Counted from the stretch's first letter, positions 1 through 64,000 are shown. The stretch: DNA of 64,000 nucleotides from Hyphochytrium catenoides (GCA_900088475.1 FLMG01003815.1:68205-132204), one strand, 5' to 3'. The notes: generated from the sequence alone by a model not told the origin. A program made the numbers and translations.

Positions 1-126
1 GAACCTGAGCGGCTACACGTACCAGTTGGGCTTGGCAGAAGGCAAGTTCTAGCTCTAAGATGAGCGTTAAACCACAAAAGGCAATAGCATAGATCTCTGC
101 AGCGAATCTGACGGTATCATCAGCAC

Positions 127-907
127 TTGGAAGTGCGAACAGATGGACCAATCCTGAAGCGAGCGCTAGAAAGACAGCGCGAAGACAAGAAAGAGAGATC
201 GTCAGATCTGACTAGCTTAGAAGACGAGATAAATGCCCACCTACCTCCTACCACAGTCAAGCATCTAAAGAAGAAGCATAGGCCCAGAAAGATTTTACGA
301 CCACAAATGAAATTTGTGGCGCCTGGAGTAAAGAGTTCTAAGAATGCATCCCATGCTGTTGGTCGCTTTTCCTTCTTGTTATCGTCAGCGGTATCCCTGC
401 CGACCAAAGCACCGTGACGAGGACTAGATTTCACAGCTGCATCTTGCGGTTGGCCTCTGTTGGATAAGCCACTTTGCTGTGAGCTACTTGATGTTATGTC
501 TGTTGACGTGACGGGAAGCTTTCGTCGAGGACTGAGGGTACGGGGGGTGAGACTGGCAGTCTCCTCAGCCATGGGGGACATCGAGTTCATCATCGTCAAA
601 TAACCCCATGACCAGCTTTACTAGATGATATCAAGCAACCCAAGCAGCCACCTGGTCTCGCAGACTGGCTGGGCAGCCTTTACCTCACCTCCTGTGCCCA
701 CCTAGCCCACAGTTCATGACGACAAAGGACCAACTTCACACTATTATCTTGGAAGAAGTGCATCTGTCCGATCTGCAGATGCCCTTCAGAGCTTCATCAG
801 AGCATCGCTGTCATCATCAGCAGAGATCAAAAGCTGTCAGCGTCCCTAACAAACAGCCTATGTACAACATGTACGAGGGCAATTGTTTAGCGCAAAAACG
901 ATCTTGA
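127..907 (+). CDS. Possible 3' exons of an unidentified gene that begins before the window
   Basis: ORF 127-417 (charged, follows a CAG acceptor near 123) and ORF 716-907 end before an AT-rich stretch. No recognisable motif, and a competing ORF (120-599) lies on the minus strand. Confidence 0.25.
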
Positions 908-1416
908 TCACATTTCTAAATAGATGCCTTTATATAGAGCTTATTAGGTATAGGTCCTATTCGATTCTCGATATGTCCAGATGAGTTTTATGATGTTTCC
1001 TTCCCCTTCTACTTTTCCTTCATCCCTGAGGCGGAGCTCCTTCACAAGGCCATAGAACCAGGCAGCAGCTGCTCGGCTGATGGAGCTTCAGACCCTGCTG
1101 GTGCATCATCAGATCTGTCGCAGCTGGCAGCAGGGCAGAGCTCGGAAACGCAGATCTTGATGAACGGCGTTGCGAGCTGCAGGAACTGACTGCTGGCGTG
1201 CAGTCTGGGATACTCAGTTATCTTACAACGCACACTCTCCTCGTCCCCATCCAAGATAGACATTGGACTGATAGTGTGCCGCTGCGGGTCTGAGAGACGC
1301 AGACAGTACCACTCTTGTTGCCTTGGCCCAAGAATCAAAGATTTGCGGTGTAGCGCTGCTGAGCTGAGGGAATTTTGGAGTGCCAGCGTAATAAGCCTGT
1401 ACTGCTGCAAGGCACC

Positions 1417-3035
1417 ATGGGCACGAAGGGCAATAGCGTGACGAAGAAGACCGTAAAGGAAAATGGTGCGGCTGCCGGAGCAGCAAGAGACAGTAAGGCG
1501 AGCAATGCTCCCAAAGCCGGCAGCGGCTTTGGGCCTTATTCTCTGATATGGATCATGCTATCTGTATCAATTGCCGCTCTTAGCACTTACTGGAAGGAGC
1601 CCCTGCTGGAGCTCGGATCTCATGCTAGGCGACTATTGAACACCTCCAATGGTTCCATGTCCGCATCTACCTGTCGCGCAAACCAGTACTTGACGTTGGA
1701 CGAGCCTGTACCGGGATTCCATGTGCTGTGCGTGGATAGGAAAACCGACGATAACACTCTAAACGTCAGAGCCTTTAGATGGGGCAAAAACGATTCACTG
1801 GCCTTTACCTCCCCCTCCACCTTCAGTGGTCTTAGACAGTAAGTGTACTCGAAGCTTTGACGCTACCACGTCGGGCAAGAGAAAGACTGAACCGTTTGAA
1901 TAGGTCTATTGCTGAGGCTCTAGGGATTCCTCCGAAGGTGACGGACTTGGAAAAGCGGTATAAGAATGACTGGATCATCACGGAGACAGAGGGTCGGCAT
2001 CTCCACGACTTGGATCAGGTGCTAATCCAGGGCACGGTGTTTGTCTTCGAGGGAGGCAACTTCATATGGCCCGGTACGAAAAACCTTAATGAGCTGCTAA
2101 TCACAATTGCCGTCACCCCCTCATTTTTGTCGACTGTCGTGGACCGAGGCTACTCTCGTACTTCACGTTTCTTATAGAGATCATTGCCTCTCTTCTACTT
2201 TGTTCCTGCTAGGTGTCCGCGTTGGTCATACTTGGACTACGGAGGTCGATGGTGTCGGCAGGCTGCGCTTCACTACCCTGGCCATGAAGCCTCTCGTCCT
2301 GTCAGTGGACAACTTCCTTAAAGACGAGGATGTTGAGCATATTCAGCAATTGGCCTTGCCAAACCTCCAAGAATCGGGTGTCGCGCTGAAAGACGTAGAC
2401 AAGGGCAAACCAGCAACAACGTGGCGTACCAGCACCAACACCTTCCTAGCCTCCACAACTGATCAGTTAAAGAGCATTGATAAGAGGGTAAGGGCACGGG
2501 ACGATGTGATTCAGGCAGACTGTCACTAAGGGGACACCCTGCGGCATCATCTTCCTTCTGGATATCTTCCCGCTTACAAAGATTCTCTCTCGTCTCTCTC
2601 TAGGTCGAGGATATCACGAAAGTGCCATCAGACCACCAGGAATTCCTCCAAGTACTACGCTATGAACTGACCCAAAAGTATGATGCTCATCACGACTACT
2701 TTGATCCAGACCACTATCAGACCAATGAGGAAACGCTTCAGATGGTTGAGTACGGTCATAAGAATCGTATGATCACCGTCTTTTACTACATGTCCGATGT
2801 CCCTGAGGGCGGGCACACGTGGTTCCCTAGGGCGGGAGGACTTGAATATCCTGAGCGTCATGATAAATGCGAAGGGGGCCTATTGGTACCGCCTCGTAAG
2901 GGTAGTGTGGTCATTTTCTATAGCATGAGGCCCGATGGCAGCATGGACCCATTCTCCCTACACGGAGGTTGCCCAGTAAAGCAAGGCACAAAGTGGGCAG
3001 CCAACAAGTGGGTGTGGAACAAGGTGTACCGCTAA
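1417..3035 (+). CDS. Prolyl 4-hydroxylase (2OG-Fe(II) dioxygenase) with an N-terminal membrane anchor; 4 exons (1417-1838, 1904-2073, 2213-2487, 2604-3035)
   Basis: Motifs WRTSTNTFL, LQVLRYELTQKYDAHHDYF (HxD), NRMITVFYYMSDVPEGGHTWFP and LHGGCPVKQGTKWAANKW (distal His, 2OG-binding Lys). Hydrophobic segment YSLIWIMLSVSIAALSTYW. GT-AG introns join in frame. Confidence 0.92.
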
Positions 3036-3124
3036 AGACAGGAGTCCCATGTGTGTGAGATGAGGGGAAAATAGACGGATGTCCTTGAGAACTTGTCGTA
3101 GAAGGTAGATAGAACTGTGCGGTT

Positions 3125-6100
3125 TTAGGTCTTGCTGAAGAAGTAACAGATGGAGGCTCTCCCCTGTGCCACCTTTTGCTTCTTAGCCTTACTGCTTTGC
3201 GTCCGGTCATCTGTCCGCCCTTTAACGTGTTTGCTCCCAGTTTGTCTAGAGATGGGAGAGATACTATCCTCGACTTTTCGGCTTCCTCTTTTCTGGTCAG
3301 GAGTACTTTCCTGAAGGCTCTTACTGTCTCCGAAAGTGTCGTCTGTCCTCTCTGTATTTTCAGTGGGTCTGATGCTTCCCAGAGAAATGAAGCTTGTAGC
3401 CGGAAGACTGTTCAACTCGTTCTCTGGCTCCAAGTGTAAGCTTTGGGAAGAGCTGCTGTCCCATATCTCGACCACATCGACGTCAGCAGCAATGCTCTCC
3501 ATCCTGTCCTCCAGAGATTGCGGGTAGCGAGTATCTTTTGCCGACGTAGGATTTGGTGGTGAAACCGCCGCGTTCTTCTTACTAGCAGCGCTGGGGACAG
3601 CCAATGTTTGGGCCTTGAGTCGGGCTATCAGAGAAGATGTTTCCGTGCGCTGTGCCACCGTTCCTCCTCGCTATTAAGAGGTCAAACAACCAAAATCAAT
3701 TAGCTATGTAGTAGGTACAGAAGGTCGTTGAAAGCCTTGTAGCGGTTAGAGATCATATGAAAAGGTCAGAAGAAAAGGAGGTCTATCACTATCTTCTATG
3801 ACCGTCTAGAACACCTCGGTCTAGAAGAGGAAAGGAGGGGTATTCAATAGCAAAGTTCTCATAGGACAGACATAATGCGCGTACCAGAAGAATAGGTTCA
3901 GACTGTGATCGAAGTGAGGTGCGAGGAAGCTCCATTTTGGCAGCAGTTTTGGATGGCGTCAATATCTCGCCTTTTGAGATAAAGGGCACGGAATGGCTTC
4001 TTTGGGGATGCTGTGGCGCTGGATAGGCATTGAGGGGTTGCTTAGAACGAGGATGGATTAGGCCTTCAGCTATACTCCGAGCTGTAGTCTCATCAAAGGT
4101 CATTCCCAACAAGGCAAAGCCCGAGCTCTCTCTGACAATTCTCTGCTCTGAAATCGAGGCGCATGCCTCACTTTCCGTATGGCACATGGACTGTGATTGG
4201 TCCCCCTGCTCCCCATCCGAAGAGAACTCATCAATCTCGCTGTCAATCCCGGCTGATGAATGTGAGCTACTCGTTTGAGTCTGAAGCTTTGTAGTCCTAC
4301 TGTTTCTACGCTTCTTCTTCTGGGAGACGACAGGTGGGTTGATGGTGATCAGCTTGAGACCAGGGTTGTTGGTAACATTACTCTGGGAAGAGCTGTTTTC
4401 TTTGTTGTCTCTCTCAACATCTTTGCCTGCTCTCTGCTCTTGGCTATCTTCCACCTTCTCCTGGTTATTTAGGTCGTTCAACGTTACGCACTTCTTGGTG
4501 TCTGGGTCATAGACTCGATGATAGAGAAACAGATTCTCCGCTTGATGAAATTTGTCAAGATAGCCCATCGGTATCTACAATATCAATAAGCCGCAACACA
4601 CTTATGAGCGCTACGCATCAGAGACTAGAGGGGAGAAGATCCATGACAAAGGGTTCAACAGCATCAACGTGGGTGGAATTGGTGTGTATGTGAAAACGGA
4701 GCCCAACTGTAGTGATGTTGAAGATATGAATGAACTCTGAAAGTGACTTTGCTGAGTTACATCGACCTTGAGCTTTATTGCTTTGCTGCTTGAGTTATGA
4801 AGAATCCTAGAGACCCTTTTCCCATCAGGAACAGACCGATATTTAACTAGAAGCTTCTGTGCAGTCTACATGGACACGAATGGAGATGATCAAATTATTG
4901 TGACATATAGTATGAAGCACCGAAGAGCCTACCGCTAAGCCAATGCCAGGCAACGAGCTCAGATAGTCGCAACCAGCCATAATGCACATCTGAATAAATA
5001 ATCGAGAGCCGTTGGGGCACTCGGGAGCCATGAACTGAATCATGTCTTTGACAAAACCTTTCGCTATGAGAGGGACGTAGTTATAAGATAGGGTATCCAG
5101 ATGAGAATGGTCATGAGATTATTAAGGCAGACGTTGGAGATCCAAAGGTCGTCTAAGTAGCGAAACAAGGGACCAAATGGCTAATCTATACGAGGCATGA
5201 AAAGAAAGGAATGGGAAGAAGTGAGGACCGGCGGAAAGACGAGCGTACAGAGTTCATGATGATTTGACAAGCGCTAACAGAGTGGACCCACCTCCTGATG
5301 CTCTCTCTCGCAAGCAGCGAAGGTCCAATTCCTAGCAGGTGTTACTAAGGTCACTCTGGCTAACAACGAGGTGCGCGAATAGCCTTACCTCTCCATTTCC
5401 GTAGGCATCCATCTTATAAAAAACAGGACAGGACGAGCCAGCTGCGACGCAGTATACTAAGATATCAGAGTCTTCACTCAGTATCACGTCTGCTTTGCCT
5501 CTTTTGACCAGATAGGCGAGCTGGGAGCTGAAGGTAAGGCTTCGAAGTACATTTGAAAAGTGACTAAACTCCGACGCTGACCTGCGCATCAGCCTCATAC
5601 GGAGCCACCAGAAAGGGAACGTTCTCCTTCCGCAAAGCACTAATAACGGCAGCAGCCATTTCAGGGTTGGCAGGGACAGCCTAGGTCTATCTGTTCAGAA
5701 CAGCGTCTTTTTGTCTTCCAAAGCAGCAGATCTCCCCACTTACCCTCTGAAGGTATTCATTCGCTTCTCGGAAGAGATCCTCCTTCTGAGATTCTGGAGC
5801 CTGTTCTGCTTCTCTCAAGAGTCTTTTTCCTTTCTCAATATTAGCCTTTCGATCCTCATGGCGTTGTCGGAGTGTATCTTCCTGTACAAATGAGGAGTTC
5901 ATCTGGCGCCGAAGCAAAGCATTAACTGAGAAACTTCTGCTCACCTTGCCAGGCACTCGATCACCATCAAAGACCTGCATGTTAGGGAATTAAAAAAGTG
6001 ATTAGGGGTCAATATTTTCGAGAAGAGTGTCAACAACTAGCAAGACATACGCACCACATAAGGTGTGATATTATGGTGCTTCATCATCCCAATGCGATGC

Positions 6101-6352
6101 ATAAAGTACCGAACGAAGCTATCAGTGGGTAGTCCTTCAACGAGCTCTTGAGCGCATGAATATGCTCTACGTAGATCATTGTCAGCCTCTTCTCTTGTGT
6201 CTACTAGCTGTAATAATAAGAGGAAAGAGTACGGACCCCTTATGCAGCCAGGAGTAGCCATCGATTGCAACGGTCATGCCAGCATATTTGGAAATGTGTT
6301 GGTCCTTGGACGTGATGTCCCGCAGCTCGCGGAGAAGGCCTTTGATACCCAT
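3125..6352 (-). CDS. EXO1: Exonuclease 1 (XPG/FEN family), multi-exon
   Basis: N-terminus [11 protein letters not shown]...[18 protein letters not shown]; [11 protein letters not shown]; VFDGD; [13 protein letters not shown]; [11 protein letters not shown]; [18 protein letters not shown] (H3TH); FLYHRVYDP; low-complexity C-terminal tail. Confidence 0.93.
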
Positions 6353-7236
6353 TGAAGAAGAGTGAAGCTCTTCTCACACGTCCAGCAACTCTTGTCACGA
6401 GGAAGAAACGAACACTAGCTACACCCGACGGTCATAGCGCCTCGTCTGACAGAGGCCACAATGGCGGAAGTAGCTCTGATACACGATCTTCTGCTTACGA
6501 CTCGTAGCGTACCCCAGTTCTAGACATTACCTCTGCGGCACCTTGATAGACTAAGCTTCAGTAGAGAGCTCTATCATGCCAAAAAGCTTCATAGTGGTTC
6601 ATGCGGTGCACCAATGAAACTTGGTCGAAGTATGACAATTGACAATTGTTTGTTTCGCGCTATCGCTTTGGCGCCAAAACTTTAAACTTCAACGGATGCC
6701 AGCCGGTAACGGCCTTCTGCTGTAGTTGAGGAAGAAAGGAAGGATCCTGAGTCTCCAGCACAAAGGAGATGACGATCAATCCATCATCTCCGCACTCTCT
6801 CTGAGATCGATAAGAAGTGGTCGATGAAGATGAATGAATGGCAGATACGGTTGATATATAGTACAGCAGGCAGGGAGGTACAGGCCCGCAATGACAAATA
6901 AGGAACAGGCTCCGGATGGTCATCTAGCTTTCGCGTAGGCTTCTTTAGCAGCTAATTGGTGACACGGCCGGAAGGCGTTGTCCACGAGTTAGTACAGAGT
7001 ATGACAGGCGCGCAGCCGTAATATTGCCATCGTCCTCCCGTGGAATCCTAAAAAACTCGATGTACTCGGTGTGCCCTTGCCTGACTCCCTATCAGGAGAG
7101 CAGAAGCAACAACAATAAAATGATTGATGGCCGGCCCGATAAGGTTGGGTGTCGTCATTATCATTCTGACTGATCGCCGTCTGCAGACAGAGAAAAGATC
7201 ACTTTGAAAATTTGAGACCTGAGACTCACTTTATCT

Positions 7237-7301
7237 GCATCTCCTTTCAGACGGGAGGATGAGAAGAAGGTTTGATCATTCTCCCGTCTGAAAGGAGGTG
7301 C
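7237..7301 (+). other. 26-bp stem / 13-nt loop hairpin (candidate structured RNA)
   Basis: gcatctcctttcagacgggaggatga (7237-7262) pairs with tcattctcccgtctgaaaggaggtgc (7276-7301): 24 Watson-Crick pairs plus 2 G-U pairs on the + strand. Confidence 0.6.
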
Positions 7302-7959
7302 GTCGCACTCTTCACACCTCACACTTCTCCGCAGAGTAGTTTACATATGACACGGCGGGCCGTAATGTGACGCGATGGAAGGATTCCACCAAGGGTATAG
7401 AAGAGTTCTTTGGGCGTTAGCCACAATGTAAACTGATATATGAGCTTTGGCCTTTCTTTCTCATGTGGTTGCTCCCTCCGCTGCGAGCACTCACTCCGTC
7501 ACATTCACTGGACGATGAACAGCAGTCCATCCTTCACGTTAAAAATGGACTGCATAGACGATGAGGATGATGAGCGAAAGTGCCCCATGACTATCAAATC
7601 TGACGATTGAGCAAGATCTGGAGTAAGAGAGCCTCCAGAGTTTGCCTTACTCTAGATCTTGCCAATGAACTCTTCGTTGAGGAGCAGCAGCTTGGCCTGG
7701 ATCCTTCTCTTGACAATTACTTGGAAGACAACATGCAGCATGTTTGATTATAATGAAGAGGTCTAGACATGCCTACGAACAGATTGGACGACGGAATGCC
7801 CTTGTAGTCGGGTCTGGGCCCCTGGGGGTGGCCGCGCTCAAGTTGAACATAGAGAACGAGGAGAAGGAATGAACGAATAGCCCAGCATCGTAGTGATGAG
7901 ATCTGCTGTATTAAATGGGAGCCTCACCCATGGTCTCGCTACCAGGCAAAGCTCTGCCA

Positions 7960-8457
7960 TTACCGGTCGCTTTTTATGTTCCGTGGGTAATCGCCTTGCT
8001 CTTTCCTTTCCGGCTGCCGGTCGAGCTCGTCGTATCCCAAGCCATTCAGAACGATTAGACAGAAACCGTGGCCGAAGGGATCAGACAAGTTGACCATGCT
8101 TCCCCAACATTCATCTTTCTGGTTGCCCTCAATCTTGGCACCGATCGCGGTGGCTTGTTGGACAGCGAATGGTAGATCTGGCACAACGATATCCAAGTGC
8201 AGTGGTGTCCAATGGCGCTCATAGCTTCGCCGGATTGACGGCATCAAAGGTACAGGGTAGGTCGTACCCGCTGGCATCTCGGCAAGATCCAGACGCAAAC
8301 GGTTGTCTTCAGCCACGAGTTCCGCAAAGCCGCCAGCATGTAGCTTGTGCAAGTGGAAAGGAAATGGTTTGCTTGTGTAGAACTGAACGCCGTCTGTCAA
8401 TGAAGGCACATCAAGGACAATCCTCCCAGAGGATGATGGTACTGCTGCCGATGTCAT
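7960..8457 (-). CDS. VOC / glyoxalase-bleomycin resistance family protein, intronless, 165 aa
   Basis: IVLDVPSLTDGVQFY (first VOC beta-alpha unit) and RHWTPLHLDIVVPDL...AIGAKIEG...WGSMVNLSDPFGHGFCLI...GYDEL (second unit with DPFGHGFCL). First ATG is at 8457. Confidence 0.88.
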   Translation of the reverse strand: MTSAAVPSSSGRIVLDVPSLTDGVQFYTSKPFPFHLHKLHAGGFAELVAEDNRLRLDLAEMPAGTTYPVPLMPSIRRSYERHWTPLHLDIVVPDLPFAVQQATAIGAKIEGNQKDECWGSMVNLSDPFGHGFCLIVLNGLGYDELDRQPERKEQGDYPRNIKSDR

Positions 8458-9797
8458 GATGATGGTGGTGGTGTCCGGAAAGCACTTAATGAACTTTATC
8501 TGCTGTAACAACTAACCTACTCCTATCTTCTCTTGAGCAGAGAAACGGGTTGTTCATTTCCTGTCTCCTCCTCGCTGACTGATATCGTCGCCAGACGAGG
8601 GCACAAGGCATGATGGCTATACTATTCGTCAAGAGCTGAACAGAATCGCTTTTACTTGCTCTTCAGCCTCGACGGACTTACCTTACTCTTCTTTCTCTCT
8701 TTGAGGACAACTCACTACCTGTACCCCGCATCCAGCTCTGCGTATGAGGTTAATGAGAAGGCTGACATCGCTCCTACGAGTACAAGCTTGCAGGGCTGAA
8801 GCAGGAGGATGGGCGATCGGATGAGGAAGAAGAGGGAGCGACAGCAGTAGAACAGCTGCAGTTTTTACTCGGGAAAGAGGACAAACACCTGCGCCTGTAA
8901 GAATCAATAATCGATTATCATAGCCGGTTATCATGACGGGGTTAAGCAGGGGGGGCGACTGTGACCCCTCTGTAACTTCTTTAGACAGTGAAGACTGAGC
9001 TTGGATGCTGGTGGGGGGGTGTAACGGATAGAGGGGCATACAGGGCCTCCAGGCCTTCTTGTTAGGCTAACCAAAGGGCTAACAAGAGCTCCAGAGGAGT
9101 CACATGAGCTGGTCCATAGCTTGACGGCCATCACCACGGGGCGGCCTCAAACCAACTCTCCAGCTTGTACGAGTACTATTTCCTTCTTCACTCACCACCA
9201 GCGCGCGGCGGTCGCCGATAATAACGTCACATACTATCAGCAGCGATCAGGACTGCCTGTTGACCAAGAACAAAGGAGAGGAGGGTGTTGACGGGTAGAG
9301 TGTGGTGGGTGGGTGATGAAGAGAAGAAGAAGCGTGATCAATTTAATGGCTGATGGCTGGAGGAAGAATAGAAAGATTGGTTGGTTTCCATCGTGGGTCG
9401 CTAAGGAGGAAAGTGGGAGCGAGGGACGAGAGAAAGGCAGCAGGAGGAGGACGACGGCACTGAGAACGGAGGGCATCTAGTCCCGCTCCAAACAGGGGCC
9501 CTTTGCCAGCGAACGAAGCCTTTGTAGTTTCTATCCTTAAGTGGCATGGATCGGTAGAGCGTAAGCAGGGGGTAGTAGTGTAGTAGCTCAAATCCTTAAG
9601 CGCTTTATCATCCCATGATGAAGGGCCTACTCTTCTGAATGCTCCTATCTTCTTTCTTAAGAGTAGTAGCCTTCATGGGCAACGATTATGCCGCACAACA
9701 ATATTCAATAAGGCAGACCTCTATGCGACAGCCAAGCCAATAGAATGCAAGACAGGCCGAACAGCGAGGAGAATCACAAATTTGCCCTGCCCCTGTG

Positions 9798-12085
9798 ATG
9801 GAACCACGCTCCGCGGGAGAGAAGAGCTTGGCCTCTCCCTCCGCCGTCATAGCTCATGGAGGCGATGGAGGGCAGCCCAGCAAGACGGCCAAAAAAGTTG
9901 TTGGCTTGAAAGCCACAGAACTATCAAACAAAGACGTCAAGACTCCGCCAAGAGCTGTTGCTGGTCACGTAGCCGAGAGAGTGCCCCATAATTGTCCCGT
10001 TCTCCCTGGCGATTGGACTATTGCTCCACTCTGGGACACAGAGGAAGAGGAGAGGCTGCAAGCAACTGCAGTAGACTTCACCAAGTCGGTATACAGTCTG
10101 ATATACGGACGGCATGCGCAAGAAGAATGGCTGCTCAGCCTACGTCGACGTCCATTCGTGGTTGGACTCTCAGCTCTTGCCTACAACGCGAGCTTTGGGG
10201 CTCTTATTGCTGTCTTCTTTGTTAGGGAGACACAAGGAGTAATCCTCTCTATCTTCGCCTTTCTGGGATCACTGCCCGTCCTCTCAACGTTAGCGCTGAG
10301 CCTAAATCCGATCCTTGTGAAGAAGTTAGTCCAGAAGCCGCAATTCTGGGAGTTTGCGGTGACAGTGGTGGCGTTCTGGGGCACCGTTGGGGTAATGCTG
10401 GGCGGTTTGCGTGGTGNNNNNNNNNNNNNNNNNNNNNNNNNNNNNNNNNNNNNNNCGGCCCCTTCACCGACGCCTTTCACTTTCACTTTCGCTCGAAGGC
10501 CGATGCCTTTTGGGGCTTCATTGTTGCCATTATCTTGGTTTCTACGGTCGCGATCTCTGTCGTGTTCAAAGGTTTTCGTGGTGGAGTGATGTTGAGATGG
10601 TCTATTGGCTCTCGGCAGCTGACAGGAGAAGACGTCGTGGTTCAAACCGCAGGCACGGATATCATTTTTATGACAACGTACCTCCTATCCACGTCTATTG
10701 CACAAAGAATGTTAGAGAGAAGGGTAGCCCGGAGAGGGAGCGGACCACAGCTAAGGAAAACGATCATTCAATGTCCTACACTCCAATGGCCATTGGTTCT
10801 AAAGCCATGGAGGACCATCGACTCATCGCCAGACACCACTCACAAAGAAAACACGGAGAACCATGGCTTGGTTTCTGCGGTTTCGGGTACCGTCACGGTG
10901 ACGAGTGCCACCACTTACGCTGAGGTGCGAGCGAAGAAAAGCACGACGCCACGTAACTTCATGGTCCCGCTTACCATCACAGTGCCCAGAACAGCTCCCT
11001 TGGACTGTAAGCAAACCGTCTTCAGCCATCTTCTCAAAAGTCGAGCTCGAAGGTTGCTGCTATGCCGTCCACAACCAGAGGTGGTGGTGCCCCATGGAGT
11101 GAGAGCTTACACGATGGAAGGCTCCCGCGCTGCTCACCAGATTGGGGCCGTTGTGGACCGAATGCAACGCCGTGATAACAGAGTTGTTACAGCAGTCCTT
11201 CGTCCACTTATACTTTGCGGCGGGGTGGCGTGCTATATCCCCCTGTGCTTTTACTTATGTAGCGCTCGCAAGGAGGCCTCCTCTCAATACCTCTCTTCGT
11301 CCTCATTGGCCTGGCTTTCACCCCTAGCAGCCATTGTGTGCTTTGCCTGGAGCATTGCGTCGTCCTGTTACCTCTCCACAGCATGGAATGTCCAACTTGT
11401 CCGGTTGACCATTCGAACCTCCTTCGACTTTTGGTTTCTGGCCCTTCAGGCAGTGGCGCTGCTTCTCTCACTGAGCGATGCCTTTGAATACGATGAGCGT
11501 TGTCTTGTCCTTGTAAGCTGGTGCATTCTCTATCTTGGCTGCCTTTTCAACGATGCCATCCTCCCCTGTCTTTCTTCATCATCCAACATAGAGTTAAAAC
11601 CTCCTGTAGTCATCTCGAAGCGACTCGTGGGTTTGGCTGTGTTGCTGCCGTTGCTTCTCACACAATGCTGGTTCCTCTATGATCTCATCTACAAAGACGG
11701 TAGCTTCCGCCTACGTTTTCGCACTTTGGTTGAGATCGCTAAGGACTTTGACAAAGGGGGAGAACGAGGAGGAGACGAAGTCGACAAGGCTAATTTAAGC
11801 CCCTCCGACAGCGCGAGGGCGGAACTGCTGCTAAGATTCAGCACGGACAGCTTCATTATAGCAAGGTTAACTTCCCTCATTATCTTTTCCCTGCCCCTTC
11901 TCTACCATTTAGTTGTCATCTGCTCTGTCTCAGACTCCTCCTCCTCATCAGTAGCCTCTTCCTCTTCTACTACTACTGCTACTCACCAGGGGAAACGACT
12001 AAAGCCGGAAGGCGGCGGAGAAAGGAGATTGTACTTCCTGAGGGGCGCGGTGTCGTATGAACACCCATGTCCACCACCTTCTTAG
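9798..12085 (+). CDS. Intronless multi-pass membrane protein of unknown function, with two related halves; interrupted by an assembly gap
   Basis: ORF 9798-10416 and the post-gap frame (GPFTDAFHFHFRSKADAFWGFIVAIILV..., to 12085) both carry many hydrophobic helices. The frame change falls at the 39-N gap. Confidence 0.7.
10417..10455. other. Assembly gap (39 N)
   Basis: Run of n. Confidence 1.
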
Positions 12086-13929
12086 GTGTTGACGGAGGTG
12101 GTGGTCGCATTATTAGGTTTCGACAACTTCTTATTAAGGCGGTTCGTTCCTCAATGACCCCAAGACTCCTTCTTAAGGCGTCATAAGATCAAGCACGAGA
12201 AGCCCTCAAGACTGATGAGAAGAACCCGTATAAGCTCCTGCTGCCCCACTACAACTCCCCTATCCAAAGGCGGTGGGATGTAGCGACTGATGCTGTTCAC
12301 AATCCCTCCATCACCTTCTCCTCTACCAGAACAACACACTAGGTTGTGGTTCCCGTGTGATCCGAAGACCTAGCGGTAGTCGTGCCTGATGAGTCATAAT
12401 AGTAGCAGAGGGCCGGACTCAACCACCACCGTAGTACCCGGACGAGGCCATGAGTAAGCAGCACTAGAATCTGCACTAGAATCTACTATAACAGAAAGCA
12501 TCTGGCCCTTTCCCAAATACTCCTTGGATGGTAGCTTAGTCTATGAGAGCATACTGGAGACAGTCCACAAAGCCCCTCCTCACCATAATAACACACACTT
12601 ATTAGCTTTAGATTCTTCTGTCGCGAGTACAGTGGGATGATTATTAGGAGAAGCTACCTGCGCTAATAACAACAGCACTCCTCCAAGCTTTGCGTCCTAC
12701 GGGATGTTGGCCTTCTTAGACCAGACTAGACCAGTGGAAGAGTGTCCGGAAGCCTCGATCTGACCTCTCAAAGCTTAACTGCAGGCAGCTTTGTAAAGAG
12801 TCAATAATGAAACAGATCATCGCCCCTGTCTTCAGTCGTGAATGAAAGGTCGGAGAGTGTTCATAGAGTGAAACCTCATGGCAAAAGCGGGCCCACAAGT
12901 CAACAACAGAACCTTGCTTTAGTCCCTTATTAGGCCGTAGAGCTCCCCAACGGCAACTGCGTGACAAATAAGCTTCAGTGTAACAAGAGCAAATGCTGCT
13001 GGCCGCTTCGTGACGATTATGCGACAAGACTGGGGCCAAGTTTGTTGCTGCACTAACCACTCTGCTAGAACAATCTCCCCTTGGCCTTCCAGCACGCAGT
13101 CAAGCATGTGATGATAGGTGATGACGGCTATCTACCATGATGTTCCTTTCGCAGGCAGGCAGCACCAGTTCGGCAGGTTCAGTATCCAAGTCAGGCAGGG
13201 AGGTGATGTTTGAGGTATGAGCTGAACGAGAAGAGAGGAAGACAGGGATTGAAGCGCTCTCTCCCTCTCTTCTCTCTTTCTCTCTGTCTGTCTCTCTCTT
13301 TCTGTCATCAGTCTCCTTGCTCAATGACTCCACTCGTCCCCCTGTAGAACTAGATCTCTCCAATGTTGAATGGTAAGGTAATTTGGTACTTTTTCCGAAT
13401 GTAATAATGGGTCCCTCTTACCAGGTCTACTGCCTTACGCACAGCCTGTCAAGATTACTGTGAATTATGGAAGATCCATGTAAAAGAGCCATAGATACCA
13501 AAGAGCCAAAACATTCTGACAGGTGCTTTCGAAGCAGTAATCAATTTACAGTGTAAACTTACACGCCAAGAGCAGCACTCCGGTAAAAGGCAATTGGCTT
13601 TGAGAAGTAACTAAGGCACTGTGAATCTCTAGTATGCTTTCCAGCCGTCTCTGCCCAGCCTCACTTGTCAAGCCAGAAATGACGGATTATCGGAGTACTG
13701 CTCGCCCCATTCATAGATCCCCGTCCAATTGCCGCCACCACTCATCACCACACCGCCAGCTCAAAACTCTGTCGCCCTGCTTGCAGCGCTCCAGAAGACT
13801 GCGCTCAGAATCTTTCCCAGATCTATAGGATCTGTTAGCAGAGGAAGCACTTTCTTCTGGCAGAGACCATCGGCCCTACCCCTCCATCGCGTTCAGTCTA
13901 GAGTGCCATAGGGTTAAAATAAAGGAAAG

Positions 13930-16350
13930 ATGTCACAAGGAGGTCAGTTCTACACACCAACAGTGCACCTCAATTACGAAGGATGGGGCCCAACTACCCT
14001 CCCTGAGCAGTATATCGATGTTCCGTATGCACCGTTCGGGAAGGGCGACAGGCTAGGGAAGGCTGCAGACTTCACCTCAGGACACTCGTATGGCAGATAT
14101 AGAAGTAAGATTGTGGGACTAGTTCTGTGAGTTTATCCATGGTCCTAAAGCTTGACCCTGTCTACAGCCTATCAGCGCGGACGTGGCGGAGAGCCAGATG
14201 TGAATGCTGAGCTGCAGTACAGATTCGACGTCGCTGAGGATCTAGCATTCCAGCTGGTTGATACCTCTAAGCCTCACAGACCGCGTATTGTCGGACGGAA
14301 GCCATGGCAGCAGCGAGGCCGGAAGGATCAATTCCAGGGTCGCAACCGCAGACTCCAGCCTGCCGGGGCCCTTGGAAAGCGTCAGCAGGGCAAATACGAC
14401 AAGCTCCGGAAGGGACGTTTTGGAAACCGTCGTCGCGACGACAGGAAGGTGGACAGAGCGGCATCTGTCAAGGTGCAAGCAGACTGGAAGGTCATTGACC
14501 AGTTTGAGCTGCCGCAGCTGCTAAAGCTGCAGGCCAACGACCCGGATGCAGAGGACATGTGAGTGTACCACTATCAACATATTTGCTTGTGTTTTCTCTC
14601 CGCTTCCCGCTCGCGCTTTCAGGCGTTTGTGACAATGCTAAATGGGCAAGTGCTTATCCACGCGAGCGAAGAGTAATATTGGGCCACACTTTACACTCCG
14701 TTGCTTTCATGATTGGCTGAGTGTCATTACAGTCCACACATTCCTATGTCATCTTACTATCCCTTCCTCCCTCTTAACTCCCAAATGCCTAATAACGGCT
14801 CTATTGTCTCATTCCTTGACTTGTCTTTTCGTTGCTCCCCCCTCCCCCAACACAGCAAGTGGTGCGGCTACCTTGAGCAGTATGATGACAGTTATGACCG
14901 ACTGTCTGCGAGAACAGAGCGACCTCTTGAGAGGATTGAAAATCGTGAGTTCTACTGTGTCACGACAACCGATGATCCTCAGATTGAGGAGCTGGCAACC
15001 AAGGGAATAGGAAACGTCTTTGCGACGGATGCTATTTTGGCGCACCTCATGGTTTCTCCCCGATCCGTTTACCCATGGGACATAGTTGTTCAAAGAGTGG
15101 GAGACACACTCTTCTTTGACAAGAGGGACAACTCTCAATTTGACTTCCTTACAGTCAACGAAACCGCTACCGAAACTCCTCCTGCCGATGATCCTGAGTC
15201 TATCAACCACCCAGACAAGCTGAGCCTTGAGGCCACGGCCATTAATCAGAACTTCTCTCAGCAAATCCTTCTCTCTTCGGGAGAAAAGAAGGTTTACGAT
15301 GGTCCCAATCCCTTCTACGATGAGGAGGTTGACGAGGTGGAGCCTGCAGCTGTGGCATACCGCTATCGCAAGTGGGATCTTGGCAGTGGCATCAAGCTAG
15401 TATCTCGATGTGAGCTCCACGGTGTCACACAGAAGCGTGGTGTTGAGAATCTCTTCACCGCTTATGCTCTAAACGAGTGGGACTCAAAGCTATCTGGTAA
15501 CGATGACTGGAGAAAGAAGATTGACGCTCAGGTAAATAGCTTATTAATGGGCCAGGAACGGGATGTGTTGGTTAAGGTCGGAAGTCCGTATGATCGTATG
15601 AATATATACGCTATGCATAGCCTTTGTGATGATATCGTGATGAAAATAGCTGACGGACAGCGGCCATCAATGGCGGCCATCGTAGTGACTTTCCAGACTT
15701 GCTTACCTCTTATTCTAACTCGTTGTCATTCGCCGTCTACAAATACAGAGAGGTGCTGTGTTGGCAACTGAGTTGAAGAATAACTCGAACAAGCTTGCTA
15801 AGTGGACAGCTCAGAGCATACTGGCCGAAGCTGATCAAATGCTCATCGGGTTCGTCTCACGGAGATCGCCAGGCGACGCTTTCAACCATTCAGTTATTGG
15901 CACACAAATGTACAAACCCAGAGATTTTGCTCAGCAGATTAACCTCAGTTTTAATAATATGTGGGGCATCATCAAGGTAAGGTTCACAATGGGGCGAATA
16001 GGAGCAACCTTTGGCTCTTTCCTTTTGAGCCGTCGTCTTTCTGCGTCCATTACTTGGTGCCCTTCCCTCTCTTCCCGTCTTTGTATCCGGTTGCCGCACT
16101 TGCCGGTTGCCGCACTTGCCTGGTCTTCCTCGTGATTTCGTTGGGGTTCGATCGCTCATTTGAGAGAGACCTGGTATCCCCGGGCTAACATGTTGTTTGC
16201 CTCCAGATGCTTTGTGAGAGGTTCATGGAGCTCCCTGAAGGGAAGTACGTCATCATGAGAGACCCCAACAAGCCAGTTGTGAGAATTTATTCCGTGCCGC
16301 CAAATACCTTTGAAGACGAGGATGAGGAGAGCGATGAAGAGGAAGAATAG
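13930..16350 (+). CDS. EIF3D: Eukaryotic translation initiation factor 3 subunit D; exons 13930-14104, 14168-14558, 14856-15531, 15749-15976, 16207-16350
   Basis: GWGP...[18 protein letters not shown]; SVKVQADW; [12 protein letters not shown]; [11 protein letters not shown]; LTVNETA; YRYRKWDLG; ALNEWDSK; [28 protein letters not shown]; [20 protein letters not shown]; acidic tail. Confidence 0.97.
14604..14743 (+). ncRNA. Intronic box H/ACA snoRNA (eIF3d intron 2)
   Basis: Hairpin 1 (cgctcgcg/cgcgagcg, upper stem aggcgtttgt/gcaagtgctt), H box AGAGTA at 14670-14675, hairpin 2 (tgggc/gtcca, upper stem acactc/gagtgt), ACA at 14738-14740 plus 3 nt. Upper stems end 13-14 nt before the H and ACA boxes. 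Confidence 0.75.
15584..15658 (+). ncRNA. Candidate intronic box C/D snoRNA (eIF3d intron 3)
   Basis: Terminal stem gtccg/cggac, imperfect box C (ATGATCG), internal GTGATGA, box D CTGA at 15650-15653, and 11 nt (atatacgctat) complementary to conserved 18S rRNA AUAGCGUAUAU. Confidence 0.35.
16087..16120. repeat. 16-bp tandem duplication in eIF3d intron 4
   Basis: ccggttgccgcacttg x2, then cc. Confidence 0.9.
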
Positions 16351-16952
16351 TCACAAAGCTGTCGTAAGGAGCTGCAGAACCATTGTGGCGTTAGAGTTAA
16401 GCTTCACAGTGGAGCGTATAAAGAGATTGGCGTTAAAAACATGAGTTCCCACGTAGTTGATGTGCAAGCTCAACCTCGGTTAAGCAGCAGCATGAGTTAC
16501 AAATAATCCCTTTTTAGAACATCTGCCTTTCGAATGCTCGATGGCACCACGTGGTTCTTCGGCTTCGATTTGCACGAGCCAGTCCTTCTAAATGCGTTGT
16601 CCCCGTCACTGTTTGGTCCTGACATTTGCTCACGAGCTCTAGATGGCCGTACTGCCATTTCGCATCTATGCTAATGTCTTACTACGTTTTTAGAAAGAAA
16701 CAAGGTATCACAACGCACGGCCTCATAACTGCGCCCCCTACTAATAGCAGACGTGAGACTTTCAATGAGGTGAGAAGCGTTCAATCCCATTCCGGGGACA
16801 AAGAATGACCCATGGGCATGCTTGGAGCTACGTGCTAGGAGTAAAAATAGCGGCTATATTTCCTGATTGCTTATAAGTCCTTATGTACTCGCCAAATTAT
16901 ATCTTCACACTTGAAGGTGATCCCTTCCCCAATGTTTGAACCTGCATACGCT

Positions 16953-17717
16953 TTAACCCTTCTTCTGGAGAGTGGCAGAGAGCCAGTCCAGACCCTCATA
17001 AAGTCCATCACCCGTCGTAGCGCAGCATGCCTGGATGAACCACTGGCGCTGTCTCAGACCATGGAGGCCAAGCTTGTCAGTCATTTCGGCTGCGCTCATT
17101 GCATTTGGCAGATCCTGCTTGTTGGCAAATACTAGTAGAATGGCTTCCCGAAGTTCGTCCTCGTTCAGCATGCGGTGAAGCTCATCACGAGCTGCAAAAA
17201 GCACCATAAGATCAGGGGCTCATATCTATACAATCACCAACAACAGGGGCACGGCTTACCAGCATCGATACGATCTCTATCATTGGAGTCTACCACGAAA
17301 ATCAGTCCCTGTGTGTTCTGATAGTAGTGTCTCCAGAGAGGTCTGATCTTGTCCTGTCCCCCAACGTCCCACACGGTGAAGCTAATGTTCTTGTACTCTA
17401 CAGTCTCAACGTTGAATCCTAAGGAAGAAGAAAAGAAGTAAGACTCTAGCCCCAAACAGGAGACCTAGGGAGATTGACATCATCAGTTTGGCCACCAATA
17501 GATCCAATAACTTGAAATGACAACTTGTTCTGATAAGCCACGGTACTATCGAGCTAGATAGGCACATACCAATGGTAGGAATCGTGGTGACAACCTCGCC
17601 CAGCTTCAGCTTATACAAGATCGTGGTCTTTCCTGCAGCATCCAGCCCCACCATAAGGATACGCATCTCTTTCTTCCCAAACATGCGCTCCCATATTCTT
17701 GAGAATGTAAGACCCAT
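16953..17717 (-). CDS. ARF1: ADP-ribosylation factor 1 (class I ARF GTPase); exons 17717-17570, 17418-17260, 17191-16953
   Basis: MG myristoylation start; GLDAAGKT; [39 protein letters not shown]; NKQD; CAT. Confidence 0.98.
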
Positions 17718-19819
17718 GGTTCCAATGTAAATAGCTCACTCTCCCTGTCGAGGAGTGTGACGGCACTTTCAATGGCTTAGGGGTTTATGCAGAGACTGGG
17801 CAAAGCTTTGCTTGTACCCAAGGCAATGAAATGGCAATGCCGGCTGCACACAGAAGGCACCAAGTCTTCGGTTGGGGCAGAGCGGCGGCAGAGCAGTCGG
17901 AGAAGTTGCGGAGAGCGTCACTGCCGCAAAAGCTTAACGTTGACAATAATAACTGGCTGCCGCGACGTTAGGCCTAGATTTCCTATTGGATCTTAGCGTA
18001 GTAAGAAGCAGAGTTCCGTCCAATCTGCCGGCTATGAGCCTCTAACACACCATCCACAGGGCCAGGAAAGGGAAGGGGGGAGGCACGAGTGTTAGGCTTC
18101 AAAATGGTGGTTCGAGGTTGTTAGGCGGACGGGGGGATTTGAGATGTGAGTGTGTTTAGGGAGCTTTTGGAGTGTGGTGTGAGAGACGTATGATCTCTAG
18201 GGCCAGCACCTAGTGAGTAATCTAAGATACACTCCTAGGAAGACAGAGAGAGTGGAGAGAGGAAGGGAGAGAAAATTTTTGGAATTGACAGGTACAGAGT
18301 GAGAGAGAGAGTGAGAAGAAATGTTGTTCCCTTCGCCCAAGAGCTGAAAATGTACGATAGTTCACGGAAAGGCTGAGACAGAGTGTATGGCAAGGGGTCT
18401 AACAGCTGTCCAAAGGGTGGAAGAGAATCAGCGAGGTAGCCAGGATGTGGAAGAGGTTCAGACAGAGTGGCGGTGTGGGAGACAGAACAGGACAGAGAAG
18501 TTGAAGGGGAGCTGCATGTTGCCCAAAACTAACAAGAAAGGGCCCCAACACAGAAACAGAGGAGTTCCACCGCTGTGATAGTCTAACACGTGGAAGTAGT
18601 AATACCAACGGCCTTAACACTAACCCTTACCCTACACAATAATAGTTCTTTTTTTCTTATCCACAGTTGGCTCAAGAATTGAGAAACTTTCCGGGTCCCC
18701 TATCCTCACCTTTGAGACGTCACACACCTCAGTCACTGCCGCTATGATCTGAGACAGTGGATCAGGGGGAGCGCCTCATACCTAGCCGGCGAACTCTGCG
18801 TATCCTCACAAAGAAAGAACCATTTTAAAAGTCCGGAATGGGTTACGTCTCACCACCCTTTCTAAAGTACAGTCCTAGGTGAAGCTCTAATAAATAAGTC
18901 TCCCATTCCGAAATAAAACTGAGCAGCGCGACTGCTCAAGATGTGCTCTCACTTCGCGTGGCTGCTTATGATTGGCTCTTCGTTTCGTGCTTGTCTCTGG
19001 TGCGCCGGCACTCATAGAACTGCGTGCTTCTTTACAATCATAGTCTCACTGTCTTCTTCAGAGTCCGGAGCTTTGTCACCATGACCGTTGAGTCCGTCAC
19101 ATATGCTCATGCCGATGAGTAGCTATCGTACAGCGCTGAATATGAGCGCTATTGGTTACCGCAGATGATTGCCATGAGTGCGGGACGTGCTCCATCTGTT
19201 TTTATGCAGACCCTCAGCGCAACTATGATCTCTTAAGTTGGAGTGCATCAGAGCTCCGAGAATATATTGACACAAAATGCGTCGGAGCTTTCTCATAGGT
19301 GTAGTTCACTTCTGCATCTTGTGACATGGATTGTCAGGACCGCGACATTACTTTTTTATTTTTTTATTGACGGCTGTATGGGTGGTGAGGCCTCCAGTGA
19401 GGTCACATTGACTTGCTCCATTGGGAAGCCCTGTCCCTTGCCCTCGCCCTTGTCTGCCCCTGCCCCTGTTCTAGGGGGCAGTGGTGATGGGATTGAGTCG
19501 TTTGCGTCCCGTATCTAATATCTCTTCTCTCCACCTATCGCTCCTTTCCGTCTTTTTGTCGTTTGAGCCTTTTACTAGTAGGACATGATGTTTTCTAGGG
19601 CTTCCCTTACCGATATTCCAATGTACGTCAAAAATTCTTCCGGGAGATCCTGCGCTGTGGAGGATCGTTGTTTTATCTCCTCAGCTTGGTGCTTCAGCTG
19701 TTATTGTGGGTCGGTCAGGAAGAGAAACGGCTCTGGTTGCTGCTTTGTTGTGGTGGTCATCGCGACCTTATAATATTTGGCGATCTCACCGGACGATGAA
19801 GAGGAGCTTGTGGTTATTA

Positions 19820-19876
19820 GGTCCAGGTCAGCTCTACAAGCGGATGACGGTCCAGCTCAGCTCTACAAGCGGAGAC
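19820..19876. repeat. Near-perfect 29-bp tandem duplication
   Basis: ggtccaggtcagctctacaagcggatgac followed by ggtccagctcagctctacaagcggagac. Confidence 0.85.
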
Positions 19877-20766
19877 ACTTGAGGAGGCATTCCTGAGCGA
19901 GTAGACTTTATTTATATCCCGTAGGGATCGCTGTTCTAGTCATTCCTCTATCTAAGTGTTGACAGAGCTGAAGATATTTCGCGGGTAGAGCTCTGAAGAC
20001 CTTGTCTCAATATTTGTAAGAGCTTTGCTAGGGTCACCAGCAACATAGGAAGCGAATCCATGGTAGCGACTACTAAGAATGTAGAGTTTGTTACAATAGG
20101 ATGCCTCGAGGAACTATTTATCTGCAATCTTCTACAGAGACTCCCCTCCCGTTTGTGCGTACATGATGTAACGCCCAGAACCAGGTGTATGCAAAATCAT
20201 TCAGAATGTTCCCGAGCAAGAGGTGGATTGAGGCACAGTCAATGGCCATTGCGTTACAGTGATACAGTGATGAAGGGATCACAAATAAGAGCTGCATCTA
20301 AATCCTTATTCCCGACAAGCGCCCTTCTGATGTACAGTACGATACTGTATGGAACTTTGGTGCTGGCAGATGCTGCTGTTCAATTTCAAATGTTGGGCAG
20401 TTCGCGGGAAGCAGCGGAGTGTTCCTTTCTAGCAGGGCATCGGGTCACTTTGCCATGACACTTCTTCTCCTTCATCTCTCATCAACAAATGGCCGTCTCT
20501 TCTGTGCTGTCAGCCCTCGGCCGTTCTCAGTGAAGTGCATCGCATTCAGCTGACCATACGTAGATCTAAGGGCAGTTCAGCAGGGCTCTGCTTAGCCATG
20601 GGCTATGGGGCCACGGTCTGCTGTATCCCTCGGAACGGGAGTAGCCTGCGTTTGATGGCTTCCGAACACTGCTTTATAGAGGGAGGTAGTGTCTGATTAG
20701 CCAGATTGTGCTGCTTCTGGCCTTCAGGCTTAAGGGAGGCTCAAGTGGAGCTTGACAGTGAAAAGG

Positions 20767-23700
20767 ATGAACTACCCTGATCCAAAGCACAACCAGGAGC
20801 TTAGTTTAGATGCTGACGAAGCAAAAGTCGAGATCGGATCCAGCATTCCACCACTAGTTGATGGCACACTGCGTGGCGAGGTGGAGCTGGCAGTTCCACA
20901 CATTGAGCTGCTAGCTCAGGGTTCGTCCCAGGAACGACAAGATGGGATAGAGGTGAATGTGCCCACACACCGTCTCGCTTCTGCTTTCTGGCAGATCAGG
21001 CCCCCTTCCTTCCCCCCACCCCGGGACTCCCGGTTGCCTTCTTCTTTGCTGCTTCTAATCACCGTCGCTCAATCACTCTAGATTCGTGTTAGGTGGTGGG
21101 GCGAGGAGGGTGAAGGAAGAGCTTTCAGGCCCTTCGAGGTCTTTTGGAGTGGAGCGCCAAGGGTCGAAAGGGACGAATTGAAGGATGCAAAGCCCAATGT
21201 TATTCTGTATCCCTTCCGCTGCAGTTTAGAGAGGTTAAAAGCATACTTTAGGGATATGGTCAGTAAGAACTCGTTTTCAAAGAATAGTTCCTTGCCAAGC
21301 TGTGTGATTTTCTCTGAAGCTCATCAAAGGATCATCACTCTAGGGCCAACTTGTGCTTGAGGTCTTCAGCGCTGCAAGCAAGGAACTTCTCGGCACTGCG
21401 GCTCTGGATCTAACTGGCGCTCTTAAAGAAGAGAAGACGGATAACGCCCCTCAGCGTCTGCAGATAGTCAAAAGCATTCCCCTAGAGAGAGCACCGCAGA
21501 CAACGAAGCCACCTGGTATTGCTGCGCGTTCTTGGATGTCTTTCTTTCTTACTGCTCTTTTTGCTACTAACCTCACGGTTCGCCAGCTGTTTACAACGCC
21601 TATTTACATTCTCTGGATTGACCTGTAGTCTAATATGCACCCTAGTTCCCATTCTTGGCTCGCTTAGGGTCCACTTGCAGGTGAAAGTAGAGACTGACAG
21701 CGTCATACTCAGAGCCAATCACGAGTATCAAAATACAAGTGTATGCGCCAGTGAAACGTCAAATCCTACTCAAGGATTACGAAGAAGGAGCAGTAGGTCC
21801 AATGCAAGATCTAAGATAGCTCTTGACCAGCACGGAAAGGAAGGCGGAGGTCAGGTAGTCGCCAGCGACGAGGTGCAGGTGATGCAGCTCTCAGGTCGTC
21901 CCCTCAATGTTCTCTCTTCCTTTCAATTGAACGAACTACTGGCGAAGCACGACCTCAACAATACCCTACCGACGAGGCCGGGACCGGGACCATCGCTATC
22001 CCCAGTCGTGGATGCTAATCCAACGAAGTCCTCCAGTAAACTCCCCATCCGGGTAAAGAACCCTGCTGTCGCATCCCTAGAATTTTCGGGCTGTTTAGCA
22101 AGAAGCGAATCCCTCGTATTGCCAAGTCTTTACGACCACTTTCAACCCTTTCATTGTTTCACCATCCTTTTGACCTTGCCTTTGGACCTTCATTCAATGA
22201 ATTTTTTGGCGTTCTTAGCTTGGTCTCTTGTCTGCTCCACTGCAGACTAAAGGGCGCCCCACGGGGTCTAATGTACCAAAGCCCACAAGTAAAATCCCTT
22301 CCGGTGCTCCGAGGAAAGGGGTTGATCAAAGGAATATAGACAAGCCGTCGGACGGGATCAAGAGGCATACCACGTCTTCGCATGCGCCTCCTAATTCCTC
22401 GTTTGCTATCCAAAGACAGAGGAGAGGGATCACCAATGTGACGGAGCATACTCCACTTCTGGGCTATGACACGGCTGAAAGCCGCTCCGTTTTTAGCCAA
22501 GGTAAGAGACATACCTGTGCTACGTTCCAAACTTCCGTCCCCTCGTTCCATGTCCTTATAAGGGAGTGGGTCGCCAAGCCTACGCCAGACTCAATGCAGT
22601 TTCCTTCTTTCTTTATAACGCCTTCCGTTTGCCACGTCGGCCATCTTGACGATGATCAGATTGCTGAAGTTACCCTTAGGTCTCCAGGTGACCCCAGAAG
22701 TAGTGAGCCAAAGGTTGAGGGAAGCGCTGGAGCGAGCGGCAAAGCTTCAAGGCCAGATGGAAAAGGAGATCCAAAGAGGACCAAAATATCAAGAAGAGGA
22801 GGACTCTCTCGACCCTGACGCTCTTCTGTTTGGTAGCTCACCAGGGAGTGAGGAGGAGGTGTGCTGCTCAAGCGCTGTTATATTTTCAAGTTGATGATTC
22901 TGTCTAACTCTGCTTCTCCTTCTATTTCTTCAAGGCTGATCTGCGCGCCATACTTCTCCGCACAACTGCGGTAGACAGCACCAGCGATGAAGCCTCAGAA
23001 TTTGAGGATGAGTACTTAGACAGCCTCATTGCAGGGGGAGATCCACCACCTCATAAAAACACTCTTTGTAGTCCTCCAGGCTCGCTGCCTTCCTCTTTGA
23101 CCACACCGGCCAGTAAGCTACTCGAATCTAAAAGACGAGTAGTTCTTCGGATACACGAGCTGCAACTGCTAGAGCCATGGTTCAACTATGTTCGCGGAAA
23201 CGGACGATTTAGCCGACGAGAAAAGCAGATTGAGGTCATCCTGCAATACTCTCTCCCTCCCGTAAAGCCTGGTGCTCAAAAGGGCGACATCGTTCGTCTT
23301 CCTATATCTCTGCCATTAATTAATACATCCATGAAGACACAGGCAGTTCATCTGCACCATGAACACACTCTAGAGGCTGATTTTGAAGATAATGCAGTCA
23401 GGGAAGCATGGGCAAACGGTTTTGTGATCTTCAAGTTACTCCGAAAGACTACCAAGAGGTAAGAAGAGCAATGTTAAAGATGTCTTTCTGAAAGGTGACT
23501 TGAAGAGAGATAGAGTTAACGGTTTGCCTTACTTTAGGAAAAGTTCTGGCGTCCAAATCCAGAGCCGCAGAAGTGTCCACGAAAAAGAAACTTTGGAGAA
23601 TCTCGGAGAGGGGAAGCTTCCCTTATCGACTTTTATGGAGGAGGGTTCTCTCCCGGACTTGTCATGTTCCCTCTTCCTTCACCCAGACGCCAGGCAGAAA

Positions 23701-26700
23701 GTCTCCATAGCACGATCATTGACTGTCAGGCTTTCTGTTGGTTTCTCCAGGGCAGAAAAGGAGGGAGAAGCTGCCATGGACGTAGTTGCAACAGCCGCAA
23801 GTTCAGAAAGGGAAGAACTGACCACCATGCAAAAGGATCCTAGTCTCACACTCAATTCATTCGCCGTTAACTCTTCGGGGCCAGCATATCAGTTTATCCT
23901 AGAGGTCAACGCAGTAAAGATCTCAGTCAAGAATCTTGGAGCCACCATGGGTCCTCGACGACTCCTCCAGTCTATTTTCCTGAAGCATATGGGCCTCTTT
24001 GACAAGCCAGGCAGCACTGTTGCAACTCTAAACAAGCCTGTATGCTACGTTGGGGAGGATACAGCCCTGGCAGAAGCAAAGCATTCATTCTTTGCACCTA
24101 TTATGCCCCTAATTGGACCACAAATGGAAATACTGGCCCGCCAGATTCTCATCATTGAGGTCTGGGGAGAGTTTGGTCGCCGGGCAGGGCAATCTGCAGC
24201 ACCTGGTAGGGCACTGAGTGATGCCTCTCGAAGCAGGATAAGGCATGCTCCCAGGGCACTGCATTCTAGCAGCTCTCATACGCAAGAATCGACAGAAGGG
24301 AGAGAATTTTTCATAGAACGTAAACGGGACATCTCTGAGCATCTACCCCTTGCTCCTGTATTACTGGGCCTGTGCAAGGTTGCTCTTCAACCCATGGTAG
24401 CCCATCTCGCGCTAACCCCTGTCGAGGGCTCTACATCAGGTGTTTGGGAGTTTTCCGAGGCCAGTATGCCCATATCTGACCCTTTCAGCGGTCAGGTCAC
24501 CGGACAGCTCGAGATCTACTGTGCAGCCGGACCGCCATCGGAGGTATTCAGGCTGCAAGGTAGGAGGAAAGCTCAAAAGATCATTGCAAGAGCAGTTCGC
24601 TCTTGGAAGCGAAAGGTGGAATATGCCGTCAGCAGACCCTCCAACGATATCGGCAAGTCACTCGAAACTGGGCTAACGGAGGACCAACCAGGGGGAGAAG
24701 CTAGACAAACGGAGGACCAACCAGCGGCAACAAGAATCACGTCCCATGATAATGCCCAGCAGACGGATGCGAATCTGCCGCATAGTCCCATTAGAGACAT
24801 TACGCGTCCTGCTTCCAACCAAGGAAATATTGTTCATGAGTTCCGCTTCTGCGTGAAGGGAAGGTGCCCTCTTACCATGTCTACAACCCAGATGCATGAC
24901 GGGGCGGCTGCGAGTCCAATGGACTTCAAGGGCTGTGAGGCTCGATTCAGCTCCTCCTTAGATGGCTTGGATGCGATGAGAGAAGGTTACCCAGAGCTTG
25001 TGGCCAGCGATCCTAGTCCGCCGTCGTCCCTTATCCTCTGGTGGGACGCGAGGAACCCCCTCAAGAACACTTACGCAACTAACATCATTCGGACTAGGGA
25101 GCATGGCTATCCCGCGCTTGTCAGGTATTTACAAACGAAAGATTCTCGGGCCACATGGTTTGCTCCAAGTGCAAGCGCCTGTCCCCCCCTATTAGTATCT
25201 TGTTCTGTTAGGGTTGCAAGTGTGCATTTCCAAAGCACCGATGGGCATGTACCCGTACAATGCAACCTTCCATGTGCTGAAAGTCTTACATTTCTCCCTT
25301 GATCCGCTTTTCTCAAAGGTGGTTGCAGCAGATCCCTAACGACGTATTGGAACTGGAGCTTTGGGGCCAATCAGATGCCTCTTGCGCACAACTTGTAGCG
25401 AAGGGCTACCTTGATCTCCTGCGAATGATAGAATTGGCCAAGGAGGGTTCTGGCTGTTGTCGACTAGTTGAGGTCCCCTTGATCTTATTAGGTCCGCAGT
25501 CGGATAGTGCCGCGCCATTGCTACATCTAGAGGTAGCTTACACCCAAAAGACGCCAGGAGGTAGGATATTGCACCGCTTTGCACTATTCTTTGCTGCCAT
25601 CTTCCCAAATCGTCATCCTACCCTCAAGCATCCATGATGGTCCCATTGCCTTGTGTCTATTACTCTCTTGATTCGCTTATCTGTCTACTCCACGTAGGCT
25701 CGTAGGTTTATGAGAATCATGCTTGCTCTTTCCACTTGCCAGTGGTCTCTCCGGACTCACATAAGGTTTAGGTAGAATTATCCGGTAGTCTCACCTTAGA
25801 CACCGCGCTGTCATTGTAGGCCAAGGGATGGAAAGAAAGGCGGCAAAGGAGCTTGGTGCCAGAAGAACGTCAACCATCACGTCCATCGACCGTGTCCTAC
25901 CAGCCAAAAAGCAGATCTGTATAAACATTGGCAGAGTCTCCTCTTCTCTTCTCTCCCTTAGGGCTCTTCTCCTACGCCTAGGCAGGTGTTCATGCAAAGA
26001 TAGAGTGAGAGGGAGTCTTGCGAAGGGCCTTTGCCTCTCTGTTACAGGCATACTACACATTCCGGAAGGCCAGCGGTACGTGCGCCTTGCAAGTCTTTGG
26101 TTCTTTCCCCTGCCCTTAACCTGTTGGTTTCTCGATGCATTCTTTGGCTACCACTTAAAATCTTGGGTTTGGCGGCAAGACTTTTAGTAGCCGATATTTG
26201 GCTTTGCACAGCGAGCGTCTAGGATTAGCGTTGCGTTCCCCCTCTGAAGGGGGTTCAACTATTCCCCTAGCTCTTTTCTAACTCATGCTTTTTTCTCCCC
26301 TTAAGCTCGTCCATATAGAACATAAGCTTATTGTCTCTAACTCTGTCCGCTTTAAATATTCGACACCGCTTAGGTTCATATCTACGTCCATATCAGCTCC
26401 TTCTTATTCGCCGACCTTCTTCGAAGAGTTCCGTTTGCCCGTGAGTGTCACCGCAGACCTAGTGGAGTCCCTGCGCTCTCAACCTCTACAATTGCAGCTT
26501 TGGCTGCATGCCAAGGAGGAGAGAGGTGGAAGGGCTGAAGCCTCCCCGTTACAGCTCCCTGTCAACTGCCAGGAGCACCAGATCGAGGGCAGATGGCTTC
26601 TTGGTGAGATGGAGCTTCCCCTATCCGGCCTTCTCGACAATCCGGAGGGCGTTGCGGGCTCCTTCGCTTACCATGCCCCCGAGTCGCCTTCACAGGTTTG

Positions 26701-29700
26701 GGGGGAAGTTGAAGTAGCAGTGTATTTGGACCATAGCCTCCACCCTTCTTCTCCCCCATTGTCTCCTTCTACTTCTATTAGTTCTACTGGTTGCCCGGAG
26801 TCATTGCGTTGCCCGACACCGGAACGCGCAGTGATGATGGTGAATACCTCACCATCAGACACTGAAGAGCGTATTTGTCAATTGGGTGGAGACCTCCAAT
26901 GGTCACATCTAACGGATATAAGAGCTGAGATTGCGCAAGTAAGTGAGTCCCTAAGCAGCAGCAATGCTGAAGCTCCTGCTTCCCATCAAATGGGATCAGA
27001 CAAGTCCGAGCATGAAAACAGCGCCGGCCTCGCAGGAGACTGCGTGATTCTGGTAGGTCGCACCAAGCTCCAGTAGCTCCCTTTACGCTTGAGTGATTGC
27101 AATCTCTGCATCCTGCATTGACTCCTGCCTTTTGCTCTTGATGGCCTTATCTATGCTTTTTATTAGGTATCGATTGATCAGGCGTTACATCTAACCTGTT
27201 TTCGGGGAATAAGTAATATGGCGGGCAATAAAGGGGTCTTCGCCCGGTACCAACTACACCCTAAGTTGGAAGAGGCGGTAGGTGCATCTCCTCTCAACGC
27301 ACACTCTTTTGCTCTCATGGGAATCTTCGGAAGTCCCTTTGCTCCATCTACTGAGCAAGGGCGTTGCCATCTTGAGCCACTGATCCGAATGTGGAGCCTT
27401 GGCCTTACTGACAATAGAACCGGTCCCGCTCCAAGTCGCCTTACGATAACTTTCTTTTTTGCAGGAGACATCGGTCCTTCAATCTCCAGCGCCCCAGTGG
27501 AGCCATAAACGAAAACTTTGCGTGCCAAGAGAGCTCCTGAATGAGATATGCGAAGGAAGTCTCAGGATCAGCGTGTGGCAGAAACGTTCTACCTTCCTTC
27601 ATAGTCTACATGAGACAGAGGCGGATGAATCGCTGCATCTACCTCTGTGGGATGAAGACCAATTGCTGGGCATCGCTTTCGTTGACCTCACTCCTTTGCG
27701 GTACCCTGGGATGCCAGGAGTCTCCGGTTGGTACCATATCTATGACCGGAATGAGCTTTCCCAGGTATGTTTACTATGTGGACAAGTGAGGCTGCGAGTA
27801 GAGTGAGAGTGCCCACCAAAAGTGGGCGACGACAAAAGAATGGACGAAGAGAGTCAGAGGAAAGTCGATACCGATATCTCTTTAGATATAGCTTGCTAAC
27901 ACAGCTACTTCGCCTCCTTTGCTTCATCTCGCGTAGGGCCAAATAAAAGTAAGCGTCGGATTGCTCACATCAGAGGACGACCAGAAAACGGTGGCGGAAG
28001 ATGATTCGGGATCTATGGACAATACCGTTTCCTCTTTTCCATCGTCAATGGGCGACGAGGTCAACCTCTTTGCCGATGATTTCCAACAAGACAAGTTACA
28101 CGAGTTGAAGAGGAGTGAGGCTGAGAAATCTTGCGATACGACCCTGACCTCCTCTTCTTCCCCTACTGAAGGCGAGATCGAAGACTCTCCGTTCCTCTTG
28201 ATAATGCATTCTCTCGACGCTGTGACTTTAAGACTGAAACAGCTACTAGAGCCTGACTCTGCGGCAGGGCAGGAAGACAGAGACGAAGGCGTAGTGAATG
28301 GCGAAAGGGAAACAGGCAAGGACGGAAGTGTGGAACCAGAATCTACACTCAACTTGACATCCCCGTCAGAGAATGCTAGTCCTTCCTATGCAGATGCGCA
28401 GCCTAGTTATGTAGCTCGGTTAGGCGTGGAGCAAGAAGATGATATGAAGCAGGGAGGGCACTCACCGAGGACGTCAGGAATACAATCCACGCAGGAGGAG
28501 GAAGTTATTGACGAGGTTAAAGAGCAATCGTTGGGAGAGGGATCAAAAGACGGTGAGGATGAGGGTAAGCTTCTACAAGTTAGGGCCGTGCAGACGCTTC
28601 CCTTACACGGCCCATTGCCCGACAATAACTGCACCGCCGCAACGGTGTCGACTCTACAGTCCTCCGGCACCATCAAGAGTCCAGTCTTAGAGGTTGACAT
28701 GGGTGCCCTTTCTCAATCGGTAGCTCTCGTCGGCTACTATAATCACGAACAGGTGGTTCTGGCAGAGGTAGCGACAGAGCAAAAGGAGCAGCAGGGGAGC
28801 ATGGAGCAAGTTGAGAGCGAGCCTGTAAGGACACAGGAGACAGCAGAATCTATGGGGTCGCAGGCAAAGGACGAAGACGGCGAGTTATCTGTTAATGAGG
28901 AGGTCCTTCCCTTTACCACTGAAAGACACGGGATGTGCGATGAAGATGGAGAGGAGTCACGACGTCTGATTCAACCAAGGCATCCCGCCAGCGCTACAGG
29001 CGAGACCGAACCTACGGAAGAGGATATAGACGTAGTGAACAATGTCACCGTCCTTCCTCGCGATAAAGGAGAACACATTGCGGAGAAATTGGACCTATCA
29101 GTCACTCCAATTGAGCCAAACGGTCAAGAAAGCTCCCTTGCACATCAAGTCCCTCCTCTTCCTTTCTCCACCAGTCCGTGCGCTAGCACTTCTCTCGTCA
29201 AAGGAGTAGAACCTCTCCGATTGTCGAGTGAGAAAGCAACACAGACAGAGAACGAAGATTCGGTCAGTAAAACGAGCTTGACAGCTGACAAAGTAGAAGA
29301 GTCGTTGGAGTTAGATCGGCCTCTAAAAGTGAGCCAAGCAGTTGACACCTCCGACCTTATGTACGAGGATGCGAAGATAAGCGAACAAGAGCTGGAATAT
29401 GAATGCGCGGCAGACGAGGAAGAGGGAAGAGAGCAAGAACCAAAAGCCAAAGAAGAGCCAAGGCGTTCAGATAAGTGCGAACTGCTACCAAATCCCAGGA
29501 ATCCATATACCAGCTCTATGGCGATCAGTTCGATACAACTTCGGGCTACGTTCCCCCCCGATAGCTCTCTTCGTCCGGAGAGCCCGAAAGTAATGGAAAG
29601 ATGCCTTACTTCCCTACCCCTAGAAGGCCTCTGTGACATTGTCGGAACTTCCCCCTCCCGGGTCCGCGGCCCTCCGCTCGCTGAGTACCTCTCTGCGATG

Positions 29701-30204
29701 GAGGTCTCATATAGAACACCGAGACTTCCCTCCTTTCAAGACCGACAACGAGGACTCGAAGAAAAGCAACCAAGTCATGCTAGCGCTTCAGCTTTCTCCT
29801 TGAAGACAGACGAATGGGGGTTTCCACAGATGGCAGAGGCCAAGAAGAGCGACCGGCTCCAGGAAGAAAGGAAAAGGGATGCAGACTTCAGAGTCCCCTT
29901 CGGGGCAGAGAGGTCAGCAATCCAACAAAGCCCTGCGTCACAATCTGAAGGATCCTCTGTCGAAGATGAATGGCTGAAACACCTTAGACAGCTGTCTTCT
30001 CCCTCCTCGTCCTCTCCCTCCGTCCCAATCTCTTCCTCGTCAAGCCCCAACAGTGACGGGCAAACCTCTGCACCCGGCTCTGCACGAGATGCTCAATCAC
30101 GACCTCGACAGTTCGACAAAGAGAGCGAACGAATTGCAAGGATTATGCGAGGCAGCCTTCAATTCTTTGAAAATGACAGCGACTCTAGCGATGACGAGGA
30201 TTAA
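20767..30204 (+). CDS. C2CD3: C2 domain-containing protein 3 homolog (distal centriole / ciliogenesis), large multi-exon gene
   Basis: N-terminal IPPLVDGTLRG...IRVRWWGEEG...YPFRCSLERLKAYFRDMGQLVLEV resembles the C2CD3 N-terminal C2 domain. Several internal C2-like blocks follow, then LLGIAFVDLTPL...VSGWYHIYD...QGQIKVSV and a terminal ESERIARIM like the C2CD3 C-terminus. Some internal exon boundaries were not resolved. Confidence 0.82.
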
Positions 30205-31312
30205 TCCTGTGAAGGGGAACTATTTACTTATACCAGGAGCATTTCCTCTCTGTGTTTCACAGAGACGATAGACCGCCAAGAAGGTGAGAGCACCAGGAGA
30301 ATGAGACGCCAAGGAAAGCGGTGCGCAGAAGCCCATCATATGAACCATTCTCACGTACCATAGCCATTCTTTGTACAATAATAGAGTGTACTTTATTTGC
30401 TCTTGCGCTATCAAAGCCCATGTATCTTCATGTCCCTTCTCCCCCTCGTGGCAGCTTCTTTGGGCGAGGGATCTGGGTAATGAAGCGGTAGACGAGGATC
30501 TGCCATTAGCGAGCGGCTAAAGCAACAGAAATTACTTCGCTAGCTAAGTGGCGGAAGCAAAGTTATTAAAAGGCGTCAAGGATCCATCCTCATATGATAC
30601 ATAGTGAGCTCATATAATGGGTGACTAGCGAGATCATCTGCTCTGTAACCTCTGCTCTTCATTCACGACATGTGCAGCTTCTTAGGGCCGTTCTCTTAAC
30701 ACTTTTGGGGGTAGCACGGGGTAGCATGCTACCAACGTGCAGACATATCGCTTCCCTCGCCGCATCGGATAGACCGCTGCCTCCTGCTTGGCTGACAAGC
30801 TCTCTCAAAATCTCACACAGGCACTATTTGTTGAGCTTTATCATCAGAAAAAATCTTCTTTCCAACTTCGTCATGCCCTCCAAACGCAATCTCTGCTATA
30901 TGATTATCGTCTGGTGATTATCGTAATAAACTAGTGGTTGATCTCTCCGGTTCTGATGCCTTCAGAAAGTGCTTGACATCGCTTCAGATCTTTCAGAAGC
31001 TGGAAGTCCTGCTCCGTTCTCTGTGCTTTTCCCAGCAAAGGCGAGCAAGCTTCCTCCTTCCTCATTCCTCCTTCACGCCGGCTCGGCGACTGCGTGATCC
31101 CCAGAGGCGCAGCAGGGGATTCAGGCGACATTGTGGCTTATATAGTAGTGAGTTTATGAGGCTGATGATGGAGAAGCACAAGGAAGACAGGATGGTAGGG
31201 ATCAGTTGCTATACGCGCCTGATGGATCCCAGCATCAAAGCGTATCACTTGCCGAGGTAGGCAAGGCATTGCCAGTGAAATATAGAGAGCCTGACGGACA
31301 CGTGGGACTGCC

Positions 31313-34300
31313 ATGAGTTTGTTTGCGGCGGCAGGAGAACGTCCCACTTCTAAGGCCACTGCCGGGAATGAGGTTCAGGAGGGGGCCAGAAAAGCCACAA
31401 GCTTCCGTCTAACGAGAGAACAGCTGGAAGCTATCCAAAGAAGACAGGTTAGTGGACTCTTTCAAGACGCTATTTCACCAATCATTCCATGCTGATCCCG
31501 CTCCGAACAGGACGCGTCCTCGTCCTCTTCTGACAGTAGCGACAATGACAGCGGACGGGCCTATAATGATAATGAGGACAGAAAAAGAGCTAAGGATCAG
31601 GCGCACCTGACGCAGCAAAGGCGCAAGGAGAAGAGAAGGGAGAAGAAAAAGAAGAAGGAGAAGAAGAATGAGAAGAGAGAAAAGAAGGAGAAGAAGAAAA
31701 AGAGTAAGAAGAAATATGAGCAGGATCAGGACAAGCGTCAATCGGCGAAGACCGTTGACCCTAGGAAAGAAGATAAATCTAGAGACCACCAAGAACTGAC
31801 TCTGGCACTTCTAAGTGGCAGCCAAGAGCTGGCTGCTAAGAGAATGGGCGAGAGCCTCTCCTTGGTCGCCCGTAGTGACTCCACTCAACCCTTAGAGGGA
31901 GTTTTTGAAGAGGACAGGGGCTGTGACATGAAGAACTTAGCGTATGGCAGCCTCTACCGAATGAATGTCCCAGCCTACTACATCTCTCACGCGCCTCACC
32001 ACATCGTCGGCTTCAGAAGCTTGCCTGGGGCTCTGCGACGGGAGCTCGTGGCACAGGCAGTGGAAGGTCCAGCCAAAGCCTCAAATCAACCTCGTTACTA
32101 TGCGCCAGAACGTGTTATGGACTATGCGGACGAGACCCTCCGACGCTTAGATCTCTCAGCGAGCATGAAGAGAAAGCGGAGGCTAGAAGAACAAGAAAGT
32201 GCTACGGAGAACAAACGGGGAAAACCAGGAGAGTCCAAGATGTCCGATGAGAAGGAGGACCTGGGAAACCCCGCAGCTGGGGCCAGTCACCTTAACTTCA
32301 TTCCCCTGGATCCTTTTGTCGTTCCTGAAGCCCATCAGCCTGCCGAAGCTGAGCTAGGTCGCACTGCAGTGGACCAGGTGGTAGACAGGGAAATCTATGG
32401 CGTTAGCGACTTAGAAAAGAGAGAGGAGAGATTTCTGCAAAAGACGAAGGAGTTCAACGAGAAGCTAAGAGACAGGCCTTCAGAGGTGCAGCTGTGGTTA
32501 GACTTTGCTGCTTTCCAGCACGAGGCCTCATTTATGAGCGGAGCTAGAAAAGAGAACCGCAGAGGTAGGGAAGCTGTCCTTTTACGCTCTCCTTGGCAAC
32601 GTGCGCCATTCTAATTTTTACTTTAGGAATATTGGAGAAGCAAATCTCTATCTTGGACAAAGCGCTAGTGAAGAATCCACAGAATCTATCGCTTATCCTC
32701 GCCCGTCTCCTGCTCACATCTCAGCTTCACGAGTTCGAAGCGGTACAGGAGATATGGCGGAACTTTTGCCTCCGCCTTTCCTCTGTGGAAGGGCTCTGGG
32801 CAAGCTTTCTCAGTGCCAAGGCCAGGAGGTTCTCTTCTTTCTCTTTAACCATGATGAGGGAGGAGTATAGGGCAGCGTTAAGGATTATCACGGGGGAACG
32901 AAGAAAGCTGTTGGCGAAGGTTTGATCTGATTGCTGGAAACCTCCTCTCACTTGTTTCACTTCTCCCCTATGTTTGTACGTGGTCTTCTTTGCTCGTTAT
33001 CCCGATCCTACTGCTCGCTGACTGTACAGCTCGCCTGCTCCTACCTGCACTTCCCTTATCCCTTCTCGGGTCAGCCAGCTTATGTGGTCGTGCTCTTTGG
33101 TCTGCATTCAGGCAAAAGCTAACGGTGAAACGGTCATGGAATCAGACTCGCTTCTAGAGAAGAAGGAGACGATTTTAGAAGAAGCGCAGCTACTCATTTT
33201 CTTTCGGCTCTGCTACCTGGAGCAGCAAGCAGGTTACACGGAGAAAGGGACAGCATTACTCCAAGCTCTAGGAGAGTTCAACCTTGGTTATAAACTCTCG
33301 TCATCTCCCTCTGCCAGGCATTGGGTGGAGGTGGACTCCATGAGTCAAAAGCTCTCTGACTTCGAGGACTACTGGGAAAGTGAGGAGCCACGTCTTGGTG
33401 AAGAAGGTTCTCTAGACAGTAACTGGGCTACCTTTCAGGAGAGCAGGGGACACCCTAAAAAAGATGTCATTAAACCGAAGCACGAAGAAGACGCCTATCG
33501 CAAGAGTGCCTTGCAGGAAGCCTACAAGAAGGCTTCAACAACTCTACAGCCAGGCAGGGATTCATCATCTCTTGGCATGGCTAGCCACCTCGAAGCCTTG
33601 GAATCCGCAAGCGAACCATTTCCTTCCTTTGCGTCTCTGGAAAGCGCGCAACATCTCAAGCCGGGAACGGAGGTGGAACAGGATGTAACAAAAGGGGAAA
33701 AGACAGAGATAACCGCGACTCAACGTCTTATTCTTCGGGCGGAGGGTGCTCGACGCCCAAGAGCTGCTGACTTCTTTCAGGGAGACGGTAAGTCCACTCA
33801 TTGATACATTATCCTCTTCCTCCTTTCGGTCTTTTCTGTTTCCGTTGTGAAATAGGAAATACCAACAAATCTGCGGTATCCTACTCTCTTAGTGCGATAT
33901 GCTGTCTGCCAGCTAATAATCCGTCCCCTTTGCAGTGACGGATGAGGAAGAGGAAGACGAAGGGGATGAATATGTCTATAGTGTCGTGCATGGGTATCGT
34001 ATTCCAGTCAAGAAAGAGGAGGACACTACGGCCGAGTATAAAAGAATTCTCAGTCAGCTAAGAAAGGATGTGAAGCTGGAGGAAGAACTGAGGAAGAGGC
34101 AAGAGAAGAGGCGCGAAAGAGAGAAGATGGGCAAAAGGCGAGGACGGCGCTCGGATGCGCCCGAAGATATAGAGGCACGCTATCCGAGTCTCCCACTAGA
34201 TGATCCTATCCGCAGTTGGGCTCTTAATGAGCTGCGAAGAGAAGAACAGGAGTGGATGCCTCTAAAAGCATCCACGTTTGAGTACAAAGATGGCGAGAAA

Positions 34301-37241
34301 GAAGAGGAGGGAGGAGAGGCCAATTTAGCGGAGGAGGAGCCAGAACGGGTCATATTCTTTGACGATATCAGAGATTTCATTTTCCCTCTATCGCCACCAC
34401 TCCATTTCTGTCTGGCACATGGCTTCTTGGAGTATCTGGGCGTGTCTATCAATTTCACGCGCTTCGGATCCTCGTGCTCGCCATATCGCGCCGCTAAGAC
34501 TCAAGCTATGGAGGATCGATGGATGGGTGAAGGTACGGATGGCCAGGGATACTTTATCTTTGTGCTACTCAGTTCGTGGGCCTTCTGCGAGGTATCCAAC
34601 TTATTTCAAACGGTAATTTCTTTCTCTGTTGTCTCAACATTGGCCTACTGCCAAGTCTTCTATTTTTATCATTAACCTATTCCCTTACGACCTACACAGA
34701 ACTAACAACCCTGCGCTTGTGCTGCTCTCATATCATCACCTTATCCGCTATGCCCATATAGTGAATGACATGGATCTCCTGGTCGACCCGGTGGACTCTT
34801 TCTTCGATTCAAAGCCCTTCAGCGCTAATAATTCTCCACGGGAGGTGGTGACCCTCTTCGGATGCTTTGACGCTACGCTCCGGGTAGAGGAGAAAGCTTT
34901 ACGCGACCAATGGAGGATCCGGGCAATCAGGAACATTCTTTATCGATGTTTCTCTGCTTTTGAGGAGCATTCTCAGGGACCGCAAGAATCAAAGCCAAGA
35001 GGGAACAATGCCTCCCCCACTTCAATTTTTCAAGCAGCGCTCATTGCCTACGAAGGAGAGGTGGCAGCCTCTACGGCAAGAGTAGGACTTGTTGAGGGTC
35101 CGGCGACTGACGAAAGAGCACAGAAGGCTATGGAAAGATCTCGCGACGTTGCTAAGGCTCTCTTAAAAGCAACGGAGCGAAGTCGCTTTGACCTTAAGCT
35201 TTGGCTGGCTTACGCTGCCGTAGAGGCGAGATTCGGTATGTTGGGTTTGATTCTCTTTGGGGAGTCGCATGTCTTGTCTAGCTATCTATCTTCCTATCGA
35301 TAGACTGTGACGAGACACTTTTCGCTTTTATAACTCTGCCTTCTGCCTCTACCGCTACATGAGCAAAACCCGACGCTTCTAACTTATGTACTCAAGGGAA
35401 CGGTATAGAGAGCGAACGTGTGCTGGAGACCGCTCTCTCTTTTCTTCCTTCGTTGGAAGGGCATGCACAAGATGGCGTCGCTCGTACTGCTTGGAGCCTG
35501 GCCCGTTTGTTTCTCTGGACTGGGGCACTGAGTACTGCTGTGCGCACGGGCAACAAAGAGCAACATTTAAGCATACGTACGTAGCCTAAGCTGTAGATCC
35601 CACGAAGCCGTAGATCCCAGTTCTCCTACGTCACCTTCGATTCCATGTACCTCCTCACTTACTGCCACTAGACCGTCCATTTACCATCCTCTTCCCGGCA
35701 TTGCAGGCTCCAAGCACGGTACCGAGAAGTGGTTGGCCATTAACGCCCTTCTCGCACCTGTGGAGGGACAATATCGTATACCTGAAAAGACAATGGAGAA
35801 GGACGAGCTCTTATCTTCGCTGTCTTTACCTAGTCGCATGGAGAGAGCGAAGGAGTTATTCGAAGGCCACATCCACCGCACTTTCTCCTCCATGAGCAAG
35901 GACACAGAAGTTTACCATGACATCCATTCTTTTTGCTACCAAGTCGCCTGCTATTCACTTTTCCAGTACTTGACGAAAGGCTACCACGCAGCTCATGAGG
36001 TTAGCACCTTCCTATCTAACGCACTTCGCAGAATTCTGACTTGATTGCGATGTCTTATCTCTAGAGTTTCACTTTACATAATCGTCTTACCCTCGCTGTC
36101 GACCGTTCTTTTGCCCTTTAGGTGTTTAGGATCAACAACGATAAATTGCAGGGTCTATTTTCAAGACGTGAGGATAAAGCACGGTCACCCCTGAACAGAC
36201 ACGAACAGTCGCAGGAGTGGCTGCTCACGGCGTGGCTAGAGCTACTGGCACACCATCGTCGCGAAGAAAGAGAAGCTGACAAGGGGTTGCAACCCCGTGT
36301 GATCGAGGATCTTGGTCATCGAGAGAGCTCACTCACCCTTCTCCGACAAGCATTAGGCATAGCGTTGGACAGATTTCCATCTTCACCGTTGTTCCTTCGA
36401 CTGTTCGCCGACACGGAGAGAGACTTTCGGGCTGCTCGACGGCTCCAGACACATTTTCAGCGGATACTTCGTCGGTCACTCCTCTCGACTGGGCCTACGG
36501 CTCCACAATGGCTGTTTGCACTCTACACGGAGGTATCTAGAGCTTTTGCAGAGCTTCGGCAGCAGGCACTTTCAAAATCTATGAATCCCGAAAGACACTA
36601 TGACGACATGGGCCAAGGGGATGGTCCTCTTGCTAATGTATGGGAGTTAAATGCGGCTGCTATTCAGCGCATCCGCCGACTATTCGAAACAGGCGTTGAT
36701 AGCTTTGACGGCCAAGGCAAGTGCATTGATGACATTACGAATTGGGTTTGGGTCAGAACGCGGCTCCGCCGTTCATCTAACGGCCCTTATATTCCTTACT
36801 TGAAGTCGACCTCTATTCCTATTATCTGTCCTCAATCTTTGCCATAAGTCCTTACTGACATGAGATCTCAACTGAAACCTCATCGCTACGAAAGCAACGC
36901 TTAGTGTGAGTAAGTCTCAACTGAAACCTCATCGCTACGAAAGCAACGCTTAGTGTGAGTAAGTCTTCCCCTCTGACCCTTTTTCGCTCCTCCACCCTTC
37001 TCCCTCAGCTCTGGTGCTTTTCTGGAGGCTGTATGTCAAGTTCGAGCTCAGCGTTCGACGGCCCTCCCGGGCTAAGTCAATCTTTTTCAGGGCGGTACAC
37101 CGTTGTCCCTGGAGCAAAAGACTGTGGATAGATGGCCTTACTGCACTCAGAAGGTTTATGACGGAGGCAGAATTGAAGGATATAGCTGACCTTATGCTGG
37201 CCAAGGAGATTTACCATCGGCAAGCACCCTTGGAGCTCTAA
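31313..37241 (+). CDS. NRDE2: NRDE-2 family HAT-repeat protein (nuclear RNAi / MTR4 partner), multi-exon
   Basis: K-rich N-terminus; DRGCDMKNLAYGSLYRMNVPAY; TKEFNEKLRDRPSEVQLWLDFAAFQ; EKQISILDKAL; QQAGYTEKGTALLQALGEFN; FEDYWESEEPRLGEEG; EPERVIFFDDI; FFRAVHRCPWSKRLW. Confidence 0.9.
36866..36963. repeat. Perfect 49-bp tandem duplication in the last NRDE2 intron
   Basis: tctcaactgaaacctcatcgctacgaaagcaacgcttagtgtgagtaag at 36866-36914 and 36915-36963. Confidence 0.95.
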
Positions 37242-37444
37242 AAGCAGAAGGGAGGATGATAGAGCTGCAAGTGCCAGTCCACAAGGCGGAGCAGTACCAA
37301 GAAAGGTGGATAGCCTGCCCTGGAATAGCATCGAAGAATAGCACATCAACCTTGCGAAGACTCCAGACGTGTCCTCTGCCATATCAAGACCAATGGCCAC
37401 CAAGCTTCCTTTAGGAAATACTTTTCATATCTATTTATTTAGGA

Positions 37445-39564
37445 CTAGTCCTGCTTCTTTGCCACGACATTATGTAGCACGCTGTCAATAAACTTCGACA
37501 CAGCTAATACGCCCCCTGGTGACGGAAGGTAAGAGAGGCAAAGTTAATGATGACAAAGGGGGAAGTGAGATGGCGTATGCCACCTACCGACGATAGCGCA
37601 TAGTCTCGTAAGCAGCAGGAGAATGGAGGGACGAGCCTCCTCGTACTCAACCAATATCGGCGAGAACTCATAATGGAACCAGACTCCTACAGCCACCATT
37701 GAAGATGAAGTACGGAGATCACTTATGGAAGGGATATTTTAGATGGACGGGCGTCTAGGGAGAAGCTGGCATATGGAGCAAAAGGTAAAAGCAGGAAAAA
37801 AGGGTTGAGCTAGAGATTAAGAGAGACGGAATAGGCAGAAGGACGGTTATGGGTGCCTAAGATCACGTAGACGGTGGATCGTCAGACCTGGGACGACTAC
37901 TTTCAATAGAGAGAAAAATCCTTCGTGCTGGAACTCGGTCACAGAGTATTGGTTCGTGTTCACCCGTCGTCCGTAGAAATGCTTGTACGTTGTGGGCACA
38001 AGCTTCACGTAGTATGAATACTTGCCGATCACTGAAGGAAAAGGCGAGAGAGGGGAGAGTAAGGGAGTGGGGAGATCCCTAATGCGGTAGAGAATCCTCC
38101 CACCTCAAAAGAGGTTATTCAGGAAAGATCCAGAAGAATCTAATCAGAAAGGATTACAGATGGTCGAGAAGATCCAATTCATATATGGTCACGAAGTGTG
38201 AAAGCATTGCTGTCAACTGGTCTTACGGCTCTCATCTCCTAAGGTCTTGGTCACCCCGTTAAGTGGATAAGTTAACGTGGGGATGTGCGGCCCAAAGGAC
38301 AGATGATGGATAGTATGCGAGGTATTGAAGGTCACCATTTCTCCCTATGTTGGATAAAAAACGAATGGGGAGAAGATCGAGTTTCGTGTGAGGAAGGGTG
38401 AAACCGGGTATCAAAGGTTGACCCATCCAAATTGGAAGATATGACCAGGATGGAAGAGAGAGGAGGAACAAAGAAAGCCGAACCCGCGAGGAGGAAAGAG
38501 GCGACGAAGAAAAAACTTGAGAAATAGTAAGATATCGAGCCGACTTCGAGGCACGAGGGAGGGAGGATGGAGAGGACACAGCAGGAGCCTAGAGCCCCTG
38601 TGCGGAAGCAAGCAGCATTCTACGGCGTCAAGCACTTACAAATGAAAACTGGTACTGCTGCCCATCAAAACGCCCACAAACGATGTGGAAGTTGCCAGCT
38701 ACTTTGTTTACCTCCAGATACCCACTCACTCGGCAGCCAGTCTCCTCGCCCTGGATATTGAACAGAGGTCTCTAGGGAAAGCCATGGTATGAGGACACTG
38801 CCTGGGACCACGAAGCATTCTTTGGTCAATCACCTGTCGAATGGAGTCGGTCACGGCAGCTTTGAACTGTCCTTTCTGGTCTTGTACGTCTACATTCAGT
38901 CCTATGGAACAGGCACAATAAGTTGATCACATAGAAGTTCGAGGACCAAGACCCAAGAGACACGTTATAGAGAAGTGGCAAAGAAAAAGCCTTGAAAAAA
39001 TAATGAAGTAAGGCAGGAGATAGTAGAGACTAAGTAGAAGAGCCAATGGACTGAAGTCGCAAAGTAGAAAAACTGAGACAAAAAGAGGAATAAAGAGATA
39101 TAGAGTGATGCCGCAGTTAGGATTAGAGCGAGAAAAATTTCTAGGGGCATCAACTGACTTGAACAGATAATCTCCGGAAAGGAGATATCAAGATCGATTC
39201 TCGTCTTCGCGTTGCCCTGCTGATGAAGTGAGAACAAGGTGGAAGGGATGATTAAGTCAATCCTCCGAATGTCTAAGACTTGTGGCCCTCATAATAACCT
39301 CGTACCTGATTTATATCCACTTTCATGTGGTGTGCCACTTCTATCGAGAGAAAGAGATAGAGTTCGTTCAAGACGAGCACCAGCGCCAAAAACGCACCTA
39401 CTAGGGTCACTGCCAAGTAGAGAATTGGGGGTAGATTAACTGCCTCGTTCTTTGCTATAGCTTGGACTCTAATGTCATCTACCTGCACCGCCTGCAAGTG
39501 TCTTTATCTGTACGCCCTCGATGCCTTTGGCATAGGCGTCAAAGTTCTTGAGGGCAAACTTCAT
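37445..39564 (-). CDS. ER-Golgi intermediate compartment protein (ERGIC3/Erv46/Erv41 family), many short exons
   Basis: MKFALKNFDAYAK...KTLAGGA; TM ending ELYLFLS; IDLDISFPEIICS; GCRVSGYLEVNKVAGNFHI; FNTSHTIHHLSFG...YPLNG; YSYYVKLVPTTY...TNQYSVTE; WFHYEFSPILVEYEE; TRLCAIVGGVLAVSKFIDS; ends KKQD*. Confidence 0.9.
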
Positions 39565-41570
39565 TGTTCAATGGGTTTCGTCCTTGCAGCAATGCTATCG
39601 CGCTGACACACGCAGCTCCAGCCCGTATATAGTTGTTGTCAGAAGTTGCTGGCAAGGGGGCATGCGCTAGATTGGCATTGAAACAAAGTGGAGCTCACTA
39701 AGCGAGGTCTCTGGAGCCGAGGGATGCGGTTATAACTGAGAAAGGCAGAGGCCAGCTGGCTCCTTCGCTCTCTTCGACCTCTACTTCTTCGATCAAATCT
39801 CTGCATCATGTCTCAAGCATGATGGCATCGGTGTTGTATGTTGTGTGTCCTGTTTGTGAGGTGTTGTAGCATTAGCGGCTTCGAACCCATGGGTCGCGCA
39901 GGTGGAGAGTCCAATAAACCTGGGTACTACCCGATCACCTCCTGCCCATGATGGCCCTATGGTAAACGTTCATCACCTTCTTCTTCATTGCCTTGGTGTT
40001 GCTTACTTGTTTGATGATGACCCTGAAAGCTGATTAGTTCTACTGAGGACAAGGGCGGGCTCTGGCGTGTGATGGTGCTGCTGCTGCGTCCTGTGTAAAT
40101 CGGACGGACGGACGACAGCCCGATAAACAAAAATAGTAGTAGGTACCACTCCTACTACTACTGCCGTCGAAGCTTGACAATCCATGTTGTTTATTGTTGC
40201 TTTGTGCGAATAGCGGGGCCGGAGCTTGTACAACTAAGGGAACTATGACGAGCTCGCCTTGTCTGCATAGATAACTAAGCTTATTATTGTTCTTTGTCGT
40301 ATTTCCTTGCGAGAACCCCGGGGGGCGGCTGCCCCCGCGCGGGGGAGGGGGGATAGTATAGTGTGAAGTAATGAAGGGGCAGGTCACATTAAATCTCTTT
40401 CTGGGCAGATAGATAAGGGTAGGCGGCACCAGTGGGAGGAGGTTGATTCCATTATCGAAGGAGGAGGTACATCATGCTTAACTGTGTGCTGCACCACCAC
40501 GACACGCACTCATAAAGAAGATATCCCCACTTGTTTCCTCGTAGAGATGTGACCCAACAACTCCTCTACAATAATGAATTGTTGCTAGCAGCAAGAATTC
40601 AGCCAGTTGTACCGACGGACCGAGCGATACCAGCGCGCTAGAGTGCTTGACTAGCTTGTCTGTCTCACAAACCTACCGCGGACAATTAGAGATGTTCTCC
40701 AGGCCTGATGATGCTACATCTTCGGGTGGGAAGCGTGATAGAGAGAGAAGTCAATCTTCATGAGGATATACAACTGAACACCATTCTAGTAGTAGTGGAC
40801 ACCAGGGAGAGAAGGTGGTGCTACCCTTCTCCCCTTTGTAGTAAGAAACATGATTTAGCCAGAGGATGGGAGGAGGATGACAACTGTTGTCGCAGCCAAG
40901 AGGACCAACTGGACGGGCAGGATTGAGCTTTCTGCAACAACCACTTCCTTCTTTGGCGGTTTCTCTTTGGATCCTGTGTGGTCCGTGCGAGGGTCCAACT
41001 TATTCTTCTGCTCTCTCCACTACTAGTTCCGTCGTCAGTTCGTCCACTCCTCCTCCTCCATTCTTCCCATCATGTGTGCTTCCTTCTACGATCTATTTTC
41101 CAGTCCTACTACTTCTTCATTATCTTCCCTCTGTTCCCGTCGCTCTCTAAGGCACTGCTTTGTACCTCTTCTTCACAATGACTTACCTCCTCCCTTGGTA
41201 GTGTGCACTTCTTCGAGCTTTCTCACTGCTTCTCCACTCTTCATCAGGGCCCGAGTAGGATCTTCAAGGTCACGGCAGCACAGGTTCGGATGTGAGCTTG
41301 GGGCCTATTATTGCGATAGGATATGGGTTTCAGAGGATTGTCTAGGGTATTACTACGGCCCAAGGGTATCCCTTCGTTTGACAGGTGTCAGCTCACGTCA
41401 GGGCGGATTCTGACGTGCACCTTCACCCTAGCGTAGTAATAGTCGGTTGGGTCTAGCAGTGGGCCCCTGCGAATGGGGTAGTAGTAATATCACTAAGAGG
41501 CTGCCAACTATTTGTACACTTGAAGACTGTCTTGTCGTACCACTTGAAGAGCTTATTTCCCTCTCTACTC

Positions 41571-41657
41571 TTCCTCTCTCTCTCTCTCTCTCGCTCGCTC
41601 GCTCTCTCTCGCGCTCACTCTCTCTTACTCGCTCTCTCTCTCGCTCTCTCTCTCTAC

Positions 41658-41717
<60 letters not shown>
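41571..41717 (+). repeat. Interrupted (CT)n microsatellite upstream of the monooxygenase
   Basis: Long ctctct runs with occasional cg/gt interruptions. Confidence 0.95.
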
Positions 41718-41718
<1 letters not shown>

Positions 41719-41931
41719 GCGCTCTGCACTTTCTTGCTTACACCAGGCACGCTTACCTCTTTTTCCTTCCCATTGTCTATCTTTCCATCTTGGCTTCAGT
41801 TGCCTCAAACGTCCCTTGTACCGCCGCTCCGCACTGCACAACCCTCTTTTCTGTTAGAACCCTCTCTTCTTACATAAAGAAGCACGAACTGCTTGGCGGA
41901 GGAAAGCGATTGGTATCAAAAGAGAGGAGAC

Positions 41932-44192
41932 ATGGTGAAGAGAGTGACATATCCGAATGGCGAGACTCCACGTATCTGCATCATAGGCGCAGGGTAAGAC
42001 TTGGCGCAGTCCACCAGAAAGAATGAGTCTACCTGACATTCACAGCTAACGTGGCCTTCGAAAGCTTCTCAGGATTGGGTGCGGCAATCCAGCTCAAGCN
42101 NNNNNNNNNNNNNNNNNNNNNNNNNNNNNNNNNNNNNNNNNNNNNNNNNNNNNNNNNNNTGGTCAATACGTACCCTGGATGCGCTTGCGATATCCCCAGC
42201 CATTTGTATAGCTTCTCCTTTGAACCTAACGCAGGCAAGATACACTGATAGCTAGCGCTTGACTAGCAATGTTGATTATTCCGAAGGCTTGCGTTGCTCT
42301 GGCATCTTCTTTCTCTTACCTTCCTTTATCTCTCGCCCGTGAAACAGTCATATGATGGGAGGCTTCTAATGGTGACTTCCTTGCTGCTTTAGGTTGGAGC
42401 AACAATTATGCGTCACAGCCAGAGATATGGCGCTATCTGCGCGGTCTAGCCCACAAATATGGACTTTATGAGCGAACGAAGCTGAAGACTCAAGTATTGT
42501 CCGTGTGCTGGGAGGAGGAGTTGAATAAGTGGCGAGTACGAGTTAGAGACCTTGAGACCGAGGACGAAGAGGAATACTTATTCGACATCGTGTAAGAGCT
42601 TGCCCCGGTTTTTTTGACATGCTGAGTTCTATTCTTCTGTCCAATAGTCCTCCACGTGCATTGGAGTACCAGGGCCTCCTTGCTGCCCATTTCCATTCTC
42701 TTGGTGGAGTCCTCTGTGTATGACGACTCCTAAGGTTAGTTGGCTGTAGGATAAATGGACCGGGAGGTCTTCGAGTGCCCAACCTACCGCCAGAGTTTAG
42801 GGGCTTCAAGGGGCCAACCATGCACTCCGCAGAATGGGACAACAGCATAGAAATAGACAACAAGACGGTCGCCGTGGTGGGCAGCGGGGCAAGTGCCATC
42901 CAGATTATCCCTGCTATTGCCAAGAGGGTGAAAGATCTGCATGTATATCAACGGAGAGCCGCTTACGTCGTTCCTCGCGCACAGTTTCCCTTTCCTTCCG
43001 CTGTACAATGGATTTTCCGCAGTTTACCCTTGGTTATGAGGCTGTATCGAACGTTTATATTTCTGCTCAACGAGTTGCGCTTCAATGCCTTCAAGGTTAA
43101 GACTTCCCTTAGCTCCGCAGGTGAGTGGACCGAGAGCTGGGGAGGATCTACTTTGTCACATTTCCACCCTTAAGTTCCTCAGGTTGCTCACGGACAACCC
43201 ACCCGTAAAAGTGTATCTTCTTACACTGCCTGCTCTTTCTAGCCACTCAGCTTTCAATAGATCACCTGAGGAAGCAGATCCCCGATAATGAAAAGCTGCG
43301 GCTGAAGCTCACTCCCAACTACCCCTTTGGTTGCAAGCGCGTGGTCACTTCAGGCGACTATTATCCTGCTCTTGCTTTAGCTAATGTGCACGTCCATGTC
43401 GGCGCGATCAAGGCGGTTGATGAGAACCACATTGTCTCGGAAGACGGAAAGAGGGAGCACATTGATGTAAGGAATGTTGGGCATGGCGCTGATAGGTGTG
43501 CTCTGACATATACTAGCGTCGATATTCAGACAGATGAGCCTAGAAGACCCAGTGCACACCCTCTAACATTCCGTTCTCACTGGCTCGCGCTATCTTGCTA
43601 ATACTACGACGACACCTCTAGGTCTTGATCCTAGCCACTGGATTTCGCATTCAAGACTATTTCAAGCCAATGAAGGTGGTTGGGACAAACTCTGAGGACA
43701 TCGTCGTGTCTTGGATCAAGGACCATCCGCAGTGCTATTATGGTATCACCGCGGTTAATGTGCCCAACCATTTTATGTTGTTGGGTCCCAACACGGTAGG
43801 TGATTGCAAGTGCCGCCTAGGACAGAGTGAGAGAACGACAAAGACCGAGATAGGCCAGGAGAAGACTGAGACATGCTTACACTCTCTACCTCCAGGGTTT
43901 GGGCCATAACTCAGTTATTTTTCTGATTGAGTGCCAAGTCAACATGATCGTATCTTTGATAGGAGAAATGATGAGAAGAGGCGCACACCGCCTAACGGTG
44001 AAGCAAGAAGCTCAGAACCGATGTCAAGAGAGAATCTTCTCCAGAATGAAGGAGACAGTGTGGGGGAACTCAGAGTGCGGGTCCTGGTATGCCAATGCCC
44101 GGGGACAAATTACAACTTTGTGGCCAGAGAGCTGCGTCTCGTACTGGAGACAGACAAGGACAGTCAACTATTCAGATTTCACTTTTGAGTAA
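41932..44192 (+). CDS. Baeyer-Villiger / FMO-like flavin monooxygenase, multi-exon; spans an N gap
   Basis: IIGAGFSGLGAAIQLK (FAD GxGxxG); WVNTYPGCACDIPSHLYSFSF; FKGPTMHSAEWD (FxGxxxHxxxW type I BVMO fingerprint); VVGSGASAIQ (NADPH); PFGCKR; ILATGF; GHNSVI; CGSWY. Confidence 0.93.
42100..42159. other. Assembly gap (60 N) inside a monooxygenase exon
   Basis: Run of n; the reading frame continues across it. Confidence 1.
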
Positions 44193-44533
44193 GCTAGGGT
44201 ACTTAGCGAGCCTACATATTCTCAACCCTAGCTGATCTCCGGCTCAGCAGACGCCGCTGCTGCCTATGTGTTCTCACAGTGTCTCACAGTGTTGGCTGTT
44301 CAAATGTCACCAATGCACCTTAAGCGCAATAGTTGCTGCCCTCACCATACCTAACGAGTAATATGCATACACTGTTTTCGAGAGCCGAGTAGTGGTAGAG
44401 CCGAAAATGTCAGGCAAGCACTAATTGAAGCTGATCCTAATGATCAAGACCGCCCGGGAAAGTTAATAGATGTAAGCTTCATGCTTATATTGCTGCATAG
44501 AAACAGGAGAAAAGAGAAAGAATTATAGGAGAT

Positions 44534-45848
44534 CTACTTGGTGTTTTTGATGTAGGACTGGCTTCGCAGTGCTTGGATGTCAATCACCCCTGCTTCTATC
44601 TCGCCAAGAGCTCCACTCACAGCCGCACGAGCCACCTCTGTCACGTTGACGGGGGTATCCAGCACTAGACCGAGGTATCCACATTTCGCCCAGCCCTGGA
44701 CGAATGAAAAGCTCGTGAAGAACTCGACAGGCTTGAGGAAGAGATGTAGAGGAACGTTGACAGGGCCAACCCTTCTAGTCCCAGAGATGGCTGATGGCCG
44801 GATGAAGTAATGCGATGTAGGAAACCTGACAAGATAGGGAGTGAGCCAGCGAAATGAAGCAAGGAGTGGAGAGGCAGCTAATCTAAGCACTTGGAGGGCA
44901 TCAAGAGGATGTAAACGATTCGTCACAAGAAGGGTTAAGGAGGCAATCGAGGACTAGCGCGAGCGAAAATGCGGGACAACGACCAAGGCGAAAGAGTAAG
45001 CATTATCATCGTGGACAGGCGGGATGAAAGCAAAGGGGCTCTAACAAGAAACCCAAAGAGAAGGATAAGTTATCTTCCATCTTCGTACAGTTCTTTGATG
45101 TTATCCTCCGCGCGTCTTTTCCCGTCCATATAGCCATAAAGAGGAAACCACTTGGAATATTCCAGTCTCACATGAGCTTCAGAGATATAGGAAAAGTTTT
45201 TGATACCTGGAAGTTGAATCTCTGCGTTCAGCGCCTGGTGAAGCAAGGTCGATACGTTCGCCGCTTACCTGCATCCTTGGCCTCCTTGGCAGCAATAATA
45301 TTGGCGTCGCCGTTGACCATCTCCATGGCTTCTGTTGTTCCGAAGCCCCCAATGCACGATACTGCCAACAAATGTCAGCATGAGCATCTCAGCATCTTTA
45401 GACAGCTGCACAAGGTACGATACTCACCGGCACCAGTCGCATCGTTGAAGGCGCTGCGGTAGCTCTCAGGTCGGAACACATCCCCTACTCAGCAAGACGT
45501 TATCACGCTAATGTCTCAAAGCCAAAACACGCTAATGGCTGCCGTACCAGCAACCCATTCAACCTTGTTTACCCATTCTTCACCAACATGAGGCTTCCCT
45601 GATCTAGAACAACAGACGTGATGAGGTGGTTTGGGCTTTCAATAGGCGATATGCAGCAAACCTGTTGACGCTTGTCACAACGAGGCCTCGTTTTAGAGCT
45701 TCCTTACAGACATGAGAGCCGACGAACCCATTCCCTCCAAACACTATGATCTTCGAGCGCAGACGTTATGGGTTTATTATGTACAGAAGGAGGAGAATAC
45801 CTCATGTGGTCAGAGCTGACGTACCTTCCTGTTAATCTTGGCACTCAT
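44534..45848 (-). CDS. Atypical SDR / NAD(P)-binding Rossmann protein (Coq11/NDUFA9-like), multi-exon
   Basis: Spliced start MSAKINRK|IIVFGGNGFVGSHVCKEAL; SCIGGFG...VNGDANI; GYMDGKRRAE (YxxxK); IRPSAISGTRRVG; PVNVTEVARAAV. Confidence 0.85.
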
Positions 45849-47020
45849 TGACGCTGATGACTGATAGCTGAGGGGCGACAATCCACGATCTGATCTTCCT
45901 AGGCGGCTTTGCCTCTTTGTGCTCCTTTTGGCAAGTGAGATAGGTCCGCGGATGAGCTTCGGAATCGTCTTCTTGAGTGAAGCTTTTGTTAGACGGACAA
46001 TGAATGAGCTTTGTGCGTCAGTGTCAGAAGACACATCTTCCTTCTGAGCTTCTCTTGGCGATTTCGCATCTTCTCCCAAAAAAGCTTTTGTAAAATCAAG
46101 GACAAGAAGTCAGGAGACCCGAGCTTTATTCGAGTAAAGGATTCTTGCTCTGGTACTAAGACTTTCAATAGTGGTGGCACTCGACCCGAGCCTAGATGTA
46201 CTCGAGACACTATGAGACATGGCACGAAACACACAGATTGAAGGTTCAGCTAGAGAATCAGCCACCTAGCCCCTAAGATACGGATACCATTTCGAATAAC
46301 GCCCACATTTAGTACATTTATTACTTATACATCAGGAGGTTATCCTGCATAATGAGACCTGGAAAGGTGGACAATGGGACGTTACTCACTACTGTTTTAC
46401 ATGCCGTGGACAGGCACCGCCAAGCCGAGACCGACGCTGCAGCAGGCACAGCTCGCGGCGGCGTGGCCGTCATAAAGGAGGTCAGAAGAGTGCACTGGAG
46501 TCTGAAGAGTTGCGGAGCTCAGGGGCGGTGAGAGGCTCTAAGGAAGTGGATGATCTCCTTGATAACTGTCCCCGGGCTACGTTTACCTACTTCGCAATAG
46601 TCGCTGTCCACTTTGTTGTTCGAGCCTGCAGCTTTGTCTGCCCTCCCTCTTCGTACTCTTCCATTCTCATGTCTTACTGCAGTACCTCGCGTTTAGTAGC
46701 TCTCTGGTCTCTCTTGGCCATGGGTTTTGTCACTCAGTCGGCACGAAGCAGTTAACCCTTTTCTGTTCAGCTCCCTGACCTTGCTTCCTTTTCTGAGACT
46801 GAACGCTGTCCTTATAAAGATTGAAGCGAGGATATTCGCCGTAAGCCAGGGCAAGCGGAAGAGATAGGAACGACAAGTCGAGCCGTCTATGAGCACAGCG
46901 ACCCTAAAAACTATTGATGGAGTTAAAATAGCATATGGTGCTTGTATATATTCATGCAAAAACTAAATTTATCTGAAGCTCTGCTCATCTACGGCTAGCA
47001 GATAGCCGACACTAATACTC

Positions 47021-50000
47021 TCAAGCCATGAAGAGACCGAGAAGGAGAGAAGAAAGAAGGAAAGAGAGAATATATACTGACAATGAGGCAGGGACCACAA
47101 AGAACGCAGCGCTGACGTCTACCCGGGTCTTCATGCCAGCCTCCAGATGATCAGCGACGTCACACTTCAGCACATAAGAAGCTGCAGGAGTCTCAGGAGC
47201 AGTCAGAACGTCCACAGTGGTGGAGGTGCCTGGTAGAAGCTCAACAGTCGTAGACTTTCTCTGCCTTCCTTGCCCGAGCACAATGCCTGGCATGTTCGGG
47301 GTGTGAAGGCCGTTCTCTGTTCCTACAGAGAGTAGATGCCACCGGCTGATTTGGTTGTTCTTCTGCACTTCGATAGTGGGCATGGTGCAGTAAAGGAAGC
47401 CATTGATGTTGTGCTTCTGGTTACTTTCTAGAAAGTCTTCCTCGTTCTTGAGAACCGTCAACCTGTTGGCTCTCTCCTCAGAGCTTTCCAGTCTGTTCCT
47501 CTTCTCTCTATACTTTCTGAAGAAAGAACGGTCCAGATACTTCTCCATATTATAGTCGAGGTATGGACTGATGTTCTCATCAAAGACGCTGAAAAGAAGG
47601 ACATGCTCAGCTTCGATACCAGCAGGGAATGGCTTAGTGGCATCATTGTCCTTCAGCTGATCGGCACGGGTGACGACAATCGGCCCCATCAATCCTGCCG
47701 ATGTGGACACGACGGTGTCTACAGGTGATTGATAGAGGAAAGCAGCAGAAGACAAGTCCGCCTCTCCAAGAGCAGCAGTCTCGGGACTAGCATACCATGT
47801 GAAGGTTGCCTTTTCGTTAGGCTTCACAGCGAGAGAAGGATCGGAGGAAGACAGCACAGAGCCATCTTCAGCGAGGACCTGTAGGGCACTGGGGAAAATT
47901 CCGGCCTCTGATTCCTCAAGTAGGTTCTTGAAGACAACCTTCACCTTCTGACCCACAGCCACGCGGACAATGGGACCTAAAATGCCAAGATACTTCTCGT
48001 CTCCCGTTCTCTTCGTCCTTTTGGTGAAGTCTTCATCCTCATACTGCCGGTAAACCGCCTTCTTGTATAGCGAACCAATCGTCACATCTGTCCGCACGGT
48101 GTACAGGGCAGCCTTCTCGTTGTCTTCAAGCTTCTCCAGTGTGCAACCATCGAGCCCCCTGCCAGGCGTGTAGTCGTGCTGAATCTCTTCCGCGGCAATG
48201 AAGTAGGTCAGCACAGGAAGGTCAGCGGTTGCAGCTAAGGCCTTAGCAGCTGGTGCCTCCGTCTTGCTGTCAGAAGCTGGGGTGGACCCGTTACCTTCGG
48301 AGATGACAACTGGGGCAATCATCCCGCCTAGATTGTGGTCCTGCACCTGACAAGACAGAGAGAGATTGCCTGGTTTCTGGGGACCCATCTCAACGTTGAG
48401 CATGGATGAAGCCATCAGCGCCACGGTGCTAACTCTTTTTCCTGAAGCTATCACCGTGCGGCCATCCCAATGGGGTGTGTGCACGTCCACCTCGTTACCC
48501 AGAGAGACCAAATGCCAGAGAGACCGCTCAGACGAAGACAGAGCAAAGCTAGGACCAGAACAAAAGAGATAGCCATTGATAGCGTGCTTCAGCATGCTCT
48601 CTGCGAAGAGAGGAGACGCCATGAGACCCTGCATGGCATCAATGCCTCGGTAGCCTGACAGGTGCTTCTGCACATTCTCTGTAGCATAACTGCTGGCTAC
48701 CTCATCCAACACGGTGAAGAATGCGAAGAACTCCTTCTCATACCCCTTGGGCTTCAGATCCTCAGTAGCTCGCTTGGGGTCTACGACAGCAATAAGGCCA
48801 ACTAGACCGGAATTTGTATCGGCGATCTCATCCACGTGAGAGTGATAGAGCCATACAATGGAGGCAGGGTCATTGGGACCAGGACCTGCATAAAGCGGAG
48901 GTAAGAAGGTGTATATAAGGCGCCCAAGAGGCACGCAATCAAGACTGTGCGTTGAATAGAATAGGAAATAGAGAGTGTCGTATCCTCTCACCAGCTCTCT
49001 CAGGGACCTCCCAGCGGTAAATGTGCGTCTTGTTTGGCGATACGATGCCGTCCCATCCCGCTGGATTGTAATGGGCTCCCTCATGTGTCTTGTTATAGAA
49101 GACACCGTGCGGGTGCATGCTGTGCATAGGCAAAAGTCGTGAGTGAGCTTTATCTAAAAGGAGTAGTAGAGTGAGAAAGCATGGTACCTTGCATTGCGGT
49201 TCAAATTGTTCCTGAAGTGAACGACAAGCGTGTCTCCCACAGCGGCTCTTAGAAGTGGACCGAGTAGTCCCATGTGCTCCTCATCTTTTGTCCTTTCTTT
49301 TCTTTCCTTGAAGTCTGGCCCAGTGTACTCTACAAAGAGGGCCTTTGTATACACGCTGCCCAGAGCATAGGCACCTGGACTCACAAATATTGCCTCTTCA
49401 GGAAGGAACTCCTCTCCAGTACAAGGGTTGATCTTCTTGTCTTCGCTAGGGAGATAGTCCCATTCTACTTCTTCTGCTGCTACAAAGTACTCGCGCTCCT
49501 TTCCAGTGAGCGCAGGAAGGGCTTTCTTGTCCTTCGATTCTTCCACAGTGTAGAGCGCCATCATGCCCGCCTTCAAATGGTCGTTCACGTGGCAATGATA
49601 TAACCAAGTACCAGGAGTGTCCACAGTCATGTCAGCGGTCCACACGGATCCAGCAATCAGTTCGTGCTCGTCCTTCCTCTCTCCAGAAATAAGAGCCGTG
49701 TTGGCGTGCCAATGAGGAGTATGAAGGTCAGTCTCTGAACCCACAGAAGCGACATACCAGCGGACACGTTGACCGTTGACCGTCTTCAGATCCGGCACAT
49801 TGCAGTAGAGATAACCGTTGATCGTGTGCTTCAGGTTACTCTCTTGAAAATCTCCATCATCAGCCAGAGCTTTAAGGTCCGACATAGCAGGGATCAGGGG
49901 CTGCAGTCCTGGCTCCAGAGGAGAGGCGTTGCTCTGAACTCTTCTAACGTTAAGGTCGAATAGAGGAGAGCTGTTCTCGTCCTGGATAAGGAAGAGCGTG

Positions 50001-50842
50001 ACAAACTCTACGTCAACGTCCCTGGGTGTCCCATCTGGGTTAGCCATGCCTTTCTTTGTGACAATGATGGGTCCTACAAGCCCAAGATTGGTCCATTGAG
50101 CTAGTCTGCGAGCCGGTCGGTAGAGCCACATCATCGAGGAAGCACTAGATTCTCCAGATGGGGCAGCGATGCTGTCTGCTCTCCAAAGGTATCGTGCCTT
50201 ATCGCCAGATTTTACGGAGCGAGGGACTGCGAGTTCTTGAGCGTCTTTACCAGAAGTGATGGGTGTGAGTCCCATTGGTTTGATGCTCACACGCTCTCTA
50301 GCCTTGTTTTTGAAGATAATCTCTGCCGTGTCGCCCTCCTCAAGATGAATAACGGGACCTACGATGAAGCATAATACCAACAGAGGAGGCGTCCAGGAAA
50401 GCGACAAAGCGTTAGTCATGAACGAGCTCCACACTGATCAGTTCACCTATAGCAGGGAGAAGAACAAGGGCAGGTCATAGCTTGGCTTACCTACGAGCCC
50501 AAGATGTCTCCACTGTGGAGGCTGCTCTACCATGGTCTCGAAGGAATCATCGGTAAAAGCGCGATAGACGATCTTGGTATAGACTGACCCGATACGAAGA
50601 CCAGGAGCGGGAGAGACGAAAAGATCTTCTTCGGGAGAGAGCGGTGCATTCTTGCACATATTACGCTTTTCAGGTGCATAGTCCCAGTCCAGCTCTACTG
50701 CTCCTATGTAGAATGTCCTAGTCTGCTGCGCTTCTACCAGGAGAGTCGGGGAGGGCAACAGAGGAAGATGAAGAGCCAAGAAGCCCGTGATGAGCAGCAG
50801 CAGCTCTGCCCCACAGCCCCATCGGCGAGAGGAAAGCGCCAT
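47021..50842 (-). CDS. Six-cupredoxin-domain multicopper oxidase (ceruloplasmin/hephaestin/FOX1-like ferroxidase) with a signal peptide and C-terminal hydrophobic anchor; exons approx. 50842-50491, 50358-49188, 49119-48992, 48885-47021
   Basis: Three repeats of (Y/F)xAxExxxDYxP...GSxYxK...G(L/I)xGP paired with KHxINGxLxC. Copper motifs HTPHWH, HCHVNDHLKAGM, MHPHG, WLYHSH, CQVQDHNLGGM and CDVADHLEAGM. Confidence 0.95.
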
Positions 50843-51086
50843 AGTTTTTCTACTCACACTCTTTCTCTCACACTTCCTTGTTGATCTAGCCGCTGTATGG
50901 CGCGACCCTTGTTGGCGCAGGAGAGGGGAAGTTAGAGAAATGAGGGGGAGGAGGAAGGTGCGCCTACTTCCTGTCGTGGTTCGACTTCTGCTCATGCCAT
51001 GCTTTGCAGAGCTTACTCTAAACAGGTAGTCGAGCGGGCCAGGAGAGTGGAGCTGGAGGGGAAGGGCTAATTGTCAAAGAACAAGA

Positions 51087-51160
51087 GGGGGAGAGACGAA
51101 AGGAGAGAGGAGAGAGGAGCGGAGAGAGAAGAGCAGAGAGAGAAGAGAGGAGAGAGAGAG
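51087..51160 (-). repeat. GA-rich tract (CT on the oxidase sense strand) upstream of the multicopper oxidase
   Basis: Purine-rich agagag/ggagag runs. Confidence 0.85.
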
Positions 51161-51383
51161 GCTGATTCGAAGAAGAAATGGGGAGATTGACGTATTGCCA
51201 AAGAAAGTGAAGGTGGAGGTGCTACCAAGATCCTTACTATATAACCACCGTCCTTGCTTATCATGGAGGAAAGAGACGAAGGTGGGACCTTTGGCTGGCC
51301 TGCATGCCATCCTCCTCTTCCCCTGTTGCCCTTTCAGGTTCCCTGCCGACTTCCTCTCCCAGCGCTGCCTTTCTTTCTCTCTC

Positions 51384-51476
51384 NNNNNNNNNNNNNNNNN
51401 NNNNNNNNNNNNNNNNNNNNNNNNNNNNNNNNNNNNNNNNNNNNNNNNNNNNNNNNNNNNNNNNNNNNNNNNNNNN
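51384..51476. other. Assembly gap flanked by CT repeats
   Basis: Run of n with tctc on both sides, probably an unresolved microsatellite. Confidence 0.95.
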
Positions 51477-52454
51477 TCTCTCTCGCCCCGATGTCGAGAT
51501 GATGACATGACAGCCAAAACCTACACCTGGCACGCCCATCCATCACGGATCTTGGGGCTTGAGCTTGATGCTATCTCCCTTGTAAAAGACAATATATCTC
51601 TTCACTCACATACAGCTTGATCTGTCTCGTAGATATGTCTGCAGATGGCCTTAGCTTAACACTGCGGTTGTCCCAACCTTGAGCTTCTCTCTCACCTTCA
51701 TTCTTCTCAATGTCTCTACGCTCTGTCTTGTATCAGGCGTGGCCTCTGTCTGTCTAGGTTTAGACGATGACTCAGATCCGGGAACTACAAAGTTCCAAGC
51801 AATAAATGCGGGAGCCATTTGTTCTAGATTCGCCATTTTGGCGTGGAAAACAAAGGACCCTGCCCTCTCCATTCCAGGTGACGCCCTCCATGAAGCGCAC
51901 CGCACATGGGAACAACACCACATCCGCCGTCATAATAGCCCTGACAATTACCTCCGTCGTTCCTAAAATGTCTTGTTTTTGCGCTGTAGAACCGGGAACT
52001 TGGATGTTCACCTGTTCTAAATCGAAGGAAGTTGAAGGCAAGAATCAGGAGGAGGAAGTCAGATGAAAAGCTGTCGTGGAAGGGTTGCTAACCAATCATC
52101 TCGGTTTGCACCGTCCTTACAAGGAAATCCCAAGTTCTAAAATGCTCCGCTCCCGCACTTCTAAAGGAATGTGATGATAGGACTCCGCGCCTATAATGCA
52201 CAGGGACATCATCGATTTAGAACTCCTATTTTAACAGCGCTAGTCATTTCCTAAATTTATTCTGGGAGATGTATTGTATGGCCTGAGTAATTCTCAGGGT
52301 GGCGCGGGATTTTGGGTTAGGTTGGAAAGTGGGAGGGGAACTAGGAAGTTCTGGGGTCCTTTCACCTCTTTTGCCTCGCCTTTTATATTATTACTTTCGG
52401 CGTCCGCCATCGCTTTTTCGAAGGTTTGGTCATGTTCCCTAAGAAGATGGCGGC

Positions 52455-52455
<1 letters not shown>

Positions 52456-52489
<34 letters not shown>

Positions 52490-52593
52490 CAGAGAGACAT
52501 CTTGTGTCTCCTCGTATCTTGTGTGCAGGTGGAGGGACTGTGATAGTGACCAGCGGGCAAGGGTTTGGAGACAATTGAAGAAAACAGAAAAAA

Positions 52594-52628
<35 letters not shown>

Positions 52629-52781
52629 AAGAAAGAAAGAGAAGGGGAAAGTGTGGTTAAAGCAAAGCTCTTGTAGCGAGAGTCAATCAGAGAGAGGAGA
52701 GGTAAGCAGCGGTGCTGTCTGGTGCTATTATTCGGAGGGGATACAGAGAGGAAGAGAAGCGAGAGAGGGGGAGGAGGGAGG

Positions 52782-52824
<43 letters not shown>
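52456..52824 (+). repeat. Cluster of (GA)n microsatellites between the oxidase and ZIP genes
   Basis: (GA)n runs at about 52456-52497, 52593-52645 and 52786-52824. Confidence 0.95.
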
Positions 52825-52826
<2 letters not shown>

Positions 52827-53124
52827 CAGAAGCGGTACCTGACTGGTAATAAAGCCTCACGAAGACATGATGACGAGACTCTCCACCTGTTGAGCACCCT
52901 CTTTTGTTTCAACCACCATCATCGCTCACCCTCTCTCTCTTCCTTCCATCTGACCTTCCTTAGAGTCCTGCCTCCCGTGAGCAATTCCAAGCTCATTTCT
53001 CAATCTTCAGGCTGCGTCAATGCAAGCACCGAGGGGGAGAAGCCAATCTTGTTGCTTACCTCTCTTTGTCCCCTCCGAGCTTCATCGCCACTGTTGATCA
53101 TCTACCTCACACAAAGACAGCACG

Positions 53125-54048
53125 ATGGCGGAGGGACTAGCCTTTCAGATCACGTCTATCGTGGTCCTTTTTTTCATTGGCATCATAGGCACTTTGATCC
53201 CCCTCTTCTTCAACAAGAAGATCAGCATTCTGGCGTATCTCAACATCTTTGCCGCTGGTGTCTTCCTTGCCATTGGTCTTATGACCATTCTTCCTGAGGC
53301 TGCCGAGCATCTGGAGATTGCAAGTGAGCAAACCAAGGAGTTCCCGTGGGCTTACTTCCTTACCATCGTGGGATTCTTCATCATCTTCCTCACTGAAGAA
53401 GTGGCGCATGTGTACTATAGAAAGGCCTTCGGACGCTCTTCTCATGATGACCTGGAGAGCCCAGTACCTGGACAAACCGAGTTCGTGCAGTCTGCGGATG
53501 TGCGGATGTCAGAGAAGCGCGATGGACAGGTGGCTCCTATGACAAGTGAAGAGCATCACTCTCTCCTGGCTGCTATTGTGCTGCTTCTGGCGCTCTCCAT
53601 CCACGAGGTTCTGGAAGGTTTCTCTATTGGAGCCATGGAGAATGCATGGGGATTGCTGGTCGCCCTAATCTTCCATAAAACCGTAGAGAGTTTGGCGCTT
53701 GGTGCTGCTTTTGTTAGGGCCAACATCAACCGTAGAGCATTCTTCGCTATCATCTTCGTGTACTCTCTGATGCTGCCTTTGGGCATTGGGCTCGGTATCG
53801 CTAGTCAGCAGGAGGGTACCACCCTTACGGGTGTCCTTCTCGCTCTGTCCGCAGGCTCATTTCTCTACATCTCAACTGCGGAAATTATTCCAGAGGAGTT
53901 CCATATCAAGCACCAGAAGGACAGGGCTATCCGCTATCTGTTCCTTTTTGGTGGCACCGTGGTCATGTCCGTGATGATCTTGCTGGAGGAGATTGCTGAG
54001 CTTGCGACGGAGGATGAGGAGCTGCAAGGTACAGGAATGGAGTTCTAG
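53125..54048 (+). CDS. ZIP-family (Zrt/Irt-like) divalent metal transporter, intronless, 307 aa
   Basis: About 8 TM helices; NIFAAGVFLAIGLMTILPEA; variable loop with SSHDD/EEHHS; TM4 LSIHEVLEG; TM5 FHKTVESLALG; SAGSFLYISTAEIIPEEF. Confidence 0.95.
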   Translation: MAEGLAFQITSIVVLFFIGIIGTLIPLFFNKKISILAYLNIFAAGVFLAIGLMTILPEAAEHLEIASEQTKEFPWAYFLTIVGFFIIFLTEEVAHVYYRKAFGRSSHDDLESPVPGQTEFVQSADVRMSEKRDGQVAPMTSEEHHSLLAAIVLLLALSIHEVLEGFSIGAMENAWGLLVALIFHKTVESLALGAAFVRANINRRAFFAIIFVYSLMLPLGIGLGIASQQEGTTLTGVLLALSAGSFLYISTAEIIPEEFHIKHQKDRAIRYLFLFGGTVVMSVMILLEEIAELATEDEELQGTGMEF

Positions 54049-56540
54049 AACTCTTCCGTGATGAGGAAGGAAGGACTATGTATTGCCCTTTGTCAGGGCC
54101 TTCACTTTACTTTACGCTGCAGGGTCTGCAATGGTCCAGACCATTAATGAGTATGTTTGTAACAGCTAAATAACATATATTCCACCAAGAAACCTTGGGG
54201 ACTGAGCTCTTGATGCAGCTGTCCTAACAATTTGTTGCCTACGCGATGTCTCGCTCTCTTGAATTGATGATGTGCTAGCCCAGCTAGAGCTCACAAGCCA
54301 TTAATACTACGCTAATAATTGGCAACAAATAATATGTGTTAATGCAAGAAATCTTAGTCCATTCCCCGTCATCAGTGCCTCGTAAGACGACAGACAACGA
54401 CATACACTTATGAGAAGAGCTGAGAAGATTGACAACGACATGTAGACACCTGTATAAACTGAGAGTCTGATAAAGCATACTGACGGAGAAGTTGTTTTTA
54501 CCGAAAGAGTAAACAACACGTAGGGCAGAAACGACAACAAGAAGAGAGGTAAAAAGCATCCAAACCATTTCTTCTTCTCTCCTCTCACTCCATTTGACCT
54601 CTGACCGTGCCTGAGTATGCTCAACGTCTCTTGGCTTGAAGTAACCCAGATATGGCCACTTTTCTGAGGTATCCACTGGCCAAAGATGTTCAATCGGGGA
54701 AATCCTTCTCCTCCGCAGAAATGAGGAGACTTCCAGGAAGGTCAACTTTGACTTGGGGAGCACTTCATCCGATCTCCTATCTGCCAGATAGCATCATGGT
54801 GACTTATGAAACTGTTGCAAGCTGGTCTTCATAGCATCTTAAAACGTCATCAGAAAGAAGACTTCACCTATCCTTGGGGGTGCTTCCCCTCTAATGATCA
54901 AAGAGCAGAATCCCAATAGGGTTAGAGCCACCACCTTCGTAGAGAAAGCCTGAGAGTAGGTCTTATGGCACTTGGGATCAAAGCAAGAGCCACGCAGTAT
55001 CGGCTACTGACCGTACCAGGACAGAGTTGTTAGTGCCCAAAGTTTAGTTCTGCTGCAAGTAACGCGACGGACGCCATAGAAGAATGGCTAACGGCCAACA
55101 ACGTTTCGACACGGCTGGACCATGAAGTTTGGCATTGTGCGGTTTCTTCGGTTCCGAAAGTGGAGACTATGTCGACTCGCAGCATGTCGTCACGCCCCAA
55201 TAACCATGTGAAGAAGTTAAAAGTCACACGAAGGCATCAGGATGAGGGTAGTTGCCTCAAGCACAGGCAAAAGCATTGTCCATCACGCTGATCTCACTAC
55301 TCTTCCGTTGTCTGCAATATGCGCTACTGAAGGTAATAATGGAAAAGGTAATATCTTCCTGCGAAAGTCTGATCACTTCAAAAAGAGCCCAGCGAAAACA
55401 TCGCATGGGTTGAGGCTCGAGATAGCAGTGATACGATCCGCCTCACTTGGTTACTGTCACTTCGACAAAGGACTGCAGATCCACTGGGGAAGGATGGGCT
55501 CTGAAGAAGTCTACTACTCTGTGCAGGACATGGACCCTGGGCCACCACTTCTTCCCGGTCAAGGATCCGAACTTATGCCACGATCGTAGTGATGGGGACC
55601 CATCCTTGGGGACTGAAGACCGGAAACCATGACGCGATCGCCGGGAGGCCTTCTCTCCTGGGACAGCAACCTTGACAGGCTTTGGAGCCCTCGATTACTC
55701 CTGCCTGCAGCTTGGGGCGTCGCCCCCACCCCATTTCCAACTGGCTCTTCTTTTGAATGTTAAATCGTCCTCTTCATCTTCCACCCACACCACCAACCTT
55801 CCAGTCTAGACGACTGGAAGGTTCCTTGGTTGGCCAACAACAACCATTAATATCTATAGGTGGCTTGTCTCCTGCAGTCGCGCGACACTACGAATCATCT
55901 GCGGCAACACCGGTACAGCGCGCCTCTCCCCTTTAACCTAACACGACGGGTGCAGCAGGTAACAGTAACGGTAAAGTGTCCATGATGGGCTTCAGGTGTC
56001 AGATAGATAGAGACAGAGTTAGGAGGGCCCTGTGTTAATGGACGGGGACGGGGACTGCGATATATTCCTATCATCGGCCTAAGACCCGCTCGGCCAATCA
56101 CAGCTCATCCAGCAGCGAGACTGGTCAGTCAACACTGTTCGGACGTATTATGGATAAACAAACCGTTAATCCTCTGTAAATTGAATCAGCCTGATAATAC
56201 GGTCAGATTGAGGAAGCGCAATCCATCATTGAACTGGTCCAGTCCAAGAGTGTGGAGCTAGCTTGGGGGCAGCAACAGAGCACTATGCATCTTCATGGAA
56301 TGGAGAAGAAGATTGATAGCTCTTTCATTGAGCGAAGCCCATCAGCCCTACCTGGCCTCCTGAAGTGAGCTCTTTCTTTGTGGGCCCAGGGAGTGCCGCG
56401 TTAGTGGCGCTCTAGCATGCGCCTTTGGCTGTAATAACTCCCACCACGCTGGCGTTGAGTCAAGGCATACACCGTTATCTCCGGCATGGCAGAACAAGAG
56501 AGCAGGGTGATGGAGCAGGCCCATTGAGACGTAAACAGTC

Positions 56541-58164
56541 ATGTGGTCCTGGGTCTCTCAGCCTGCCAAAAAGCCTCGCGAACCAAAGCTAGCTACGGGC
56601 GACGAGGAACAGGTACACCTCCTCAGAGAGACGCTCCTTGACGAGGATCAGAGCGCGCCATCTGCGGCAAATGGGGTTCAACGGCCGACCAATACCTCAT
56701 GGTGCTCTCAGAATTTATCTCGAAGGTTCGGGAGCGCCCGGGACGACCTAAAGCTCCTGCCCATGCCGCTTATCATCCTCTATCTCCTGAACGGCCTATA
56801 CCAGTCATTCCCAATGACAGCCTATGGGTAAGTCCACATCGGGTGAGATCCGCCCATTGAGTGTTAACATCATTACTGCCTTTTGTCTTAGGTCTCTCCT
56901 CTTTGAAGATCTGAAGATGGACCCTGCAACGACAACTATCTTTTATGCAGTTACTTTTATTCCTTGGTACTGCAAGCCACTCTACGGCTGGCTATCTGAT
57001 AACTTTCCTATCTGTGGACTGAGACGAAGGCCATACATCATAATTTCTGAGCTTGTGGCGATGTGTATGTACGGAGTGACTGCACTATTTATTCATTCGG
57101 TCCCTGGGATCTATGCAGTTACAATGCTGCGGGCTACTGCCAACGCCTTTTCAGAGCTGATGCTTGGTGCCATCCTGGCTGACATCGTGAGCCATAGCAG
57201 GGAGAAAGCGGGAGCGGTCCAAGCCGTTGCCAGTAGCGCGAGGGCCTTCTCAAGCATTATCGCGTTTTCGTTGGGCATTCCAGTGTACAGCCATAACGTG
57301 AGCCCTAGGCTCATAATTCTTCTTACAGCTACGGGGCCCCTTGCGGCCGCCTTTACGGCACTCTGGCTAGAAGATTACCCTGTGATGAAGGTACGCAGCG
57401 ACCAAGGGAACAGAGTACGGGCTACAGCTTTATCCAGACAATGGACTGTCTGGAAGCCTATCGTACTGCCACTTCTTTTCCTCTTTCTCTACAATGCAAC
57501 TCCTACTGCCAGTTCAGCTTGGTTTCAGTACACATATAGTCTCTTCAAAGATGACAAAGCGTGCCTACAATACTCGCTTCTTGTCTCGTCCCTTGCCAAA
57601 TTTTTGGCTTGCATGGCGTACGGTATTGGTTGCACGCAGCGGCCCATACACTGGGTTTTTGTCACTACCACGGTGCTCGCCTGTCTGGCGACTCTCCCCG
57701 AATTGCTCCTGGTGCCACCGGTTCGCGATCTGGGTCTAGGAGTCTGTCTCCTAAATACACTGGAAACCTTTATATCATCATTTGCTGGGGAGCTAGCTTT
57801 TCTGCCTCTGCTGGTGCTTGCAACAGCCAACTGTCCCTACGGCCGTGAAGGGCTGGCCTACTCCATCTATCTCTCTGTAATAAATCTGGGGGATGTGGTC
57901 AGCGGGCTACTCTCAGCTCCTCTTATTAAAGCATTAGGCATTCAGACAGATGGTAGTGGGCAACAACACTGGGAACATTTAGGAGCACTCATTGTTATCT
58001 GCGTGGCCTGCCAAGTTCTGGTTCTGCTGTTCATTCCACTCTGTGGGATCAACAAAAGTATCCAGCTCTTAGGACCTCAGTTTGACGCAGACAGTCTACC
58101 GATAGAAAGGAAAATTGGCCAGAAGAGCAAGGGAGCGAGCAACGGTGCTATCCTAAAGTGCTAG
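56541..58164 (+). CDS. Folate-biopterin transporter (BT1/FBT family, MFS); exons 56541-56827 and 56892-58164
   Basis: IPWYCKPLYGWLSDNFPICGLRRRPY; FLFLYNATPT; LAFLPLLVLATANCPYGREGLAYSIYLSVINLG; about 12 TMs. Confidence 0.93.
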
Positions 58165-58346
58165 CCCGTACGGACGTCAGAAGGCTGAGTTATGGCCACC
58201 AGGTTGTTTCCATTTTTCCTCGACATTGCCCCATCAGAGACCAGAGACCAAGTCGCAGGTGCTTTGAAGGTCGAGGGGTTCATGGTTGTAAGGGCAGAGC
58301 TGCGATAGTGTACATTCCCTTTTGTTATGTATAATAGAAGAAATCA

Positions 58347-61341
58347 TCATCTCTTGTGAGAATATTCAAACCCATGGAAAGGATTCTCACGCATCTGTGT
58401 GTCCACAGTTAGAGACATTCTTGGCAACTTCTTCTGAGGTGCCCCTGCCCCTTTCTCTTCCTTCTGCTCCGGTATTGAGGGCTCCGCCTCGTCGTCTGAA
58501 TTTGTGAGGGATGCCTCTGCATACTTGAAAAAGTGGCGGGTGTCTGTGCTGCTCTTTAACTGGGGGATGAAGGGAGGCTGCATGTTCCGGACGAGACCAA
58601 AGTTCACATCTTTAAAGAAAGGGTGACGCTTGATGGCATAAGGAGTTTGAAGCCGGTTCTTGATATCCTATGGATAGCAGTGGCAGATTGGAGATGTAGA
58701 ACAAGAAGTTGATAAGTGACACCGGAATGCTTGTACGCTTTCCCAGACAAACAAAAGGTGGCCAAGGAAGAGCAAGGCCGACAAAGGCAATTTCTTCTAC
58801 ACAACCAAGTTGAAGACAAAGGCAACCCTTGGACACGAGCAGAAAGTAGGAGCCTGACTTGCTAGTAGTTGTCGCACCTTTGCCAGAAGCAGAGAAATAA
58901 GGTTTTTGAGCTCGTGGGACAGCTCCACGTCCTCGGGAAATGATAGATCTCCATCAACGATGCGCCCAAAGGTATCCATCTGTGAGATAGGACCAAAGAG
59001 TTAATTTGTTACTGGCGAGCACTAAAAAGATTGGGACGTGCGACGGACCTGGTCAACACCTTTGAAAGGTGTGGTACCGACAACCATTTCGTACAGCAGC
59101 ACTCCTATGAAGGAGAAAGGGCGCAGTGTGGCTTAGCTTCCTAGAGATAGTGAAAAGAAGGACTCCGTGAAGCAGCACAGGGAGCGAAGTGGCAGAGTGA
59201 CAAGCAAAACAAGCTCCGGGCAAAAATGGGGCTTGTGGGCAGAACTAAAGGTAAAGGCTCTTATGTGCACGACAGAAGCTCAACAGGAGATGACTTTAAG
59301 CCGTCTCACCGTAAGTCCACCAGTCGACAGTCCCTGAACAAGAGCCACCGGTAATGATCTGTCCAAAGGATTAAGCGTATTAGCTAAACTCTTCCGCCAT
59401 AACATGCGCTGACAGCACTGACTTATAGGAGGCATGGTCATGGCCGATGATTAACCAAAGTGTCACAGACAGGCGGCAGCGAAAAAGAGAGGACGAGATC
59501 AGAGTCATCCTCTCTTCCTACCTCTGGCGCTATGTACTCCACTGTTCCAACAAATGACTTTGATCTCTTTACTGCCTGGAGATGTGACTCCGTGTCAAAG
59601 GCCGGGAAATCGATGATGTCTTTCTTCTTCTTCCAGGGAAAGCTGCACAAGCAACACAGGACCCTTTGACTTGACGGTCCGCTCGAGCAGTCAGAGGTAG
59701 TCATGGGAAGCGGTTGCGGGGGCCTTCAGCATGCATAAGGAGGAGGTGCATCAAAGAAGGCGTCAAAGAAGTGCCAGAAAAGCCGAGGTAAAAGGTATAG
59801 GGCAGCGAAGGGAGAGAGGATTGACGGTGGACACGACGGTGGAATTGGCATTTTAAACTTGGCTAGATAAAAAGGAAGAGGATACCAGTCGAACAAGGGC
59901 TGAGGCGAAGAGGAAGCTGCAGCCCCCAGCAACTAGGATGACCTCGAATAGAGGTTCTACGAGAAGACAACGGAAGTAACTCCTTCTCGAGAAGACTCAA
60001 GCAGGGTGACGTCTACCTTACCCGCATAACGAACCGTTCCGGACGAAGAGCTCTTTCATACTGGCGCGCGGCGAGCGTGCCATGGTAGCACCTCTCTCTC
60101 CTTGTGCTTTCGAGAGATCAAAGTCCGTCAACATGATGTGCCCTGCCGTCGTTATCAGAATGTTCTCCGGCTTTAAATCTACGATACGTTGCGGACGAGA
60201 TCAGACCTGGCTCAAGAAAAGGAATGGAGCACAGCTTACCCCGATAAACGAAGCCCATAAAGTGGACATATTCTAGGGCCACCAGCACTTGAGCTGCGTA
60301 GAAAACGGCATCTTGCTCCTGTGACAGAGATATGTGAACCACGCTCTCCTTTCCCTCTGTGGCCGAACCACAGCTACTCTACGTTCCCTCCCTCTTTGCA
60401 CCACCACGAGCATATTCCCTTATGGAAGGATTCCCTTAGTTCTTGTCTCTCAGCAGTGTTCGTCTCTGCTGTCCGTCCAGGTCATTTCTGCATGCAAACA
60501 TACCTTGAGCCTGGAGTTGGGTTGTGACTTAAGGAACTTGAACAGCTCGCCTCCCGGAGCATAAGACATGATGAAGTAGAGTCTTTTCTCCGTCTGGAAG
60601 CTATAATATAGCTTCACAATTAGCGGATGATCAGCGTTCTTTAGGAAGTCCAGCTCAGTCATTACACGATTGACCTTGACATGGATGGTGGTATTTGGAA
60701 GGGGCGGACAAGGCAGGCGCTTGTTGAGCACTAAGGCATGAGGGAGTAGTAGACTGGTTCAGCAAGACGGAGAGGAACACACGCACTGGACCCAACATAA
60801 TCGAAAGCAGCAACGGCACAATGAAGGTTTATAGGAAAGGGACAAGCTTGACTTGATAGGAAAGAACTGAGTCCGGGGGCAGCAGCAGCTTGTCCCGAAG
60901 TAGCAAGCTTATTTGCACCTTCTTCCTAGCTATGATGCTGGCTTTGTCCACAGTCTTCATAGCGTAGAGCTCCCCATCCTTAGAGTTCTGTCACAAAACG
61001 AGTGTTAGTTGCCCCTACAATTCGGAGACACTGCACCACGACGTCACCTTCTTTCTGACAAGGTAGACCTTCCCTGTGTCTCCTCGGCCAAGCAGCTTCA
61101 GTTTCTCGAAGTCTTTTGGAGTTAGCTCTACATTATCCCTACGTCCTGCTAATACTTCGGCTGTGTTTGTCTCAGACGGCACTAGAGATGTGTCGGAAAG
61201 ATTCTCACTGCCAGCTTCATAGCGCGGTGCAGTTACCCCTTCTGCCTGTACGGCTGATGCCGATTGATTTGTGATGGAGGCACTGCCATCATTAAGCGTA
61301 AGTTGACTGGTGGAGGAAGAAGAGCTGCTATCCACATTCAT
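58347..61341 (-). CDS. AGC Ser/Thr kinase with a DFD motif (AGCVIII / Fpk1 / nrc-2-like), multi-exon
   Basis: [19 protein letters not shown]; LYAMK; [14 protein letters not shown]; [27 protein letters not shown]; [11 protein letters not shown]; [14 protein letters not shown]; VDWWT; GTTPFKG; PPFIP; C-terminal FHGFEY. Confidence 0.92.
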
Positions 61342-61868
61342 CTTTATCTGAAGAGTTCTCACGGGAGAAAAGAGAGTACCTCTCCGCGATGGCTGGCTTT
61401 ATCCGTAATGGCTTCGATGATGTTACTGATTCAACAGTGCTTCCTCCACTGTAGCAGTGAGGATGATTACCTCCATCGCTCCCTTCAACAGGTGGGCAAG
61501 CGCAAACATCGCTCACACCTCGGTACTGTCTCTCTCAGTTCCTCTACACAGAAGCCATAGTCTAGATCTGTTCGAACTCTTCAAAGGGCAGCCAGCAGAT
61601 AACGATACTCGATGGGATGGACAACAGAGAGAGGGAAGAGAAGCCGCCGCCAGATGGACGAACAAAGAGACAGGAGGCATGGAGAAGCCGGACACACATA
61701 GAACGAGAAGCATGCAGCAGGTACTCGATCGAGAGGTTGAGTGGGCCTGATGTGAGCCAGGCAGCATCGTGCAAGCATGAAGAGACAAATCAATGATGGG
61801 ATAAGAAAAGGGCGAGGGTTAGAAGAAAGAGATGAGTCCAATGTGGCGGACAGAAAGGAAGAGGTTAT

Positions 61869-61971
61869 AGAGAGAGAGAGAGAGAGGAAGCAGCACAAAA
61901 TTGAATGGAAAGAGAGGGGCAAGGGGAAAGAGAGAGAGAGAGAGGGAGAGAGAGAGAAAGAGAGAGAGAAG

Positions 61972-62007
<36 letters not shown>

Positions 62008-62019
62008 GAAAGAGAGAGG

Positions 62020-62065
<46 letters not shown>

Positions 62066-62072
62066 GAGAGAG
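61869..62072 (-). repeat. (GA)n microsatellite (CT on the kinase sense strand) upstream of the kinase
   Basis: About 200 bp of agagag with interruptions. Confidence 0.95.
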
Positions 62073-63473
62073 AAAGATTAGGAGTGGAAGACGAGGATAC
62101 GAACAGATGCTTTTCTTCCACAGAGAAGCAACTGAGGGAGATAGGCGTTAGCGGCTCTGATGTAACTCCCTTTCGTTCTGATAGATTTGAGGAGGAGGTC
62201 AAGGCCTGGCCACTGGTCATCTATGTTGTACAAGTAGTAAGGACAGCAGCAGCAGCAGCAGTGCCATAAGCCCATGCCATCGTTATCTTAGGAGAATCTG
62301 TCGAACCTCACTTCCCTCTCACAAGCGCTCACCCTCCCACCCATTTATGGGGTCAGTGATCACCGCTTCCACCTACCAACCGTCGGCGCCTTCTTATGCT
62401 GCACCATCACCTACCTACTACATACCAATCAACTATCCTCAGATCAAGCTTCTGCTATTAATATTGAGTAGTATCCTTTCGCAGCAGGAAGAGACTGTTG
62501 GGTATCACTAGCCTGCTAGCTCTATCTATTAAGGTATCACGCGGCGGCGTTGGTCACTCTAACCGATAGACGATTCCTACTAATCAAATAAACCGGGATG
62601 CAGGCGTGGGTCCTACATCCATCCAAAGCGATCTATATCCGTTCTATTCATTCATCAAAAAGAACACCTAATTATTATGCTGTACGAGGGTTCCATCAGC
62701 GAAAAGGTGTTGACAGGTCTAGCTCATGATCGTCTAATCCCGTCAGGTTAAAAGAGTGTATGTATGATGCCAGTGAATGAAGAAACAGCCTTTTTTCAAG
62801 CAACTCAGTGGTGAAGAAGACGGAGTCCAGCACCAAGAAGGGTAGACGGCGATTCGCCGTAAAAGAGCAACTAACAGGCATGCCGAGGCTCTCTTCTGGT
62901 CATCTCAGACTAGTCTCCTGCTATGCTGCTGCGTTGCCCAACAAGCTTATCAGTCCAGAAGGCACCATGTACCGTGCAGTGTGTTTAGACAGTGTTAGTA
63001 GCCTTGCAGCCTTCGCCTTCATAAAGTAGGCTGGCCTAATAATATTTAGAATCAGTCTAGGCGGATTCCGAGACATAGGATGATGTCGATGGTGACGAGA
63101 CTTCCTCCTGGAGTCAGGGGCTATCCTTTCTGAGGGCTGTGTGGAACCCTTTGATGGATGATGAAAGAGATGAGAGCAGCACTTGACCGACCGCAAGGGA
63201 GGTTCCTCCAAGGAAGATAGTTCAGCGTCTTTAAAGGAGGTCAGAAACTCTTCCCTGCCTGATGAGCGTCCCGCTTGGAGTTGCTAGGAGGTAGTAAGGG
63301 AGTGATATCGGCTTCCTCACATACCCTTAGGCCAACACCAGGCAACACAAGCTGTAGAATTGACTACACCTCATCCTGGGTACCCATCTGAACTGAGGAC
63401 ACACAGACAGTCAGAGATCCATCTCTGAGCTCTGACGTGTCGTCTGACAAATATATCGGCAAAGATCGGCAAG

Positions 63474-64000
63474 ATGATGACACTCGACAGAGAGCTGACC
63501 CCTGAAGAGAGACTAGAGGAGGACCGCAGACTGGCTGAGGCCTTGAAGCTCTTTGATGACACGGATGATGATGAGGAGACTAGCTTTGAAGGTTCTGTTT
63601 GTATATTAAGTAGATAGCATTGTCGCCTTCGCCGCGGATACTGACTTCATTTGGTGCCAGGAATGGTCCAAGCTCAAACTACAGCGGAAGAGACTTCAAT
63701 ACCTTCACCCAGTCACGCCGGACCATCACCCACCGGTGGGTCAACGACTACCAACAATAAGAAAAAGAAGAGAAAGAAGAAGAAGAAGGAGGGACAGAAG
63801 TTTGCGTGGCCACCACTGCAACGAGTTCAGCAGGCCCTAGAAGCAACAGAAGCCTTTCGGCAAAACCTAACTCTGGTACAATGCGCAGAGCCAGTATGGA
63901 CTGACTACCGTACACTTTACTTCGGTCCTGTGGTCTATCAAGGCGGAGTTGACAATATTGGGGGAGGTAGAGGCTTACTGGCTGCATGCGATATCCCTGC
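63474..64000 (+). CDS. 5' part of a probable SET-domain (SMYD-like) protein, truncated by the window end
   Basis: Exon 1 MMTLDRELTPEERLEEDRRLAEALKLFDD..., a GT-AG intron at about 63592-63660, then an open frame with KKKRKKKKK (NLS-like) ending GGRGLLAACDIP, similar to the SET-N motif GRGLxAxxDIxxG. Confidence 0.55.

Follow-up and report, generated by a model that had tools for sequence, protein, structure and literature searches.

The window, by which we mean the whole 64-kb stretch of DNA analysed here, carries a multicopper oxidase gene and a ZIP transporter gene arranged head-to-head in a stramenopile protist, with 2282 bp between their start codons. In our view, the locus probably (roughly 0.6) holds two metal-homeostasis genes, both intact and transcribed, which became neighbours by chance and do not work as one machine. 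The sequence-only reading had put the pair forward as a candidate metal-uptake module on a shared promoter, with chance adjacency as a caveat. The relatives sampled display no linkage of ZIP and oxidase and the spacer contains no iron motif known from diatoms or Chlamydomonas, so that the module has gained no support and the caveat stays the leading reading. At present, the module idea stands because the two genes are adjacent, and for no other reason. A functional pairing of oxidase and ZIP is not supported, and for now we regard the locus as unremarkable, with two genes of known kinds side by side.

Organization of the locus

Translation and the splice model place the ATG of the oxidase at 50842 on the minus strand, with its stop codon ending at 47021, and the ZIP ORF at 53125-54048 on the plus strand, and the positions originally given for both ATGs were exact. 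The divergent arrangement around a GA/CT-rich spacer of about 2.3 kb was borne out as well, and tRNA, Rfam, Pfam and RNA contig checks detected no intervening gene. Treating the oxidase as one ORF had to be corrected to a four-exon model, each of the three introns being skipped in a spliced contig. The RNA evidence comes from related taxa, as contigs of two RNA-like runs (X4 and X5 being those cited for the oxidase); both genes are transcribed in the sister taxon, where their contigs come from the same RNA library. The features are as follows.

47021 to 48885, minus strand: oxidase exon 4, with the HSH motif of domain 3, domains 4-6 and a C-terminal hydrophobic tail (GPI-signal-like) up to the stop codon (translation, Pfam, alignment)
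48886 to 48991, minus strand: oxidase intron 3, 106 nt, GT..AG (joint skipped in X4 record 17)
48992 to 49119, minus strand: oxidase exon 3, with the HPHG motif of domain 3 (translation, contigs, alignment)
49120 to 49187, minus strand: oxidase intron 2, 68 nt, GT..AG (joint skipped in X4 and X5 contigs)
49188 to 50358, minus strand: oxidase exon 2, with the remainder of domain 1 (lacking copper histidines), domain 2 and the start of domain 3 (translation, Pfam, alignment)
50359 to 50490, minus strand: oxidase intron 1, 132 nt, GT..AG (joint skipped in X4 record 17)
50491 to 50842, minus strand: oxidase exon 1, with the start codon, a signal-peptide-like N-terminus and the start of domain 1 (splice model; an X4 spliced contig covers 50489-50900)
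50843 to 53124, no strand: divergent spacer of 2282 bp (93 of them N), GA/CT-rich and polymorphic, without a detected gene (repeat, Rfam, tRNA, Pfam and contig checks)
51384 to 51476, no strand: assembly gap of 93 N within a (TC)n tract, bridged by no contig
53125 to 54048, plus strand: ZIP transporter of 307 aa in a single exon, with eight hydrophobic segments (Pfam, hydropathy, RNA contigs)

A FOX1-type, ferroxidase-like oxidase

The oxidase gene encodes 1171 aa in four exons, all three introns being confirmed by spliced RNA contigs of the sister taxon. The protein matches Pfam Cu-oxidase_2/_3 and comprises six cupredoxin domains in three tandem two-domain units, which align with one another and with their counterparts in ceruloplasmin and Volvox FOX1; its best relative of solved structure is ceruloplasmin (E 7e-131 over 585 residues). 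Eight histidines form a single trinuclear cluster between domain 2 (HWH 333, HCH 372) and domain 3 (HPH 510, HSH 565). According to the alignment, the corresponding histidines are absent at domains 1 and 6, domain 1 reading IKPMG and YRPAR at these positions, and domain 6 having neither HxH nor HCH. Type-1 copper ligands are found in domain 2 (CHVNDHLKAGM), domain 4 (CQVQDHNLGGM) and domain 6 (CDVADHLEAGM), each with an upstream HTP histidine. Exon 2 contributes the domain 2 motifs HTPHWH and HCHVNDHLKAGM, that is, one type-1 site and half of the trinuclear cluster, while exon 4 supplies the type-1 sites of domains 4 and 6 and none in domain 5. In ceruloplasmin, Fe(II) is bound at the E/H/D/E positions E935, H940, D1025 and E272 (PMC3738974), and in domains 2, 4 and 6 of the oxidase the residues aligned with them are likewise E, H, D and E.

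In a quick IQ-TREE run on 44 full-length proteins, the oxidase falls inside a clade of 14 rows (SH-aLRT 98), 13 of which are of the type with the cluster at domains 2 and 3 and which includes the FOX1 proteins of Volvox and Dunaliella; the ceruloplasmin-type clade excludes it. The original identification as a six-domain multicopper ferroxidase was right, and ligand layout and clade together sharpen it to a protein that is FOX1-type and ferroxidase-like.

As in FOX1 of Chlamydomonas, Dunaliella and Volvox, whose arrangement of copper sites has been described (PMC3600357), the six cupredoxin domains carry trinuclear histidines in domains 2 and 3 instead of 1 and 6 and type-1 sites in domains 2, 4 and 6, and the motif layout matches that of Volvox FOX1 column by column. 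The window oxidase is, however, only about 35-39% identical to these proteins, its host is a stramenopile and not a green alga, it has a C-terminal hydrophobic tail, its domain 2 retains the full set of Fe(II) ligands that domain 2 of Volvox FOX1 lacks, and the known FOX1 partner, FTR1, does not adjoin it. Like ceruloplasmin and hephaestin, it has the six-domain fold and the E/H/D/E positions for iron binding and, as predicted from the tail, a tethering to the membrane comparable to that of GPI-ceruloplasmin or hephaestin; unlike theirs, which lies at domains 1 and 6, its trinuclear cluster lies at domains 2 and 3, and its domains 1 and 5 are devoid of any copper histidine.

A ZIP1-3-like transporter

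The identification of the neighbour as a ZIP transporter also proved correct. The Pfam Zip domain (PF02535, E 1.8e-54) spans residues 7-284 and model positions 3-322 of 323, which makes it full length, with eight TM segments, and RNA contigs cover 53008-54120 without joints. The protein carries HEVLEG in TM4 (160-165) and HKTVES in TM5 (184-189) and has no His-rich loop. Its nearest Atlas clusters are those of plasma-membrane ZIPs and of the ZIP3-type family. Being short, with eight TM segments, H..E in TM4 and H-K in TM5, it resembles human ZIP1-3 (ZIP-II, SLC39A1-3). In human ZIP2, the H-K pair in TM5 puts a lysine in place of the second metal site (PMC6527156), and the same motif here implies a single metal site, as far as the sequence can tell. 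The resemblance to human ZIP1-3 is qualified by the distance of all homologues, the best of any kind being only 46% identical. Comparison of its sequence with solved structures returned no significant match to any solved ZIP, and this exact ZIP was not found in the public assemblies searched.

A repeat-rich spacer

Transcript contigs enter the spacer from both sides, as far as 50900 (5′ UTR of the oxidase) and 53008 (5′ UTR of the ZIP), and there are none within 50901-53007. The spacer contains five GA/AG arrays (51090-51161, 52455-52497, 52586-52642, 52745-52825), and homopurine/homopyrimidine runs of at least 20 nt make up 9.1% of it as compared with 1.2% of the whole window. A tRNA search of the spacer found none, an Rfam search gave no match near gathering score, and the three longest non-repeat ORFs had no Pfam match. 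The MIR529/MIR408-like matches at 52756-52967 were rejected as GA/CT hairpins with scores far under gathering. Haplotype contigs of the spacer differ by indels of 1, 3 and 10 nt, which a coding region would not tolerate. At 2.1-2.3 kb and rich in repeats, it would have space enough for two separate promoters.

Iron-responsive genes of other lineages carry known motifs, CACGTG(Y)C in diatoms and CACACG/CACGCG in FOX1 of Chlamydomonas. Neither kind occurs in the spacer, although, as the motifs come from other lineages, this is a weak test.

Genomic neighbourhoods in relatives

The synteny of the pair was checked wherever relatives of either gene could be placed. The nearest ZIP relative (L001, 46% identity), the only one with genomic context, is flanked by genes for a lectin and a ribosomal protein, has no oxidase neighbour and shares nothing with the window except the ZIP. 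Likewise, none of six independent FOX1-type oxidase loci (compared at L002, L003, L006-L008, L010 and L011; oxidases at most 38% identical to that of the window) has a ZIP or FTR1 neighbour, and the oxidase alone is common to them and the window. In L006 and L008, the unnamed ORFs that directly follow the oxidase proved to be the final exon of that gene. Two partial matches of higher identity (P0233, P0259) lie on contigs too short to show context, and no relative emerged from a metagenome scan with the ZIP or from another with oxidase exon 4. A closer relative, reached via eIF3d (L009), keeps the eIF3d-Arf microsynteny of the window on a contig of only 5 kb; its ZIP and oxidase are absent from the protein collection. 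Because the relatives are distant and have no other synteny with the window, the missing linkage is weak evidence, and it leaves the conserved pairing unsupported without refuting it.

In two of the six independent FOX1-type loci (L002 and L007), which belong to two distant protist lineages, a gene for the iron transporter VIT1 adjoins the oxidase. A tblastn search with the VIT1 proteins of these two loci found no VIT1 in the window.

The arrangement recalls the divergent Fet3-Ftr1 pair of fungi, which serves high-affinity iron uptake and in which a ferroxidase gene likewise stands head-to-head with a metal transporter gene. The oxidase of the window differs in having six domains and not three, and its neighbour is a ZIP (PF02535) and not an FTR1 permease; paired REXLE motifs, the mark of FTR1-family Fe3+ permeases, are absent from every frame of the 64-kb window.

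Neighbours or partners

On the reading of two chance neighbours, the oxidase is a secreted FOX1-type enzyme, tethered to the membrane by its GPI-signal-like or C-terminal hydrophobic tail. Acting on the side of the membrane that faces outwards or towards a lumen, it would turn Fe2+ into Fe3+ and may serve an iron-accepting or iron-releasing partner encoded elsewhere, perhaps an FTR1-type permease or Fe2+ exporter. The ZIP is an importer of the ZIP1-3-like kind with one predicted metal site; it would bring Zn2+ or a different divalent cation into the cytosol with no need of the oxidase, and any link between the two would amount at most to loose co-regulation. ZIPs carry divalent ions, and a ferroxidase would deplete the iron substrate of a ZIP rather than supply it (PMC11817551). 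Several points nevertheless weigh against chance adjacency. The relatives in which linkage is absent are distant (ZIP 46%, oxidase at most 38% identical), which makes that absence weak, and the VIT1 neighbours in two of six independent loci imply that linkage of a FOX1-type oxidase to a transporter is not rare. Moreover, FOX1 and the ZIP-family IRT genes belong to one iron-deficiency response in Chlamydomonas, and iron-responsive genes of diatoms can adjoin each other.

The last two points bear equally on the possibility that this is a co-regulated metal-starvation locus, which we regard as unlikely while still taking it seriously. The spacer would then be one bidirectional control region that, under scarcity of iron (or zinc), turns on an Fe3+ route via the oxidase and, in parallel, direct M2+ import via the ZIP, with the two proteins not touching. 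The head-to-head order with no gene between, the transcription of both genes in one library, the presence of FOX1 and the ZIP-family IRT1/IRT2 in the iron-uptake set of Chlamydomonas, and, in the stramenopile Phaeodactylum, an iron-induced ZIP as well as the adjacent iron-responsive genes FRE2 and FBP1 are all consistent with such a locus. However, known iron-responsive motifs are absent from the spacer, which is long, indel-polymorphic and microsatellite-rich, unlike a compact shared promoter; the pair is linked in none of the sampled relatives; and the ZIP, lacking a His-rich loop, resembles the zinc-type ZIP1-3 group.

A stronger version, in which the pair is a real co-regulated unit of an undescribed kind, expressed from one divergent control region, appears to us rather improbable. 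The oxidase would here either shape the metal available to the ZIP or run a parallel Fe3+ route, and the locus would be an instance of a wider habit of FOX1-type genes to lie beside those of divalent-metal transporters (cf. VIT1). Were the pair a true unit, membrane ferroxidases would gain a third type of partner besides FTR1 permeases and ferroportin, and the metal uptake of heterotrophic stramenopiles would become open to study.

The adjacency itself has one weak point, namely the gap of 93 N, which lies within the spacer and leaves both reading frames untouched. DNA contigs of two runs end at 51383 and 51477, and their loose ends read TCTCTC on either side, so that the gap is most simply one unresolved (TC)n microsatellite. 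Since no record bridges it, continuity, and hence the adjacency of oxidase and ZIP, rests on the scaffold join and is unproven. An oxidase contig (left of 51384) and a ZIP contig (right of 51476) might have been misjoined across a common (TC)n microsatellite, given that neither DNA run has a bridging contig and that the sequence on either side runs out in a simple repeat that is very common, with several arrays in the spacer alone. We think this very improbable, because the flanks share the repeat unit and the loose ends extend it both ways, as one unresolved tract predicts, and the gap estimate of the scaffolder is short and specific.

Least of all do we expect a direct coupling, in which the surface oxidase would control the ion of the ZIP, for example by oxidizing Fe2+, Mn2+ or Cu+ at a promiscuous ZIP mouth, excluding it or handing it on: at the locus only adjacency and a matching topology speak for it (the oxidase faces the outside or lumen, which is the uptake side of the ZIP), along with the VIT1 pairs in the clade of the oxidase, whereas the product of a ferroxidase is not among the divalent cations that ZIPs move, the literature searched describes no such pairing, the sampled relatives show no conserved linkage, and such oxidases are known to partner with FTR1 or with ferroportin-like exporters (PMC3600357, PMC11817551, PMC3738974).

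With two neighbouring genes as the preferred reading, the locus provides a stramenopile example of the FOX1-type oxidase layout, backed by a verified gene model. The occurrence of VIT1 beside FOX1-type oxidase genes in two distant protists is a side lead that may turn out to be the better story.

Gene models and transcripts

The oxidase and ZIP genes lie head to head, as the sequence-only reading had proposed: their start codons, at 50842 and 53125, point apart across a spacer of 2282 bp (50843-53124). The two gene models are as follows.

47021-50842, minus strand: FOX1-type multicopper oxidase gene, three long ORFs in different frames joined by a splice model
50359-50490, minus strand: oxidase intron, GT..AG
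49120-49187, minus strand: oxidase intron, GT..AG
48886-48991, minus strand: oxidase intron, GT..AG
53125-54048, plus strand: ZIP gene, a single uninterrupted ORF of 307 aa, with a full-length Pfam Zip match (E 1.8e-54)

The introns were placed by sequence reading, and their removal yields an oxidase of 1171 aa. All three are skipped exactly in a 3648-nt contig from X4, a public RNA-like run containing a sister taxon (organism B, ~93-95% identical), and the second is also skipped in a contig from X5, another such run of a related taxon; the oxidase gene model is thus confirmed by sister-taxon RNA. Contigs of X4 also cover the ZIP gene (53008-54120) without splice joints, and both genes are transcribed in this same library.

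Domain structure and copper sites of the oxidase

Among solved structures, the oxidase is closest to ceruloplasmins (E 7e-131) and next closest to factors V and VIII, and the best of 1684 matches in an exhaustive search of protein collections are 38-43% identical to it. When its three domain pairs were aligned with those of Volvox FOX1 and a primate ceruloplasmin, the following copper-ligand motifs emerged.

Domain 1: no copper histidines (IKPMG, YRPAR)
Domain 2: HTPHWH and HCHVNDHLKAGM
Domain 3: MHPHG and YHSHV
Domain 4: type-1 site alone (HTPHWD, CQVQDHNLGGM)
Domain 5: no copper-ligand motifs
Domain 6: type-1 site alone (CDVADHLEAGM)

It follows from this pattern that the single trinuclear cluster of the oxidase is formed by domains 2 and 3. 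Column by column, Volvox FOX1 has the same copper-ligand layout, which is not new, being already known from Chlamydomonas and Dunaliella FOX1 and from bacterial MnxG-like proteins (PMC3600357). Among the best 150 representatives of the matches, 28 share it and 27 have the ceruloplasmin layout, with the cluster at domains 1 and 6. In a maximum-likelihood tree built quickly from 44 full-length proteins, the window oxidase falls within the domain 2/3 clade (SH-aLRT 98), together with Volvox, Dunaliella, Ostreobium and a choanoflagellate protein.

The Fe(II) ligands of ceruloplasmin, E935, H940, D1025 and E272 (PMC3738974), correspond to an ES..KH motif, the D preceding the type-1 His and the E of a G.E.D.H motif, and in the alignment all four equivalents are kept in domains 2, 4 and 6 of this oxidase. 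They fit the earlier assignment, with the protein a six-domain multicopper oxidase that would act as a ferroxidase. The N-terminus resembles a signal peptide, while the C-terminus consists of ~20 hydrophobic residues with small residues before them and nothing beyond, an ending that is shared with several other FOX1-type proteins and looks like a GPI signal or else a membrane anchor. We infer that the protein would be a membrane-tethered ferroxidase facing the surface or a lumen.

A different arrangement was seen in Paulinella micropora P0153 (EukProt, 1275 aa), a six-domain oxidase whose even domains (2, 4 and 6) each carry HCH and whose domains 3 and 5 have HPH/HSH. Its trinuclear ligand sets are complete at domains 2/3 and 4/5, with seven of the eight histidines at domains 6/1; at the time of a 2013 survey, a domain 4/5 trinuclear cluster had not been described (PMC3600357).

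The ZIP transporter

The assignment of the second gene to the ZIP family also held, given its end-to-end Pfam match, eight hydrophobic segments (with a short TM3-TM4 loop containing few histidines) and the metal motifs HEVLEG in TM4 and HKTVES in TM5; its best match in the protein collections is 46% identical. In human ZIP2, metal is bound by His-175 and Glu-179 of TM4 and His-202 of TM5, and Lys-203 occupies the place of the second metal of the bacterial structure (PMC6527156). The window protein shares this H..E and H-K pattern, which suggests that it probably has one metal site. Its nearest named Atlas clusters, eukaryotic ZIP plasma-membrane and ZIP3-family proteins, make the predicted substrate lean towards zinc; since ZIP substrates change readily during evolution, it may be iron or manganese.

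The spacer

The GA/CT-repeat richness noted earlier for the spacer is borne out by five GA/AG arrays and by long homopurine/homopyrimidine runs, which occupy 9.1% of it versus 1.2% of the window. A tRNA search of the spacer returned none, Rfam gave only sub-threshold matches located on a GA/CT hairpin, and the non-repeat ORFs had no Pfam match. No RNA contig lies within 50901-53007, which is weak evidence taken alone. Contigs of two DNA runs resolve two haplotypes at 51548-52445, which are ~4% divergent and show indels of 1, 3 and 10 nt; the coding parts differ by <1%. In combination, these points make a protein gene inside the spacer unlikely, in agreement with the original view that no gene intervenes.

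Heterozygosity, in a diploid or a mixed culture, is evident from the presence of two haplotypes.

Linkage in relatives

Conserved linkage of the oxidase and ZIP genes did not emerge from either side. The only ZIP relative with genomic context (contig L001, 46% identity) is flanked by a legume-lectin-like gene and a ribosomal protein gene, has no oxidase within 10 kb and has nothing besides ZIP in common with the window. On the oxidase side, seven contigs with FOX1-type loci represent six independent neighbourhoods (L006 and L008 being syntenic), and in none of the six does a ZIP or FTR1 gene adjoin the oxidase. Because the comparison is with distant relatives that are otherwise not syntenic with the window, the absent linkage removes support for the pairing without refuting it. 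Two metagenome scans found no close relatives, and the 64-kb window contains no REXLE-pair (FTR1-type) gene and no VIT1. That the oxidase and ZIP lack close relatives in protein collections is due to thin sampling of the host stramenopile branch; an eIF3d exon of the window is 55-59% identical to ochrophyte/oomycete proteins and 82% to a Logan fragment.

The order and exon structure of the eIF3d and Arf GTPase genes (13927-17725) are kept in contig L009 (Logan SRR28521184), the source of this fragment, at 73-86% nucleotide identity.

In two of the six FOX1-type neighbourhoods, the oxidase directly adjoins a VIT1/CCC1-family (PF01988) iron transporter gene. Both are on protist contigs, and their oxidases are only 38% identical to each other.

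L002:10001-14393, convergent: oxidase and VIT1
L007:825-6750, head-to-head, 540 bp apart: oxidase and VIT1

By analogy, these pairs suggest the logic of ferroportin and hephaestin, a Fe2+ exporter combined with a ferroxidase.

Relationship between the two genes

We favour the reading that the oxidase and ZIP are neighbours without mechanistic coupling (probability roughly 0.6), each adding a member to a known family. Assuming ~40 metal-transporter genes among ~12,000 genes, we roughly estimate that a given gene has a metal-transporter neighbour by chance in ~0.7% of cases and, with 50-100 metal enzymes assumed, that roughly half a chance pair is expected per genome; one such pair is therefore unsurprising. 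An oxidase-ZIP pairing would be new and is unsupported.

Loose shared regulation of the two genes is conceivable, if doubtful. The Chlamydomonas iron-uptake set includes FOX1 and ZIP-family IRT genes together, Phaeodactylum has an iron-induced ZIP as well as adjacent iron-responsive genes, and one sister-taxon library contains both transcripts. Iron-responsive motifs known from diatoms and Chlamydomonas are absent from the spacer, a weak test with motifs of other lineages.

Whether the genes are neighbours at all depends on a scaffold join across one feature of the spacer.

51384-51476: assembly gap, with DNA contigs ending at both edges

As the gap falls within the spacer, neither reading frame is affected. 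No record among the DNA contigs bridges it, as would be the case if the two genes had been wrongly joined here, but the loose contig ends at both edges continue as TCTCTC and the printed assembly flanks likewise end and begin with (TC)n. The simplest reading is a single microsatellite that the assembler did not cross, and a scaffold artefact is improbable.

Least credible of all is that the two proteins form one machine, since ZIP proteins take divalent ions whereas a ferroxidase yields Fe3+, and oxidases of this type are known to partner Fe3+ permeases or Fe2+ exporters (PMC3600357, PMC11817551, PMC3738974).

Other features of the window

Two further ORFs lie beyond the ZIP gene.

54284-54763, minus strand: 159-aa ORF with no family match, between the ZIP gene and the BT1-family ORF
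56824-58164: intact BT1-family (folate/biopterin transporter, MFS) ORF of 446 aa, 2.8 kb downstream of ZIP

Elsewhere, NRDE-2 (necessary for RNA interference) is the Pfam match of several successive plus-strand ORFs at 31844-34675, which are probably exons of one gene.
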